64,000 nucleotides of DNA from an uncultured Solirubrobacterales bacterium (lineage in GTDB: Bacteria > Actinomycetota > Thermoleophilia > Solirubrobacterales > 70-9). The number at the start of each line of letters is the position of its first letter. Position 1 is the first letter of the stretch. Location: NCBI GenBank assembly GCA_963816785.1, contig CAWFLL010000003.1, positions 11,889 to 75,888 on the forward strand, in the 5' to 3' direction. Position numbers and translations under genes: made by a program. Positions 1 through 64,000 of this stretch are shown here, piece by piece. The notes under the pieces are model-generated. The model had not been told where the DNA came from. It was given only the letters and a program-made list of their open reading frames with translations, and did no database searches.

Positions 1-1
1 C

Positions 2-277
2 GCCACCGACGCCGCGATCGGCCCCGGGATCGGCCCCTGCTGCTATGAGGTCAGTGGGGAAGTCCTCGAGGCCTTCGCCGACCTGGGCATCGCCGCCCCC
101 GGACCGACCCTGGACCTCACCGAGATCGCCCGCCGGCTTCTGAGCGATGCCGGCGTCGAGCGGATCGAGGCCGCCGAGCTTTGCACGAGCTGCGAGGAGG
201 ATCGATTCTTCTCCCACCGCCGCGACGCCGGCCGGACCGGGCGGCAGGCCGGCCTCGTCTGGATCGAGGGCGGTTGA
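2..277 (+). CDS. pgeF: PgeF/YfiH (DUF152 laccase-domain, peptidoglycan editing factor), C-terminal fragment; 5' end outside window
   Basis: Frame-2 translation ...IGPGIGPCCYEVSGEVLEAF...CTSCEEDRFFSHRRDAGRTGRQAGLVWIEGG* shows the GPCCYEV and FFSHRRD motifs typical of this family (family knowledge). Stop TGA 275-277 lies 1 nt before the yggS ATG. The position before yggS-sepF is the usual dcw-cluster tail. Confidence 0.75.
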   Translation, partial: ATDAAIGPGIGPCCYEVSGEVLEAFADLGIAAPGPTLDLTEIARRLLSDAGVERIEAAELCTSCEEDRFFSHRRDAGRTGRQAGLVWIEGG

Positions 278-278
278 G

Positions 279-911
279 ATGCCCGGCCTGATCGAAGGCC
301 TGGAGCCCGAGAGGATCGCCGCGCACCTCGAGCGGGTGCGCGAGATCGCCGGCGAGGGAGTCGAGATTCTGGCGGCGACCAAGTACGTGCGGATCGAGGA
401 GATGGGTGCGCTCGCCGAGGCGGGGGTGAGGCTGGTGGGCGAGAATCGCCTGCAGGACCTGGCCGCGAAGCAGGCGCGATGGAGGGACGAGTTCGAATGG
501 GACTTCATCGGCACGCTGCAGAGCCGCAAGGTGAAGCAGCTGCTCCCGATCTGCCGCCTGATCCACTCGGTGGCGAGCGACTCGGCCCTTCAGCAGCTGG
601 GGCGCTACGGGGATTCGGGCACCGAGGTGCTGGTCGAGGTCAACGTCGCGGGGGAGGAGGGCAAGGCCGGGATCGAGCCCGCAGAGCTGGGGGCATTCAT
701 CGAGCGCTGCCCGGTGCGGGTCTCCGGCCTGATGACGATGCCGCCCTTCAGCCAGGACCCCGAGGCGTCCCGCCCCCATTTCGCGCGGCTCGCCGAGCTT
801 GCGGCGGAGCATGGCCTGGAGCGGCTCTCGATGGGGACATCGCAGGATTGGCAGGTCGCGGTCGCCGAGGGGGCGACGATCATCAGGCTTGGGACCGCCC
901 TATACATGTGA
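279..911 (+). CDS. yggS: YggS-family pyridoxal-phosphate homeostasis protein
   Basis: ORF track 147..911. Start moved to ATG 279 (MPGLIEGLEP...) because the upstream part overlaps pgeF. AATKYV, WDFIGTLQSRKVK and SMGTSQDWQVAVAEGATIIRLGTALY match the YggS/YBL036C family pattern. Confidence 0.9.
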   Translation: MPGLIEGLEPERIAAHLERVREIAGEGVEILAATKYVRIEEMGALAEAGVRLVGENRLQDLAAKQARWRDEFEWDFIGTLQSRKVKQLLPICRLIHSVASDSALQQLGRYGDSGTEVLVEVNVAGEEGKAGIEPAELGAFIERCPVRVSGLMTMPPFSQDPEASRPHFARLAELAAEHGLERLSMGTSQDWQVAVAEGATIIRLGTALYM

Positions 912-968
912 CGACTGCTGCATAATTTGCAAAGGATTCGGCCGCTTGAAGCCGAAAGATGCGCTGAT

Positions 969-1505
969 ATGGCTCTCCGAGATACATGGCACAAAGCGCT
1001 CGTCTACTTCGGCCTGGCCGAAGACCACGATTACGGCCCTGAGTACGAAGAAGAATTCGTCCCCGAGGCCGATGAGGATCTCGAAGGACGCGACTCTGGC
1101 CAGGTGCGGCGGCTGCCGACCTCACGGCGCTCGCGCAGGGACGAGATCGACGACATCTTCGCCGACGACGAGCCGATCTCGGCCTCCCGCACCCGGGTCC
1201 TGCGCCCGGTCGGCAACGGTGACTCCGACGTCCAGGTCCACCTCGTCATCCCGCGCAACTTCAACGACGCCCAGCAGGTTGCCGACCAGTTCAAGCGGAA
1301 GGTGCCGGTCATCCTCAACCTGCAGACGACCGACCACGAGCTGTCGAAGCGGATGATCGACTTCAGCTCCGGCCTCACCTACGCGCTCGACGGTGGCATG
1401 CAGCGGATCGCCGAGAAGATCTTCCTGCTGACGCCGCGCAACGTCGAGGTCTCCGCCGAGGAGAAGGCGCGGTTGCTGGACAAAGGGTTCTTCAACCAGT
1501 CGTAG
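969..1505 (+). CDS. sepF: Cell division protein SepF
   Basis: ORF 927..1505. Start chosen at ATG 969 (MALRDTWHKALVYFGL, the usual SepF N-terminal membrane-targeting helix). C-terminal core VIPRNFNDAQQVADQFKRKVPVILNLQ...IDFSSGLTYALDGGMQRIAEKIFLLTP is typical of SepF. Confidence 0.9.
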   Translation: MALRDTWHKALVYFGLAEDHDYGPEYEEEFVPEADEDLEGRDSGQVRRLPTSRRSRRDEIDDIFADDEPISASRTRVLRPVGNGDSDVQVHLVIPRNFNDAQQVADQFKRKVPVILNLQTTDHELSKRMIDFSSGLTYALDGGMQRIAEKIFLLTPRNVEVSAEEKARLLDKGFFNQS

Positions 1506-1546
1506 TTGAGAAGGAGGCTCGGGAGCCTCTCACGCTCAACTTTTTC
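1505..1546 (+). terminator. Intrinsic terminator after sepF
   Basis: GTTGAG(1505-1510)...GAGGCTC-GG-GAGCCTC...CTCAAC(1535-1540) nested hairpin followed by TTTTT (1541-1545). Confidence 0.6.
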
Positions 1547-1572
1547 TGCCAGGCGCGGCTAGGCTGCCGAGC

Positions 1573-2316
1573 ATGGTCGTTGGATTTGTAGGTGCTGGGA
1601 GCATGGCGGCGGCGATGGCGCGGGGATGGGTCGGCGCTGTCGATGAGATGTTGTTCACGGATTCCGGCTCGGGACGGGCGACCGAGGTGGCCGCAGAGGT
1701 CGACGGCAGGGCGGTGAGCTCAAACGCCGAGCTGGCCGCAGCGGCGGATGTGCTCGTCCTGGCCGTGAAGCCGGCGAAGCTGGGCGACGTCGCCGCCGAG
1801 ATCGGTGGCGTCGCCAAGCCGGTCGTCTCCCTGCTCGGGGCCACCTCGCTAGAGAGCGTCGCGGCGGCCTTCCCGGACGCCGACGTCTGCCGCGTCATGC
1901 CCAACGTCGCGGTCGAGGTGCGGAGGGGTGTGCTGTGCGTCGCCGGCGGCGAGTCGGCGGAGGTGAGGGGCCTTCTCGACCTCCTGGGGAAGGTGGTCGA
2001 GCTCCCGGACTCGGAGTTCGACGCCGCGACGGCGGTGATGGGCTGCGCTCCCGCCTACCTCGCCCTCGCGGTCGAGGCCCTGGCGGACGCGGGGGCCGAT
2101 GCCGGCCTCGACGAGGCCCTCGCCCGCGAGCTGGTGGTCGAGACGACCGCGGGGACGGCGGAGCTGTTGCAGATCCGCCACCCGGCCGACGTCCGCAGGG
2201 CGGTCTCCTCGCCGGGGGGGAGCACAGAGGCCGGCCTCGAGGCGCTCGACCGGGAGGGCGCTCGCGAGGCCTTCACGGCGGCCGTGAGGGCCTCGCTGGA
2301 GAGGATGAAGTCGTGA
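1573..2316 (+). CDS. proC: Pyrroline-5-carboxylate reductase
   Basis: N-terminal Rossmann motif VGFVGAGSMAAAMARGW. C-terminal P5CR signature region VSSPGGSTEAGLEAL. 247 aa. Confidence 0.85.
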   Translation: MVVGFVGAGSMAAAMARGWVGAVDEMLFTDSGSGRATEVAAEVDGRAVSSNAELAAAADVLVLAVKPAKLGDVAAEIGGVAKPVVSLLGATSLESVAAAFPDADVCRVMPNVAVEVRRGVLCVAGGESAEVRGLLDLLGKVVELPDSEFDAATAVMGCAPAYLALAVEALADAGADAGLDEALARELVVETTAGTAELLQIRHPADVRRAVSSPGGSTEAGLEALDREGAREAFTAAVRASLERMKS

Positions 2317-2332
2317 GCCGGGGGCCCGGCGC

Positions 2333-2635
2333 GTGATCCCGCTCGCCCTGACGCGCGGGGACGTCGCCGACTACGTCAGCGCCCTGTTCCTCGTCTACAT
2401 CGTCCTGATCCTGATCAACGTGCTGATCTCCTGGGTGCCGCGGATGCCGTACAACCGCGCCCTGCGGGCGGTGCTCGACTTCGTCACCGAGACGACCAAC
2501 CCGTACATCAACCTGTTCAGGCGCGTCATCCCGCCGATCGGGGGCGGCGGCTTCGCGCTCGACCTGAGCCCGATGATCGCCGTCATCGTCCTCGCGGTGG
2601 TGCGCGCCGTGGTCGTCGCTCTGATCGCGGGGTGA
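2333..2635 (+). CDS. yggT: YggT-family membrane protein
   Basis: 100 aa with two hydrophobic helices and LINVLISWVP...NPYINLFRRVIPPIGG, the YGGT repeat pattern. Sits next to sepF/yggS as usual. Confidence 0.85.
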   Translation: MIPLALTRGDVADYVSALFLVYIVLILINVLISWVPRMPYNRALRAVLDFVTETTNPYINLFRRVIPPIGGGGFALDLSPMIAVIVLAVVRAVVVALIAG

Positions 2636-3087
2636 GAGTCGAGGGCGGACGCGCCTGGCGCCTTGCCGGCGCGCTATGCGGTCTCGTCGTCGCCCTCGAT
2701 CAGGGCGTCAAGGCGCTGGTCGAGGCCAACCTCTACCCCGGCGAGCACGTCGATGTGGTGGGCCCGCTGTCGCTGACCCTGGCCCACAATCGCGGCGTCG
2801 CCTTCGGCCTCGCCGGCGATGGCGGCGGGCTGCTGGTCGCGTTCGCGCTCGGCAGCCTGATCTTCATCGGCTGGCTCTTCTCCCGCGATCCGGGCCGGCC
2901 GTGGATGTGGGTGGCGGTCGGACTGCTGGCCGGCGGGGCCCTCGGCAACCTCGCCGATCGGGTCCGGGCCGACGCGGTGACCGACTACGTCGACCTCCTC
3001 TCCTGGCCGCCGTTCAACCTGGCAGACGTCTCGATCACGCTCGGGGTCGCGCTGCTGGCGCTGAGCCTGATCGGTGAGTCACGCTGA
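2632..3087 (+). CDS. lspA: Lipoprotein signal peptidase (signal peptidase II)
   Basis: Conserved blocks NRGVAFGL, GNLADR and FNLADVSI (catalytic Asp regions) and four hydrophobic segments. The GTG start overlaps the yggT stop (GTGA). Confidence 0.85.
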   Translation: MRVEGGRAWRLAGALCGLVVALDQGVKALVEANLYPGEHVDVVGPLSLTLAHNRGVAFGLAGDGGGLLVAFALGSLIFIGWLFSRDPGRPWMWVAVGLLAGGALGNLADRVRADAVTDYVDLLSWPPFNLADVSITLGVALLALSLIGESR

Positions 3088-3758
3088 TGGGTGAGCTGCG
3101 GATAGTCCACCTCGACGAGTCGCTGGCTGTCGTCGACAAGCCCGCCGGGCTCGTCGTCCACCCGGCTCCCTCGCACCACGGCCCCACCCTCGTCGACGAG
3201 CTGGGCGAGATCCTCGGCGGGGGCGAGCCCGAGCGGCCGGGGATCGTCCACCGCCTCGACAAGGGGACGAGTGGGTTGATGGTCGTCGCCCGCAACGACG
3301 AGACCCTGACCGCGCTCCAGGGGCAGGTTCGCCGCCGCGAGGTCGAGCGCGTCTACCTGGCGCTCGCCAACGGCCGCCTGCCCTCGCGATCCGGAACGAT
3401 CGATGCGCCGATCGGGCGAGCCGCGCGCCAGCGCCACCGGATGGCGGTCTCCGGCGCGGCCTCCCGCCAGGCGCGAACGCACTTCACCGTGATCGAGCTG
3501 CTCGCCCGGGAGACCCTGCTCGAGGCCCGCCTCGAGACCGGTCGCACGCACCAGATCCGCGCCCACTTCGGGGCCATCGACCACCCGCTCCTCGGCGACC
3601 CGACCTACGGCGGCGAGCGCCGCTACGGACTCGAGAGGCCGTTCCTCCACGCCCACCGCCTCGCGTTCACCCACCCGGAGAGCGGCCAGAGAATGACGTT
3701 CTCCTCCGAGCTGCCGCAGGACCTCTCGGCCGCGCTGCAGGCGGCCCGCGGGGCCTGA
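3087..3758 (+). CDS. rluD: RluA-family pseudouridine synthase (RluD-like, no N-terminal S4 domain)
   Basis: VVDKPAGLVVHP, catalytic HRLDKGTSGLMVVA and GRTHQIRAH motifs. Start overlaps the lspA stop (TGATG). Confidence 0.9.
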   Translation: MGELRIVHLDESLAVVDKPAGLVVHPAPSHHGPTLVDELGEILGGGEPERPGIVHRLDKGTSGLMVVARNDETLTALQGQVRRREVERVYLALANGRLPSRSGTIDAPIGRAARQRHRMAVSGAASRQARTHFTVIELLARETLLEARLETGRTHQIRAHFGAIDHPLLGDPTYGGERRYGLERPFLHAHRLAFTHPESGQRMTFSSELPQDLSAALQAARGA

Positions 3759-3774
3759 TCCGCCCGGCGCCCTC

Positions 3775-3888
3775 TACAATCCTTCACCCCTTCAATCGAC
3801 CCCCGTCGCGTCGCCCCGGATCCTGATCGGCAGCAGCCGAATCCCGGTCAGAGCGGCGGGGTAGCACCCAATCAAGGAGACAACTGAA
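3775..3888 (+). promoter_or_regulatory. Putative rpsB promoter -10 element and about 100-nt leader with RBS
   Basis: TACAAT at 3775-3780. AAGGAGA at 3874-3880, 8 nt before ATG 3889. No convincing -35 seen. The leader structure was not evaluated. Confidence 0.35.
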
Positions 3889-4869
3889 ATGCCAGAGGCT
3901 GGCCTCAAAGAGCTGCTCGAGGCTGGAGTCCACTTCGGACACCAGACGCGGCGCTGGAACCCGAACATGCGCCGCTACATATTCGGCGAGCTGGACGGGA
4001 TCCACATCATCGACCTTGTCCAGACCGAGGAACTGCTGGAGAAAGCCCGGCGCTTCGCCGGCGAGCTCGCCTCGGGAGGCGGGACGGTGCTGTTCGTCGG
4101 CACCAAGAAGCAGGCCCGCGGCGCCGTCGAGTCGTGGGCGGGGCGGTGCCAGATGCCGTACGTCAGCCAGCGCTGGCTCGGCGGGCTGCTGACCAACTTC
4201 AACACGATCTCGGCGCGGATCTCGCGCCTCCACGAGCTGACCAGCTGGCAGGAGGAGGGAAAACTGGACCTGCTGCCGACCAAGGAGCGGATGGGGATGC
4301 AGGCAGAGCTCACCAAGCTCGAGTACAACCTCGGCGGCGTCCGCGACATGGACAGGCTGCCGGATGCCGTCTTCGTCACCGACCTGAAAACCGAGGAGAT
4401 AGCGGTGCGGGAGGCGGTCCGGCTGCGGATCCCGATCATCGGCCTCGTCGACACCAACTGCGATCCGAGCCAGATCGACTACGTCGTGCCCGGCAACGAC
4501 GACGCGATCCGCTCCTGTGAGCTGGTCATCGGCACGATCGGCGCCGCGATCGAGACCGGTGCCGGCGCCTGGCGGGTGCAGGAGGAAAAGCGCCTCGCCG
4601 AGGAGATGGAGCGTCGGCGCAAGGAGGAGGAGGAGCGCAAGAAACGCGAGGAAGAAGAGAAAGCCCGCAAGGAGGCCGAGGAGGCGGCGCAGGCAGCCGC
4701 CGGGGCTAGCGACACAGTCGCGGACCAGGCGGTTCAGGGTTCCCAGGGCGGTGGCGCTTCCCCCGGCGGCGGCGGACGCGGAGCGGAGCAGCCGCCGGTT
4801 GATGCGCCCCCGGCCGGCTCCAATCGCAATCTGACTCCTTCGGAGCCGGCCGGGGGCGGTGGCTCGTGA
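3889..4869 (+). CDS. rpsB: 30S ribosomal protein S2 with a long low-complexity C-terminal extension
   Basis: [29 protein letters not shown] and [14 protein letters not shown] blocks. The S2 core ends near aa 230. It is followed by an E/K-rich then G/A/P-rich tail (about 90 aa). Confidence 0.95.
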
Positions 4870-5468
4870 GCGTCTCGGCTGCTGACGTGAAGGCGCTTCG
4901 GGACCGGACCGGGGCGGCGATGATGGACTGCAAAGCGGCGCTGGCGGAGGCCGACGGCGACGCCGAGCGGGCGGTCGAGATCCTGCGGGTCAAGGGCCAG
5001 GCGTCGGCCGCAAAGCGCGAGGGACGCGGCACCAACGAGGGAGTGGTCGCCTCCTACATCCACGCCAACGACCGGGTCGGGGCGATGGTCGAAGTCCAGT
5101 GCGAGACCGACTTCGTCGCCCGCAACGAGGACTTCAAGGCGTTCGCCTACGAGGTCGCGCTGCACATCGCGGCCACCGCCCCGCAGTACGTCTCGGCGGA
5201 CGAGATCCCCGAGGAGGAGCGCGAGGCCGAGCGCCGCATCTTCGAGGAGAAGGCGCGAGAGGACGGTAAGCCCGATGACGTGGTCGCGAAGGTCGTCGAG
5301 GGCCAACTCGCCAAGTGGGCGAAGGATGTCGCGCTCCTCGACCAGTCCCACGTCAACGCCGACAAGCACGAGTCGAAGTCGATTGAGGAGCTTCGCCAGG
5401 AGCTGGCGGCGAAGACCGGCGAGAACATCCGCATCGCCCGCTTCGCCTACTTCCGCGTCGGCGGCTGA
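4866..5468 (+). CDS. tsf: Translation elongation factor Ts (short form)
   Basis: N-terminal [19 protein letters not shown] (UBA-like) and [19 protein letters not shown] blocks. GTG start overlaps the rpsB stop (GTGA). Confidence 0.95.
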
Positions 5469-5523
5469 CACGCAGCGGCCGGGTAGGCTCTCGGCGAGCG
5501 GAGCGAAGCAGAGTGCCGATTTC

Positions 5524-6264
5524 GTGAGCCCAAAACCGGACCCCCAGTTCAGTCGCGTCCTCCTGAAGATCTCGGGCGAGGCCCTGATGGGGGACCTCGA
5601 TTACGGCACCGATGCCGGCGAGGTGCAGCGGATCGCCCGCCAGGTGGCGGCCGTGCGTGGGCGTGGCGTCGAGGTGGCGATCGTGGTCGGCGCCGGCAAC
5701 ATCTTCCGCGGCCTCGAGGCGGCGGCCGCCGGGATGGACCGTGCGACCGGCGACTACATGGGGATGCTGGCCACCGTCCTCAACGCGCTCACGCTCCAGG
5801 ACGCGCTTGAGCATCTCGGCGAGGACACCCGGGTGATGTCGGCGATCGACGTCAAGGAGGTGGCCGAGCCCTACATCCGCCGCCGCGCGATGCGACACCT
5901 GGAGAAAGGCCGCGTCGTGATCTTCGCGGCCGGGACGGGGAACCCGTTCTTCACCACCGACACCGCCGCCGCCCTGCGGGCGCTTGAGATCCGCGCGGAA
6001 GCGATCCTGATGGCGAAGAACGGCGTCGAGGGCGTCTACGACTCCGACCCGGCGACCAACCCGGACGCCGAGTTCATCGCCGAGATCTCGCACCGCGAGG
6101 CGATCGAGCGGGAACTGCGCGTGATGGACTCGACGGCGCTCTCACTCTGCATGGACAACGGCCTGCCGATCTATGTCTTCAACATGGGCGACGAGTCCAA
6201 CATAGATAGGATCGTCGGCGGCGAGAGAGTGGGCACGTTGGTCTCCAACGATCCCGCCGGCTAG
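5524..6264 (+). CDS. pyrH: UMP kinase
   Basis: In-frame GTG at 5524 within ORF 5275..6264 (the upstream part overlaps tsf). [23 protein letters not shown] and [20 protein letters not shown] motifs. Confidence 0.9.
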
Positions 6265-6275
6265 GAGAAGGACCA

Positions 6276-6839
6276 GTGGAGCTGATCGACGAGCTGCTCA
6301 AGGACGCCAATGATCGGATGGCGAAATCGGTCGAGTCGAGCCGCGGCGAGCTGGCGACGGTGCGGACCGGCCGCGCCTCGCCCCACCTCCTCGACCGGAT
6401 CACCGTCGACTACTACGGCTCCCCGACACCGCTGAAGCAGCTCGCCAACGTCGCCGCCACCGACGCGCGCCTGCTGACCATCACCCCGTTCGACAAGTCC
6501 GCGATCGAGGCGATCGAGAAGGCGATCCGCGAGTCCGACGTGGGCCTGACGCCGAGCAACGACGGCAGCCTGATCCGCCTCCAGATCCCGGAGCTGACCG
6601 AGGAGCGGCGGCGCGAGATGGTCAAGGTCGTCCACGGGGTGGCCGAGGAGGGGAGGGTCGCGGTCCGCAATATCCGCCGCGACACGATGCACGACCTGCG
6701 CGAACTGAAGAAGGAGGGGGAAGCCGGCGAGGACGACGAGCGCCGCGCCGAGGCCGCCCTCCAGAAGCAGACCGACGATGCGGTCGCTGAGATCGATGCT
6801 CTCCTGAAGGGAAAGGAAGAGGAGATCCTGGAGGTGTGA
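6276..6839 (+). CDS. frr: Ribosome recycling factor
   Basis: VRTGRASPHLLD, ITPFD and LTEERRREMVK blocks. 187 aa. Confidence 0.95.
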   Translation: MELIDELLKDANDRMAKSVESSRGELATVRTGRASPHLLDRITVDYYGSPTPLKQLANVAATDARLLTITPFDKSAIEAIEKAIRESDVGLTPSNDGSLIRLQIPELTEERRREMVKVVHGVAEEGRVAVRNIRRDTMHDLRELKKEGEAGEDDERRAEAALQKQTDDAVAEIDALLKGKEEEILEV

Positions 6840-7507
6840 GCGCCTCCGCGCGGTACGTCGCGATCATCACCGACGGCAACGGCCGCTGGGCCGAACAGAG
6901 GGGCCTGCCGGTGGTCGAGGGGCACCGGGCCGGCGCCGACACCGTCAAGGCGCGCCTCCGCGACGCCGTCGAGCTGGGGATCGAGGAGCTGACCGTGTTC
7001 TCCTTCTCGACAGAGAACTGGACCCGCCCCGCCAGCGAGGTCGAGGGCCTTATGCAGATGTTCGGCGAGCGGATCGAGGCCGAGACGCCCGAGCTGCGGG
7101 AGGAAGGCGTGCGGATGCGCTTCATCGGGCGCCGCGAGGGCATCTCCGGGGAGCTGATCGAACGGATGGAGTGGGCCGAGGAGACCACCGCGGCCAACGA
7201 GCGCATCCAGCTCTTCGTCGCCTTCAATTACGGCGGCAGGGCGGAGATCGTCGACGCGGCCCGAAGCTTTCAGGGAACCTCCGAGGAGGAGTTCCGCGAC
7301 CATCTCTACGCGCCTGAGATGCACGACCCCGACCTCCTGATAAGAACGAGCGGCGAGCAGCGGATCTCCAACTACCTGCTCTGGCAGTGCGCCTACTCGG
7401 AGCTCGTCTTCCGCGATGAGCTCTGGCCGGACTTCGGGCGCGAGGCCTTCGAGCAGTCGCTGCAGGAGTTCGCGGAGCGCCGGCGCCGGTTCGGGGCGCG
7501 GGGATAG
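6836..7507 (+). CDS. uppS: Undecaprenyl (isoprenyl) diphosphate synthase
   Basis: VAIITDGNGRWA, FSTENWTRP and RTSGEQRISNYLLWQCAYSEL motifs. GTGA overlap with frr. Confidence 0.9.
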   Translation: MSASARYVAIITDGNGRWAEQRGLPVVEGHRAGADTVKARLRDAVELGIEELTVFSFSTENWTRPASEVEGLMQMFGERIEAETPELREEGVRMRFIGRREGISGELIERMEWAEETTAANERIQLFVAFNYGGRAEIVDAARSFQGTSEEEFRDHLYAPEMHDPDLLIRTSGEQRISNYLLWQCAYSELVFRDELWPDFGREAFEQSLQEFAERRRRFGARG

Positions 7508-7509
7508 CG

Positions 7510-8460
7510 ATGGAGTCGGGGCGCGAGGAGAACGGGGAGGGCCGCCACCGCGCCTCCGAGTTCGAGCGCGCCGTCGGCCATTTCGAGGAACTGGACGATC
7601 CCACCGCCGCCCAGGAACGGCCATCGCGCCCGCCGGCGCCGCCCCGCGAGCGCCGGCGGCCCCTGCGTGGCGAGACGATGAAGAGGATCCTCATCGCGAT
7701 CCCCTGGATCGCCTTCGCGATCGCGATCACGGTCGCCGGCGGCCTGCCGTTCACCCTTGCGATGGTCGCGATCGGCCTGCTCTGCGTCAGGGAGTTCCTG
7801 ACGATGTCGGCGCCGGTGCGGCCGATCGGGATCGCCGCCTACCTGGCCGTCGTCGCGCTCGTCCTCGCGGCCCATTTCGGCACCGCCTTCAACGTGCTGC
7901 TGATCATTGCCGCGTCGTTTCCGGTCCTGTTCGCCTTCGGCGCCGATCGCAGCCGCCGCGACGGGATCACGATCTCGATGGGGGTCACCCTGCTCGGGAT
8001 CGTCTGGATCGGGATCCCGCTGGTCCACGCCGTCCTGCTCCGCGACCTCCCCGATCACGGCGCTGCGCTGCTCGTCGACGTGCTGGTCGGGACCTTCGCC
8101 AGCGACACCGGCGCCTACGCGACGGGCCGCATGTTCGGCTCCCACAGGATCGCCCCGAGCCTCTCGCCCAACAAGACGCTGGAGGGGCTGATCGGCGGCT
8201 TCGTTATCGGCACGATGGCCTTCTGGTTCGCCGGCCTCTACCAGGACTGGCTGACCGGGGTGGACGCTCTGATCATGGGCGCCGCGGTGGCGGCGATCGC
8301 CCCGGTCGGCGACCTCTTCGAGTCGATGGTCAAGCGCGACCTCGGGACCAAGGACACCGGCAGGCTCTTCGGCCCCCATGGCGGCCTGCTCGACCGCCTC
8401 GACGCGGTCTTCTTCACGGTCGTGGTCGGCTACTACCTGGCGATCCAGCTCGTCTACTGA
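7510..8460 (+). CDS. cdsA: Phosphatidate cytidylyltransferase (CDP-diglyceride synthase)
   Basis: Signature SDTGAYATGRMFGSHRIAPSLSPNKTLEG...KRDLGTKDTGRLFGPHGGLLDRLD. The first 56 aa are charged/Pro-rich. An alternative start is ATG 7678 (MKRILIAIPW). Confidence 0.85.
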   Translation: MESGREENGEGRHRASEFERAVGHFEELDDPTAAQERPSRPPAPPRERRRPLRGETMKRILIAIPWIAFAIAITVAGGLPFTLAMVAIGLLCVREFLTMSAPVRPIGIAAYLAVVALVLAAHFGTAFNVLLIIAASFPVLFAFGADRSRRDGITISMGVTLLGIVWIGIPLVHAVLLRDLPDHGAALLVDVLVGTFASDTGAYATGRMFGSHRIAPSLSPNKTLEGLIGGFVIGTMAFWFAGLYQDWLTGVDALIMGAAVAAIAPVGDLFESMVKRDLGTKDTGRLFGPHGGLLDRLDAVFFTVVVGYYLAIQLVY

Positions 8461-8464
8461 GCGA

Positions 8465-8519
8465 AGCGTCGAGACTGCATCTGCGTCCGAATAGCGGACG
8501 CTGACGCAGTCTCGACGCT
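8465..8519. repeat. Long imperfect inverted repeat (hairpin) between cdsA and dxr
   Basis: AGCGTCGAGACTGC (8465-8478) pairs with GCAGTCTCGACGCT (8506-8519). Inner GCGTCCG (8483-8489) pairs with CGGACGC (8495-8501). No T-run follows. Confidence 0.6.
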
Positions 8520-8571
8520 GCGATCCCGCGTGCGAGGGGACCGACCGCATGCCCTACCTAAACTCTCGTAG

Positions 8572-9717
8572 ATGAAGAAACTGGTCATCCTCGGCGCCAC
8601 CGGGTCGATCGGAACCCAGGCGCTTCAGATCGTCGCCGCCTCCGACGACCTCCAGGTCGTCGGTCTCGCGGCGCGGTCGAGTTGGCAGCCGCTGCTGGAG
8701 CAGGCCCGCCAGCACGACGTGCCGACGCTCGCCGTGGCCGACGCCGACGCTGCCGGCCGGGCGCGCTCGGCCTGGGACGGCAGGGTGCTCGAGGGAGAGG
8801 AGGGGATCCGAGAGCTGATCTCGCAGTCCGGCGCCGACCTGGTGCTGAACGGGATGGTCGGGGCCGCCGGCCTCGGCCCGACGGTGGTGGCGCTCAGCGA
8901 GGGAATCGACGTCGCGCTGGCAAACAAGGAGAGCCTGGTGATCGGCGGCGAGCTGACGATGGCGCTCGCCGAGGCGACAGGCTCGAGGCTGCTGCCGGTC
9001 GACTCCGAGCACTCGGCGCTGTTCCAGCTGATCTCTGCAGAGCCGCCGGGAACGATCGAGCGGCTCGTCCTGACCGCCTCCGGAGGGCCGTTCCGCGGCC
9101 GCACCGACCTCGCCGAGGTGAGCGTCGAGGACGCCCTCGCGCATCCGACCTGGAGGATGGGGGGGAGGATCACGATCGACTCGGCGACGCTGATGAACAA
9201 GGGGTTCGAGGCGATCGAGGCCCACCTCCTGTTCGGGCTGCCCTACGAGCGGATCGAGATCGTCATCCACCCGCAGTCGATAGTCCACTCGCTCGTCGAC
9301 CTCAATGACGGCGCCTCCCTCGCCCACCTCGGCTACCCCGACATGCGGGTCCCGATCTCCTACGCGCTGCACTACCCCGAGCGCGCCGACGTCGACGTCC
9401 CCAGGCTCGACCTCGCGACGGTCGGCGAGCTCAACTTCGAAGAGCCCGACCTGGAGACGTTCGCCTGCCTGCGGCTGGCGCTGGAGGCGGGCCGGGCCGG
9501 CGGCAGCGCGCCCTGCGTGCTCAACGCCGCCGACGAGGTCGCCGTCCGCGCCTTCCTCGACGGGCGGATCCCGTTCACCGCGATCCCCGCCGCGGTCGAG
9601 GGGGTTCTGTCGGAGATGCCCGCCCAGCCCGTCACCCACTTCGAGGAGCTGTTCGCCATCGACGCGGAGGCGCGCCACCGCACCGAGGAGCGGATCGGGG
9701 GGTTGGCAGCGGTATGA
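8572..9717 (+). CDS. dxr: 1-deoxy-D-xylulose 5-phosphate reductoisomerase
   Basis: ILGATGSIGTQAL, DSEHSALFQ and NKGFEAIEAHLLF blocks. 381 aa. Confidence 0.95.
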   Translation: MKKLVILGATGSIGTQALQIVAASDDLQVVGLAARSSWQPLLEQARQHDVPTLAVADADAAGRARSAWDGRVLEGEEGIRELISQSGADLVLNGMVGAAGLGPTVVALSEGIDVALANKESLVIGGELTMALAEATGSRLLPVDSEHSALFQLISAEPPGTIERLVLTASGGPFRGRTDLAEVSVEDALAHPTWRMGGRITIDSATLMNKGFEAIEAHLLFGLPYERIEIVIHPQSIVHSLVDLNDGASLAHLGYPDMRVPISYALHYPERADVDVPRLDLATVGELNFEEPDLETFACLRLALEAGRAGGSAPCVLNAADEVAVRAFLDGRIPFTAIPAAVEGVLSEMPAQPVTHFEELFAIDAEARHRTEERIGGLAAV

Positions 9718-10802
9718 ACTGGGTCCTGATCCTCCTCGGCTTCTCGGCGCTGATCGTCCTCCACGAGGCCGGGCACTTCTTCGCCGCCAAGGCGACCGGG
9801 ATGCGGGTCGAGCGCTTCTTTCTCTTCTTCCCGCCGAAGCTGGTCTCGGTCAGGAGGGGGGAGACCGAGTACGGGATCGGCGCGATCCCCGCAGGGGGCT
9901 TCGTGAAGATCACCGGGATGAATCCCGATGAGGAGCTGCCGCCGGAGATCGCGGCGCGCGGCTACTACCACCAGCCGGTCTGGAAGCGGATCGTCGTGAT
10001 CGGCGCCGGGCCTGTGGTCAACATCGCGATCGCCTTCGCGATCCTCTTCGCCCTGTACCTCGGTGACAGCCAGGTCACCCAGACCGTCGGCAAGATCGAA
10101 CCGGGCTCCCCGGCCGCCGCGGCGCTGAGGCCCGGGGACGAAATCCTCGCGATCGACGGCAAGCGCTATCCGAAGCTGGAAAAGGAAGACCGCCTGATCC
10201 AGTTCGCCGATGACGTCGCCTCCCACCGTTGCGCCGGCGAGCAGGTCGATGGGTGCAGCGCCGCGACGCCGGTGGTTCTCACGGTGCGCCGTGACGGTCA
10301 GGTGAGGACGATCTCGGTGACGCCGACCTACGACCCTGATGTCGACCGCACCCGAATCGGCTTCTCCTATGGCACCGAACCGAGCAACCTCGGGATCGGG
10401 GGCGCGGCGCGGGAAGCCGTCGATTCCACCTGGTTGGTGGCCAGCAAGACGGTCACGGTCTTCGCCCGGCTGTTCGAAGAGAAGCAGCGGAAGCAGGTCT
10501 CCGGTGTGGTCGGCGTCAGCGACGCTGCCAACGAAGCGATCGACTTCGGAACCCGTGAGGCGCTCACCCTGCTCGCAATCGTCAGCCTCTCGCTCGGCCT
10601 GATCAACCTGTTCCCGTTCCTGCCCCTCGACGGCGGCCACATCTTCTGGAGCCTGGTCGAGAAGGTCCGCGGCCGGCCCGTCCCGTTCCGGGTGATGGAG
10701 CGCGCCGGCGCGATCGGCTTCGTGCTCGTGATCATGCTCTTCTTCATCGGCCTCTCGAACGACATCGGCCGCCTCAGCGGAGACGGCCTCAACGTCCGCT
10801 AG
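9714..10802 (+). CDS. rseP: M50 site-2 (RIP) zinc metalloprotease with PDZ domain
   Basis: HEAGHFFAAK (HExxH) in the first TM helix and NLFPFLPLDGGH near the C-terminus. ATGA overlap with dxr. dxr-rseP-ispG is a conserved arrangement. Confidence 0.9.
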   Translation: MNWVLILLGFSALIVLHEAGHFFAAKATGMRVERFFLFFPPKLVSVRRGETEYGIGAIPAGGFVKITGMNPDEELPPEIAARGYYHQPVWKRIVVIGAGPVVNIAIAFAILFALYLGDSQVTQTVGKIEPGSPAAAALRPGDEILAIDGKRYPKLEKEDRLIQFADDVASHRCAGEQVDGCSAATPVVLTVRRDGQVRTISVTPTYDPDVDRTRIGFSYGTEPSNLGIGGAAREAVDSTWLVASKTVTVFARLFEEKQRKQVSGVVGVSDAANEAIDFGTREALTLLAIVSLSLGLINLFPFLPLDGGHIFWSLVEKVRGRPVPFRVMERAGAIGFVLVIMLFFIGLSNDIGRLSGDGLNVR

Positions 10803-11713
10803 CCGCGTTTTTTCGCGACGACCTTGAACCGGTAGGTCGCCGGGGAGGAGTCGAGGTCCCCCTGATGCTTGGCGCGGACCCGGAATGTGTGGGGGCCGAG
10901 CGCGAGGCGCTTGGTCGTGAACGGGGAGGTGCACTTCTTGTAGGGCTTGCCGTCCAGCTTGCATTGGAAGGTCGCCGAATCCTCGTTGGAGCGGAAGCGG
11001 AAGGTCGGCGTGCGGTCGGTGGTCTTCTTCGCCGGCTTGCCCTTGAGGATGGTGTTCGGCCCGCCTTTGCCGCCCTGGCGGCCGCCCCCGCCCCCGCCGC
11101 CGGATGAGCCGCAGGCGCGCTCGGCCGGCGCGACCGAGTTGGGGCGAGGTTCGGGGAAGACGGCTGAGAAGTCGACGGCGCTGTTGTTGCGGTCGTCGCT
11201 GAGCTCGAGCAGGGTCGCGCAGCCAGGGGCGATCGTGCGGCGCAGGGCCTGCCCGTCGGGGATTCCTCCAGGTGCGGCCGGGGAGCCGGCGTTGGAGGGG
11301 AGGGGACCGGAGAAGCTGCCCCAGGAGACGCAGTCGAGGCTCTCCCAGCAGGCCGCCCCCCCTTCAGGTTTTAGGAGGTTCGCCGCCATGCTGTCGTCAG
11401 GGACGACGCCAAAGCGGGCGGCGGCGGCCGCGGTCGCCATCAGGAAGGTCATCTGGTTCTGGCCGTTTTTGACGTCGGCATCGAAGGGCTCGGTCCCGGT
11501 TTTTTCGCCCGTGGCGTTGTAGAAGGTGACGGTGTGGCCGGCGATGAACTCCTGGCCGGGGGAATAGGCCTGGAACTCGACGTATTCGGCGTCCGCGTTG
11601 GCCGAGTCGCCGGCGAACACCTCGCGGATGCTGACTTCATGGAAGGTGGCCGCCGCCGAGCTCGGGATCAGTGCCGTCGCCGCGACGATGCCAAACAACA
11701 GCCGTAGCCTCAT
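10799..11713 (-). CDS. Secreted protein: LTD-like N-terminal domain plus one C-terminal Ig-like module
   Basis: Start at ATG 11713 inside ORF 10799..12193 (MRLRLLFGIVAATALIPSSAAA signal peptide). HEVSIREVFAG...AEYVEFQ resembles lamin-tail-type domains (tentative). C-terminal module TPTFRFRS..ATFQCKLDGKPYKKC...GPHTFRVRA. The ATG overlaps the stop of the upstream paralogue (ATGA). Confidence 0.7.
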   Translation of the reverse strand: MRLRLLFGIVAATALIPSSAAATFHEVSIREVFAGDSANADAEYVEFQAYSPGQEFIAGHTVTFYNATGEKTGTEPFDADVKNGQNQMTFLMATAAAAARFGVVPDDSMAANLLKPEGGAACWESLDCVSWGSFSGPLPSNAGSPAAPGGIPDGQALRRTIAPGCATLLELSDDRNNSAVDFSAVFPEPRPNSVAPAERACGSSGGGGGGGRQGGKGGPNTILKGKPAKKTTDRTPTFRFRSNEDSATFQCKLDGKPYKKCTSPFTTKRLALGPHTFRVRAKHQGDLDSSPATYRFKVVAKKRG

Positions 11714-13512
11714 TTCTTCTTCTTTTTCTTCGGTTTGAGGACCTTGAAGTTGCTCTTCGCCGGAGTCGGGTCGACGGCGCCCCCGGCGACGGCCCTGACC
11801 TGGAGCGAGTGCGGGCCGAAGGTCAGCGTTTTGGTCGTGAACGGCGAGGAGCAGGATCTTGAAGGCGCCTTTGTCGACTTTGCACGAGTAGCCGGCGCCC
11901 GCGACGCTCGAACGGAAGCGGAAGGTCGGGGTGCGGTCGCGGGTCGTCGCCGCCGGCTTGGAGGTGATGGTCGTGTCCGGAATCTGAGCCGGAGGTGGTG
12001 GAGGCGGCGGGAGCGGCGGCGGAGGCTGGATCGAAGTGGATATTTCCCAGCTGTAGCCGGCGGGGCTGGGATCGACGTTGGCAGACGGGTCGATCGCCCT
12101 GACCTGGAAGGTGTGCGGGCCGCTTCGCCAGCCCCGTAATAGCTCTTGCCCGATGCCAGGCAGCCTTCGAACGCGGCGCCGTCGAGCTTGCATTCGAAGG
12201 TCGAGCCAGGCTCGTTCGATGCGTAGGTGAACGAGGCGTCGCCACTGACGCTCGGGTTGACCGGTTTGGTCAGGATCGTGGTCTCAGGCGGGGTCGTGTC
12301 GGCCAGCGAGTTGTCGACTTCCCAGGTGTAGGTGTCGTCGGCCCCCGGGTTGCCAGCCTTGTCGGTGGCATGGACCTTGAAGGTGTAATTGTCGTCAGGG
12401 AGGCCGTGTAGGTTTTCCCCGCGGACGAGCAGATTGCTGAAGCTGTCGGCTGCCGCCCCTTTCGCAAGGCTGCACTGGAAGCTTGTGGTTGGTGTCCCGG
12501 TCAGGGCCTCATCGGCGCTGTATGTGAAGCTTGCGCTCGCGCCGGTGCTCGGGTTGGCCGGCTGGTTGTTAATGGTGATCGTCGGCGCGACTCTGTCGAC
12601 GTTCCAAACGTATTCCGCGGGCGTCGGATCGGTGCCGGTGGCGTTGGTTGCTCTGACCAGGAAGGTGTGGCTGGTCCCGGTCACGGTGTTGTCGCCGTCG
12701 AGCGGGCCGGTGTAGTTTTTGGGCGAGGTGCAGGAAGCGTAGGGGTCGCTGTCGAGTTTGCATTCGAAGGTGGCGCCGGCCGAGGGATTCGCTGAGAACG
12801 TGAAGCTTGCGCTCTGTTCCATGGTCGGTTTCGCTGGTCCGGTGTTGATCGTCGTCTGCGGCGCGACGCAGTTGGTCTCGACGATCGTCGAAGAGTTCGC
12901 GCGGGGGTTCGGCGTCTGCAGCGAAAAGTCGGCGGAACTCTGGTTCGTGTCGTCGCTGGATTCGAGTAGCGTCGAGCAACCCGCGGCGATGCTGCGACGA
13001 AGGGCCTGGCCACCGCTCATCGCAACGGCTGGAGTGCCGGCCGGGCTGGCATGGGCGACCCGCAGAAGTTCCCCCAGGAAACGCAGTCCCAGGTCCTCCC
13101 AGCAGACAGCTCCGCCTGCGGGATCGAGATTCAGGGTGGACATGGTCAGGTTCGGTGCCGGCCCGCTGGGAAAGCCAGTCGCGTAGCTGGTGTCGGCGAT
13201 CAGGATCGTCATCTGGTTCGCCGAGTTGCCGACGTTCCCGGCGAAGGCCTGGCTGCCGAGCTGACCGGTGTTGGTCGGCCCGTAGGCGGTCAGCGAGTGG
13301 CCGTTCGACTGCGTTCTGGTCGGCCAGCCATGCCTGTAGGACCACATAGCTGTCGTTGCTGGCGCCCCCGGCGTAGACCTCGCGAACGACCACGTCGTGG
13401 AAGGTTGCGGCGGGCGGATTGGGCCGCGATCAAAACCGCCACAAGCGAGATCAAAAGCGCCAGCCCGAACCTGCCCGCGTTTCCCCAGACCTGGCTCCCT
13501 CCCGTATGCCAT
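11710..13512 (-). pseudogene. Paralogue of the LTD/Ig-repeat secreted protein with about four Ig-like modules, disrupted by multiple frameshifts
   Basis: Homologous sequence is spread over three frames (ORFs 11710..13524, 12569..13393 and the N-terminus of 10799..12193). Signal peptide RFGLALLISLVAVLIAAQSA, then AATFHDVVVREVYAGG in another frame. Repeated FTF/FxCxLD...HTFxVRA modules. Ends KPKKKKKK*. Confidence 0.65.
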
Positions 13513-13610
13513 GGGCCGGCACACCCATCTGCTTCAGGATACGGCCGTCGGCGGGCAAGGTTCAAACCGCCCAGCCGCGACCGCGGACGCGCCTGGATAC
13601 CCTTCGCTGT

Positions 13611-14864
13611 ATGGCATCGAAGCGCCAGATCTTCGTCGGCGGCGTGCCGATCGGCGGCGGGGCGCCGGTCGCCGTCCAGACGATGACGAAGACGGAGACG
13701 GCGAACCTCGCGGCGACGATGGAGCAGATCCGCAAGGTCGCCGACGCAGGGGCTGATCTCGTCCGGGTCGCGGTGCCTCGCGACGAGGACGCGGCCGCGC
13801 TGCGGACGATCGTCGCCGAGTCGCCGATCCCGGTGATCGCCGACATCCACTTCAACCACACCCTGGCGCTGAAGGCGATCGACGCCGGCGCCCACTGCAT
13901 CCGCCTCAACCCCGGCAACATCGGCGGGCGCGAGAAAGTCGCCGAGGTCGCCGAGAGAGCGACCGCGGCCGAGGTGCCGATGCGGATCGGCGTCAACTCC
14001 GGCTCGCTGCCGAAACACCTGCATCAGCTCGAGCGGGAGAGCCCCGTCGAGGCTCTGGTCGCCGCCGCGATTGAGTTCGTCGAGCTGATGGAGGGTCTCG
14101 ACTTCACGAACTTCAAGGTCTCGATCAAGTCGACCAACGTCCCCAACACGATCGCCGCCAACCGCCTGCTCTCCGAGAAGATCGGCTATCCGCTCCACCT
14201 CGGCATCACCGAGGCGGGGACGAAATGGTCGGGCTCGCTGAAATCCTCGGTCGGGCTCGGCACCCTGCTCGCCGACGGGATCGGCGACACGATCCGGATC
14301 AGCCTCTCGACCTTCCATGCCGAGGAGGAGGTCAAGGTCGCCTGGGAGATCCTCAAGGCGCTGCAGCTGCGCGAGCGCGGCCCCGTCCTGATCGCCTGCC
14401 CGACCTGCGGCCGGCTCCAGTTCGACATGGACTCGGTCGTCGCCGAGATCGAGCAGCGCCTGGAGGCCTATGCGGAGCCGATCGAGGTCGCCGTCCTCGG
14501 CTGCGCGGTGAACGGGATCGGCGAGGCCAGCCACGCCGACTTCGGGATCGCCGGCGCCAAGAACGAGGGCCTGATCTACGCCCACGGCAAGCCCCTGCGG
14601 AAGGTCCCGCAGGCGGAGCTGGTCGACACCCTCTTCAAGGAGATCGACAAGTCGCTGGACCGCGGCAAGGTCGAGTTCGACGAGGCGGAATCGCGCGAGG
14701 GGGCGGAGTGGCTGGCGAAGATCGAGGAGGAAAATGCCGGCGACCTCACCCCCGAGAGGATCGCCCGGATGGAGCATGAGGCGGCCGAGCGGGGCGAGTC
14801 CGACCGGGTGCTGCTCGACGAGGACGCGTCTCCGACGTCCGGGCGCCGCTTCAGCCGCGCCTGA
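13611..14864 (+). CDS. ispG: 4-hydroxy-3-methylbut-2-enyl diphosphate synthase
   Basis: Start at ATG 13611 (MASKRQIFVGGVPIGGGAPVAVQTMTKT) within ORF 13419..14864. RVAVP, IRLNPGNIG and ACPTCGR (Fe-S Cys) blocks. Confidence 0.95.
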   Translation: MASKRQIFVGGVPIGGGAPVAVQTMTKTETANLAATMEQIRKVADAGADLVRVAVPRDEDAAALRTIVAESPIPVIADIHFNHTLALKAIDAGAHCIRLNPGNIGGREKVAEVAERATAAEVPMRIGVNSGSLPKHLHQLERESPVEALVAAAIEFVELMEGLDFTNFKVSIKSTNVPNTIAANRLLSEKIGYPLHLGITEAGTKWSGSLKSSVGLGTLLADGIGDTIRISLSTFHAEEEVKVAWEILKALQLRERGPVLIACPTCGRLQFDMDSVVAEIEQRLEAYAEPIEVAVLGCAVNGIGEASHADFGIAGAKNEGLIYAHGKPLRKVPQAELVDTLFKEIDKSLDRGKVEFDEAESREGAEWLAKIEEENAGDLTPERIARMEHEAAERGESDRVLLDEDASPTSGRRFSRA

Positions 14865-14921
14865 GCGGCCCGGGGCCGCGACTGTGGGATAGTCCTCCTG
14901 AAGCGATCGAGGAGGAGACAG

Positions 14922-16742
14922 ATGGCGGTTGAGACGACCAGCCCGAGCGAGTCGAGGCCAAAGGCGCTCGACGCGGCGACGATGGCGGAGGCATTCCAGC
15001 TGACCGCCGCCGAGCACGCCGGCCGCACCGCGATCCGCACCAAGGAAGACGAGTTCAGCATCACCTGGAGCGGCTACGCGGAACGGGTTCGCGACATCGC
15101 CGCCGGCCTCGCCGCGGTCGGCATCGAGCGCGGCGACACGGTCGGGATCATGCTCACCAACCGCCCCGAGTTCCACTTCGTCGACACCGCCGCGATCCAC
15201 CTCGGCGCCACCCCGTACTCGATCTACAACACCTCCACCCCGGAGCAGATCGGCTACCTGCTGGAGGACGCCGCCAACCGGGTCCTGGTCACCGAGGAGG
15301 CCTTCCTCGACACGGTGCTCGCCGCGCGGGATGGCGCCTCGGCCGCGCTGGAGCTGATCGTCGTCGTCGACGGCGAGGGTCGCGACGGCGTGATCTCGCT
15401 CGCCGAGCTGGAGGGGCGCGGTGCCGAGGACTTTGACTTCGACGCCATTTGGAGGGCGGTCGAGCCCGACGACCTGCTGACCCTGATCTACACCTCGGGG
15501 ACGACCGGCCCTCCGAAGGGCGTCCAGCTCACCCACGGCAACCTGTTGGCCGCGCTCAGATCCTACGACCAGGTGTTCCGGCTCTCCGGCGAGGGACGCT
15601 TGATCTCCTGGCTGCCGATGGCCCATGTCGCCGAGCGGAACTGCACCCACTACGGCCCGATGATCTATGGCCAGACGACGACCTGCTGCCCAGACCCAAG
15701 GCAGGTGGCCGCCTACCTGGCCGAAGTCAGGCCAACGTGGTTCTTCGCGGTGCCGCGGATCTGGGAGAAGCTGAAGGCGGCGATGGAGATCGGGTTCGCG
15801 GCGGAGCCGGACGACAAGCGGAAGGAGGCCATAGTCTGGGCCCTCGAAGTCGGCATGCGCAAGGTCCGGGCTGAGCAGGCGGGCAAAGAGGTGCCGGCTA
15901 AACTCGCCGATGAACACGCAAAGGCCGACGAGCTCGTCCTCTCGAAAATGCGCGAGCGGATCGGCTTCGACCAGCTGGAGGCGGTGAACGTCGGCGCCGC
16001 CCCAACCCCGCGCCAGGTGATCGAGTTCTTCCACGCGCTCGGCGTTCCGCTGGCCGAGCTGTGGGGGTTGTCGGAGACCTGCGCCGCCGGGACCGTCAAT
16101 CCACCCCACCGGGTGAAGATCGGGACCTGCGGCCCGGCCGCGCCGGGGATCGAGCTGAGGCTCGCCGACGACGGTGAGGTCCTGGTCCGCGGCGCCACCG
16201 TGATGGCGGGATACCGCAACGACCCGGAGAAGACCGCCGAGGCGATCGACTCCGAGGGCTGGCTGCACACCGGCGACGTCGGCGAGCTCGACGACGACGG
16301 TTACCTGACGATCGTCGACCGCAAGAAGGAGCTGATCATCAACTCGGCCGGCAAGAACATGTCACCGGCCAACATCGAGGCCGCGATCAAGTCGGCCAGC
16401 GCGCTGATCGGCCAGGTCTGCGCGGTCGGGGACGACCGTCCCTACAACGTTGCGCTGATCGTGCTCGACCCCGACGCGGCGCCTGTCTTCGCGCAGCAGG
16501 AGGGGATCGAGGACACCTCGATCGAGTCCCTCGCGACTGAGCCCGCGGTGCTGGAGGAGGTCGCGGCGGGCGTCGAGGGCGGCAACGCCGACCTCGCCCG
16601 CGTCGAGCAGGTGAAGCGGTTCAAGCTGCTGCCGGCGGACTGGCATCCCGGCGGCGACGAGATGACCCCGACGATGAAGCTGAAACGACGTCCGATCGAA
16701 CGGAAGTACGCCGCCGAGATCGACGAGCTGTACGCCGAGTAA
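14922..16742 (+). CDS. Long-chain fatty-acid--CoA ligase (AMP-dependent synthetase family)
   Basis: AMP-binding motif LIYTSGTTGPPKGV and GWLHTGDVGELDDDGYLTIVDRKKELI. GAGGAGGAG RBS before the ATG. Confidence 0.85.
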   Translation: MAVETTSPSESRPKALDAATMAEAFQLTAAEHAGRTAIRTKEDEFSITWSGYAERVRDIAAGLAAVGIERGDTVGIMLTNRPEFHFVDTAAIHLGATPYSIYNTSTPEQIGYLLEDAANRVLVTEEAFLDTVLAARDGASAALELIVVVDGEGRDGVISLAELEGRGAEDFDFDAIWRAVEPDDLLTLIYTSGTTGPPKGVQLTHGNLLAALRSYDQVFRLSGEGRLISWLPMAHVAERNCTHYGPMIYGQTTTCCPDPRQVAAYLAEVRPTWFFAVPRIWEKLKAAMEIGFAAEPDDKRKEAIVWALEVGMRKVRAEQAGKEVPAKLADEHAKADELVLSKMRERIGFDQLEAVNVGAAPTPRQVIEFFHALGVPLAELWGLSETCAAGTVNPPHRVKIGTCGPAAPGIELRLADDGEVLVRGATVMAGYRNDPEKTAEAIDSEGWLHTGDVGELDDDGYLTIVDRKKELIINSAGKNMSPANIEAAIKSASALIGQVCAVGDDRPYNVALIVLDPDAAPVFAQQEGIEDTSIESLATEPAVLEEVAAGVEGGNADLARVEQVKRFKLLPADWHPGGDEMTPTMKLKRRPIERKYAAEIDELYAE

Positions 16743-16767
16743 GCCCGGCGGGGATAGGTTTCCCCGC

Positions 16768-18450
16768 GTGACGAGGTTCAGTCAGACATTCCTTCCCACC
16801 CTGAGGGAGGCGCCGGCCGATGCCGAGGCCACCTCGCACAAGCTGATGGTTCGGGCGGGACTGATCCGGCAGCTCGGGGCCGGGCTGTGGACCTACCTGC
16901 CGGCCGGGTGGCGGTCGGTGCGGAAGGTCGAGCAGGTGCTGCGCGAGGAGATGGAGGCGATCGGCGCCCAGGAGATGCTGATGCCGGTCCTGCAGCCGGC
17001 CCAGCCGTGGGAGGAAACGGGTCGATACGGGATCGATGAGCTGTTCAAGCTCGAGGACCGCAAGGGCGCCCCGATGGTCCTCGCGATGACCCACGAGGAG
17101 TGCCTGACCTACCACGTCGCCCGCGAGGTCCGCTCCTACCGGGACCTGCCGCTGATGCTGTTCCACATCCAGACCAAGGAGCGCGACGAGCCGCGGCCCA
17201 GGGCCGGGGTGCTCCGGACCCGCGAGTTCACGATGAAGGACGCTTACTCCTTCGACCGCGACGAGGAGGGGCTCGACCACTCCTACGGGCTGCAGAGCGA
17301 AGCCTACGGGCGGATCTTCGATCGCTGCGGCCTGCGCTGGTACCGGGTCGAGTCCGACGTCGGGATGATGGGCGGCTCGGGGGCCCACGAGTACATGGCC
17401 CCCTGCCCCGCGGGCGAGAACGAGGTCGCGCTCGCACCGGGATATGCGGCCAACGTGGAGATCGCCTCGGCCGAGCCGCAGCCGGTCGAGCTGCCGGCCC
17501 CGCTGGCCTCCCCCGAGGAGGTCGCGACCCCGGGGTTGACGACGGTCGAGGAGGTGTCGGGCGCGCTCGCGGTTGCGCCGGGGGCGCTGATCAAGGCGAT
17601 GCCGGTGATCGTCGAGGGGCGGGGAATGGCCCTGGTCCTCCTCCGCGGCGACCATCGGCTCAACGAGATCAAGCTCCGCAACGCGCTCGGGGCCGAGTTC
17701 CGGCTCGCGGGCGCGGATGAGATCGAGGCCGAGCTCGGGCCGGTCGGGTTCATCGGCCCGGTCGGGGCGGGCATCCCGATCATCAAGGACACGGCGATCG
17801 GGCCGGGCCCCCACGTCACAGGAACCAACCGGGCCGACGCCCACCTGCGCGGAGTGGAGCCGGGTCGGGACTTCGAGTTCGAGGAGATGGACGTGCGCGC
17901 CGTCGAGGCCGGCGATATCGCTCCCGGCGGAGGGACGATCGAGATCGAGACGGCGATCGAGGTCGGCAACATCTTCAAGCTCGGGACCCGCTACTCGGTT
18001 CCGCTCGGAGCCTCCTACCTGGACGAGAACGGCAGCGAGCGCCCGGTCGTGATGGGCAGCTACGGAATCGGCCCGGCCCGGATCGTCGCCGCCGCGATCG
18101 AGCAGGGCGCCGACGATCGGGGGATCGTCTGGCCGCAGCCGATCGCGCCCTGGCGCGTCCACCTCGTCTCGCTCGGGAAGGCCGGCCAGCCTGAGCGCGA
18201 GGCAGCCGACCGCCTCTACGACGAGCTACGGGGACAGCTCGGCGGCGAGGTTCTCTATGACGACCGTGACGCCGGGCCCGGGGAGAAGCTGACCGACGCC
18301 GAGCTGCTCGGCTGCCCGGTGCGGCTGCTCGTCGGCCGCCGTGGGTTGGCCGAGGGCGTGATCGAGGCCAGCACGCGCAGCGACGGCGCCGAGCACAAGC
18401 TCCCGCTCGAGGATGCCGTCGAGCGGACGCTGGCCCTCCTCGATGGCTGA
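16768..18450 (+). CDS. proS: Prolyl-tRNA synthetase (bacterial type with editing insertion)
   Basis: Class II motifs REFTMKDAYSF and GSYGIGPARIVAA. 560 aa. Confidence 0.95.
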   Translation: MTRFSQTFLPTLREAPADAEATSHKLMVRAGLIRQLGAGLWTYLPAGWRSVRKVEQVLREEMEAIGAQEMLMPVLQPAQPWEETGRYGIDELFKLEDRKGAPMVLAMTHEECLTYHVAREVRSYRDLPLMLFHIQTKERDEPRPRAGVLRTREFTMKDAYSFDRDEEGLDHSYGLQSEAYGRIFDRCGLRWYRVESDVGMMGGSGAHEYMAPCPAGENEVALAPGYAANVEIASAEPQPVELPAPLASPEEVATPGLTTVEEVSGALAVAPGALIKAMPVIVEGRGMALVLLRGDHRLNEIKLRNALGAEFRLAGADEIEAELGPVGFIGPVGAGIPIIKDTAIGPGPHVTGTNRADAHLRGVEPGRDFEFEEMDVRAVEAGDIAPGGGTIEIETAIEVGNIFKLGTRYSVPLGASYLDENGSERPVVMGSYGIGPARIVAAAIEQGADDRGIVWPQPIAPWRVHLVSLGKAGQPEREAADRLYDELRGQLGGEVLYDDRDAGPGEKLTDAELLGCPVRLLVGRRGLAEGVIEASTRSDGAEHKLPLEDAVERTLALLDG

Positions 18451-19087
18451 GAAGGCCCCCTTTGGCCGGGGCCGGCTGCGACGGCTCTTCGGCCTCGACC
18501 GCAGCGGCCCGCCGCCGCGCCAGACCGAGAAGGGCGAGCCGCTCCACCCGTGGACCCTGCCCAACCTGGTCGGCTACCTGCGGATCGCGGCGATCCCGCT
18601 CTTCCTCTACCTGGCCTTCGAATCTGGCGACGGGCGCAGCGCCGCCGCGGCGGCCGTGTTCTGGCTGATCGCGGCGGGCGACTACGTCGACGGCTTCCTC
18701 GCCCGCGTCACCGGCCAGTACAGCCGCCTCGGGGCGCTCCTCGACCCGATCATCGACCGCCTCACGATCCTCGCCGGCGCCGTCGTCTGCTGGCACTTCG
18801 AGCTGCTGCCGCGCTGGGCGCTGGCGCTGCTGGTCGCAAGGGAAGTGGTGATGCTCGCGCTCGGCCAGTACGCGCTTCGCCACGGGGTCGAGATCAGGGT
18901 CAACTGGCCCGGTCGGATCTCTGTCTTCCCGATCATGGGTGGGATCTTCTTCGCGCTCGTGCTCGAGGGCTGGGTCCCGGCGGCGCTCCTGATCGTCGGT
19001 GTGGCGCTGGCGCTGCTGGCGACGGTGCTCTACGCGCGCAGCGGGCTGGCCGCGATCCGGGCGCAAGACGGCACCCAACTCGGCTAA
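18443..19087 (+). CDS. CDP-alcohol phosphatidyltransferase (PgsA-like)
   Basis: Start ATG 18443 overlaps the proS stop. Family motif D-x2-D-G-x2-A-R...G-x3-D-x3-D is seen as GDYVDGFLARVTGQYSRLGALLDPIIDRL. Multiple TM helices. Confidence 0.8.
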   Translation: MAEKAPFGRGRLRRLFGLDRSGPPPRQTEKGEPLHPWTLPNLVGYLRIAAIPLFLYLAFESGDGRSAAAAAVFWLIAAGDYVDGFLARVTGQYSRLGALLDPIIDRLTILAGAVVCWHFELLPRWALALLVAREVVMLALGQYALRHGVEIRVNWPGRISVFPIMGGIFFALVLEGWVPAALLIVGVALALLATVLYARSGLAAIRAQDGTQLG

Positions 19088-19090
19088 ACC

Positions 19091-19130
19091 TTCAACCTGG
19101 AGTTGAACCTTGGCGAATGCGACCTATAAT
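19091..19130 (+). promoter_or_regulatory. Near-consensus sigma-70-type promoter with a palindrome over the -35
   Basis: TTGAAC (19103-19108), 16 nt, TATAAT (19125-19130). Inverted repeat TTCAAC-CTGGA-GTTGAA spans 19091-19107. Downstream 5' UTR hairpin GGAGGCG/CGCCTCC (19150-19167) and AAGGAG RBS (19173-19178). Confidence 0.55.
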
Positions 19131-19182
19131 CGGGAGTCCAGCGGCAAGAGGAGGCGTCGCCGCCTCCCAAACAAGGAGCGAG

Positions 19183-19455
19183 ATGGAGGACACCTTTCCC
19201 GATCTAGGTTCGCTCAGCGACGAAGAGCTGAAGGACCTGATCGACAACCTGACCGAAGAGGAGAACGAGATCTCCTACCGGCGTCGAGTCCTGCACGGCA
19301 AGATCGACATCCTCCGGGCCGAGCTGGTCAACCGCCTGCGCCAGAAGCGCGAAAGCGGCGACATGTTGATCTCGGGCGATGACGTAGCCCAGCTGACCGA
19401 GATCCTCGCCGGCAAGGCCCAGCCGCAACCGCCGGAGGACAAACCGGCCGCCTGA
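19183..19455 (+). CDS. Small (90 aa) coiled-coil protein with an RsiG-like single c-di-GMP-binding-type motif
   Basis: ATG 19183 preceded by AAGGAG. MEDTFPDLGSLSDEELKDLIDNLTEEENEISYRRRVLHGKIDILRAELVNRL. Residues 27-42 read E-x3-S-x2-R-x3-H-x3-D versus the RsiG motif E-x3-S-x2-R-x3-Q-x3-D. The CDS call is solid; the function is tentative. Confidence 0.6.
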   Translation: MEDTFPDLGSLSDEELKDLIDNLTEEENEISYRRRVLHGKIDILRAELVNRLRQKRESGDMLISGDDVAQLTEILAGKAQPQPPEDKPAA

Positions 19456-19473
19456 CCGGCCCCGGGAGGCGCA

Positions 19474-19947
19474 ATGGCAGTCCACTGTCCCGAGTGCGGC
19501 TTCGTCAACCCTGAGGGGGCCAACTACTGCCAGAAATGCGGCGCCTACCTCGGCGGCCCGTCCGAGGGCGGCGAGGAGCCGACGACGATGACCTACACGG
19601 TCGACGACACCGGCGACATGCAGCCGATCGACATCGACCAGGTCCTCGAGAAGAGCGGCGCCGCGCTCGTGATCCGCAGCGGCGGCGGGCGCGCCGGTGA
19701 GAGCTTCACGGTCGAGGAGGACCGGGTCAGCATCGGACGCAGCCCCGACGCAGGGGTCTTCCTCGACGACGTCACCGTCTCCCGCAACCACGCGCTGCTC
19801 GTGCGCCGCCGGGACGGCCTCTATATCGACGACCTCGGCTCGCTCAACGGCACCTACGTCAACCGGCGCCGGATCGAGTCCCACCGGCTGTCGGACGGTG
19901 ACGAGATCCAGGTCGGCAAGTACAAGCTCAGCTTCCTGGAGAAGTAG
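19474..19947 (+). CDS. FHA-domain protein with N-terminal zinc ribbon (GarA/OdhI position)
   Basis: CPECGFVNPEGANYCQKCG zinc ribbon. FHA core IGRSPDAGVFLDDVTVSRNHALL...DLGSLNGTYVN. Confidence 0.9.
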   Translation: MAVHCPECGFVNPEGANYCQKCGAYLGGPSEGGEEPTTMTYTVDDTGDMQPIDIDQVLEKSGAALVIRSGGGRAGESFTVEEDRVSIGRSPDAGVFLDDVTVSRNHALLVRRRDGLYIDDLGSLNGTYVNRRRIESHRLSDGDEIQVGKYKLSFLEK

Positions 19948-20694
19948 ATGGCCTCGGTCTCCGAAAAGGCACCGCGCCCCCGCGACTCGGCGAGCCGCCC
20001 CCGCAAGGCGCTGACGATCGGCGCCGTCTGCAAGATCCTGCAGAGCGAGTTCGACGACGTCTCGATCTCGAAGATCCGCTACCTCGAGGATCAGAAGCTG
20101 CTCAGCCCCCGCCGGACCGACGGCGGCTACCGCCTCTACAGCCAGTCCGACGTGGAACGGCTGCGGACGATCCTGCGCCTGCAGCGGGACGAGTTCCTGC
20201 CGTTGCGGGTGATCCGCCAGGAGCTCGCCGCCGGTGGCGACCTCGAATTCGGAGGCGGGACGGATCGGCCGGCCGGAGGTGCGGTCCGCCGGGCGATCCT
20301 GGTCAACACCTCGAGCGCCTACCTGACGCTCGACGAGCTGATCGAGGAGACGGGCGCCCGCGCCGAGCTGGTTTCCGAACTCGAGAACTTCGGCATCGTC
20401 CAGCCGGAGAAGCGCGACGGCAGGACCGTCTACGACGAGACCGACCGCGAGGTAGTCCGTTCCGCCAACGAGCTCTCCAAGGTCGGAGTGGCGGCCCGCA
20501 ACCTCCGCATCTTCCGCTCCTCCGCCGACCGCGAGGCGAGCCTGTTGGAGGCCCTGCTCGGGCCATCGCTGCGCTCGCGGAACCCGGAGCGCCGCAAGGA
20601 GGCGTTGGAGAGCCTCGAGAGCCTCGCGGCCACGGTCAGCCATCTCAAGCACCTCCTCCTGGTCAGGGACCTGCGGCGGCTCACCGGGGACTGA
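19948..20694 (+). CDS. MerR-family transcriptional regulator (FtsR/Rv1828-like position)
   Basis: N-terminal HTH LTIGAVCKILQSEFDDVSISKIRYLEDQKLLSPRRTDGGYRLYS. The ATG directly follows the FHA gene stop. Confidence 0.85.
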   Translation: MASVSEKAPRPRDSASRPRKALTIGAVCKILQSEFDDVSISKIRYLEDQKLLSPRRTDGGYRLYSQSDVERLRTILRLQRDEFLPLRVIRQELAAGGDLEFGGGTDRPAGGAVRRAILVNTSSAYLTLDELIEETGARAELVSELENFGIVQPEKRDGRTVYDETDREVVRSANELSKVGVAARNLRIFRSSADREASLLEALLGPSLRSRNPERRKEALESLESLAATVSHLKHLLLVRDLRRLTGD

Positions 20695-20702
20695 CGGCCC
20701 CG

Positions 20703-21167
20703 GTGCCTCGGGTCACCCGCCGTCGCCACGTAGCCGCTCCCCCGGATCAGGTCTGGGCGCTCGTCTCCGACCCCTACAGCCTGCCCCGCTGGTGGCCGCG
20801 CACGAGCAGGGTCGAGAGCGTCGACGTCAAGAGCGGCGGCAGGCGGAGCCAATGGACCAAGGTGCTGGAAACCGCCGAGGGACGCGGGGTGCGGGCCGAC
20901 TACCGATGCGTCAGCTCGGCCGAGGGCGAGCGCTACGCCTGGGAGCAGCAGCTCGAGGGAACGCCGTTCGCCAGACACCTGCGCAGCTCGAGGGTCGAGA
21001 TCAACCTCCGGGCGGACGACGGAGGGACCGACGTCGCGCTGCGCTCCGAGCAGGTACTGCGCGGCCTCTCCCGCCTTGGCTCGCCGATGATGCGCGGCGG
21101 CCAGGGCCGGATCCTCGAGGAGGCTCTCGACGGTCTCGAGCGGGCGCTCGGCCCCGAGGATCGATGA
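20703..21167 (+). CDS. SRPBCC (START/polyketide cyclase-dehydrase-like) family protein
   Basis: PDQVWALVSDPYSLPRWWP N-terminal pattern. 154 aa. Confidence 0.75.
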   Translation: MPRVTRRRHVAAPPDQVWALVSDPYSLPRWWPRTSRVESVDVKSGGRRSQWTKVLETAEGRGVRADYRCVSSAEGERYAWEQQLEGTPFARHLRSSRVEINLRADDGGTDVALRSEQVLRGLSRLGSPMMRGGQGRILEEALDGLERALGPEDR

Positions 21168-22795
21168 CGACCGCCGCGCCGCGCCGCGACTCGAAGTGGT
21201 GGGGCTGGGGCGACCCCGGCATCACCCCCGAGCTCGACGAGCAGGGGCGGGAGATGCTCGAGGAGTTGGTCGGAAAGCTGGACCCCGCACCCCTCGCCGC
21301 CGGCCTCGAGGACTTCGAGCTGCCGGCCGCCGAGGCCCTGCCGCAGGCGCTGATCGACGCCATCGGGGCCGAGCGCGTCTTCACCTCGACCGAGGACCGG
21401 CTCCGCCATTCGACGGGTTGCGGGTATCCGGACCTCGCGCGGCTGCGCCAGGGCAGCCTCGAGGCGGCGCCCGATGCGGTTCTGCTGCCGGCCGACGCCG
21501 AGGCGGTGGGGCGGGTGATCGCGGCCTGCGCCGCCGAGGGGATCGCCATCGTCCCGTTCGGCGGGGGAACCAGCGTTGTCGGCGGGATCGAGCCGATCCG
21601 CGGCGCCCACCCGCGGCTGGTCTCGCTCGATCTCGCCGGCCTCCAGGATGTCGAGGTCGACCGGCGCTCGCTGACCGCCCGCCTCGGCGCCGGGCTGCGC
21701 GGGCCCGAGGCCGAGGCCCGCCTCGGCGCCAGCGGGCTCACGCTGGGGCACTTCCCGCAGTCCTTCGAGTACGCGACGATCGGCGGTTTCGCGGCGACGC
21801 GATCGGCGGGCCAGGCCTCGAGCGGCTACGGGCGCTTCGACGCGCTTGTCAGCTCCATTCGACTGATCTCGCCGGCGGGGGAGCTGCGTACCCTCGACAC
21901 CCCGCACACGGCCGCCGGTCCGTCGCTGCGGGAGCTGGTCGTCGGCTCCGAGGGCGTCCTCGGCGTGATTCCAGGTGTCACTGTGAGGGTCCGCCCGGCG
22001 CCGGCGGTCCGCCGCTTCGAGGCCTGGATCGCGGAGAGCTTCGAGGCGGGCGCCGATATCGTGCGCGCACTGGCCCAGGGACCTGGCCTGCCCGATGTGA
22101 TCCGGGTCTCCGACGAGGAGGAGACCCGCGTCTCACTCGCCCTCTCGGGCCCTCGGGGCGTGTCCGGCAGGCTGTTCAACGGATACCTCGGCCTGCGGGC
22201 CCGGAGAGGTGGCTGCCTGATGGTGATCGGCATCGACGGCGACCAGGAGTCGGTGGCCCGTCGCCGGGCTCTCTCGGTGCGGGCCCTGCGCGCAGGCGGC
22301 GCCGCCTACCTCGGCCAGGCCGCCGGCCGCAGCTGGGACCGGGGACGATTCGAGGGCCCCTACCTGCGCGACACGCTGATGGAGATGGGAGCGATCGTCG
22401 AGACCCTCGAGACCTCCCACACCTGGGCCAGGCTCGGCGACCTCCATCGCGCTGTCGGCGAGGCGATCCGCGGCTCGCTGTCCGCCCAGGGGACACCCGG
22501 CCTCGCCTTCTCCCACCTCTCACATGCCTACCCCGACGGCGCCTCCCTCTACTTCACCTTCGTCGCCCGCGCCCGCCGCGGCGCCGAGCTCGAGCAATGG
22601 CGGGCGGTGAAGCGCGCAGCCTCGGAGGCGATCGTTGCCACCGGCGGCACGATCACCCACCACCACGGCATCGGCCGCGACCACTCCCCCTACATGGAGG
22701 CCGAGGTGGGGCGGACCGGGCTGGAGGCGCTGCGGGCGGTGAAGGAGCGGCTCGACCCGACCGGGATCATGAACCCCGGCAAGCTGCTTCCCTAG
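21164..22795 (+). CDS. FAD-linked oxidase (alkyl-DHAP synthase-like, PCMH-type FAD-binding domain)
   Basis: Start ATG 21164 (ATGA overlap with the preceding gene) within ORF 20792..22795. IVPFGGGTSVVGG, THHHGIGRDH and DPTGIMNPGKL blocks. Confidence 0.85.
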   Translation: MTTAAPRRDSKWWGWGDPGITPELDEQGREMLEELVGKLDPAPLAAGLEDFELPAAEALPQALIDAIGAERVFTSTEDRLRHSTGCGYPDLARLRQGSLEAAPDAVLLPADAEAVGRVIAACAAEGIAIVPFGGGTSVVGGIEPIRGAHPRLVSLDLAGLQDVEVDRRSLTARLGAGLRGPEAEARLGASGLTLGHFPQSFEYATIGGFAATRSAGQASSGYGRFDALVSSIRLISPAGELRTLDTPHTAAGPSLRELVVGSEGVLGVIPGVTVRVRPAPAVRRFEAWIAESFEAGADIVRALAQGPGLPDVIRVSDEEETRVSLALSGPRGVSGRLFNGYLGLRARRGGCLMVIGIDGDQESVARRRALSVRALRAGGAAYLGQAAGRSWDRGRFEGPYLRDTLMEMGAIVETLETSHTWARLGDLHRAVGEAIRGSLSAQGTPGLAFSHLSHAYPDGASLYFTFVARARRGAELEQWRAVKRAASEAIVATGGTITHHHGIGRDHSPYMEAEVGRTGLEALRAVKERLDPTGIMNPGKLLP

Positions 22796-23682
22796 CCCGA
22801 GCCTTCGGCCCCGGCGTCGACGACAGGCCCGGCCACCTTGCCGCGGAGGACGTCGGTGCCGTCGAACTGCGGCGTCTTTTTCTCTTTCTGCGCTTCGGTC
22901 ACGGCGACCCGCAGGTCGCCGTTGGAGACGAGTGAGATTTCCAGTTCGTCGAAACCGCTGGCGAGCAGGCCGAGCGCCGTCGCCGGAACCTGGAACTGGC
23001 CGCTGATCGTGCCCGACTCCGCAACTTTGGTCGCCGCGATCGGAATCCGCTCCGAGGGTGAGCGAGCGAGCGAGATCGCGTAGGAGCTGCCGCTGGGCGA
23101 GGGGGCGAGACCTTTGGCTGCGACCACCAGCAGGACCTGTTTGCGGAGCCTGCCGAACACGGCGCGGCCTTCGGCGTCGCTGCCGTCGACCCCCTTCAGG
23201 ACCGCCTGCGTCGGCTGTTTCGAGGTCGAGGTCGGAGTGATGGCCGTCGGCGCCTGATCGGAGCCGCCGGAGCCGGAGTCGCCGCCGCCGATGTCGATCG
23301 CCCCGGTGGCGAAGAGGACCAGCAGGAGCACCACCAGCGCCCCGCCGAGCACCTCAGCCAGGAGTCGGCGGTTGCCGAGGAGCCCCCCGCCCCGCTTCGC
23401 GGGCGACTCTGTCCTTGCCCGTGGAGCCGCCGCGACCGGCTCGGGCGCAGGCTCAGCCTGAGGTTGCTCGGCCTTCGGCTCCGGTGGCGGGGGTGGCGGC
23501 GGTGACGGTGCCGCGGGCTTCACCTCGGCCTCGGCCCCGCTGTCGAGCTCGGCGAGCGCGTCCCTGACCCTGGCGCGCACCTCGCCGACGCTGAGGCCCG
23601 TCAGGGCGCCGATGTCCTCATAGCCCTCCTCGCGCTGCGCGAGCAGTCGCAGCATCGCCTTCTGGTCCTCACTGAGCGCCAC
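22792..23682 (-). CDS. Membrane-anchored protein: sigma-70 region-4-like HTH, Pro-rich linker, one TM, extracytoplasmic domain (anti-sigma/RskA-like, tentative)
   Basis: MALSEDQKAMLRLLAQREEGYEDIGALTGLSVGEVRARVRDAL, PPPPPPP linker, TM LGGALVVLLLVLFATGAI. The stop overlaps the convergent FAD-oxidase stop in CTAG. Confidence 0.6.
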   Translation of the reverse strand: MALSEDQKAMLRLLAQREEGYEDIGALTGLSVGEVRARVRDALAELDSGAEAEVKPAAPSPPPPPPPEPKAEQPQAEPAPEPVAAAPRARTESPAKRGGGLLGNRRLLAEVLGGALVVLLLVLFATGAIDIGGGDSGSGGSDQAPTAITPTSTSKQPTQAVLKGVDGSDAEGRAVFGRLRKQVLLVVAAKGLAPSPSGSSYAISLARSPSERIPIAATKVAESGTISGQFQVPATALGLLASGFDELEISLVSNGDLRVAVTEAQKEKKTPQFDGTDVLRGKVAGPVVDAGAEGSG

Positions 23683-23749
23683 GGATCGGGAAGCCTACAG
23701 CCGGGCACCCCTCCGCCAGCGGCTCATCGGTGCGGATAGGGTCCCGGCG

Positions 23750-24160
23750 ATGGCCGACGATCAGGACGACCTGCGCTCCGGTTTCGCCGCGCTCGTCGGC
23801 GTCGAGTGGCTCGACGACGATCCCGATCACGCTCTGGCGAGGGTGCCGATGCGGGACGAGCTGCTCCAGCCCTTCGGGCTGATGCACGGCGGGGTGCTCT
23901 CGACCCTGGTCGAGAGCGTCTGCTCGCGGTCGACGGCGCTGGCGGTCCTCGGCGACGGGATGGCCGCGATGGGCCAGACGATCGGGGTCAACTTCGTGCG
24001 CCCGATCCTCGAGGGGCCGGCGGAGGTGCGGGCGCGTGCCCGCCACCGCGGCCGCACGACCTGGGTCTGGGAGGCCGAGGTTCGAGACGCGGAGGATCGC
24101 CTCTGTGCGATCGCCCAGATGACGATCGCGGTGCGGCCTATCCCCCGAAGCGGTTCGTGA
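23750..24160 (+). CDS. PaaI-family hotdog-fold thioesterase
   Basis: LQPFGLMHGGVLSTLVESV motif. 136 aa. The 3' end overlaps convergent nadE by 23 nt. Confidence 0.85.
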   Translation: MADDQDDLRSGFAALVGVEWLDDDPDHALARVPMRDELLQPFGLMHGGVLSTLVESVCSRSTALAVLGDGMAAMGQTIGVNFVRPILEGPAEVRARARHRGRTTWVWEAEVRDAEDRLCAIAQMTIAVRPIPRSGS

Positions 24161-25808
24161 TCGGCAGCCGGCGGTCGCGCCCGAAAGCCTTCGGCGTGAT
24201 CCGGATCCCCGGCGCCGCCTGGCGGCGCTTGTACTCGGCCCGGTCGACCATCCGCACGATTTCGTCGACCACCGCGGCGGGGAGCCCGGCCTCGATCATC
24301 TCCTCGCGGCCCTGGTCGCGCTCGACGTAGGCCTCGAGCACCTGGTCGAGCAGGTCGTATGGCGGCAGGGAGTCGGAGTCGAGCTGCTCGGGCCGGAGCT
24401 CGGCCGATGGCGCCCGCTCGAGCACCGAGGCCGGCACCAGCTCCCGGCCCGCCTCCTCGTTGCGGTGGCGGACCAGCTCGTAGACCAGGGTCTTCGGGAC
24501 GTCCTTGATCACCGCGAAGCCACCCGCCATGTCCCCGTAGAGCGTCGCGTAGCCGACCGACATCTCGCTCTTGTTGCCGGTGGTGAGCACCAGCCAACCG
24601 TGCTTGTTGGACAGCGCCATCATCATGTTGCCCCTGATCCGAGCCTGGATGTTCTCGGCCGCGAGGTCTGGCTCCGAGGGCCGCGTCGGGTCGCGGGGGA
24701 GGGGCTCAGGATCGGCGCCGTCGGCGCCGGAGCCCTCCAGGGAGTCGGCGAGGGCCTCCTCGTAGGAGCCCATCGTCGCCTCGATCGGGATCTCGATCCG
24801 CGCCGCGCCGAGGTTGGCGGCGATCGCCCGGGCGTCCTCCTGCGTCGCGGCGCTCGAGTGGGGGGAGGGCATCACGACACAGGTGACGTTCTCCGGCCCG
24901 AGCGCGTCGACGGCGAGCATCGCGACCAGGGCGGAGTCGATCCCGCCGGAGAGGGCGACGCCGACGTGCCGAAAGCCGTTCTTGCGGACGTAGTCGCGGA
25001 GCCCCAGCACCAGCGCCCCGTAGACCTCGGCGAGATCCCCGAGCGGCTCGTGAAGCTCTCCCGGCCCGGTTGCCGGGATGTCGCAGAACAGCAGCTCCTC
25101 CTCGAACTGGGCGGCGCGGGCGAGCACCTCGCCGACCGGGTCGAGGACGAAGCTGTGGCCGTCGAAGACGAGCTCGTCCTGGCCGCCGACCAGGTTGCAG
25201 AACGCGAAATGGCTCCCGTAGGCGAGGGCGCGCTGGGCGAACATCGCTTCCCGCTCCCGGCCCTTGCCGCGGTGGTAGGGCGAGCCCGAGGGATTGGCGA
25301 TCAGCTGCGCGCCTTCGGCGACCTCCGCCGAGGCGGGCGGGCCCTCGGACCAGACGTCCTCGCAGATGGTCAGCCCGACCCGCATCTCGGCGACGTCGAT
25401 CGTCATCGGCTCCTCGCCGGGGGCGAAGTAGCGCTGCTCGTCGAAGACCGAGTAGTTGGGGAGGTGGTTCTTGCGATAGACGGCGCGCACTCCGCCGTCG
25501 GCCAGGACGGCGAGCGAGTTGTGCGCGTGGTGGTATCCGTCGCCCCCGGATACCGGCTCGGCGAAGCCGACCAGCGCGACCACCCCGTGCACGTCTGCCG
25601 CCAGCTCCTCGACCGCCCGGCGCCCGGCCTCGACGAAGTGCCGCTTCAGGTACAGGTCCTCGGCCGGGTAGCCAGGGATGCAGAGCTCGGGGAATATCGC
25701 GAGGTCGGCGCCGCCGTCCCGCGCCCGCGCGATCCACTCCGCGGCCTTCGCCGCGTTGCCGTCGATGTCCCCGACGGTGGGGTCGATCTGGGCCAGCGCG
25801 ATTTGCAC
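24138..25808 (-). CDS. nadE: Glutamine-dependent NAD+ synthetase
   Basis: Start GTG 25808 (VQIALAQIDPTVGDIDGN) inside ORF 24138..26282. CN-hydrolase half (IFPEL, ICEDVW) plus synthetase half with GVALSGGIDSALVA (SGGxDS). Confidence 0.9.
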   Translation of the reverse strand: MQIALAQIDPTVGDIDGNAAKAAEWIARARDGGADLAIFPELCIPGYPAEDLYLKRHFVEAGRRAVEELAADVHGVVALVGFAEPVSGGDGYHHAHNSLAVLADGGVRAVYRKNHLPNYSVFDEQRYFAPGEEPMTIDVAEMRVGLTICEDVWSEGPPASAEVAEGAQLIANPSGSPYHRGKGREREAMFAQRALAYGSHFAFCNLVGGQDELVFDGHSFVLDPVGEVLARAAQFEEELLFCDIPATGPGELHEPLGDLAEVYGALVLGLRDYVRKNGFRHVGVALSGGIDSALVAMLAVDALGPENVTCVVMPSPHSSAATQEDARAIAANLGAARIEIPIEATMGSYEEALADSLEGSGADGADPEPLPRDPTRPSEPDLAAENIQARIRGNMMMALSNKHGWLVLTTGNKSEMSVGYATLYGDMAGGFAVIKDVPKTLVYELVRHRNEEAGRELVPASVLERAPSAELRPEQLDSDSLPPYDLLDQVLEAYVERDQGREEMIEAGLPAAVVDEIVRMVDRAEYKRRQAAPGIRITPKAFGRDRRLPITNRFGG

Positions 25809-27244
25809 TACTTGACGGGCACGGCGCCGTTGCGCGTACGCGCCTGCGCGGGCCGCTCCGTATCCCGGTGCGATCCCGGCGCGGTATCGACGATTTCCGC
25901 GATCGCCCCTTCGAGGTCGAGGCCGAAGCTGTCGAGCTCTGCCATCGCGTCGTAGTCGCCGACGAGGCCGAAGTCGATGCTCCCGTCGTAGGACATGATG
26001 CCCACGCAGAGCGCCTGGCGGCGCGCCAGCGGCACCAGCGGGAAGATCGACTGCATCCGCCGCCCGAGGACGTAGAGCGGGAATTGCGGCCCCGGCACGT
26101 TGGTGATGACGAGGTTGAAGAAGCGCTGCGCCGGCTGCAGGCGGGCGGCCTGCGAGGCGATTGTGGTCGGCGCGAAGTCGGTCAGCTTGGTCAGGATCTC
26201 CGCCCCGACCGCCTGGCCGGATCCCTTCAGGTCGCCCATCGTCCCGGTCAGGAGGCGCAGCCGCTCGACCGGGTCCTCGCACCAGACCGGGAGCGGCGCC
26301 ATCATCGCCGAGATTCGGTTGCCGAGCGCGCCGTGCTCTTCCGCCGCCCGGACGCTGACCGGGACCATCGCCCGCAGCTCGAGGCCCTCGGTGTCGTGCC
26401 CGCGGGCGCGGAGATAGTTGCCCAGCGCCCCCGTCACGACCGAGAGGACGACGTCGTTGACGGTGCCCCCGTGCAGATTCTTGACTCGCTTGAAGTCATC
26501 GAGGTCGGCGCGGACGAAAGCGAGCCGGCGGTGGGGCCCGATCTCGACGTTGAAGGGCGTGCTGGGGGCCGACATCCCGGCCTCGAGCATCTTTCCGGTC
26601 GCGCCGAGGTCGCGCAGCACCTGCCGCGGCCCGCGCAGGGTCGCGCGCACGCCGCGGACGATCTCCCGCGGGCTTGTCAGCCGCTCACGGATCGCGCCGC
26701 TGAGCAGGTCGAGGTCGCTCGGCTCGGGCCGGGGGGCCCACTTCGGCGGCCGCAGCGGCGGGGGCGGGGGCTCCTCTTCGAGGTCGAACAGGACGGTGGT
26801 TATGTCAACTCCGGAGACGCCGTCGACCAGCGCATGGTGGCTCTTGCCGACGATCGCGAAGCGATCTCCCTCCAGGCCCTCGACCAGCCACAGCTCCCAG
26901 AGCGGCTTCGAGCGGTCGAGCTGCTGGGAGAAGATCCGAGCCGCGAGGTTTCGCAGCTGCTCCTCGGAGCCCGGCGCCGGCAGCGCGGTCTGGCGGACGT
27001 GGTAGTCGAGGTTGAGGTGAGGGTCATCGACCCAGACCGGGCGGCCCTGGCTGAAGGGGACGAAGCGCAGCTTCTGGCGGAAGCGGGGAACCAGGTGCAG
27101 GCGCGACTCGATGTGATCGCGGAATTCCTCGTGGCTCGGCGGCGAGCCATCGAAGAGGATTGCCGAGGCGACGTGCATGTGGGCACCCCCTCGCTCCATG
27201 TGGAGGAAGGAGGTATCCAGTCCGGTGAGGCGATCGGCACCCAC
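25808..27244 (-). CDS. Wax ester synthase/diacylglycerol acyltransferase (WS/DGAT)
   Basis: HHALVDGVSG (HHxxxDG active site). N-terminal LDTSFLHMERGGAHMHV. C-terminal region typical of the family. Stop TAG shares one base with the nadE GTG (TAGTG). Confidence 0.9.
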   Translation of the reverse strand: MGADRLTGLDTSFLHMERGGAHMHVASAILFDGSPPSHEEFRDHIESRLHLVPRFRQKLRFVPFSQGRPVWVDDPHLNLDYHVRQTALPAPGSEEQLRNLAARIFSQQLDRSKPLWELWLVEGLEGDRFAIVGKSHHALVDGVSGVDITTVLFDLEEEPPPPPLRPPKWAPRPEPSDLDLLSGAIRERLTSPREIVRGVRATLRGPRQVLRDLGATGKMLEAGMSAPSTPFNVEIGPHRRLAFVRADLDDFKRVKNLHGGTVNDVVLSVVTGALGNYLRARGHDTEGLELRAMVPVSVRAAEEHGALGNRISAMMAPLPVWCEDPVERLRLLTGTMGDLKGSGQAVGAEILTKLTDFAPTTIASQAARLQPAQRFFNLVITNVPGPQFPLYVLGRRMQSIFPLVPLARRQALCVGIMSYDGSIDFGLVGDYDAMAELDSFGLDLEGAIAEIVDTAPGSHRDTERPAQARTRNGAVPVK

Positions 27245-27292
27245 AGCGTCATCTTCGCATACGTCGAGCCAACCGATTTCCGGTCGTCAATT

Positions 27293-27308
27293 CGGCTCTG
27301 CAGAGCCG
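27293..27308. promoter_or_regulatory. Perfect 16-bp palindrome upstream of WS/DGAT
   Basis: CGGCTCTGCAGAGCCG lies 49-64 nt upstream of the WS/DGAT start (27244, minus strand), in the divergent intergenic region. Confidence 0.4.
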
Positions 27309-27473
27309 TTTGCAGCGATCCGTGCGTGATCTCGCAGTGTGACGCCGCTCACTCCCGTCGGCGCCGAGGCCCCCTACGGTGCCCCGTCCACCAAGCAATC
27401 CATCTGCCGAGTTTCACCGCGAGCCGCGCGTCGGCTCGCCGCGTAGGCAGACGAGAAAGCGGGGACACCTCCA

Positions 27474-28118
27474 ATGCGACACCTCTTGCCGATGACGCTG
27501 CTCGCCGCCGTGCTGGCCCTCGGCCCGGCGACCGCCCTTGCCAAGAAGGCGCCTCAGAAGCCGCGCAAGCGAGTCGGATCCCACGTATCGCTCCACGTCT
27601 CCAGCCATCACGTCGTCGGCGACCGGAGCGTCGTCCTGCGCGGCCGGGTGCGGCCGCGCGGCTCGCACAGGGTCAAGATCGTCGTCCGCGGCCCGCACCG
27701 GGCTCTGCTCGGCGAGGCGAGCGCGCGCGACGGCGCCTTTGCGATGCGGTGGCGCCCACGGCGGGTCGGCGCCTACAGGGTCCGGGCCTTCGGTGTCCAT
27801 GACCGCCGGGTCCGTTCCTCGGCGAGCGTCGTGCGCCGCGTCACCGCATACCACTACGCAGGCGCTTCCTATTACGGCCCCGGCCTCTACGGCAACGGGA
27901 TGGCGTGCGGCGGCACCCTGCTGCCGGGAACCCTGGGGGTCGCCCACAAGACGCTCCCCTGCGGCACGAGGGTGAGGCTTCGCTACCGGGGGCGCACGGT
28001 GACCGTCCCGGTCGTCGACCGCGGCCCCTACGTCGCCGGGCGCGACTTCGATCTCACCACCGCGACCAGGGACCGGCTTCGGTTCCCGGGAGTCGGCACG
28101 ATCCTCGCCAGCCGGTAG
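27474..28118 (+). CDS. Secreted RlpA-like double-psi beta-barrel (DPBB) protein
   Basis: Signal peptide MRHLLPMTLLAAVLALGPATALA. C-terminal YYGPGLYGNGMACGG...HKTLPCGTRVRLRYRGRTVTVPVVDRGPY...DFDLT is the RlpA/DPBB pattern. Confidence 0.8.
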   Translation: MRHLLPMTLLAAVLALGPATALAKKAPQKPRKRVGSHVSLHVSSHHVVGDRSVVLRGRVRPRGSHRVKIVVRGPHRALLGEASARDGAFAMRWRPRRVGAYRVRAFGVHDRRVRSSASVVRRVTAYHYAGASYYGPGLYGNGMACGGTLLPGTLGVAHKTLPCGTRVRLRYRGRTVTVPVVDRGPYVAGRDFDLTTATRDRLRFPGVGTILASR

Positions 28119-28126
28119 TTCCTAGC

Positions 28127-29305
28127 TCAACCCGCGACCCCGAGCCGCAGCTGGTCCTCGCCGGCGCGGTCATCGCCCGCGGAGCCCCGGTCGGACTCGT
28201 CGGCGAACCCCGCCATCCGCACGCCGAGCAGCCGCACCGGCCGCGGCGGCGCGTAGGCGCGAAGCAGATCGAGCGCGGTGGGAACGACGATCGCCGGGTC
28301 GTTTGTCTCCCGCTCGACGGTGTGGGAGCGGGTGACCGTCGTCCAGTCGTCGAGCCGGACCTTGATCCCGATCGTCCGGCCCTCGAGATCGCGCGAGCTC
28401 AGCCGCCGGCAGAGCTCCTCCGCCAGTCCGGTGAGCGACTCCGCGAGCCGCTCCTGGTCGTCGATGTCGAGGTCGAAGGTGGTCTCGGTTGACTGCGACT
28501 TGGTCCGATGCGAGACGGCGATCGGGGTCTCGTCCTCGAATCGGGCCCGGGCCTGGAGCCAGCCCCCCATCCGGGGCCCGAATGCGCTCTCGAGCGCGGC
28601 GAGGTGGTGGGATCTGAGCGAGGCCAGGTCGGCGATGCCCATCCGCTCCAGCTTCGCCACTGTTTTCGGCCCGATTCCCGGAACGAGCCCCGGCGGGTCG
28701 CCCCCGAAGCGCTCGAGCGCCTCTTGACGGGAGAGGACGACCAGCCCGGCGGGCTTGCCCAGCTCGCTGGTGATCTTGGCGAGCAGCCGGTTCTCGGAGA
28801 TGCCGATCGAGCAGGTCAACCCGGTCTCCTCGCGGATCTCGGCGGCGATCCGGCGCATCGTCGCCTTCGGCGCAAACAGGCCGGTCAGGTCGAGATAGGC
28901 CTCGTCGAGGCCGACGACCTCGACCGTCTCGGCGTTGCGCCGGAGGACCGCCATCACCTGCCCCGAGGCCTCCCGGTAGGCAGCGAAGTCCGGCTTGATG
29001 TAGACCGCGTCCGGGAGCCTGCGGCGGGCGGTCGCCGCAGGCATCGCGGAGTGGATCCCGGCCAGCCGCCGCGCCTCGTAGCTGGCCGTCGTCACCACGG
29101 CCCGCGGCCCCGAGCCGCAGACGACGACCGGCTTGCCCCTCAGCCCAGGGCGGCGGCGCAGCTCCACCGACGCGTAGAAGGCGTCCATATCGAGGTGGGC
29201 GATGGTCCTCGCATCCGTCACCCATCGATCGTAGGACGACGGCTGGACGGTGGCGAGAAGAGCGCTCGCATCTGCTATACACGGCGACCGATGATCAGGC
29301 GGCAT
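28127..29305 (-). CDS. dinB: DNA polymerase IV (Y-family)
   Basis: HLDMDAFYASVE, VVVCG and SIGISENRLLAK blocks. The start is uncertain: ATG 29305, or GTG 29221 (VTDARTIAHLDMD). Confidence 0.9.
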   Translation of the reverse strand: MPPDHRSPCIADASALLATVQPSSYDRWVTDARTIAHLDMDAFYASVELRRRPGLRGKPVVVCGSGPRAVVTTASYEARRLAGIHSAMPAATARRRLPDAVYIKPDFAAYREASGQVMAVLRRNAETVEVVGLDEAYLDLTGLFAPKATMRRIAAEIREETGLTCSIGISENRLLAKITSELGKPAGLVVLSRQEALERFGGDPPGLVPGIGPKTVAKLERMGIADLASLRSHHLAALESAFGPRMGGWLQARARFEDETPIAVSHRTKSQSTETTFDLDIDDQERLAESLTGLAEELCRRLSSRDLEGRTIGIKVRLDDWTTVTRSHTVERETNDPAIVVPTALDLLRAYAPPRPVRLLGVRMAGFADESDRGSAGDDRAGEDQLRLGVAG

Positions 29306-29376
29306 CGTAAGAAGCGCCGGCGAAGATTCGCGAGGGCCGGCGGTCTGCCTTCGCCAACCCGGGAGGACCTGGGGCG

Positions 29377-30671
29377 ATGAGCCCTGCGGCGGATCAGCGC
29401 ACCCGATCCTGCGCGACCGAGCTGGTCTGCCGTGACTGTGGTCTCCGGCTCCCGCTTGCCGACAAGACCTTCAAGTGCCTCAGGTGCGGCCAGGGTCTCG
29501 ACATCGACTACGACTACGAGCTGGCCGCGGCGCGGCTCGCTGAGCTTCCGACCGCCGAGCGCCCGGTCAACATCTGGCGCTTCGAGGAGCTGCTGCCGAT
29601 CATCGACGCCGGGGCCCAGGCGCGGGTCGGCCGCAACAGCGGCCGCACCCCGCTGATCCACGCCGACCGGCTCGGCGCCGAGCTCGGCCTGCGGAAGCTC
29701 TACCTCAAGGACGACAGCACGGCACGTCCCAGCCTCTCCTACAAGGACCGGGTCGTCTCACTGGCGATCACCCGCCTGCTCGAGCTCGGCGACGAGGAGA
29801 TCGGCTGCGTCTCGACCGGCAATGTCGGCACCGCCGTCGCCTCGCTCGCGGCGAAGGCCGGGGTCGCGGCCTACGTCTTCTACCCGAGCAACCTCGAGCG
29901 CGGCAAGGCACGCGCCTGCCGGGCGCTCGGCGCCGCCGTGATCCAGCTCGACGGCAACTACGACGAGGCCAACCGCGCCTGCCGTGAGCTGGCGCTGGCG
30001 AGCGGCATCCAGTTCGCCAACATCACCCTGCGGCCGTTCTATGCCGAGGGCGCGAAGACGGTCGCCTTCGAGGTCGTCGAGCAGCTCGATTGGCGGGCAC
30101 CCGATCACTTCGTCATCCCGGCCGCGGGTGGGACCCTGTCCTCGCGCGTGCACAAGGGACTCGGGGAGCTGGAGACCGTCGGGCTCGCCGAGACCGCCGG
30201 GACCAAGATCAGCATCGGCCAGCCCGAGGGATGCGGGCCGATCGCCGCCGCGGTCCTCGATGGCAGCGGCAAGATCTCACCGCAGAAGCCCCACACGGCG
30301 GCGCACTCGCTGGCGATCGGCGCCCCCGGCGACGGCCCCCTGGTCGTCGACGCGGTGATGTCGCGCGGGGGCTCGGCGGCGACCGCCACCGACTCCGAGA
30401 TCTTCGAGGCGATCGACCTGCTTGGCGCCACCGAGGGCATCCTCACCGAGCCGGCCGGGGGGCGACCGTCGCCGCGACGATGAAGCTCGCCGCCGACGGC
30501 ACGCTCGGCCCCGACGACACGGTCGTGGCGGTGATCAGCGGCAACGGCTACAAGACCCTCGACGAGCATCCCGATAAGCCATGGCCCGAGATGGTCGCCT
30601 GCGAGGTCGAGACGATGGAGCGGACCCTGGCCGTCTTCCGGCGCGCGGGCGCGGGCGCAGCGATCGATTGA
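29377..30671 (+). pseudogene. thrC: Threonine synthase with one frameshift near the 3' end (or a sequencing error)
   Basis: Zn-ribbon N-terminus, PLP-Lys region PSLSYKDR, ...ILTEPAGG, then the frame breaks. The continuation ATVAATMKLAADGTLGPDDTVVAVISGNGYKT is in the frame of ORF 30090..30671. The break is at a G6 run, 30457-30462. Confidence 0.8.
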
Positions 30672-30688
30672 GACCCGGTCAGCGAATC

Positions 30689-31090
30689 ATGAGGTGGGGG
30701 GTCGCGACGGCGGTGCTCGGCGCCATTCTGCTGGCGGGTTGCGGCGACGGCGAAAGCGATGCCGAGCGGCACCAGGCCGAAGCGAAGGTGCAGGGCGAAG
30801 TCCAGGAAGGGCGGTTGAAAGCCCTGCTGAAGGTCAAACTGGCCGAACGGCAGCGGCGCGAGGAACACCCCGGCCAGACTCTGGCGCCCGCCAAGTTCAG
30901 CGGGGCCCGCGCCGAACGTTACGAAGTCGACCGCGAAGTCTGCTCGGCCCTCTCACCGTCGGAACTGGCCGTGGACCTGGGCCTCGACGAGAACTCCGAT
31001 CCGGAGGCGATCGCCGAGGCCTACGCGAAGCCCTTCCGCGGCGAGTTCCACCAGCCCTCCGTAGAGGGCTGCCTGGCAGGGCTCGAATAG
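30689..31090 (+). CDS. Putative lipoprotein
   Basis: ATG 30689 within ORF 30581..31090. MRWGVATAVLGAILLAGCGDG has a lipobox (LLAGC). Confidence 0.6.
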   Translation: MRWGVATAVLGAILLAGCGDGESDAERHQAEAKVQGEVQEGRLKALLKVKLAERQRREEHPGQTLAPAKFSGARAERYEVDREVCSALSPSELAVDLGLDENSDPEAIAEAYAKPFRGEFHQPSVEGCLAGLE

Positions 31091-31108
31091 CACCGCACCG
31101 CTAGCCGC

Positions 31109-31705
31109 TCAGCACACTAGGGTCAGGTCGACGGGCAGGTTGGACGGCGCCCCCAAATTGAACGGGAACACGTCGATGTCGTTCGGCGTGAGCGGGTTCC
31201 GCACGGTTTGAACCGTGCGCTCGGCGAGGAGCAGGATGCCGCTGGTTCGGAAGCTCACGGTCGCGGTCGCCGCGCAGTTGAGGATGCTGGATCCGAAGTG
31301 CACGCTGCATCCTTTTGAAAGCGGCGTCGCGGACACACCGGATGGGAACGGCGCCGCCGGGCTGCAATCGGCGTTCAGGGCCACGCCGATGACGTTCGAG
31401 GCGCGAACCGATCCGCCGATGTCGGCTCCGCTCAGCGAGCCGTCCGCCACCTTGGCGCCGGTGATCGTCCCGTCTGCCAGGTCAGCGCCGCTCAGGCTGC
31501 CGTCCTGCACCTTCACGCTGGTGATCGCGTTCTTCTTGACCTTCGGCCCCGTCACCGAGTTCTTCTTCAACTGCTTCGGCCCGACCGAGTTCTTGGCGAG
31601 CTGGGACGCGGCCATCGCACCACCCGCGCCCAGGGCCAGGAAAAGGGCCAGATAGGCCACAACCGTCGTGTGGCTCGGTGGTGTCAGCTTCATGTCCTTC
31701 CGCAT
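31109..31705 (-). CDS. Secreted repeat protein (KNSVT/KKNAIT..DGSLSGADL repeats)
   Basis: Hydrophobic N-terminus VVAYLALFLALGAGGAMAA. Internal repeats KNSVGPKQLKKNSVTGPKVKKNAITSVKVQDGSLSGADLADGTITGAKVADGSLSGADI. No known function recognised. Confidence 0.6.
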   Translation of the reverse strand: MRKDMKLTPPSHTTVVAYLALFLALGAGGAMAASQLAKNSVGPKQLKKNSVTGPKVKKNAITSVKVQDGSLSGADLADGTITGAKVADGSLSGADIGGSVRASNVIGVALNADCSPAAPFPSGVSATPLSKGCSVHFGSSILNCAATATVSFRTSGILLLAERTVQTVRNPLTPNDIDVFPFNLGAPSNLPVDLTLVC

Positions 31706-31982
31706 CTCCTATCCCCCAATCGTGCTGGCTCAACCCAGCTTCACGTTGACCTTCGTTCCGGGCGCGAGAAGTTTGCCCGGTTTCGGTTCTGTTTACGACC
31801 TTGCGGTTTGCTGGTGGCGTCCCGCTCAACGCCATCGCGACGGCTCCACCAACGCGCCTGCTCCTCCAGCGGCCCCGACCGTTGCCGAACCTCACCGTAT
31901 TCATCAGGTGGTCTCCGATCTTCTCGCTTCCGGGCGCGATGGACCCTACGCCCCCGAGATGACGCCGTAGTATGAACCGGCA

Positions 31983-34900
31983 ATGGATTGCGCTTCCTGC
32001 GGGCATCCCAACGCCTCGGACGCGAAATTCTGTGGTAACTGCGGAGAGCCGCTGAGCCGCCTCGGTCAGCTGCCCGAGCTGCGCGGCCTCGAACCCGGCC
32101 GGCCAGAGGTTCTGCAACGCCTGTGGCGCAGCGCTCGACGCAGCGCCGAGCGAGGCGGGCCCGCCGATGAGGGAGGGTCGCCACCGCAGCGGACCGTCGA
32201 TCCTCCCGACCACCTGGCAGCGAAGATCCGCGCCGGCGGGGCTGCGATGGAGGGCGAACGCAAGCAGGTCACGGTCCTGTTCGCCGACGTGATGGGCTCG
32301 ATGGAGCTCGCCGAGCGCTGCGACCCCGAGGAGTGGCGGCAGATCATGGATCGCTTCTTCGCGATCCTCTGCGAGGGGGTCCACCTGTTCGAGGGGACCG
32401 TCGACAAGTTCACCGGCGACGGCATCATGGCCCTGTTCGGGGCGCCGATCGCCCACGAGGACCACGCCCAGCGGGCCTGCTTCGCGGCGCTTCGCCTGAT
32501 CGACGAGCTGGCCGAGTTCACCGCCGAGCTGCGGCGGACCAAGGGGCTCAACTTCCTCGGTCCGGATGGGCCTCAACTCCGGCGAGGTGGTGGTCGGCGG
32601 GATCGGCGAGGACCTCGGGATGGAGTACACCGCGGTCGGCCACACCGTCGGCCTCGCGCAGCGCATGGAGCAGCTCGCCGAGCCGGGCAAGGCCTACCTG
32701 ACCGAGCACACCGGCGCCCTCGTCGCAGGGCTACCTGGCGCTCGCCGACCTCGGCGAGTTCGAGGTGAAGGGCTCGAGCCGCCCGCTGCGGGTCCACGAG
32801 CTGACCGGGGTCGGCTCGGCCCGCGGGCGGCTCGACATCTCCGCGGCGCGCGGCTTCTCGCGGTTCGTCGGCCGCGACGAGGAGATGAAGGTCCTCGAAA
32901 ACGCCTTCGAGCAGGCCAAGGCCGGGGAGGCGCAGGTGATCGGGATCGTCGGCGAGGCCGGCGTCGGCAAGAGCCGCCTCTGCCACGAGTTCACCCAGCG
33001 CTGGCGCGCGCGAAGGGCGTCCCCGTCTACCACACCAGCGGCCACGCCCACACCCAGTCGGTGCCGCTGATGCCGGTGATGCACCTGATGCGGAGCTACT
33101 TCGACATCACCGAGCAGGACTCCGAGCAAGCGGGCGCGGGAGCGGATCGCGGGCAAGCTGCTGCTCCTCGACGAGACGCTGGTCGAGGACCTGCCGCTGA
33201 TCTTCGACTTCCTCGCGGTCCCGGACCCCGAGCGGCCGGCCCCGCGCATGGACCCCGAGGCCCGCCGCCGCCAGCTGCTCGGGGTGGTCAAGCGCCTGAT
33301 CCGGGCCCAGAGCACGAGCGAACCCGGCATCAACCTGTACGAGGACCTGCACTGGATCGACCCGGCGAGCGAGGCGTTCCTCGCCAATCACGTCGACGCC
33401 GTGCAGGGGACCAGGAGCCTGACGATCGTCAACTTCCGGCCCGAGTACCGGGCCGACTGGATGTCGAAGCCCTACTACAGCCAGATCGCCCTCGTCCCGC
33501 TCGGCCCGGAGGCGATCGCCGAAATGCTCGACGACCTGCTCGGCTCCGATCCCTCGCTCGCCGAGCTGCCCGAGATGCTGCGCGAGCGAACCGGCGGCAA
33601 CCCGTTCTTCCTCGAAGAGGTCGTGCTGTCGCTGGTCGAGGCCGGGAACCTCGAGGGCGAGCAGCGGCGCCTACAGGCTCGCGCGGCCGGTCGAGGATGC
33701 CGGTCGTCCCGGCCAGCGTGCAGGTCGATCCTCTCCGCCCGCATCGACCGGCTCGAGCAGCGCGAGAAGGCGGTGCTGCAGTCGGCCTCGGTGATCGGCA
33801 AGGAGTTCTCCCAGTCGGTGCTCGGGCAAGGTCACTGGAGCTGGAGGCGCCGGAGCTCGAGGACGCGCTGCGCGAGCTGGTCGCGGCCGGGTTCGTCTAC
33901 GAGCAGGAGATCTACCCCGAGTCGATCTACACCTTCAAGCACCCGCTGACCCAGGAGGTCGCCTACGGGTCCCAGCTCGGCGATCGACTGCGCCGCCGAC
34001 CACGCCGCCGTCGCGCGGGCGATCGCCGAGCAGAACCCGGAGCGGCTCGACGAGCGCGCGGCGCTGCTCGCCCAGCACTGGGAGGCCGCCGGCGAGACGC
34101 TCGAGGCGGCGCGCTGGCACGCCCGCGCCGCGGCCTGGAGCGGGAACCAGGGATCCGACCGAGTCGCTCCGCGGCACTGGCGCAAGGTGCGCGAGCTCGC
34201 CGATGCGCTGCCCGGAGTCGGAGGAGACCGACGGCGCTCGGCCTCGCGGCCCGGATCTTCCTGCTCCAGTTCGGCTGGCGGCTCGGCATGTCCCACGAGG
34301 AGGCCGAGGAGCTCTTCACCGAAGCCGAGCGGATGGCGTCGAAGGCGGGCGACCTGAACTCGCGGGCGCTCCTGCTCGCGCGTCTACGCGGCGCATTCGC
34401 GGCATCAACGACGGCGACGCCCGGGCGATGGCTGAGCTCGGGTCCCAGGCGATCGCCCTCGCCGAGGAGTCCGAGGACCCGGCTCTCTACATGACGGTCG
34501 CGGGCGTACTCGTACGCGTTACTTCCTGATCGGCGAGCACCGACGGGCGGTGGCGATCCTCGATCGCGCGATGGAGCTCGGCGGCCACGACCCCGACGTC
34601 AGCCGGCGGTCGGAACCGTCGGTCTGCCCCTACGGCTGGTGCCTCGTCTTCAAGGGCGGCTACCTGTCCAGCCTCGGCGAGCTCGACGAGGCGCAGGAGC
34701 TGCTCGAGCGCGGGATCGACGCTCTGCCGCGAGAAGGGCGATATCGAGACGATCGGCTGGGGGCACATGTGGTCGTTCTGGCGCTGCTACCACGCCGGCG
34801 AGCCCGATGCGGCGCTGTCGCCCACGCCCAGCAGGCGCTGGATCATCGCCGACCGGCTGGGGACGGCGTTCTCGCGTACCTGGTCGTGGACCTTCTTCGG

Positions 34901-35425
34901 CGCGCGCCCAGATGCTGCAGGGCAGGTGGGAGCGCGGCGATCGAGGCTCTGGAGCGAGCGCTCGAGATGTCGAAAGAGCTGCGCACGGCGGTCGAGGGGA
35001 ACGGTTGGGCCCTCTTCTGGCTCGGCGAGTCATATCTCGGTTTGGGGGAGACAGACCGCGGAATCCAATTGGTCAGACAGGGCCTGGAGGTCACCCGCGC
35101 CCAGGGGCAGCCCTTCTCCGAGGCCAACGGGCATCTCATCCTGGCGCGGGTCCTGCTCGCCTCCTCGGGCGCCTCGGCGATGGAGGAGGTCGCGGGGGAG
35201 CTGGCAGAGGCGATGGAGCTGGCCCGCAAGATGGAATTCCGCATCCTGGAACCGCTGATCCACGTCGAGCAGGCGAAGATCGCCCAGCTGAGCGGAGACA
35301 CCTCGGGACACCAGCGCGAGCTGCGCGAAGCCCACAGTCTCTTCATCGAGACCGGCGCCACCGGCCACGCGGACCGCATCGCCGGCGAGCTGGAGGTGCC
35401 GGCGAGCCAGAACCCCTCTCTCTAG
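31983..35425 (+). pseudogene. Zinc-ribbon / class III adenylate-guanylate cyclase / AAA(STAND) ATPase / TPR protein, broken by many frameshifts
   Basis: Recognisable pieces occur in alternating frames: CASCGHPNASDAKFCGNCG; RKQVTVLFADVMGS...KFTGDGIMALFGAP; RMGLNSGEVVVGGIG; FEVKGSSRPLRVHEL; FVGRDEEMKVL...IGIVGEAGVGKSRL; YEDLHWIDPASEAFL; TGGNPFFLEEV; TPR-like C-terminus (ORF 34550..35425). At least about 10 frame changes. Confidence 0.75.
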
Positions 35426-35614
35426 CGTGCGCTCAGCCTCGCACCGGGTTTGCCCCACAGGTAGGGCGCCGACCTCTGGTCCGGCGACATCGATTTCTAT
35501 GACGCCTACCAGCGGATCTGGATCGCCGGTCAGAGCTTCAGGATTCCGGGCGGCATGCGCGGCTGACAGACCGGTTCGGGTCATGGCCAGGCCCGACGGC
35601 ATCCTGTTGACGGC

Positions 35615-37117
35615 TCAACGTGGCTTGGTCTCCATCCGCTCCAAGCCCTGGTCCAGCTCAGCTGGTGTCGTGGCAGCCCGCGGAACCGGAACGGCGCGGA
35701 AGGTCGAAGCGGCGAGATGCAGCCGGAAGGCGATTCGCCCCTCGGCTTCGAACGCGGTTACCAGTGGATTGTCGCCCCAGCTCACGAGCCAGCCACCGTC
35801 GGCGAGCTGCCTCGCCGAGCCGCAGCAATGACTGCTTGTCACCGAGGGATCGCTGAGCCGGCCGAGATAGGTGGCAGTTCTCTGTTTCAGGTCCAGGCGG
35901 TAGGAAACCACTCGGGGCAGTCGCGGCCGGCCCGTGCCGTTGTCAAGGATGGTCAGGTAACCGTTCTGGTCGATGCGCGCGTCGTGCGGACCGCCGAACA
36001 GCCTTTGAGCCGGGTCGCCGACAACTCGCAGTGACTTCGGCGTCGCCGTGCCTCCGAGCTTCCATACGATCCTTCCGGAGGAACGATCGATGCCGTAGAT
36101 CGCATCGGTATGGCGCGCCGAAATCACGATCTGGTCTGGGCCATTCGGCTCGATCGAGTTGAGGTGAACCGGATCGAACGTGGCACCGAACCGACTCGGC
36201 TTCGCGTTGACGAGCACGCTGCGCCACCATCGGCCCGTCTCGCCGAGCCTGATGTGACGACGGGAGTTCCATCGCCAGGCCACCCGGTCCCGGGGGTCGA
36301 TTTCCTGGACCTCCGCGTATACGACCGCGCCTCGGTCCGGGGGGCGCCTCTTCTTCCAGGCGGCAACGTTCCTCAATTCGATTCGACCGGCCGGAGCGTA
36401 GGAGTCAAGCAGGAGATTGCCGTTCGGCAGCTCGCGCAACTCATGCCCGTCCGTCACGGACCCCCTTGTCTTCACGATCCGGATCAGCTCGCCGGAGGCC
36501 GAGTGGATCTCGTGGGCCATGCGCGGATCCGACCCGTATCCGTCTCCGAACGACCGAGCCCAGGCGACGGTGCCATTGCTGAGGATCTGGGCCCAGAGCA
36601 CGCGGGTGTCGGGGCTGTACCACCACCTGGGCACTCCCTCATGGTCGAAGACGATCACCCAGGGACGCGCATCCCGAGGTGCCCTGAAGCTGACCACGAA
36701 CAGCCCGGGGGTCGTTGCTCTCAGCGATTCGAACCGCCATCCGGGAAAGTCCGCGGGCAGGCAGCGCACCCAGTAGGTGCTTCTCTGACCGTCCTCGGTC
36801 ACAGAGAACGAGAAGTTCTCACCCGGGCCGACCCCCGGTTCGATCTCGGTCGTTCTGCTCTGCGCTGGTCCGGATCCGACCTCCACAGTCGCGACTCCCA
36901 TGATCCTGGCGTGTATCGGTGGGGCGCCTCGACCGCAACGGGAGACGTAGCGAGTCTCGCCGGGGTCGAAGGCCGGAAAGAGGCCCTCGACCCTGACCGA
37001 GGACGGCTGGAGCGGCTGCGCCGTTTCCATCATTCCGAACCCGCCGATGGAGACGGCAAACATCAAGCTAGCCGCAGCCAGGACGAGAATTCGCGAGGAC
37101 AAGTTTCCGCTCTTCAT
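35615..37117 (-). CDS. Secreted arylsulfotransferase (ASST)-family beta-propeller protein
   Basis: N-terminal hydrophobic segment. Pattern HELRELPNGNLLLDSY...EVQEIDP.DRVAWRWNS...FDPVHLNSIEPNG..IVISARHTDAIYGIDRSSGRIVWKLGG, as in the Arylsulfotran_2-type family (recognition by pattern only). Confidence 0.6.
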   Translation of the reverse strand: MKSGNLSSRILVLAAASLMFAVSIGGFGMMETAQPLQPSSVRVEGLFPAFDPGETRYVSRCGRGAPPIHARIMGVATVEVGSGPAQSRTTEIEPGVGPGENFSFSVTEDGQRSTYWVRCLPADFPGWRFESLRATTPGLFVVSFRAPRDARPWVIVFDHEGVPRWWYSPDTRVLWAQILSNGTVAWARSFGDGYGSDPRMAHEIHSASGELIRIVKTRGSVTDGHELRELPNGNLLLDSYAPAGRIELRNVAAWKKRRPPDRGAVVYAEVQEIDPRDRVAWRWNSRRHIRLGETGRWWRSVLVNAKPSRFGATFDPVHLNSIEPNGPDQIVISARHTDAIYGIDRSSGRIVWKLGGTATPKSLRVVGDPAQRLFGGPHDARIDQNGYLTILDNGTGRPRLPRVVSYRLDLKQRTATYLGRLSDPSVTSSHCCGSARQLADGGWLVSWGDNPLVTAFEAEGRIAFRLHLAASTFRAVPVPRAATTPAELDQGLERMETKPR

Positions 37118-37216
37118 CCAAGTCAGCTACCCGCACAGCCGCCGAAGGACACGGGAAAACGCTCGACAAAAGAGCTGCGCAGCAACGTTTGGCAAAGCCT
37201 GAAACCGGGGTACCCG

Positions 37217-37675
37217 CTAGAAGAGTCGAACCGATGCCGTCGCGAGCTTGAAGCCGTGGCCGTTGCGGCGATTGACGCACTTGACGCCGGTCATCTTGCT
37301 CGTGCAGCGGAAACGCCCCACCTTCTCCGAGCGTCCGTAGGCCAAGACCTCGCCGCTGCCGAGGAGCGTGTCTCCCGCGCAGGTGTCGTGACCTTTGCCG
37401 CGCTCGATCAGGCTCAGGCCGCCGCCGTAGTCGACGTCGCAACTCGCCGGCTTCGGAGGCGCCTTCCAGGAATGGTCCCTGATGTCACACCGGACGCCTT
37501 CCGATGTCATCGCGCAGGCGATGTTGTGGCTCGGCGACTGGAAGAAGGTGGTCCGATCCAGGATCGAAGCGGTGCCGAACGGCGCACTCGCGCCAATGAT
37601 GGAAAGCGCCAGTGCAGAAACGGCGAGAGCAGTTGCACCCCTCACATCACGGACCCTATAGCGGCCGCGCTTCAT
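37217..37675 (-). CDS. Secreted Cys-rich hypothetical protein
   Basis: Signal-like ATALAVSALALSIIGASAP. Six Cys in the mature part (NIACAM, VRCDI, ASCDV, DTCAG, FRCTS, VKCVN). Confidence 0.5.
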   Translation of the reverse strand: MKRGRYRVRDVRGATALAVSALALSIIGASAPFGTASILDRTTFFQSPSHNIACAMTSEGVRCDIRDHSWKAPPKPASCDVDYGGGLSLIERGKGHDTCAGDTLLGSGEVLAYGRSEKVGRFRCTSKMTGVKCVNRRNGHGFKLATASVRLF

Positions 37676-37711
37676 ATGGAACAGGCCCCGCTCTTGACCG
37701 ACCGATGCTGC

Positions 37712-38393
37712 CTAGGCCTGGCTACGCGCCAAGCGGTCCAGCAGCTCGGCGACGGCGCCGGGATCCTCGACCATCACGAAGTGGCCACCCTGGAGTTCGA
37801 TCGGGTCGATGCCGAGCAGCTCGCGGGCCATGAAGCGCTCGAATGCTGGCTCGAAGAGCTCGTCGTCGGCTGCGTACACCAGCGCGGACGGCACGTCGGG
37901 GTGCTCCCGTAGCGGGTAGTCGTCGGGCGGCATCGCCATCGGACGCAGGTGCTGCGCCAGCGCGCGCGCTCTCTCAGGCGGCAGCCGCGCATACATCACC
38001 TCGATGGCGGACCTCGGGGTCCCACACCGTGGTGCCGTCCGGACGGGCGGGCGGGAAATGGGATGCCCTCCCGGAACGCGGCCGGCGCCCCGGGCGGCGG
38101 CTCAAGGTCCCCATCCGCGGGCAGAGGTAGACGAGTAGCGAGACCGGCCGGGCGACCGCCACCAGCGGCCCAAGCGCCGAGCTCTGCGAGTGAGCTACGA
38201 CGACCACTGCGCCGTCCGCTTCCTCGAGCGCCTCGATCGCCGGGCGAACGCGCTGCTCGTATCCGGCGGTGGGATCGTGAAGCGGGAGGTCGGGGGCGGT
38301 CGTGTTGTGCCCGAGCGCTTCGAGCCGCTCCGTCACCGGCTCCCAGCAGAGCGGGTCGTGCCAGGCGCCGTGCAGCATGCCGAAGGTAGCCAC
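37712..38393 (-). pseudogene. Alpha/beta hydrolase, frameshifted (two breaks)
   Basis: N-terminal part MATFGMLHGAWHDP...VVVVAHSQSS (nucleophile elbow) is in ORF 37974..38393. The C-terminal part ...VYAADDELF...LQGGHFVMVEDP is in ORF 37712..37999. The middle reads in a third frame. Confidence 0.7.
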
Positions 38394-38693
38394 GGCCGGG
38401 GTATACCAAGCGCGGGGGCCCCGGGCCAGGCCTTCACGGTCCTCTCATTTTCGGCTGGTACCTGCTTCACCTCATCGTGGTCCGATTCGACGGAGGTGGA
38501 CATGAACGAGCGATCCGCACATGCTTCGCAGAGAGGGTCGATCTGGATGGCGACAGTCGATAACCCGTACTGGCCGCTCAAACCGGCACCGCCTTTCATT
38601 TCCGTGGCATCCGCGGGACTACGGAGCAGACCGACGACGAGGTCGTCGGCTACCTGACCAAGAGGATCTTGGGCATCGCGCACCGGACAGACT

Positions 38694-39296
38694 CTAATGG
38701 CGAGCTGATGGCGGAGCGCTCTTCGCCTCTCGCCACATCGTCGAGATCGTCAGCTGCTCGTCGGGCCGGTTGAACTCGCCCGCTCGGATAAATCCGTGGC
38801 TTTCGTAGCGGCTGTCGTTTCCCGGGTTGCTCGACTCCAGGTAGGTCGGCATTTCCTCGGAGTCGATCCTGGCCAGGTTGTCTGCGAGCAGGGCCATTCC
38901 CAACCCCTTGCCGCGGTGGTCGGGGTGGGTGCCGAGTAGGCTCAGGTAGTAGTGAGGCCGCTTGGTCGGGTGGGCGTTCTCGAAGCGCCCGAGCAGCTCC
39001 AGAATCTCGGAGGCGCGACGCCCCACCAGGTCGATGAGCATCGACTCGACCAAGGCCTCCTCCTCTTCGGTCAACTCAATCCCATCTGGCGGAATCCAGA
39101 CCGATGCGGCCGCATAGTCGTCGGTGGTCCAGACCCACGGATAACGGAGCGCACTGCGGATGAAGAAGCGCCACCAGACCGCAAGGCCATCCCGCTCCGG
39201 GAAGGCCCAGCTCCACAGCGGGTCTGCCTCAAAGGCCGCTGTAAGCGTTGCCGTAACCGCATTCAAATCGCGCTCGGTTGCGACGCGGACCTTCAC
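38694..39296 (-). CDS. GNAT-family N-acetyltransferase
   Basis: Acetyl-CoA binding block LGTHPDHRGKGLGMALL and C-terminal YESHGF. 200 aa. Confidence 0.8.
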   Translation of the reverse strand: MKVRVATERDLNAVTATLTAAFEADPLWSWAFPERDGLAVWWRFFIRSALRYPWVWTTDDYAAASVWIPPDGIELTEEEEALVESMLIDLVGRRASEILELLGRFENAHPTKRPHYYLSLLGTHPDHRGKGLGMALLADNLARIDSEEMPTYLESSNPGNDSRYESHGFIRAGEFNRPDEQLTISTMWREAKSAPPSARH

Positions 39297-39328
39297 GCTG
39301 AAGAGGCTACGCCGCCCGGAAGCGGGTT

Positions 39329-39622
39329 CTACTGGCTGCCCTCCGCCGTCACCAGATTCACGATCTCAGCAGTGCGCTCCTCGGGCTGGCCCGCAAAGCC
39401 CCCCTCGACGGGCATGCTTGGGATCAACTTGTCTTGAACGAAGCGGTCGGCTTGCTCCCTGGACTCCCACACGGCGGCGATGAGGATGCCCCCGTCGGTC
39501 GGCCCGGCGGCGTGGTAGGTCTGACCCTCGGGCAGACCCCCCGGAGGGTGCACCACCGCTATCGTCGCCCTGTACTGATCCTCGGTCGCGCCCGGCCAGA
39601 AATGCGACATCAGGTATGCCAT
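39329..39622 (-). CDS. Small hypothetical protein (ABM/ferredoxin-like fold suspected)
   Basis: 97-aa ORF with ordinary amino-acid composition (MAYLMSHFWPGATEDQYRATIAVV...AAVWESREQADRFVQDKL). The fold assignment is a guess. Confidence 0.45.
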   Translation of the reverse strand: MAYLMSHFWPGATEDQYRATIAVVHPPGGLPEGQTYHAAGPTDGGILIAAVWESREQADRFVQDKLIPSMPVEGGFAGQPEERTAEIVNLVTAEGSQ

Positions 39623-39770
39623 CGTTGGATCGATCCTTTCTTTTGGTCAGCCAAGCCGGCGTGCCCCAGGAGCCGCTTCGGGTCGGTCGGGCGCCGGGAA
39701 ACGTGCGACGGGCCGTGCGAGGAAGTTTAGAGTCGATTGAGGCAGGGGAGTAGCCTTAAGCGCATCGGTT

Positions 39771-39784
39771 GTCGATTAATCGAC
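39771..39784. promoter_or_regulatory. Perfect 14-bp AT-rich palindrome in the low-GC intergenic region
   Basis: GTCGATTAATCGAC, with a related half-site GTCGATT at 39732-39738, about 140 nt upstream of the acyltransferase start 39923. Confidence 0.4.
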
Positions 39785-39922
39785 CTGTCGCTGCAGATGA
39801 TCCTCGACGTCGCCGCGACTCGCCGTTCTTGATTGATTTCCGCGACGCATTGATCCCAGCGATCCGAAGCTCCTCCCGGGCGTTGTTCGGGAGATTTTGT
39901 ACCGATTCTTGGAGGCTCATCG

Positions 39923-41818
39923 ATGGGCTCATCTCCACCCGAGGGCGGGAACCAGCGTCGCCATCACCTGGATGCGATTCGCGTCTCGGCGATTCTCCTG
40001 CTGATCCCGTACCACGCGGCCCGGTATATCCAGAAGGGCCTCGGGGAAAACAGGGCCGTCGATGCCGCGGTCTGGTTCCTCCATACCTGGCACATGCCCC
40101 TGTTCTTCGCGATCTCGGGGTTCCTCGCCGCCAGTGCCCTGCGAAGGTCTACCGCCGCCGGGCAGGTTCGCTCCCGGCTTCGACGGCTGGGCGTGCCTCT
40201 GGTCATCGGGATGCTGACGGTGGTGCCATTGGCCAACTTCTTCGTGATCGAGGCGGCGGCCATCTGGCCGCGTGAACAGAAGGTCCCGGCCAAGCGGGAA
40301 CTTACCTCGGCCACGTCTTCAACCTGACGCCTCGGCACCTCTGGTTCATTGCCTACCTGCTGGTGATCTCGATGCTCGCGATCGGGGTCTGGCTGGCGAT
40401 CCAGCGGTATCCGGGGGTCGGGGCGACGATCAACCGCGGCTTTCGCACCCTGATGAGGTCATGGTGGGGGATACCGGCCCTGGCCTCGCTCAGCGCCCTG
40501 ATTCTGATCACGAAGTCCGGGTGGGTCGCAGGCGGGACCATGTCGAACTCGTTGATGCCCGTCCCGACCCTGCTCGCGTACTTCAGCCTCTTCTTCCTCT
40601 TCGGCTGGCTGCTCAGCGGCCAAGACGGCCTTATCGAAGTGCTCAAGCGGGGGGCCTGGCTGAGGTTCGCGGCGGGACTCTTGATCGCGGTTCCCGCCTT
40701 CTCCCTCTTCTACCTCAACACCGACTTCACCGGGAACGTCGGCACAGCGGGAATCCTGGCCGGAAATGGCCAACTGAGGCTCTTCGGCCTGTTCGCGGTC
40801 GGCCTCCTCTGCTGGCTGATGCTGTTTGGCGTCTGGGGCCTTCTCGCCCGCTACGTGCAGAAGGAGTCGCGCGTTCTGCGCTATCTCGCGGATGCGAGCT
40901 TCTGGATCTATCTCGTCCACATCCCCTTCCTCGTCGCGATGCAGAGCTCGCTGGCCAACACCCACCTCGAGGTCGCGCTCCGCTACACCCTGGCCGTCAC
41001 CGGCACCTTGGCTCTGGCGGCCGGGAGCTACTCACTGGTGCAGGCGGGTCGTAGGCTTTGGGTCAGGGTTGCGCGACCCCGCAGGGCGAGGCGGTTCCGC
41101 ACCACCGGGGCAGTGGCAGGGATCCTCGCCCTGAGCGTCACATTTGTCCTGCTGCTCGCGACGCCCGCTGGGGCAGCCCGCAGCCGCACCTCGCCGCCAC
41201 CGCAGCTCTTGCTCATCCATGGGGGCTCCTTCCTCTACGAAGATCCGCTCTTCGAGGCGAGGACCGAAGCAGCGGCGATCGCCGCCGGCTTCGTTCCGCA
41301 CTACTCTGAGCTATCCGCTCGACGATCTGCCCGGAGCCGTTCTCGCCGCGAGGGAAGAAGCGATCCAGCTGCGCGCACGGTTCGGCCACGACGACGTGTA
41401 CGCGTACGGGTCCTCTGCCGGCGGGACGCTCGCGGCGCTGCTCGCCGGCGATGGCCTCGTCTCCGCCGCGGTTGCAAAGGCGGCACCCTCTGACCTGGTC
41501 GGCTGGGAGTGGCCGCTCAGCACCTTCGGCCCTGACTACTACGAACGGATCGACGCCGACCCTGCGGCGCGCCGACGGCTCTCGCCCCTGCGCCGCCCGA
41601 TGAGGCGGCCGCTGCTCGTCGTGCAGGGCCGCGCCGATCGGGTCGTGCCGCTAGGTATGAGCGAGGCCTTCGCCGCCAAGTTTCGCCGCGTCAACCTCTG
41701 GGTCGTTCCAGGGGGCCACGCGACAGACCAGGTGCGCCCGTGGGTGACGCGGCGGGCGATGCGATGGCTGGCCCGGACCGCCAACCGCGTGGCGGCGGCG
41801 GCCGTGCCCTCAAACTGA
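39923..41818 (+). pseudogene. Acyltransferase-3 (OafA/OpgC-like membrane) module followed by an alpha/beta-hydrolase module, two frameshifts
   Basis: HHLDAIRVSAILLLIPYH...WHMPLFFAISG (frame of 39923). Break near 40295. HLWFIAYLL...FWIYLVHIPF (frame of 40363). No in-frame stop before LLLIHGGS. Break near 41303. Then YAYGSSAGG...VVQGRADRVVP...GGH (frame of 41144). It is unresolved whether this is a fusion or two genes. Confidence 0.65.
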
Positions 41819-41850
41819 CCGCTGGGCGGCGGTCTGGCTCTAGAAAGCGA

Positions 41851-41959
41851 TGCCGGAGGAGGGACTCGAACCCCCGACACGCGGATTTTGATCGCGCCCG
41901 GCGAGTGCGGGGGAGTGCGGGCTGTATCCGTGGCCTCCGCGGACACCCTGCTGACACCC
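41851..41959 (-). repeat. tRNA-3'-half-like repeat, copy 1 (short form, 109 nt)
   Basis: The minus strand reads GGGTGTCAGCAGGGTGTCCGCGGAGGCCACGGATACAGCCCGCA...GCGCGATCAAAATCCGCGTGTCGGGGGTTCGAGTCCCTCCTCCGGCA. Confidence 0.85.
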
Positions 41960-42145
41960 CCGAGTCGGGAAGGGGAGTCCGCCCCGTCTGGGGCGCAGAC
42001 CGCCAGCTCCACCGGCGCTGCTCAAACCCGCCGCCGCCGACGGGCCATGGTTGAGTTCTTCCGTCGCGCGGCCGCGTCCGCGCAGCCGACTAACTAAGCC
42101 GTCCGCCAGCGGCCGTACGACATCCACCCGGTCGGTCGTGCCGCA

Positions 42146-43606
42146 CTACGAGTGCGGCTCATCCCGCTCCGCTGCCGCAGTCGCGTCTATGACCGGTGCC
42201 GACCGCCGGCCGGCGCCGCGGCTTGGCTCGGACGGCCCCAGCTCCAAAAAGGAGCGCTTGATGCCCTCCGCGAGCACCCCCACGTCGGGCGCTGCCATGC
42301 GGTCGGCGTTGAGGCCGAAGACCATCTGGCCAGCGTACGTGACGACCGCGATGCCGATCGTGTGGCCGGCGAACAGCGGTACGAGTGGGAGGACCTCGAC
42401 CAGGGGAGCGCCGAACGCATACAGCCGTTGCTGGGACGCACGGACGTTCGTGATTGTCAGGTTGAACATCCGTGTCCCACCGAACATCGACCGGGCGAGT
42501 AGTGCGCCGGCAAGTGGCGGCCCCATATCGGCGAGGTCGACGATGGTCCTTCCCCCGGCCCGTTGCGAGCCGGACTTGAGCTGCTCCGCGCGCTCGACGA
42601 CGCGGCGGTAACGCGCGATCGGGTCCGCCTCGGTCACTGGCAGATCGACGAACAAGGACGTCAGCTCATTGCCGAGCGCGTGCTCCCTGTCCTCTGATCG
42701 GATGTTCACCGGCACCTGGGCCCGCAGATTGCCCTCGGGCAGCGCGTCACCGCGGGAGAGCAGCAGGTGTCGCAGCCCACCAGTACAGAGCGCGAGCACG
42801 ACGTCGTTGACCGTGCCACCAAGGCGCGTCTTCATCGCCTTGACGTCGGCAAGGTCCAGCCGCACGGTGTCAAAGAGCCGCGTGCCGCTCATCGGCCCAT
42901 TCAGGCTCGACTGCGGCGCCCCGATCACCTCCTCGCGTGCGATCAGCTCGACGGCCGCCCGCGCGCGATCAAATGATTCGCGCGGGTGTAGCGCCGCACC
43001 GACGCCGGCCCGCGTCCCGCGCAAAACCAAGCCGGGCGACAGCCAGAACCGGCCAGTGCCGTGCTCCCCGACCTCCCTACCGCCCCGTGGGGGCTGCGAG
43101 TGCGGTGGCAGAGCCTCCGGGGAGGTATCGAGCAGGACGTTCCCGATGTCAATCGAGCCGACGCCATCCACGAGACAATGGTGCGTCTTGGTCGCCAGCG
43201 CCCAGCGCCCTTCCTCAAGCCCGTCAAGTAGCGTCATCTCCCAGAGCGATCGGTGGCGGTCCAGGCGGTGCGACCAAAAGTCCCCAAGCCACTCGTGCAG
43301 CTCGGCCGCGCCGCCCGGCGCCGGCAGCGTTGCGCGATGAACGTGGGCATCTGGGTCGAACCCCTTTGCCGGCTCCCAGGTCAGCCACGTGAGCGGACCC
43401 GCATGGGGACCAGAGAGCTGCTGGGTAAAGCGCGGCAGATTTTCTATCCGCCCGCCCACGTAGTCGCGGAGCTCGGTGATGTCCGGCGTCCCGCCGCTGG
43501 GGAGCGGATCGAAGATGAGCGCCGCGCCGATGTGCATGTGCGCGGTGTCGTCGAACTGCTCAAGCTCGAGGAACATCGTGTCCAGCATGCTGAGCTGCTC
43601 ACCCAT
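42146..43606 (-). CDS. Wax ester synthase/diacylglycerol acyltransferase (second copy)
   Basis: HHCLVDGVGS (HHxxxDG) and N-terminal LDTMFLELEQFDDTAHMHIG. 486 aa. Confidence 0.9.
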   Translation of the reverse strand: MGEQLSMLDTMFLELEQFDDTAHMHIGAALIFDPLPSGGTPDITELRDYVGGRIENLPRFTQQLSGPHAGPLTWLTWEPAKGFDPDAHVHRATLPAPGGAAELHEWLGDFWSHRLDRHRSLWEMTLLDGLEEGRWALATKTHHCLVDGVGSIDIGNVLLDTSPEALPPHSQPPRGGREVGEHGTGRFWLSPGLVLRGTRAGVGAALHPRESFDRARAAVELIAREEVIGAPQSSLNGPMSGTRLFDTVRLDLADVKAMKTRLGGTVNDVVLALCTGGLRHLLLSRGDALPEGNLRAQVPVNIRSEDREHALGNELTSLFVDLPVTEADPIARYRRVVERAEQLKSGSQRAGGRTIVDLADMGPPLAGALLARSMFGGTRMFNLTITNVRASQQRLYAFGAPLVEVLPLVPLFAGHTIGIAVVTYAGQMVFGLNADRMAAPDVGVLAEGIKRSFLELGPSEPSRGAGRRSAPVIDATAAAERDEPHS

Positions 43607-43773
43607 GGCCTATCACTCCCTCGTGATCTTGAGGTTGACCATAGCGCGAGGGACTCCACATCGGGCGTCCCCCGCGTAGCGGCCCGTGCTTCTCACGTCG
43701 CCCTTCACTCAAACAGCGTAGGCGCCAGGCTCCGCCGCATGTCTGTCCCCACGGCAGCGATCGCATAACTGGC

Positions 43774-43872
43774 GCCCGGAGGAGGGACTCGAACCCCCGA
43801 CACGCGGATCATGATCGCCCCCGCGCGTTGCGGGCTGTATCCGTGGCTTCCGCTGACACCCTGCTGACACCC
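43774..43872 (-). repeat. tRNA-3'-half-like repeat, copy 2 (short form, 99 nt)
   Basis: Same ends as copy 1. The acceptor-like end has one extra C (GCCCGGAGG on the + strand). Confidence 0.85.
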
Positions 43873-44094
43873 GCCTGGCGACAAAGGAAAGGCTATAACC
43901 GGGCGCTCGACCTCGTCGCCATCGCGTCCACGACCGAAGCCAATCTGTGCGCGAGAGAACGGCGCCAGCCAGCCCCATGCCTTGACACTCGGTGAGCGGC
44001 CGATATAGGGTCGCAATCAGTGCATGATCAGGATTGGGTTCCTTTCGGGACTTGATCGCCACTCCTCGCCAGACGCCCTGAGATAGAAGAGACG

Positions 44095-44853
44095 ATGCTC
44101 AGAAAGTTGGACCCTCGTCGCTCCCCAGGGACATTTGTCGCAGTAATTGCCTTGATAGCTGCGCTAGGGGGGACGGCTATCGCCGCTGGCGGCCTGACCG
44201 GCACCCAGAAGAAGCAGGTGCGGAAGATCGCGACAAAGGTCTTCAACGGCAGGATCGGAGGGGCCTCCGTCGCCCACGCGGGTACCGCCGACACGGCGAC
44301 CAAAGCGACGACAGCCGACACGGCGGCCAAAGCGACCACGGCAACGACTGCGACCAAAGCGACCACGGCAACGACTGCGACCAGCGCCGATTCCGCCGAT
44401 ACCGCCGACAACGCGACCAACGCCACCAACGCCACCAACGCCGGCAGCCTCGGCGGGATTCCGGCGAGCAGCTATCAGCGGGCTTGCCAACCTGGCGCGA
44501 TCGCCGCCCACGTCTACGTGAAAGGCTCGGCGGCCTTCTCCGCCACCTACACCAGCACCACCCCGCCGCTGCAGGACCCGTTCAACTGCACCGGCGCCGC
44601 GACCAAAGCGCAGGTCAAACGCACCGGGACGGGCGTCTACCTGGTGGACTTCCCTGGAGTGGACCCCGTCACCCACCTGGTCGCCACCGGGACCGCGACG
44701 GTCGATTCGGTGGGCACCCAGCATCCCGAGGACAACGTCACCTACAAGCTGGTGTTCGACGCGGGGCTCGGCCGCACCGTCTACCAGGTCGAGATCGCGA
44801 ACGGTGCAGGGACCCTCTTGGATCGGGAGTTCTCGTTCAGCGTGGACGCCTAA
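44095..44853 (+). CDS. Secreted protein with Thr/Ala tandem repeats and a tail-fibre-like C-terminal domain
   Basis: Hydrophobic N-terminus FVAVIALIAALGGTAIAAG, then GLTGTQKKQVRKIATKV, ADTATKATT repeats, NATNATNATNAGSLGGIPASSY. Confidence 0.6.
   Translation: MLRKLDPRRSPGTFVAVIALIAALGGTAIAAGGLTGTQKKQVRKIATKVFNGRIGGASVAHAGTADTATKATTADTAAKATTATTATKATTATTATSADSADTADNATNATNATNAGSLGGIPASSYQRACQPGAIAAHVYVKGSAAFSATYTSTTPPLQDPFNCTGAATKAQVKRTGTGVYLVDFPGVDPVTHLVATGTATVDSVGTQHPEDNVTYKLVFDAGLGRTVYQVEIANGAGTLLDREFSFSVDA
44287..44385 (+). repeat. In-frame 27-nt tandem repeat (about 3.6 units)
   Basis: Units start at 44287, 44314, 44341 and 44368 (partial) and encode ADTATKATT/ADTAAKATT/ATTATKATT. A 9-nt AACGCCACC repeat follows at about 44417-44441. 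Confidence 0.85.
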
Positions 44854-44867
44854 GAACACTCCTTGAG

Positions 44868-44947
44868 TGCCGGAGGAGGGACTCGAACCCCCGACACGCG
44901 GATGTCGGGCTGTATCCGTGGCTTCCGCTGGCACCCTGCGGCAGGGT
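44868..44947 (-). repeat. tRNA-3'-half-like repeat, copy 3 (shortest, 80 nt)
   Basis: The core is identical. Only a 10-nt loop lies between CGGAT and ATCCG. One of the two 9-mer direct repeats is missing. It starts 14 nt after the stop of 44095..44853. Confidence 0.85.
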
Positions 44948-45090
44948 CGAGATGTCCGCGATACGGCTATAGAGTCCCTGACGGTGAGGCGCTTTTTGTT
45001 GGCCCTAGTTCCCGTGTTCGGCCTGCTCGTAGTCGTTGTACTGAAGGCGGTCGGCGAGGATACTCAAGTGACGGGCGAGCGACAACAAAC

Positions 45091-45543
45091 ATGAAGAAGG
45101 CGACAACAACCATGAAGAAGAGGAAGAGCGGCTCGAAGCAAGGAAAAGGCGGAGACTCTCCCTCTCAGCTGATAGATGCGAGAATCAAGGAGCTGAGTGA
45201 TTGGCGGGGCGAGACGCTCGCTCGGGTCCGAATTCTCATCAAGCAGGCCGACCCCGACGTGGACGAGGAGTGGAAGTGGAGAGGGGTTCCGGTGTGGTCG
45301 CACGCCGGAATGATCTGCACCGGAGAGACGTACAAGAATGTCGTGAAGATGACCTTTGCCAAGGGCGCCTCGTTGGAGGACCCTTCAGGCCTCTTCAACT
45401 CCAGCCTCGAAGGCAACACCAGGCGTGCCATCGATTTCCATGAGGGCGACAAGATTGATGAAAAGGCGTTGAAGGCGCTCATTCGCGCCGCCGTGGCACT
45501 GAACACGTCCTCAGCCGGCCAGCGGCCGGGGACGAGAACATAG
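45091..45543 (+). CDS. DUF1801 (YdhG-like) domain protein
   Basis: ATG 45091 within ORF 44863..45543. EWKWRGVPVWSHAGMICTGETYKNVVKMTFAKGASLEDPSGLF pattern. Local GC is only about 50%. Confidence 0.75.
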   Translation: MKKATTTMKKRKSGSKQGKGGDSPSQLIDARIKELSDWRGETLARVRILIKQADPDVDEEWKWRGVPVWSHAGMICTGETYKNVVKMTFAKGASLEDPSGLFNSSLEGNTRRAIDFHEGDKIDEKALKALIRAAVALNTSSAGQRPGTRT

Positions 45544-45728
45544 ACGACCGAGAGGGATTTGAGGCGGAGTGGGTGAGGCTCCTTCCCGAACGCCTCGAGG
45601 TTGGTGCCCTGGACCGTTCCGACGATTGCCCGAGCCACGACCGCTTTGTTCTCCCAGGAGGCCGGATCCCCCTCCCGAATAGGATGCTCGCCCTTGCGCT
45701 GGCACCCTGGCAACTTCCCCCGACCACG

Positions 45729-45750
45729 AAAAAACCCTGCCTGAGCGGGG
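45729..45750 (-). terminator. Intrinsic terminator just downstream of repeat copy 4
   Basis: Minus strand CCCCGC-TCAG-GCAGGG (one C-A mismatch) followed by TTTTTT. Nearly identical to the terminator after copy 7. Confidence 0.6.
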
Positions 45751-45760
45751 CTTTTGTCGA

Positions 45761-45933
45761 TGCCGGAGGAGGGACTCGAACCCCCGACACGCGAATTATG
45801 ATCGCGCCCGGCGAGTGCAAGGGAGTGCGGCCTGGTGCGGGTTTTCGGCGCTAAGGCGCCAGATCAGGCGTCGGCACGGGGTCGGGGGTTGCGGGCTGAA
45901 TCCGTGGCTTCCGCTGACACCCTGCTGGCACCC
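45761..45933 (-). repeat. tRNA-3'-half-like repeat, copy 4 (long form, 173 nt)
   Basis: Minus strand GGGTGCCAGCAGGGTGTCAGCGGAAGCCACGGATTCAGCCCGCA...TTAGCGCC...GCGCGATCATAATTCGCGTGTCGGGGGTTCGAGTCCCTCCTCCGGCA. A partial extra remnant (CTTGCGCTGGCACCCTGGCAAC) lies at 45684-45712. Confidence 0.85.
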
Positions 45934-46276
45934 TGGCGGGCGAGCGCCCCTGGTGGTCCCGGATGCCGGCGCGGCCCGAGGTGCCGAAAAGCGCTCAGGG
46001 GGCCGGAACGCCCCTGAGCGGCGTGGAGCCGACCGTTTTCGAGATGACCGCGCCGAAGCTAGTCCACCTACGATCAAAGTCAAGAAGCCGGGCTTCCTCG
46101 ACGTGCTGCCGTCACAGCGTTACCGCCCAAACCCGCGCGAAACGGCGCCTGACTCTGGATTCCGATGCCGGTGAAGCCGGTGGTTTCACGGGAGCCTGGA
46201 TGTGGTCGGACGTGGTGGATGGAAAGCAGCCCCTTAATGTTGTCGTTGAGTGGTGTTGTGAGACTCTCCGGGCCAG

Positions 46277-46987
46277 ATGACCGAGGTGAAGATCCCCACT
46301 CCTCGTGGTGAGATGCCGGCCTACCTGGCCACGCCAGCCGATGAGGGACCGTGGCCGGGCGTCGTCGTCATACACGACGCCCTGGGCATGAGCACGGACG
46401 TCCGCAACCAAGCGGACTGGCTGGCGAGTGAGGGACATCTCGCGGTGGCGCCCAATCTCTACTACTGGGGCCGCCGGATCCGGTGCCTGATCTCGACGGT
46501 TCGCGGAGGGGAGCGGCCGCTGTGCGAGCTCGACGCCGCGCGCCGCTGGCTGGCCGAGCACGAACGCTGCACCGGCAGGACCGGCGTGATCGGCTTCTGC
46601 ATGGGAGGCGACTTCGCGCTGTTGATGGCGCCCCGCGCCGGCGTCTCCGTCGCCAGCGTCAACTACGGCGGCGCCACCAGGGAAGTGGAGCGTGCCCTCC
46701 CCGACGTCTGCCCGATCGTCGGGAGTTTCGGTGCGCGGGATCGGTGGCCCGGAATACGCAAGGTTCCTGAACGTCTCGAGCGGATGCTCAGCGAGGCCGG
46801 CGTTGAGCACGACATCAAGGTCTATCCCGACGCGGGACACGGCTTCCTCAACGACCACGACCCAGCGGAGCTCCCGGTCTGGGTCAAGGGGATCGCGGCG
46901 CTCGCGCGGGCCGAATACCACGACCCTTCCGCCCAGGACGCCCGGCGGCGCATCGTCGCCTTCTTCGGCGCCCACCTCAAGTCCTGA
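46277..46987 (+). CDS. Dienelactone hydrolase family protein
   Basis: [11 protein letters not shown]...[14 protein letters not shown] (nucleophile Cys elbow)...YPDAGHGF. Confidence 0.85.
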
Positions 46988-46995
46988 CGCTCCTT

Positions 46996-48198
46996 ATGCA
47001 CGAGGAATTTGTCGAGAGCGCGCCGCACCACGGGGGTCGGGTCGCTCCGGGCTTCGAGGAGGTACGTACCGAGTTCGAGCGCAACTTCTCCGAGCGGAGC
47101 GAGATCGGCGCTGCCGTCGCCGCGTATTGGCGTGGCGGGAAGGTGGTCGATCTGTGGGGTGGCCGCCGCACGTCGAGTGGGGACGCACCGTGGAACGAGG
47201 ACACCCTGGTCGTCGTCAACTCGACGACCAAGGGTCTCGCGGCGATGACGGTCGCCGTCGCGAACTCTCGCGGCTGGATCGACTATGAGGCACCGGTCGC
47301 CGAGTACTGGCCCGAGTTCGCCCAGAACGGTAAGGGCGCCGTCACCGTGCGCCAGCTCCTCAGTCACGAGGCGGGGTTGGTCTGGATCGACGAGCCGTTG
47401 CGCCCCGACGACATGCGTGACCTCGACCACGTGTCTCGTGCGCTCGCGCGTCAGAAGCCGGCCTGGGAGCCGGGAACGCGGCACGGTTACCACGCGATGA
47501 CGATCGGGCTCTACATGCAGGAGCTGATCCGCCACGTCGACCCGGCGCATCGCACGCTCGGCCGGTTCTTCGCTGAGGAGATCGCGAAGCCGCTGGAGAT
47601 CGAGTTCTACATCGGATTGCCGCCCGAGGTTCCCGACGAGCGGCTCGCGCAGCTGAGGCTCTTCTCTCCCATGCGCGCCATCCGAGCGCTGCCTTCGGTC
47701 CCCAGGGGGTATGTGATGCGGATCCTGTGGCCCTGGTCGCTGCTGCGAAAGTCGATGCTGTTCGCGGACCTCGACGCGAACGATCGCCGCATGCTCGAGG
47801 TCGAGATCCCGGCAGGCAACGGCGTGGGGACGGCGCGGGCGATCGCGCGAGCCTACTCGGCGTTCGCGGAAGGAGGAGCGGAGCTCGGCATCACCCCGGC
47901 GACACTCGCGAGCCTCACGGCGATCAACGACCCCGAGCGTCCGAGGGACGAGGTAATGGGTGTGCCCAGCTGGATGTCGCTCGGCTTCCTCCGACCGGGA
48001 CCGCAGCTCGATTGGGGCTCGAGTCGGCGCGCCTTCGGCACGCCGGGCGCCGGCGGCTCTTTCGGCTTCGCCGATCCTGACGCACGGCTCGGCTTCGCCT
48101 ACGTGATGAACAACATGGAGTTCCACATGTTCGACGACCCGCGCGAGAAGGCGCTGCGCGACGCCGTGCACCGCGCGATCCGGCGGCTCTCAGACTGA
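46996..48198 (+). CDS. Serine hydrolase of the beta-lactamase (class C/esterase) family
   Basis: S-x-x-K motif in VVNSTTKGLAAM. 400 aa. Typical HEAGL and GGSFGFADP blocks. Confidence 0.85.
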   Translation: MHEEFVESAPHHGGRVAPGFEEVRTEFERNFSERSEIGAAVAAYWRGGKVVDLWGGRRTSSGDAPWNEDTLVVVNSTTKGLAAMTVAVANSRGWIDYEAPVAEYWPEFAQNGKGAVTVRQLLSHEAGLVWIDEPLRPDDMRDLDHVSRALARQKPAWEPGTRHGYHAMTIGLYMQELIRHVDPAHRTLGRFFAEEIAKPLEIEFYIGLPPEVPDERLAQLRLFSPMRAIRALPSVPRGYVMRILWPWSLLRKSMLFADLDANDRRMLEVEIPAGNGVGTARAIARAYSAFAEGGAELGITPATLASLTAINDPERPRDEVMGVPSWMSLGFLRPGPQLDWGSSRRAFGTPGAGGSFGFADPDARLGFAYVMNNMEFHMFDDPREKALRDAVHRAIRRLSD

Positions 48199-48262
48199 GA
48201 CCGAGAAACCCCGCGAAGGCGGTTTCGCGTCTTCCCTCCTCGCGCAAAGCGGCAGCGTGCCT

Positions 48263-49045
48263 CTAGTCAAGCACGAGGGTGAGGACGACGATGATGACGA
48301 GGACGCTCTGAGCCGAGTGCACGATGATTCCCATCCACGCGCTCTGGAAACGCCGCGAGGGATAGGAGAGGGCGAAGATGTCCACCAGGGTGGTGGGGAT
48401 CACCCATGGAGTGTGCAGGTGGTAGACCGCAAACAGCACCCCGTTCGCGATCCAGTCACCCCTTCCAAAGACGCCCTTCATTCGCGGCAGCAGAAGCCCA
48501 CGGAAGAGCAGCTCCTCGCCGAGCACCGAATTGAAGACGGCGAGCACGACGACCACCGCGAACCAGCCCCACGCGCCGCTGAAGAATTCTTCGCCACGGT
48601 CGGATTCCAGGAACTCGCCGAAATCCCTCGACAAGGATCCTGTCGGCCCCGGCAAGGCTGCCTCGAGGGCGAAGAGCGCGACGAACGGCAACACCCACCA
48701 CCAGACCCTTCCACCCACGCGGCCGGACTTCGGATCCCGGGGTGCCCGCAGCCACAGCGCCTCGCGCACACGCGACCCTTGGAGTCCCCCCAACTCGCGC
48801 CTGGTGAGGATCAGGATCAGCACGAATTGCCAGATGAGCCCCACCGTGAGGCAGATCAGCAGGGCCTTGGTAAGTGGCTCATCGCCCCCAAGTTGGTCTC
48901 TGAGCCAGGGAGCGATGACCCAGGCCAGAACGCCCATCGGGACGGCGGCTGCCGCCCACACCGCGAGGATCTGGGCGAGCGAGTATTGCCTGACTGCTGC
49001 ATACCGGTCGCCTTCGCGCTCCGGCGAGTGCTCCATCAACGCCAC
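48263..49045 (-). CDS. CPBP-family intramembrane glutamic endopeptidase (CAAX protease-like)
   Basis: Multi-TM. Motif 1 EELLFRG, later FAVYH and HSAQS-type His motifs. Confidence 0.85.
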   Translation of the reverse strand: MALMEHSPEREGDRYAAVRQYSLAQILAVWAAAAVPMGVLAWVIAPWLRDQLGGDEPLTKALLICLTVGLIWQFVLILILTRRELGGLQGSRVREALWLRAPRDPKSGRVGGRVWWWVLPFVALFALEAALPGPTGSLSRDFGEFLESDRGEEFFSGAWGWFAVVVVLAVFNSVLGEELLFRGLLLPRMKGVFGRGDWIANGVLFAVYHLHTPWVIPTTLVDIFALSYPSRRFQSAWMGIIVHSAQSVLVIIVVLTLVLD

Positions 49046-49212
49046 CCTAACCTGTGCCGCCGCGCGCTCGCAACCCCCGACGTCGTGGGGCGACCTTCGC
49101 CTCCCCTCTCGCGTGAAAACGGAAGCGGGGGGGAACCCAGCTCATTAATACGGTCCTAGCGGCGGGAAACCTCGATGGTGAGGGGCGGCAGCGCGAGCCT
49201 TATGGAAAAAGG

Positions 49213-49629
49213 GTGGTACTCCTGGGAGCCAGAGCACTCCTATGTTGCCCTGTCCGCGACCGGTGCGAGCCTTGGGGCATGGTCCTTTCCGTGGCGCGCA
49301 TGTTCGCTCGCTGCCTGGGAGCGATCAAATACGCCGCCAAGGAGGAGAGCTTCGTCGCCGTTTTCGGTGCTGCGGCCGCTCTCGTTCTCACCGGCACGGT
49401 CGTCTACACGCTCGGCGAAGGCTGGAATGTGGTGGACGGGTTCTACTTCGCCGTCTGCACGCTGACCACGTCTAGCATTGCCGATCCGAGCCTCACGCTC
49501 ACCAGCGAGGTGCTCAAAGTCTTCACCGCCCTCTACGTCCTGACCGGCATCGGAATCCTGGTCGAGGTAGCGCGCCAGCTCGGCGTCGGCTTCGTGACAT
49601 TGCGCCAAGAGAGGCAAAGAGGCCGTTAA
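49213..49629 (+). CDS. Two-TM ion-channel-like protein with a degenerate selectivity filter
   Basis: VDGFYFAVCTLTTSSIADPS aligns with the K+ channel pore pattern (..Y.s.vTlTTVGYGD..P), but GYG is absent. The start is uncertain (possibly ATG 49300, MFARCLGAI). Confidence 0.55.
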   Translation: MVLLGARALLCCPVRDRCEPWGMVLSVARMFARCLGAIKYAAKEESFVAVFGAAAALVLTGTVVYTLGEGWNVVDGFYFAVCTLTTSSIADPSLTLTSEVLKVFTALYVLTGIGILVEVARQLGVGFVTLRQERQRGR

Positions 49630-49803
49630 CGCCCGTCTCCACAAAAAAGATCCGCCAGAGATGCCGCCGCCGGAGTAGAAGGGAAGCGCCATGCGCTCCC
49701 AACGGGTCTTTAGCGACCGGAAATCCTGACCGTGGAACCTGGCACCGCGGCGCTTGACGCATTAGATCGGCGACCCCAGCCAGGGGTGCCATAGGATTGC
49801 GCC

Positions 49804-50205
49804 GTGCCGTTCACGCTCAGGAACCTCAAGGAGGACCTGGAGGACGTCGGGTCCAGGTTCGACGGCGCGCCGGACCTGGAGTTCCGCTTGGCGACCGAGG
49901 CGCTCGAGCTCGAGAAATCCGGCCTGAGCTACCAGCGCGTCCCGCCCGGCTATCGCTTTCCGTACGGCCACACGCACAAGAAGCAGGAGGAGGTGTACGT
50001 GGTCCTGCGCGGGAGCGGGCGGATGAAGCTCGACGACGAGATCGTCGAGCTCAAGGAATGGGACGCGGTGCGCGTCCCGCCCGGTACGTGGCGAGGCTAC
50101 GAGGCCGGGCCGGAGGGCCTCGAGATCCTCGTCATCGGCGCGCCCAATCTCGGCGAGGCTCCGCGCGAAGACGTCGATGGCCAGCGCGACTGGTGGGCTG
50201 ACTAG
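49804..50205 (+). CDS. Cupin-domain protein
   Basis: GHTHKKQEEVYVVLRGSG...WDAVRVPPG is the two-motif cupin pattern. 133 aa. Confidence 0.8.
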   Translation: MPFTLRNLKEDLEDVGSRFDGAPDLEFRLATEALELEKSGLSYQRVPPGYRFPYGHTHKKQEEVYVVLRGSGRMKLDDEIVELKEWDAVRVPPGTWRGYEAGPEGLEILVIGAPNLGEAPREDVDGQRDWWAD

Positions 50206-50369
50206 CGCCAGATAGGTGAAGATGAAGCGGGAGAAGGAACTCACTCAGCACTACGGCTTCGACCCCGGGGCGGCCACCCTGCTCGCAGGCGGGGAACTTG
50301 GTCGGCCGGACGGACGGGCGGCGATCCCAAAACGCATCCCGTAGGCGGCGCATTTGGCTTCAGAGGTCA

Positions 50370-50539
50370 TGCCGGAGGAGGGACTCGAACCCGACACGCG
50401 GATTATGATCGCGCCCCGGCGTATCCGTGGAGTGCGTGCTGTTACGGATTTCTCCCGCTAGGAGGCGATTTCAGACGTCAGCCGGGCCTTTCGATTGCGT
50501 GCTGTATCCGTGGCTTCCGCTGACACCCAGCTGACACCC
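50370..50539 (-). repeat. tRNA-3'-half-like repeat, copy 5 (long form, 170 nt; T-stem has a 2-nt deletion)
   Basis: The + strand starts TGCCGGAGGAGGGACTCGAACCCGACACGCGGATT and ends CCGCTGACACCCAGCTGACACCC. Internal CCTAGCGGG hairpin and two CAGCACGCA motifs. Confidence 0.85.
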
Positions 50540-50666
50540 ATAGCGGAGAAGCAGAGGGGCTACAAAGCTAAGCTGCACGGGGCCAGGCCCTAGCATTCAG
50601 GGCACGAAGCTGGAGCCCGAGACCCGGTATGCCCGTGCTGGCGACATTCGAGTTGCCTATCAGGTT

Positions 50667-51935
50667 GTGGGCGACGGGCCTCGCGACCTGGTGCTAGTGC
50701 CCGGCTTTGTGTCGAATCTCGAACTCGCCTGGGAGCATCCACCGTACGAGAGGTTCATGAGGAGGCTTTCGGCGTTCGCCCGCGTGATCGTATTCGACAA
50801 GCGTGGCGCCGGACTCTCCGATCCGGTCGATCGGGCCGCCACCATCGAGGAGCGGAACGACGACATTCGGGCGGTGATGGACGCGGCTGGGTCTGAGCAG
50901 GCCGATGTGTTCGGCTGGTCGGAGGGCGCGAACATGGCGGCGGTCTTCGCCGCCAGCTTCCCTGAGCGCGTCTCGGCGCTTGTCCTCTTCGGAACGTATG
51001 CGCGAGCGACTCCGGCAGAGGGCTACCCATGGGGCATTCCGCAGGAGTTGGAGGAGGCAGCGCTACGTGACAGCGAGGAGGACACCTGGGGTACGGGCCT
51101 CAGCCTGAGCTTCATGGCCCCCAGCCGGTTCGCGGACGAAGCGCTGGTGCGCTGGTGGGCACGCTTCGAGCGGCAGTCGATGAGCCCGGCAATGGCGCGT
51201 GCGGTGATCCGGCTAAGCATGGAGATGGACATACGCGACGTCCCCGCAAGCATCCGCGTTCCAACTCTTGTCCTCCATTGCAGCGCGGATGTGTTCCCCG
51301 TTGAGGGGGCGCGCTGGCTTGCCGAACAGATTCCCGACGCCCAATTCGTCGAGCTGCCGGGGGATGAACATTGGCCCTGGATCAGCGAACCCGATGCGAG
51401 CGTCGATGAGGTTGAGCAATTCCTCACCGGCGTGCGCCATGAGCACGAGCCCGACAGGGTGCTCACCACGATCCTGTTCACGGACATTGTCCGATCGACC
51501 GAGCGGGCTGCGGCCCTCGGCGACAAGCGCTGGCACGACCTGCTGCACCAGCATGACCGGCTCGTCCGCCGCGAGCTCGTCCGGCATCGAGGACGGGAGG
51601 TGAAGACCATCGGTGACAGCGTACTCGCGACTTTCGACGGACCGGCCCGAGGGATTGGCTGCGCACGAGCGATCTGCGAACAGGCGAAGGCCCTTGGAAT
51701 TGAGGTTCGTGCTGGACTCCACTCTGGTGAGGTCGAGCTCCGGGACGGCGATGTCGGGGGCATTGCAGTGCACATCGGGGCCCGTGTTGCCAACAAGGCT
51801 GGGGCTGGAGAGGTGCTCGTGTCGGGTACCGTCAGGGACCTTGTCGTGGGTTCGGGCTTCGAGTTCACAGATAGAGGCACGCACTCATTAAGGGGCGCGC
51901 CGGGAGAGTGGCAGCTCTTCACCGTCGGGGCCTAG
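50667..51935 (+). CDS. Alpha/beta-hydrolase domain fused to a class III adenylate/guanylate cyclase domain
   Basis: LVLVPGFVSN...GWSEGA (nucleophile elbow), then RVLTTILFTDIVRST...KTIGDSVLATF...GLHSGEVE...GIAVHIGARV. The family-typical N-terminus (EPETRYARAGDIRVAYQVVG) lies upstream of GTG 50667 with only a CTG (50610) in frame. Confidence 0.8.
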   Translation: MGDGPRDLVLVPGFVSNLELAWEHPPYERFMRRLSAFARVIVFDKRGAGLSDPVDRAATIEERNDDIRAVMDAAGSEQADVFGWSEGANMAAVFAASFPERVSALVLFGTYARATPAEGYPWGIPQELEEAALRDSEEDTWGTGLSLSFMAPSRFADEALVRWWARFERQSMSPAMARAVIRLSMEMDIRDVPASIRVPTLVLHCSADVFPVEGARWLAEQIPDAQFVELPGDEHWPWISEPDASVDEVEQFLTGVRHEHEPDRVLTTILFTDIVRSTERAAALGDKRWHDLLHQHDRLVRRELVRHRGREVKTIGDSVLATFDGPARGIGCARAICEQAKALGIEVRAGLHSGEVELRDGDVGGIAVHIGARVANKAGAGEVLVSGTVRDLVVGSGFEFTDRGTHSLRGAPGEWQLFTVGA

Positions 51936-52000
51936 CTGTGAGGCAACAGTGTTCGCTGCCGGAGCATGAGGGAGCGAGCCCTCGAAGCACAACGCCGTGA

Positions 52001-52174
52001 TGCCGGAGGAGGGACTCGAACCCCCGACACGCGGATTTATGATCGCGCGGCGCAAATGCGGGCTGGTGGCGTGGTGTTGCGGGCTTTGGGCGCTAATTGG
52101 CGGATTTCGGCTCCGAAACGGGGTTCCGAGTGCGTGCTGAATCCGTGGCTTCCGCTGACACCCTGCTGGCACCC
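52001..52174 (-). repeat. tRNA-3'-half-like repeat, copy 6 (long form, 174 nt)
   Basis: Core identical. ATTAGCGCC central motif. Distal CTGACACCC-TG-CTGGCACCC direct repeats. Confidence 0.85.
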
Positions 52175-52302
52175 TGGCGGGGTTGGACCGCCTCAAGACC
52201 CGTCCGCACCCACTCGGGCGTTCCCTGCAGAAGACGGTGCGGGAGACCACCGACGCACGCGAGGCTGAGAAATGGTGCACCTCGCCGCGCTGGGCACTCT
52301 TC

Positions 52303-52559
52303 CTACGGAACCCTGAACGTGAGACCATCGATACCGGCGATGCAGGAACCAGCTCCCGCACATGTCGGGATCGCGTCGCCGTCGCTCTGAATGACCAGGT
52401 TGGCAGCAACCGGGGCCGGTGCGCCCGCCGCCGGCATGAACAGACCCTGAGACGGGCGATAGCCAACCGGGAGGGTGAAGGCGACCGTGTCGTCGGCAGC
52501 GTTGGAAAGGTTGCCCTTGAGATGGACGACGCCGATAGATCGCCAGGATCGCGCAGCCA
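52303..52559 (-). pseudogene. Orphan C-terminal fragment of a tail-fibre-like/secreted repeat protein
   Basis: VHLKGNLSNAADDTVAFTLPVGYRPSQGLFMPAAG...IQSDGDAIPTCAGAGSCIAGIDGLTFRVP has no N-terminal part. It abuts the truncated AAA ATPase. Confidence 0.45.
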
Positions 52560-53003
52560 TGACTACGGGCGATCTGGGTGATAGCCGAAACCGCGTGGCG
52601 GCTGTCCTTTGACTTGTGGGCGTCGGTCCTGCCGTCGAGAAACTCCATCAGCGGGTCAATGACGACCAGCGCGGTTTCGGACTCGGCGACCCGCCGGCCA
52701 AGCTCGTCGGCATCCTTCGGCACCCGGAACGGCACCGGATCATCCCGTGGCCCCATCTGGAACATCGAGACGCGGGAGAGGTCGGCTCCGGCAGCGAGCA
52801 GACGTGGCTTCAGGGTGTCGCCCGGAGCGTCCTCGGTCGTCACGATGATCGCCCGACCGGGGCCGGAGAGGTCGCCGTCGAGCTTGCCTTTGCGTCAGGT
52901 CCGCAATCAGCCGGACGTAGAGCAGACCCTTGCCGATCTTCGGTCGCCCCGAAAGCGACGTGAGCTTGCCGAGAGGAATGCGATCCTGCCATGCGAACCG
53001 CAC
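52560..53003 (-). pseudogene. RepA/AAA_25-like ATPase (replicative helicase-type P-loop), frameshifted and 3'-truncated
   Basis: GTG 53003. KPVRFAWQDRIPLGKLTSLSGRPKIGKGLLYVRLIADLT (P-loop GxxxxGKG). Frame break near 52890. Then KGKLDGDLSGPGRAIIVTTEDAP...ALVVIDPLMEFL...ARSHGCAILAI. Ends abruptly near 52560. Confidence 0.6.
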
Positions 53004-53052
53004 CGGCTTGGCGACGATCCTCGTGAAATCCGTGAGGGTCGAACCTCCGGGG

Positions 53053-53808
53053 TCAGGCTCGGTCGGTTCGGCAGGCTTCCGCGAGCGGCACTAGATCCGA
53101 GAGCGACTTCCCCGCCGCCAGGTGGTCGGACAGATCCTTGCCCTCTGCGGGTTCCAGAACCGTGACCTTCGCCGCGATCCCGTCAAGCGAAGCGGCGACT
53201 TCAGCGGCGTGCGGTCGGCCCCGCTTATCGGCGTCGCTGACGACCGCGACCTTCGCCCCTCGGAGCGTCTCCGAATACTCCGATCGCCACTTGCCAGCGC
53301 CACCGGGGTTACAGGTGGCAACCTTCCCTCGCTTCTCGGCGGCGTGAACGTCCTTCTCGCCCTCGCAGACGAGGACCGGCTTTCCGGCCTCGACGGCGGC
53401 GAGAACCTCCGGGAGCCGGTACAGAACGCGCCGAACGCCTTTCAGGTTCCAGATCCAACCGCCCGATCCGTCAGGTCGGCGCTGCCGAAAATCCTTCGGC
53501 CAGAACCTGACGACTTGATACAGAGGCTTCCCGGCCTCGTCGGTGTAGTCGTATTCGGCGTCGATCGGAGCCGACCCGTTGCCGCTGTCGGCGAACAGAT
53601 CCCGTGTCGAAAGTCCGATCGCTCCGGCAACTTGCTCGATCGAGCAACCGCCAAAGCACTTCGCGAGGGTCCGTCCGTCCTGGCCGATCGCGATCGAGAG
53701 GGAGGGGGTCCGGTCGTCATGGGCCTCAACCGGACACCGGGCCATCCAGCGGTCAGGGCCGGTCGGATTGACGGCATCGAGACGGGCGAGGAAATCCTCG
53801 ATCCTCAT
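53053..53808 (-). CDS. DnaG-like DNA primase (CHC2 zinc finger + Toprim), phage/plasmid type
   Basis: Start ATG 53808 (MRIEDFLARL; ATGA overlap with the upstream ORF stop). CPVEAHDDRTPSLSI...KCFGGC zinc finger. Toprim VLVCEGEKDVHAA...VAVVSDADKRGRPHA. Confidence 0.8.
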   Translation of the reverse strand: MRIEDFLARLDAVNPTGPDRWMARCPVEAHDDRTPSLSIAIGQDGRTLAKCFGGCSIEQVAGAIGLSTRDLFADSGNGSAPIDAEYDYTDEAGKPLYQVVRFWPKDFRQRRPDGSGGWIWNLKGVRRVLYRLPEVLAAVEAGKPVLVCEGEKDVHAAEKRGKVATCNPGGAGKWRSEYSETLRGAKVAVVSDADKRGRPHAAEVAASLDGIAAKVTVLEPAEGKDLSDHLAAGKSLSDLVPLAEACRTDRA

Positions 53809-54354
53809 CGGCTCCGCTCGCGCTCGACGGAGCGTCCAAGCTCGGCCCAAATCCGCGCCTGTATCGGTGCCGGGAGGAGTCCGAAAAGACGCAGACGTTC
53901 GGGGCCGGAAAAGCCCGCCGTCAGGTCGGCGAAATCGTCAAAGGTTTGGAGCCACCGCGAAGGTGGCTCGGGTAGGTCGGGGTCTGAGCCGGGGCCTGCG
54001 CGGGAGCCGCGACGCTTTGCGCCCGACCTTGCCCGCTGGCAGGAATGTCTCTCACGCGGGGAGACGTGTGGCCTGATCGCGTCGCAGGGGTGAGACTCGC
54101 GGCGACGGGCAATGACCAAATCCGCCCGTTTGTTCTGGCCCCGGCGGCGTGCAATCTCCCGCTGCGGTTTGGGCGAAAGGCTGGCGGTCGCGCAATGCCC
54201 GTTCGACCTCGTTATGGATCTGGCGGGGGTTCTCGCCGCGTTCAATGCGACGGATTGCGCGGGTGAGGATTCGGACCGCCGAGCGGTCCCCCACGTCGGC
54301 GGCGTGGCCCCGTCGCGAGAGCAGCGATTTACGTATCGCCTCGCGTTGCCCCAT
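53805..54354 (-). pseudogene. Unresolved coding region upstream of the primase (probably one frameshifted small gene)
   Basis: ATG 54354 opens MGQREAIRKSLLSRRGHAADVGDRSAVRILTRAIRRIERGENPRQIHNEVERAL (stop 54052). A different frame ends ...LQTFDDFADLTAGFSGPERLRLFGLLPAPIQARIWAELGRSVERERSR* with its stop overlapping the primase ATG. Confidence 0.3.
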
Positions 54355-54672
54355 CCGTACGCGCCCTTGACTTCTCCACCTGCATTTCCTTTCACGGAGA
54401 CTGTTCCGTGTGCTTGGTGAAGCGTAGCCCCTCTGTGTGCCGTGATCTAGGGCAGAGTCAAAGCAAAACGCCGCTCTCAGGGCAGAGAACGGCGCTTGCC
54501 AGGAAATGCCGATGCGTTCACGTACGGCCAGAACTGAGGCTACGGGACACCGGGGACAAGCTCTGGCGCGTTTCCCACCGGAGGCCAAAACCCGGACATA
54601 GCTCCGATGGGCCGGCAGCCCGAGTAAGTCCGGCGACGCCCAATCGACGTCGTTAGGCAGACTGCGGGCATC

Positions 54673-55171
54673 GTGGCTTCGCCCAGCGACCTCACATACG
54701 ACATCTGGACCGACGGCGCCTGCGCCCACAAGACCGGCGGCGCCGGTGGGTACGCGGCAGTACTGGTCGCCCGCCGTTCCGATGGCAGCATCGCCAAGCA
54801 GTGGGAGGTCTCCGGCGGCGACTTCGAAACCACGAACAACCGGATGGAGCTGATGGCGGTCATCACCGGATTGCGCGCCTTGCCCGCGCCCGCGCGCGTG
54901 TGCATCCACATCGACTCCACCTACGTGATGAAGAACTTCCAGGGACTGGCTTGAGCGCTGGCAAGGCAATGGCTGGCGGACGGCGGACGGGAAGCCGGTG
55001 AAGAACCGCGACCTGTGGGAGCAGCTGTCCACCGAGGTTGCCCGTCGCGAGGTGGAATGGGTGAAGGTCGCCGGTCACACCGGGGTCGAGTTGAACGAGC
55101 GCGCGGACCAACTCGCCTGCGCCCAACGGGACGCCTACGCCGAGCGGAGCCGTCGGCGCCCCGTGGAGTAG
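54673..55171 (+). pseudogene. rnhA: Ribonuclease HI with one frameshift
   Basis: IWTDGACAHKTGGAGGYAAVL...TTNNRMELMAVITGL...IHIDSTYVMKNFQG, then a break near 54945. The continuation WLERWQGNGWRTADGKPVKNRDLWEQL...WVKVAGHTGVELNERADQLA ends at TAG 55169-55171. Confidence 0.8.
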
Positions 55172-55396
55172 CTCCTCCCCCGACAGGGGCAGTAGAGACC
55201 CGACATTCTGCCACTCGTCATTCCATACCTTCCACTCGGAAAGGCGCGTTTGCGGCCAAACTCTATGAGCGGGCCATATATATGTACGCAGCGCCCACGC
55301 CCCCGAACCACCCCCCGCCCCCCTCACGGCCCAGATCGTCGCTGGCGATTCGCAGCCGGCGGCGACCGAAGGTCGCAAGCTCAATCGTTCGCGGGG

Positions 55397-55507
55397 GGAG
55401 GAGGCCGGGTCCGAAGGGCGGGAGGGGTTTCGACATGCGGATTACGTGTCCGCTCGCGGTCCCAATCCGTGCCTGAAAACGGGGGGGTGACAACGGGGTG
55501 ACAACGG
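55397..55507 (-). repeat. Degenerate eighth copy of the tRNA-3'-half-like repeat
   Basis: The + strand has GGAGGAGG...TTTCGACATGCGGATTACG...CAATCCGTGCC...GGTGACAAC-GG-GGTGACAAC. Same order and orientation as the other copies, but the T-arm is eroded. Confidence 0.4.
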
Positions 55508-55844
55508 CCCGACCGGAGATTGGCGCGCCGCACCCGGCCAGCGAAATCCCTTTCGGATGTGGGGCGCGATCCGGCTCGCCTGCAAGGGGACACGACCAGC
55601 GCACCGAGTCACGTCAACCTGACACGACGAGCAGCTACGGTCCGAAGCGTGGCGGAGAACCCAACGACAGGGCATCGGGCGAGCGTCGAGCGGATGTCCC
55701 ACGCCTGGGTCGCCGTCTGCGCGGACTGCCGATGGATGGGCGGCGACCACCGCCATCGCACTGCGTCTGAGCGAGAGGCCGAGATGCACCGACACGGCCA
55801 GCGGCCTCAATGGAGCATCCCGCAACACTCCCACCGCCCCTGAC

Positions 55845-57788
55845 CTAGATCCCCTCGGCTGAATCGCTCCTCGATTTCAGACTCTTCAAATAGGCGACGG
55901 TCTCGTCAACGGAGCAGATTCTCGGGACGCCCGTAGGGAACCACAGCGCGTCGTCTAAGGACCAGATGTATTCCACGCCGCCGGTACATACGAGGTATTC
56001 AACGGAGTCAATCCCCTCTGGAAGCTCGTAGTTTCGGCCCTGCGGATGGTCTTCAAGCACTCGGGCCAGCGAACGGGCCTTGTCCAGGTGCTTTTCAAGA
56101 TCCTTGCGCCGTCCGACCATTGCGCCGAATTCACCCCTGTCGATACGGAACCCATGTGAAAGGGCTTTGCACTCGACGACATACAGCGTATTTCCGATCG
56201 GTACGCCCACGTCGATCTCGCGCTCCACGGTGCCGTCCACCTTCAGACGCTTCTGTCGCTCCCATATCTCGAAGCCCGCCTCTTCCAGTCTGCCAGCGAC
56301 CTTGTCCTCAAAGTCAACAGCCTTGGCGAATCCAGCCGCTCCGTCGAGTGAGCCGACCGTACGCATTACGCCCGAAAGGGCGACCGGTAGCGATCCAAGA
56401 TCGACCGTGTAAAAACCGTCCCCTGGAACAATGATCTTGAAAGGCTGCCGATCCCACAACGAAATTTGCTCGAAATCGCTCTCGCTGTACATCCAAGCTG
56501 CGGCGGCAGCTGCGGTGGCTGAGACTGCCGACTCTTGCGTCAACTCTTCGCCGTCGCCGATCCCCTCCATCCACGATGGCAAAAAGTACGACACCTCGTC
56601 CACGAATCGGTCGAAGCTTTCATCAAGTACGGCGAAATAGCCGGTCCCGAGAATCTGGGTGGCAAACAATGGATTTTGTGTCATCGCGACCATCGTGTGC
56701 ATCCACAGGCTCCAAATAAATCCGAGCAGATGCGCCGCACGCACTCCAATTCGCTCTTCAAGCTCAGCGTCGAACAGCTGAAGAAACCCCAAAGCTCCTG
56801 CCAAGTCCCACGGGCTGAAAACGTAGTTCATCGGGTCTCTCAATCGGACCTTCCACATTCGTTCGTCCGTGGATGAGCTACGCCCCTCAATGTTGAGGGT
56901 CGGGATAAGAATGCCGGTCGTAAAATGCTCGGTCGCCTCGTCCAGCCCTTCAAAGTCGCCAAGTAGGACCGTGCCAGATGAGCTACCGAGGTCTCCGTGC
57001 GATTCGGCCCTTGCGTCCAGTGATCGCATCAGCGCCTGCTGTTCATCTGTTGCGTTTGCAAAGACTTCCTGATTTTCGATCTTCAATTCGGCCCCCTTCC
57101 CGACCCTGCGATAGCTCGCCGCGCCGCCCGAGTACGCCAGAGCCAACTCATCGAGTCTGTAGAGAGCCAATAGATCGTCGTCGGAAAGATCAGCCGGAAC
57201 CCGCCGCCCCCCAAAAGGTGTGTCCATCTCCGTGAACTCGGTGTCAAGTGGATCTGGGAGGCCATACTTCAGGATCGCGAGGGTCAGAATCCGTCTGTAT
57301 AGAAGGGTGGACCACTCTGGCATGTCTGCTTCCAACGTCACCACTGCTGGCTGGCGTCGAGTGAGATGGAGCCAGTAGGCGCGACTGTGACGACACGCGA
57401 TGCCCGCGATGCGATCCTCTATGTCGGCGAGGTAGGCATCCAGTACGGCGGCTGCCTCCCCTCCTGAAATGCCAGAGCCGACGGCACCTGCCCGCGCCTC
57501 ACGCGCTTGAACAACCGGTTCCTTTGCAAGGGCTTCGAAATCCGGGATCTCATGGATGCGTTGATTGATCCAGACAGCCACCCAATCAACCGAGATCGCG
57601 GCGGATGCTTTCCTTGCTACTTGTTCGGCAGATTCATCGGCATCCAGATGGCAGTGCTTGTACTTCTTGCCGCTACCGCAGTGGCAGGGATCATTTCTAC
57701 CTCGGTCAGTGTTCCCGTAGCGGGCGCTACCCGACAGCGGAGGCCGGTCGCGAGTGGATTGACACATCGCCGAGGCTAGGCCCCGCAC
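55845..57788 (-). CDS. SEC-C-motif protein with a large unknown middle region and a C-terminal PD-(D/E)xK (Mrr/NERD-like) nuclease-type domain
   Basis: N-terminal DPCHCGSGKKYKHCH (SEC-C zinc motif). C-terminal FEDKVAGRLEEAGFEI...EREIDVGVPIGNTLYVVECKAL (E...D...ExK). 647 aa, intact. Local GC about 52-57% versus about 70% in the core. Confidence 0.7.
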   Translation of the reverse strand: MRGLASAMCQSTRDRPPLSGSARYGNTDRGRNDPCHCGSGKKYKHCHLDADESAEQVARKASAAISVDWVAVWINQRIHEIPDFEALAKEPVVQAREARAGAVGSGISGGEAAAVLDAYLADIEDRIAGIACRHSRAYWLHLTRRQPAVVTLEADMPEWSTLLYRRILTLAILKYGLPDPLDTEFTEMDTPFGGRRVPADLSDDDLLALYRLDELALAYSGGAASYRRVGKGAELKIENQEVFANATDEQQALMRSLDARAESHGDLGSSSGTVLLGDFEGLDEATEHFTTGILIPTLNIEGRSSSTDERMWKVRLRDPMNYVFSPWDLAGALGFLQLFDAELEERIGVRAAHLLGFIWSLWMHTMVAMTQNPLFATQILGTGYFAVLDESFDRFVDEVSYFLPSWMEGIGDGEELTQESAVSATAAAAAAWMYSESDFEQISLWDRQPFKIIVPGDGFYTVDLGSLPVALSGVMRTVGSLDGAAGFAKAVDFEDKVAGRLEEAGFEIWERQKRLKVDGTVEREIDVGVPIGNTLYVVECKALSHGFRIDRGEFGAMVGRRKDLEKHLDKARSLARVLEDHPQGRNYELPEGIDSVEYLVCTGGVEYIWSLDDALWFPTGVPRICSVDETVAYLKSLKSRSDSAEGI

Positions 57789-57794
57789 CGGCGG

Positions 57795-59191
57795 CTAGGG
57801 CGGGCCGATGGAAATCTGTTTTGAGGAACTACCGGAACCTACGACCACTCTCACGGGCAGCAGGTGGCGGCGGGTGAGGAGTGCGAGCGCACGATCGTTG
57901 AGCCGCGCCAGAACTCCGCTCCGATCGTCAGCAGACAAATTGAAGCGGGCTGCCCCCAGCTTGAACCCCCGGATCAGACGGAGTTGACCCCGGCAGGTAT
58001 CAGTCGCCGATCCACCTTCGCAGGCCAGACGAACCTTGACCCATCGGCGGTGGACCCTTTTCCACTGACTATGCGGGCAGCGAGGGGCTTCGGGGTGATC
58101 CGGCCAACGATCCCCGGTTCCTTCGGAACCTGCATTGAGCAGGTGAGACCACCACCCATGCATGATCCTTCGCCCGATGCCGTGTACCAGACGTTGCCGT
58201 CGGGTCCCGAAGCGATAGCGATCGCTTCAGTGGGCTTGGGCAGTTTGATCTCAGTAATCCTCCCGTTGTTCGGGTTGATCCGACCGATCTTGCCGACCCC
58301 ATTGGTGAACCAAAGGCGGCCATCAGGCCCTGAAGTGATTGCCCCTGGATAGCTGGCACCGGGGGTCGGGTGCCCGTGCCGATACACCGGGTGGGGCAAG
58401 GGGAAGCTGGTCACTTCTCCTGAGGGAGTGATTCTCCCAATCGCCGGAGTAACGCCATCATTCAATGTGAACCAGAGGTTTCCATCCGGTCCGGTTGTGA
58501 TGCCCGAGCGCTGCTGGGTATTCGTGAGCGGAACCGGAAATGTTGTCGCCTGGCCATTGGGCGTGAAGCGGACGATCTCATCCCCATTTGTGAGCCACAG
58601 ATTGCCGTCGGGGCCAAATGTCATCGCAGGTTGGCTGACCCCCTTGCGACGTGGAATTGGCGGGAAGGTCATCTCTTCTCCGGTGGGTGTCAGGCGACCG
58701 ACAACGAGGTTGGAGGCTTCAAGCCCCCCGTTGCCTGAAAGAAGTCCAGTCGTAAACCAGAGGCTGCCGTCTGGCGCTGGGGTGAGAGCGGCGGGACTGA
58801 CTCCTGGCGTCGAATGTTCCGAAAGCTGGCCAAGCGGCGTGATCTGAGATACACCTGGTTCGCCCGTTGCGAACGAAAGAACGCCTCCCGGACCTCCAAC
58901 AATTGAGATGGGCGAGTTCGGGACAGGGAATCCCGTTATCGCACCGTCGGGCGTGATTCTGTTGATTTCACGTTCGAAGTGGCATGGACAATCAAGTCCG
59001 GATTTGCCCGGTTCCCCTGTCGAACTCCCGAACCACATGTTCCCGTCGGGGCCGGGGGCGATCGGCCCAACCTGCGAGGGAGCGCGGGGGAACTGGAACT
59101 GGGCGATCCCATCCGGCTTGGCGCTCGCATTCCCCGCCAGTACGGCCAGGGCCACGAGCGGCACAAGGGCTGTCCCGATTCTCCATTTCAT
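57795..59191 (-). pseudogene. Secreted Vgb (virginiamycin B lyase)-like beta-propeller repeat protein, one frameshift near the C-terminus
   Basis: Start ATG 59191 (MKWRIGTALVPLVALAVLAGNASA). Repeated GPDGNLWFT/GPDGNMWFG/GPDGRLWFT blades. Frame break near 58046, then VKVRLACEGGSATDTCRGQLRL... (frame of ORF 57795..58163). Low GC. Confidence 0.7.
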
Positions 59192-59304
59192 TGACCAGAC
59201 TCCCGCATGGCTCCGCTGGTGGCATGCGGCATCCACTTAGAACCACAACACGAAATCATGTTCATTGTTCCGGACGACGCCCCCCGGGAACGGTTGACCC
59301 CGAG

Positions 59305-59853
59305 CTACTCGGGATCTCCGAGGCCGTCAGGTGGCGGGGGCAATGACTCGCGGACCTCCTCCTCGATCGCGATCCCGTCCAAGATCACGCCCCGGGCTTT
59401 CAACTCCCTCTTGATCTCCTCAAAAGACCGGCGACCCACAATCTGCGTCGGCTGATCCGCGAGCAATTGGCTCTTATCGCGGTTGACCGCCGCAGCGACG
59501 ATCACGTTCCGGACACCGCCCGGCAGGTCGCGGACCGGGATTCCCTCGACCTCTCGGGCAAGCCGCTCCGTCATCGCCTCCGATACCTCTAGCTGACGAT
59601 CCGCAAGGGCGGAATGCCGGTCCGCAGCCGATGCCCGGAGCGCCGGGAGAACTTGGCTACGGACCCGTTCATATCGGGCGGCGTGGGTCTTCGATCGCCA
59701 GTAGCGCAGGGTCCGCCCGTCGATCTGCAACCCATCCTCGGCGAGCAACCTCGCCGCCTGGTCGCCGTTGCCGGAGCATTCGGCGAGACAAAGCAACGCC
59801 CGCTCGACCTCCTCATCTCCGAACGTCGGTCGGGGCTTGCCTGGTAGGGCCAC
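59305..59853 (-). CDS. Hypothetical protein with a possible N-terminal HTH (terminase-small-subunit-like, speculative)
   Basis: 182-aa ORF. NGDQAARLLAEDGLQIDGRTLRYWR looks like a helix-turn-helix. No firm family recognised. Confidence 0.4.
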   Translation of the reverse strand: MALPGKPRPTFGDEEVERALLCLAECSGNGDQAARLLAEDGLQIDGRTLRYWRSKTHAARYERVRSQVLPALRASAADRHSALADRQLEVSEAMTERLAREVEGIPVRDLPGGVRNVIVAAAVNRDKSQLLADQPTQIVGRRSFEEIKRELKARGVILDGIAIEEEVRESLPPPPDGLGDPE

Positions 59854-59926
59854 AGGCGCGTTTACCGCGGAAAGTCTCGGACTGACGGGTGCCGTTCGGG
59901 GTTCCAGCGGTTTCCAGACCTGACGC

Positions 59927-60343
59927 TCACTCGGCCCCTTCGCTGACCCGCCCCGCTACCTCGGCGTCCTGGGCGTACTCGGCTTCCTCCATCGTCTCCC
60001 GCATCACGGCGTGCCGATCGTCGTCGTTGCTCAGATCACGGTTGAGAACTCGGTCGTAGCTCTCTTTCACGTCGGGGGGGCCGGTCCCGGCTTGATCCTG
60101 CGCGAGGGCGTTTATCTCTTTCGCGGTCAGTTCGCGCCCAAGATCCCGCTCCAACCTGACCGCTTGTGCGCTGAACTCGGCTGCGTCCTGCGTGGGTTCG
60201 TCGGCCTGTTCAAGGTCGGCTGCGACTTGTCTCGCGACCAACTGGTACTCCTCGCCGTAGTCCCCGTCCAACGCTGCTTCAAGGTCGGGCAGATCCGAGA
60301 ACTCGAAAACCTCCCCGTCCATTTCGTAGGTCATGGCGCTCAT
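59927..60343 (-). CDS. Acidic hypothetical protein
   Basis: 138-aa ORF, strongly D/E-rich. Its start overlaps the stop of the upstream ORF (ATGA-type junction at 60340-60343). Confidence 0.45.
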   Translation of the reverse strand: MSAMTYEMDGEVFEFSDLPDLEAALDGDYGEEYQLVARQVAADLEQADEPTQDAAEFSAQAVRLERDLGRELTAKEINALAQDQAGTGPPDVKESYDRVLNRDLSNDDDRHAVMRETMEEAEYAQDAEVAGRVSEGAE

Positions 60344-60552
60344 GCTGCGACCTCCTCGGTCAGCGCCGCTCGTGCGGCGATCGCCTGGTCAAGATCGGTC
60401 CCGATCGTTTTCCAACGCCGCCGGCCATCCTCGCGCCAGGTGACCTCAAAGGTCCGGCCATCCTCGGAGTCCTTGAAGTAGATGCCTTCATGCCCCGGTA
60501 GCCGTTTCCGGCGTGGAGGCTCGGATGGCTTATCTGAGGGCGGGGCGATCAT
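60340..60552 (-). CDS. Small protein resembling the N-terminal arm-type DNA-binding domain of tyrosine integrases; no catalytic domain
   Basis: GHEGIYFKDSEDGRTFEVTWREDGRRRWKTIGTDLDQAIAARAAL follows the G-I/V-Y-x-R/K...G-K/R-R-x-x-K/T...EA pattern of integrase arm-binding domains (pattern recognition only). The frame stays open upstream (LRAEVASKDGQIRHLQT). Confidence 0.4.
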   Translation of the reverse strand: MIAPPSDKPSEPPRRKRLPGHEGIYFKDSEDGRTFEVTWREDGRRRWKTIGTDLDQAIAARAALTEEVAA

Positions 60553-61186
60553 CGTTTGAAGGTGTCTGATCTGGCCGTCCTTTGAGGCGACCTCCGCCCG
60601 TAGCTCGGCTGCCTCGACGGACAGGGGTGTCCCGCTCCTCTATTGCCCGTTTCGCGGCGTTTGTGGCCTCTCGTGCGCTCTGAGCCTCAGCTATGGCCGT
60701 AGCCGCCTCTCGGCTCGTCTTCTCGCCTCTCTCCCCGGCGTGTGCGAGGGCGTCCTCGACGGCGACGACGACAAGCTCGTCAAGGGTCGCGGACGGCAGC
60801 GGCGCGGGGCCATCGACTCCGAGCCGCCCGAAAAGTTCGGCCTGCGACGGCCCCACGGCGTACTCAACTCCGCTCGCGCCGACGCTGCCGTTCAGGGCGT
60901 AGAGGGCGACGATTCGCAAGTCCTCCTGCGGTCGAGCCTCGACGTACTGGGCGAAGGTTCGGAGGCTCTCGACGTGGCGCGCACCGTCGCCACCTAGCGC
61001 GGCTTCGGCGGCGTCGGCTTGGCCGCGAACATGTCCCGCGATAGCCGGAGCCAGTCCGTCGCTGCCCGCTCGTCGGTTGAGGGTCGTTTCGGCCTCGCTG
61101 GCCATGCCTCGAAGGTAGCCGGTCGCCGCACCACCACTGCGACGGTCTGGGGTTCCGGAGCGGGTCGCGAGCGGGTGCGTTGTCAC
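60530..61186 (-). CDS. Hypothetical protein (possibly continuous with 60340..60552 through a frameshift)
   Basis: 218-aa ORF. A more likely start is the internal MASEAETTLNRR. The tail becomes Arg/Gly-rich near 60620, where the neighbouring frame looks coding. Confidence 0.35.
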   Translation of the reverse strand: MTTHPLATRSGTPDRRSGGAATGYLRGMASEAETTLNRRAGSDGLAPAIAGHVRGQADAAEAALGGDGARHVESLRTFAQYVEARPQEDLRIVALYALNGSVGASGVEYAVGPSQAELFGRLGVDGPAPLPSATLDELVVVAVEDALAHAGERGEKTSREAATAIAEAQSAREATNAAKRAIEERDTPVRRGSRATGGGRLKGRPDQTPSNDDRPALR

Positions 61187-61237
61187 TTTGTTGTCACTTT
61201 GGCCTTAGTGCCGATTTCCGACACTTCTCGGAGAACG

Positions 61238-61259
61238 AAAAAACCCCGCCTGAGCGGGG
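61238..61259 (-). terminator. Intrinsic terminator 11 nt downstream of repeat copy 7
   Basis: Minus strand CCCCGC-TCAG-GCGGGG, a perfect 6-bp stem, followed by TTTTTT. Confidence 0.7.
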
Positions 61260-61270
61260 CTTTCTCTCGA

Positions 61271-61441
61271 TGCCGGAGGAGGGACTCGAACCCCCGACAC
61301 GCGGATTATGATTCTGCGCCGGGAGTTGTGGCTGTTTGCGGCTGTTCGGGGATTTCCCGCTAATCGGCGGTTTTCGCCGTTTCGGACGTCCCGCCGTTTG
61401 CGGCTGTTTGCGGGTGTTGTGTTGCCACCCCGTTGCCACCC
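61271..61441 (-). repeat. tRNA-3'-half-like repeat, copy 7 (long, divergent distal half, 171 nt)
   Basis: The core is identical to copies 1, 3 and 6. The distal direct repeats are GTTGCCACC-CC-GTTGCCACC (+ strand). Three CAGCCGCAAA motifs. ATTAGCGGG hairpin. No CGGAT partner for ATCCG. Confidence 0.85.
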
Positions 61442-61496
61442 TGGTCGCCGCCAAGCCATTCCTGTGGCGACCACAGAGGCCGTGGCTGGGGTGCGG

Positions 61497-61814
61497 TCAG
61501 CCCTCGGCCGCGTTGCGCAGCGCGTTGACTAGCAACTGCTCGGCTGGAATGCCGGTGAGGCCGTCCGGAGTGCGGTAGAGGCGGCACTTGAGGCCGTAGT
61601 CCTGGCGGTCATCGGCTTGGGGTTCAATGTCGCGGCCGTTGACGCGGATCGTGGGGGAGCCCAGGAATCGCTCGCGCTCAGCATCCTCGGGTGTCTCGAC
61701 CGACCGCAGCTCGATCTTATCTTCGAACCCCTCGCTGGCGAGCACCTCCCGCATAGCGGGAAGCATCGCCTCATAGCCCGGGCAGCCGTCGAAGTAGAGA
61801 AGCTCGACCTTCAT
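61497..61814 (-). CDS. Thioredoxin-fold small protein (DGCPG motif)
   Basis: MKVELLYFDGCPGYEAMLP...FLGSPTIRVNGRDIEP. 105 aa. Adjacent to the heavy-metal ATPase remnant. Confidence 0.6.
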   Translation of the reverse strand: MKVELLYFDGCPGYEAMLPAMREVLASEGFEDKIELRSVETPEDAERERFLGSPTIRVNGRDIEPQADDRQDYGLKCRLYRTPDGLTGIPAEQLLVNALRNAAEG

Positions 61815-61928
61815 TGCGCGGTGAGTAGCTGGCCGAAAAGGGCGCGGCCTGCGTCGGCGGCCTGGGTTCGTCGATGACTGCCGCTAGACAGCGGCTTGAC
61901 GATGCTTAGGAGTAGCGCGTTGGTGATC

Positions 61929-64000
61929 CTAGGCTCCATTCGGATGCCAACCCCGCAACCTGTTGGAGTTGCCCACCACGGACAACGAACTGGCCGCCAT
62001 GGCGGCCGCGGCAATCATCGGGCTCAGCTGAATCCCGAGGAACGGGTAGAGCACGCCCGCCGCGACCGGGATTCCGATCGTGTTGTAGCCGAAGGCCAAG
62101 AAGAGGTTCTGGCGGATGGTGCGCATCGTCGCTTGCTCAGCGAGAGCGCCAGCGGAACCCCGCGCAGGTCGCCCGAGATGAGGGTCACGTCGGCGGCCTC
62201 GATTGCGACGTCGGTGCCGGTGCCGATGGCGATGCCGACGTCGGCCTGGGCGAGGGCCGGCGCGTCGTTGATGCCGTCGCCGACCATCGCGACGACCTTG
62301 CCCTCGTCCTGCAGCTGGCGGACCTCGAGCGCCTTGTCGCTCGGGCAGCACCTCGGCGAACACGCGCTCGATGCCGACCTGGCGGGCGATCGCCTCAGCG
62401 GTCCGCGTGTTGTCGCCGCTGATCATCACGACCTCGAGGCCGAGCTCCTGTAGTGCGGCGATCGCCTCAGCGGATTCGGGCTTGACGGTGTCGGCGACCG
62501 CCAGCACGCCCGCCGTGCTGCCCGTCGACGGCGACGAGGATCGCGGTCTTACCCTCGGCCGCCAGCGCTGAGCCTCGGATTCCAAGGGCCGGGGTCGACG
62601 CCGCTCCTCGCGCAGCAGGCGCCGCGTGCCGACCAGCAACCGGTGGCCCTCGACCGTCGCCCGCAGGCCACGGCCGGTGATCGAATCGAAGTCCGAGGCC
62701 TCCGGTAGCGAGGAGGTGCCACGCTCCTCGGCGCCGGCGACGATCGCTGCCTCGCCCAGTGGGTGCTCGGAGCGAGCGCTCCGCCGCTGCCGCCAGCCGC
62801 AGGAGTTCCTCCTCGCCCAGCTCGCCGAGGCGACCACGTCGGTCAGGGCCGGCTCCCCACGGGTGATCGTGCCCGTCTTGTCGAGCACGATGGCGTCGAG
62901 CTTGTGGGCGGTCTCCAGTGCCTCGGCCGCGCGGATCAGGACGCCGCTCTCGGCGCCCTTACCGGTGCCGACCATGATCGCGAGTCGGCGTCGCCAGGCC
63001 GAGGGCGCAGGGGCAGGCGATGATCAGCACCGCCACTGCGGAGACCAAGGCGAAGGTGAGAGCCGGCGATGGGCCGAAGTCGAACCAGACGACGAAGGTC
63101 GCGATCGCGATGAAGATCACCGCCGGGACGAAGTAGCTGGCGACGAGATCGGCGAGGCGCTGGATCGGCGCCTTCGAGCCCTGCGCCTCTTCCACCAAGC
63201 GCGACGATCTGGGCGAGCATCGTGTCGCTGCCGACGCCGTGGCACGGAAGCGGAAGGCGCCGGTCTGGTTCACGGTGGCGCCGATCACCGTGTCGCCGAC
63301 GCTCCTTGGTGACGGGCAGCGACTCGCCTGTGACCATCGACTCATCGATAGCTCGAGCGTCCCTCGACCACCTCGCCATCGACCGAAACCTTCTCGCCGG
63401 GCCGAACGGCGATTACGTCGCCGGGCGCCACCTCCTCGACCGGGATCTCCTCCTCGCGGCCTTCGCGGACGACACGGGCCGTCTTCGCCTGCAGGCCGAT
63501 CAGCCGTCGGATCGCCTCACCGGTCCCCGCCTTGGCGCGGACCTCGAGCAGCCGGCCGAGCAGGATCAAGGTGAGGATGACGCCAACCGCCTCGTAGTAG
63601 ACGTCGCGAAGGTCGCTCGGCAGCAGGCTCGGGAAGAGGGTGACGAAGAGGCTGTAGCTGAAGGCGGCCCCCGTCCCAATCGCGATCAGCGTGTTCATGT
63701 CGGCGCTGCGGTGGGAGAGGCTGAGCCATCCACTTCGGTGGATCGGCCAGCCGGTGTAGAGCATCACCGGGGTAATCAGGGCCAGCTGGAACCAGCGATT
63801 CATCATGAAGTCCGGCACCCAGCTGGCGCCGAATACGTCGGAGGCCATCACCGCGAAGAGGACGGGCGCCGTGAGGACCGCCCCGACCGCAACCCGCCGG
63901 CTGAGGTCGGCGATTTCGGCGCGCCGGGCGGCGGCCTCGGCATCGCCGTCCTCTGGCCGCTGGCGGTCCTCTTCCAGCAGCTCGTAGCCCGAGCCAGTAA
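61929..64000 (-). pseudogene. Heavy-metal (Cu/CPx-type) P-type ATPase, many frameshifts; N-terminus beyond the window
   Basis: Motifs are scattered over frames: TM/actuator part (ORF 63342..63851), CPC in ACPCALGLATP (62959..63345), DKTGTIT and SEHPL (61929..62975), [12 protein letters not shown] (62024..62287), C-terminal [20 protein letters not shown]. Confidence 0.85.

Follow-up and report, generated by a model that had tools for sequence, protein, structure and literature searches.

A repeat unit is found seven times, each time on the minus strand, in the stretch of DNA analyzed here (64,000 nt, hereafter "the window"), in an array that runs on past the window. The question raised by this locus is whether such units are genes for an RNA or sites of recombination. 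A preliminary description had taken at least some of them for transcription units producing a structured RNA of about 190 nt with a tRNA-like 3′ domain, rather than passive att scars. Our analysis indicates instead that the units are very likely attP- or attR-type sites of elements whose tyrosine integrases target tRNA-Met, stacked in tandem around cargo devoid of integrase, and that they are probably still usable as att sites. This interpretation is directly supported by the identity of the unit's 3′ part with tRNA-Met, by the linkage of the unit to integrase genes in relatives, by arrays that extend from tRNA-Met, and by an insertion polymorphism located at a core.

Long and Short Forms of the Repeat Unit

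The seven copies comprise four long units of 175-179 nt and three short ones of 85-114 nt (Table 1), in agreement with the two classes distinguished previously, and the 175-179-nt form is the rule in the other genomes that carry the unit. Aligned with the long consensus, copies 1, 2, and 3 each display one big gap, of ~63, ~72, and ~90 nt, respectively, the gap ends of copies 1 and 2 falling in internal CAGCNCGCA/CCCGCA direct repeats. The short copies are thus, as judged from the alignment, single-deletion derivatives of the 175-179-nt form, and one unit at locus L010 is deleted in the same way as copy 1. The "hypervariable loop" of 10-110 nt that had been proposed for the middle of the unit is therefore not an insert, given that the long form is the norm elsewhere and that copies 1-3 have internal deletions. 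The motif CAGC(C/A)CGCA reported in this part of the unit (CAGCNCGCA; TGCGKGCTG on the plus strand) is indeed enriched, with 8 matches in the window compared with 1.7 expected. Two-mismatch matches to GCGGAAGCCACGGAT at ~38.6 and ~38.8 kb were considered as extra decayed units and, on reading, were put down to chance.

Table 1. Repeat units of the window, their parts, and the element that they delimit
Feature	Position	Strand	Description
Copy 1	41851-41964	-	Short form; 63-nt single deletion between two CAGCNCGCA repeats; last unit of the array in the window
Copy 2	43774-43877	-	Short form; ~72-nt single deletion between CCCGCA repeats; acceptor end mutated
Copy 3	44868-44952	-	Shortest form; ~90-nt deletion; one 9-mer left
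Copy 4	45761-45938	-	Long form
Copy 5	50370-50544	-	Long form; tail frame AEATDTARNRKARLTSEIAS-stop; 2-nt deletion in T stem
Copy 6	52001-52179	-	Long form; tail frame AEATDSARTRNPVSEPKSAN-stop; putative right-hand att site of the 9.27-kb element
Copy 7	61271-61446	-	Second sequence type of unit; 9-mers GGGTGGCAA(C), twice; tail GGNGVATQHPQTAANGGTSETAKTAD-stop, up to TAG
P′ direct-repeat pair	45699-45714	-	GTTGCCAG-GGTGCCAG, ~50 nt beyond the copy-4 core; matches the copy-3 9-mer GGGTGCCAG
GC hairpin and T6 after copy-4 core	45729-45754	-	Predicted terminator part of the next element's P′ arm
Copy-4 core	45761-45802	-	Copy of the tRNA-Met 3′ half with one C>T; matches the genes of L002, L005, L007, and L008
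P-arm non-coding part, copy 4	45803-45846	-	GAAA-CCCGCA-CCAGGCCGCA-CTCCCTTGCA block (CCGCA-type direct repeats) and short variable spacer
Integrase 3′ coding remnant, copy 4	45847-45913	-	Reads ...AEATDSARNPRPRADA-stop; includes the TAG position at TTAGCG; frame of the L017 tail
P-arm 9-mer pair, copy 4	45914-45933	-	GGGTGCCAG-CA-GGGTGTCAG, 11-nt period; putative arm-type integrase sites
Integrase-less element, ~9.27 kb	52001-61270	-	Bounded by copy-7 and copy-6 cores; absent from closest relatives
P′ direct-repeat pair, 9.27-kb element	61179-61200	-	AAAGTGACAAC, twice
GC hairpin and T6 after copy-7 core	61238-61263	-	Predicted P′ terminator of the 9.27-kb element

The Unit Ends with the 3′ Half of tRNA-Met

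The last 42 nt of the unit (ATCATAATCCGCGTGTCGGGGGTTCGAGTCCCTCCTCCGGCA) recur unchanged in the intact tRNA-Met (CAU) genes at L002, L005, L007, and L008, where they form the 3′ half, starting at position 32 in the anticodon loop and ending with the discriminator base. In copy 4, this core contains the anticodon loop AUCAUAA, the 3′ strand of the anticodon stem, the variable loop, the T arm, the 3′ acceptor strand, and the discriminator A. The match to intact genes identifies the tRNA-like 3′ domain of the preliminary description as the 3′ half of tRNA-Met. Sequence changes are present in the tRNA half of copies 1, 2, 4, and 5, several cores being mutated. The unit contains neither a 5′ acceptor strand nor a D arm, and ARAGORN detected no tRNA or tmRNA gene in the window; on these grounds an intron-bearing tRNA, a tRNA with a long variable arm, and a tmRNA were all rejected. 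At the distal end of the unit, CAGCGGAA equals tRNA positions ~25-32, but the likeness goes no further and may be due to chance, and this segment was not retained as a tRNA remnant.

We scanned the tRNA-half string against viral contigs and found the pattern in five of them, two with an intact tRNA-Met and the others with the classic integrase-att layout. The viral contig L005 has the organization of a classic integrated element, with tRNA-Met at one end and, at the other, an integrase gene followed by the tRNA-half repeat. A search for the unit's distal-end motif in IMG/VR gave no match, and a viral origin of this motif was rejected.

The 5′ Half of the Unit Is the Tail of a Tyrosine Integrase Gene

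Over its first ~90 nt, the unit corresponds to the closing ~28 codons of a gene for a tyrosine integrase. At L017, the minus strand of positions 4483-6075 encodes a tyrosine integrase of 437 residues (Pfam Phage_integrase, E = 6.5e-25), whose ORF crosses the 9-mers and the conserved GCGGAAGCCACGGAT and ends at the TAG of the unit, in the "TAGCG" motif; the integrase tail reads ...VYVHLLDEDLGAPLDSAPKGVSKVSAEATDTARNGKADPVADLAL-stop, also given as ...GVSKVSAEATDTARN, 11 aa, and the stop. Read in this frame, the conserved TAG of TTAGCG is the integrase stop codon, and in one unit it is replaced by TAA. Most long units, copies 5 and 6 of the window among them, have exactly 20 codons from AEATD to TAG, and the length of this frame is kept although 11 codons inside it vary. 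The tail of copy 7, GGNGVATQHPQTAAN... up to the stop, resembles those of other integrases of the family, such as GDNKVTTGHPETAAN in L036.

Searching metagenomes with the L017 integrase, we obtained 80 relatives, many of which have a T-arm-like sequence ~68-70 nt past the stop codon, and six of which have the tRNA-Met half. The same order as at the L017 site is found at L031, L066, L039, L049, L075, and L099: the integrase-linked arrangement proceeds from the C terminus (...YVHLLDGDLGEPL) through the 9-mer pair with its 11-nt period, the stop, ~50 nt of non-coding arm, and the tRNA-Met half to a hairpin.

No integrase gene was found in the window, where all six inter-unit segments are devoid of one, or in the extra 10 kb that the relative L111 offers upstream. 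Among the ~45 units at the genome loci that we collected, L017 is the one that is linked to an integrase. Some 25 integrase-less units show integrase homology that sets in abruptly, at the first 9-mer or a few codons ahead of it, and L028 is the only integrase-less unit with a longer part of the gene; an edge of this kind is not predicted if integrase genes decay at random. The 70-aa ORF at 60340-60552 was examined as a possible arm-binding domain of an integrase and rejected, its best BLASTP alignment with the L017 integrase having E = 0.084 and lying in the wrong region; this ORF has no match in Pfam, PHROGs, or NCBIfam.

Phased Repeats and Terminator Hairpins on Either Side of the Core

The pair of 9-mers phased by 11 nt has five matches in the window, compared with 0.00 expected. 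The pair sits where arm sites sit in lambda-type systems, and the earlier remark that it resembles arm-type protein sites is borne out at the level of sequence. In copy 4, the pair also encodes G-A-S-R-V-S of the integrase tail. Behind intact integrases, the sequence of the 9-mers is specific to the element, and their position, orientation, and 11-nt spacing are kept.

The near-identical hairpins with T6 that follow copies 4 and 7 are real, but their attribution to the units as "private terminators" does not stand, as they would belong not to an RNA gene but to the P′ arm of the neighboring element. Hairpins occupy the same place after the tRNA half at L001, L007, L027, L066, and other loci, and about half of all units continue into a P′ arm, with a TAGAGCCAAATGCGCCGCC hairpin and, 47-64 nt past the core, a pair of phased repeats. 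At L066, one and the same 9-mer, GTGTCACC, is present as pairs on both arms. In the window, the P′ pair after copy 7 (GTGACAAC) is unlike the P pair of copy 6 (GTGYCAGC), though both are expected to belong to the same 9.27-kb element, which suggests that arms may have been exchanged.

We compared the parts of the unit across 22 long copies. Mean pairwise identity is 86% in the 9-mer pair and 58% in the variable codons, 84% in the GAAA..CACTCC block and 67% in the spacer, and 95% in the tRNA half; the invariance of GCGGAAGCCACGGATWCAGC among these homologues is partly an artefact, as this string was the search pattern. In a pair of cassettes whose cargo is 67% identical, the blocks are still 83-95% identical and the spacers 43-58%. 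Such block-wise conservation fits protein-binding DNA motifs.

Arrays Extend from tRNA-Met, and Close Relatives Differ at a Core

Scanning one genome per species with the unit's distal end as an exact pattern, we found the unit in ~20 metagenome-assembled genomes, all of them Solirubrobacterales, along with four unrelated matches attributable to chance. In these genomes, the units form same-strand arrays with a spacing of 0.8-6 kb. An intact tRNA-Met in CAWADG010000004.1 is followed by nine same-strand units within 25 kb (four contiguous loci: L008, L023, L026, and L011), and the tRNA-Met of L007 by a unit ~750 nt further on. The window has neither an integrase nor an intact tRNA-Met, and the 10 kb that L111 adds upstream of the window-equivalent region contain another unit and no tRNA-Met; the array of the window is therefore interpreted by homology.

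The DUF2703 protein, whose gene adjoins copy 7, led to the closest relatives, L111 and L112. Between position 64000 and a point 3 nt past the copy-7 core, where the similarity ends, the window shares 95.8% identity with L111 and 94.9% with L112. Beyond this break, the window has 9.27 kb that are absent from both relatives, and the next cargo gene after this insertion, encoding a hydrolase-cyclase, is only 67% identical to its counterpart in the relatives. The 9.27-kb element is bounded by the copy-7 core with P′ hairpin and repeat pair on one side, and by the copy-6 P arm and core on the other; its cargo encodes a SEC-C-motif protein and a Vgb-lyase-like protein, and includes a primase-polymerase remnant (52193-52843). 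The presence of this insertion at a core, and its absence from a relative that is otherwise ~96% identical, show recent site-specific activity.

In L111, the distance from the copy-7 homologue upstream to this further unit is 5.3 kb, which makes the operon for copper resistance (CsoR-like repressor, YHS protein, P-type ATPase, and DUF2703) an att-bounded segment as well and shows that the array extends beyond the window. Genes for a WS/DGAT, a beta-lactamase-family protein, and the hydrolase-cyclase are part of the window's cargo, which lies in both orientations, most segments holding one to few genes. Many of the genes neighboring the units are split.

RNA Gene, Dead Scars, or Portable Sites

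The proposal that the units are transcription units for a structured RNA received no support from the Rfam, tRNA, promoter, or covariation analyses, and the 5′ half of the unit is protein-coding. The Rfam gathering search of the window gave no match, no sigma-70-like promoter was detected in 41.7-61.6 kb, and RNAalifold on the 22 long units returned a covariation term of +0.35, with a compensatory change in one of 28 pairs. The CGGAT/ATCCG pairing, which had been regarded as a retained stem, has no pair changed on both sides in these 22 homologous units; being invariant, it is uninformative on structure, and its two strands lie in different contexts, ATCCG consisting of A38 and some of the 3′ strand of the tRNA-Met anticodon stem, and CGGAT falling within ACG GAT, two codons of the integrase tail. 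The small hairpin described as ending in TAGCG likewise finds no backing in the consensus folding or in the z-scores of single sequences (mean ~-0.3), its TAG being the stop codon. The variable middle of the units folds no more stably than shuffled sequence (mean z ~-0.3), and with the tRNA half left out the arm has mean MFE z values of +0.27 (unit strand) and -0.01 (opposite strand).

A gene for a structured non-coding RNA of ~190 nt on the minus strand, with a tRNA-like 3′ domain and ending at the terminators of copies 4 and 7, would fit a unit that is kept across many genomes with a length as tight as 175-179 nt; the 3′ part of such an RNA would fold as a T arm and half an acceptor stem, and hairpin-T6 terminators do stand behind two copies. 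These terminators are nonetheless found behind two of the seven copies only and are accounted for by the other arm of an att site; the 5′ half of the presumed RNA is an integrase coding tail with its frame and stop codon kept, the 5′ acceptor strand is missing, and together with the empty Rfam, ARAGORN, and promoter searches, the near absence of compensatory change, and folding energies close to those of shuffled sequence on both strands, this makes an RNA gene highly improbable. Another reading is that the units are only dead scars, functionless leftovers of old integrations that persist as nothing removes them. The window contains no integrase, the short copies have deletions, the tRNA half has point changes in copies 1, 2, 4, and 5, and many neighboring genes are split, all as one would expect of scars. 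Yet an insertion is present at a core in the window and absent from a 96%-identical relative, the arm motifs are conserved block-wise, and random decay would not leave so sharp a left edge, so that we regard this reading as possible but doubtful.

A further alternative resembles the capture of cassettes by integrons: integrase-less segments, each with a minimal attP, would be moved by an integrase encoded elsewhere, tRNA-Met serving as the entry site. The portable attP would be a module of 175-250 bp, made of the 9-mer pair, the integrase-tail remnant, the CCGCA repeats, and the tRNA-Met half, with or without a P′ arm. Several features speak for it. Integrase-less units far outnumber linked ones (one, L017, among ~45) and have a sharp left edge; where the cargo is 67% identical, the blocks remain at 83-95% with spacers at 43-58%; the identity with the relatives falls from 95.8% to 67% abruptly and exactly at a core; and the cargo looks adaptive, mostly with one to few genes per segment. 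However, three of the seven units have deletions that remove arm motifs and several cores are mutated, which looks like decay, while the cargo genes face both ways and the NCBIfam integron-integrase model gives the L017 integrase 52 bits, where its cut-off is 265. The block pattern could also derive from integrase-bearing ancestors or from gene conversion, and the general picture is already known as cis-mobilizable elements and accretion (PMC3146451). Capture of this kind therefore appears improbable to us, and we keep the portable attP in play because of the sharp left edge and of the large excess of integrase-less units. The model of att sites stacked in tandem, which we prefer, leaves unexplained why integrase-less units start sharply at the first 9-mer.

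A Model for Integration and Stacking

Along the minus strand, a full unit comprises the 9-mer pair within the last ~28 integrase codons, the stop codon TAG, a non-coding arm of ~50 nt with CCGCA repeats, and the 42-nt tRNA half; in many units the other arm (P′), with a terminator hairpin and a second phased pair of direct repeats, lies past the tRNA half. Following the heterobivalent paradigm of lambda-type systems, the N-terminal domain of the integrase would bind the arm repeats, and its core and catalytic domains would bind the region of the anticodon stem-loop. By analogy with that paradigm, we infer that the 9-mers are bound by the integrase, that strands would be exchanged within the shared tRNA segment with the crossover in the anticodon loop, and that segments without an integrase could be moved in trans. 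Upon integration, the tRNA gene would be rebuilt by the element's own tRNA 3′ half and terminator, and the displaced chromosomal half would be left beside the P arm of the element. Insertions that recur at the tRNA gene, or at the core of a unit already in place, would make the array grow into a tandem stack; in the window, all seven segments have lost their integrase and three units bear internal deletions.

Comparison with Known Systems

Among the tyrosine integrases of lambda type, those of pSAM2 and of mycobacteriophage L5, for example, are directed to the 3′ half of a tRNA gene, tRNA-Pro and tRNA-Gly, respectively. As in such att sites, the core found here has the tRNA's own sequence between anticodon loop and 3′ end, the integrase gene adjoins the P arm, both arms have phased direct repeats, and the element brings a terminator for the rebuilt tRNA. 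The present units differ in that much of the P arm, including the 9-mer pair, lies inside the 3′ coding end of the integrase gene, and in that most genomic copies are not linked to an integrase, the 9-mers being putative integrase sites.

The tandem ssrA islands of Dehalococcoides, 15 of which have no integration module, have been read as cis-mobilizable elements formed by accretion (PMC3146451). Those islands, too, stand in tandem downstream of a single small-RNA gene, are bounded by direct repeats of its 3′ end, in many cases have no integration module, and bear strain-specific cargo (PMC3146451). Their integration relies on a serine integrase, with a 20-bp repeat and tmRNA as target (PMC3146451), whereas here the recombinase would be of the tyrosine type, the module an arm plus core of 175-250 bp, and the target tRNA-Met. 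The six inter-unit segments of the window are all integrase-less and flanked by the presumed att sites, as expected of cis-mobilizable elements.

In Prochlorococcus, partial tRNAs and degraded elements are scattered in tRNA-anchored islands (10.1101/2020.12.28.424599). Tycheposons share with the present array a tyrosine recombinase, integration at tRNA genes, newer insertions that push older ones inward, and adaptive cargo (10.1101/2020.12.28.424599). They belong to another phylum and integrase lineage; in our units the whole arm is kept rather than just a partial tRNA, and short segments of 0.9-9 kb, devoid of an integrase, follow one another closely. Integron cassettes with attC sites are comparable insofar as short cargo segments each end in a recombination site, sites far outnumber integrases, and the ends of the site are conserved while its middle is variable. 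In contrast to attC, the unit has no foldable palindrome of that type, neither strand being stabler than shuffled sequence, and it combines a tRNA half and arm repeats with a non-integron integrase and cargo in both orientations.

Implications

Together with the absence of support for a new family of tRNA-like RNAs, a false lead that is hereby removed, the repeat can be accounted for by well-understood recombination, and a tandem att-bounded island is an ordinary, known kind of genomic island. What the array adds is a hypervariable region downstream of tRNA-Met in soil Solirubrobacterales, a poorly studied group, in which cargo is stacked as short att-bounded segments. Were integrase-less segments movable in trans, the region would be a tRNA-anchored analogue of gene-cassette capture. 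If the portable attP proved true, Solirubrobacterales would possess a system that captures and shuffles genes at tRNA-Met with a lambda-type integrase acting in trans, which would also account for the abrupt left edge of the units and for their large excess over integrase genes. The cargo in the window and in its closest relative includes lipid-metabolism genes, hydrolases, and the copper-resistance operon, and the unit is usable as a marker that delimits such islands in metagenome-assembled genomes.

Integrase lineages sharing the tRNA-Met site

A third arm type, carrying GTGCACC repeats, precedes the same tRNA-Met half at three collected loci (L027:580, L029:6990 and L001:5997), and at L001 another integrase gene immediately precedes this arm. 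The tRNA-Met site is therefore contested by three or more att/integrase lineages.

The arm of the type-A units contains a tRNA-like string. Directly after the second 9-mer, at window 45906-45914 and at the equivalent position of each type-A unit, stands CAGCGGAA, which is identical to tRNA-Met positions ~25-32, that is, A26, the 5′ anticodon-stem strand GCGGA and A32; a near copy, CACGGAT, follows 5 nt further on. The two strings may provide the arm with additional core-type-like sites for the integrase, or may reflect chance.

Cargo of the att-bounded segments

The coding features in and next to the 9.27-kb element, which lacks an integrase and is bounded by the cores of copies 7 and 6 of the repeat (window 52001-61270), are listed in the table. 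In L111, a close relative of the window without this element, two att units flank the copper-resistance operon, and the operon is therefore itself a cassette, meaning a cargo segment between att units.

Coding features in and beside the 9.27-kb element
Feature	Position	Strand	Location
70-aa ORF (...GIYFKDSEDGRTFEVTWREDGRRRWKTIGTDLDQAIAARA...)	window 60340-60552	-	near left end of element
ORF matching the C-terminal part of phage DNA polymerase/primase family phrog_10729 (E = 6.5e-9)	window 52193-52843	-	directly upstream of copy 6
647-aa SEC-C-motif protein and Vgb-lyase/beta-propeller protein	window 55000-59500		low-GC stretch of element
Copper-resistance operon: CsoR-like repressor, YHS/cyclase protein, P-type ATPase, DUF2703 protein	window 61497-64000; L111:6138-10318		upstream of copy 7

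Within the element, GC drops to 57-60% in the low-GC stretch, versus about 68%, and this stretch and its two proteins are consistent with a recent foreign origin. The ORF adjoining copy 6 is a replication-gene remnant. The 70-aa ORF gave no significant match by BLASTP or in three HMM libraries; judged by eye, it recalls the N-terminal motif GIYKRG..YAVQYRD of the 437-residue tyrosine integrase of L017, whose gene runs into a unit.

Split genes and internal repeats

Frameshifts split several window genes (37712-38393, 39923-41493 and 61929-63851), namely those for an abhydrolase, for an Acyl_transf_3 protein and for the P-type ATPase of the copper-resistance operon. The ATPase gene is in three or more pieces (ORFs 63342-63851, 62959-63345 and 61929-62975). 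These splits could represent real pseudogenisation within an old island region, or alternatively, because the relatives' genomes come from “MFD” long-read MAGs, they could be indel errors from long-read assembly, in which case some units may likewise owe their broken tail frames to such errors.

The cargo ORF at 44095-44853 (+), whose product is probably a secreted protein of unknown family, contains a short tandem repeat (44300-44450; GTCGCAGTCGTTGCCGTGGTCGCTTTG...) with a period of about 33-36 nt. At window 10800-12800 there are internal direct repeats (families D4, D5 and D7), 68-80% identical and ~920 nt apart; the ORF(s) around 10799-12193 (-) may thus contain tandem paralogues or repeated domains.
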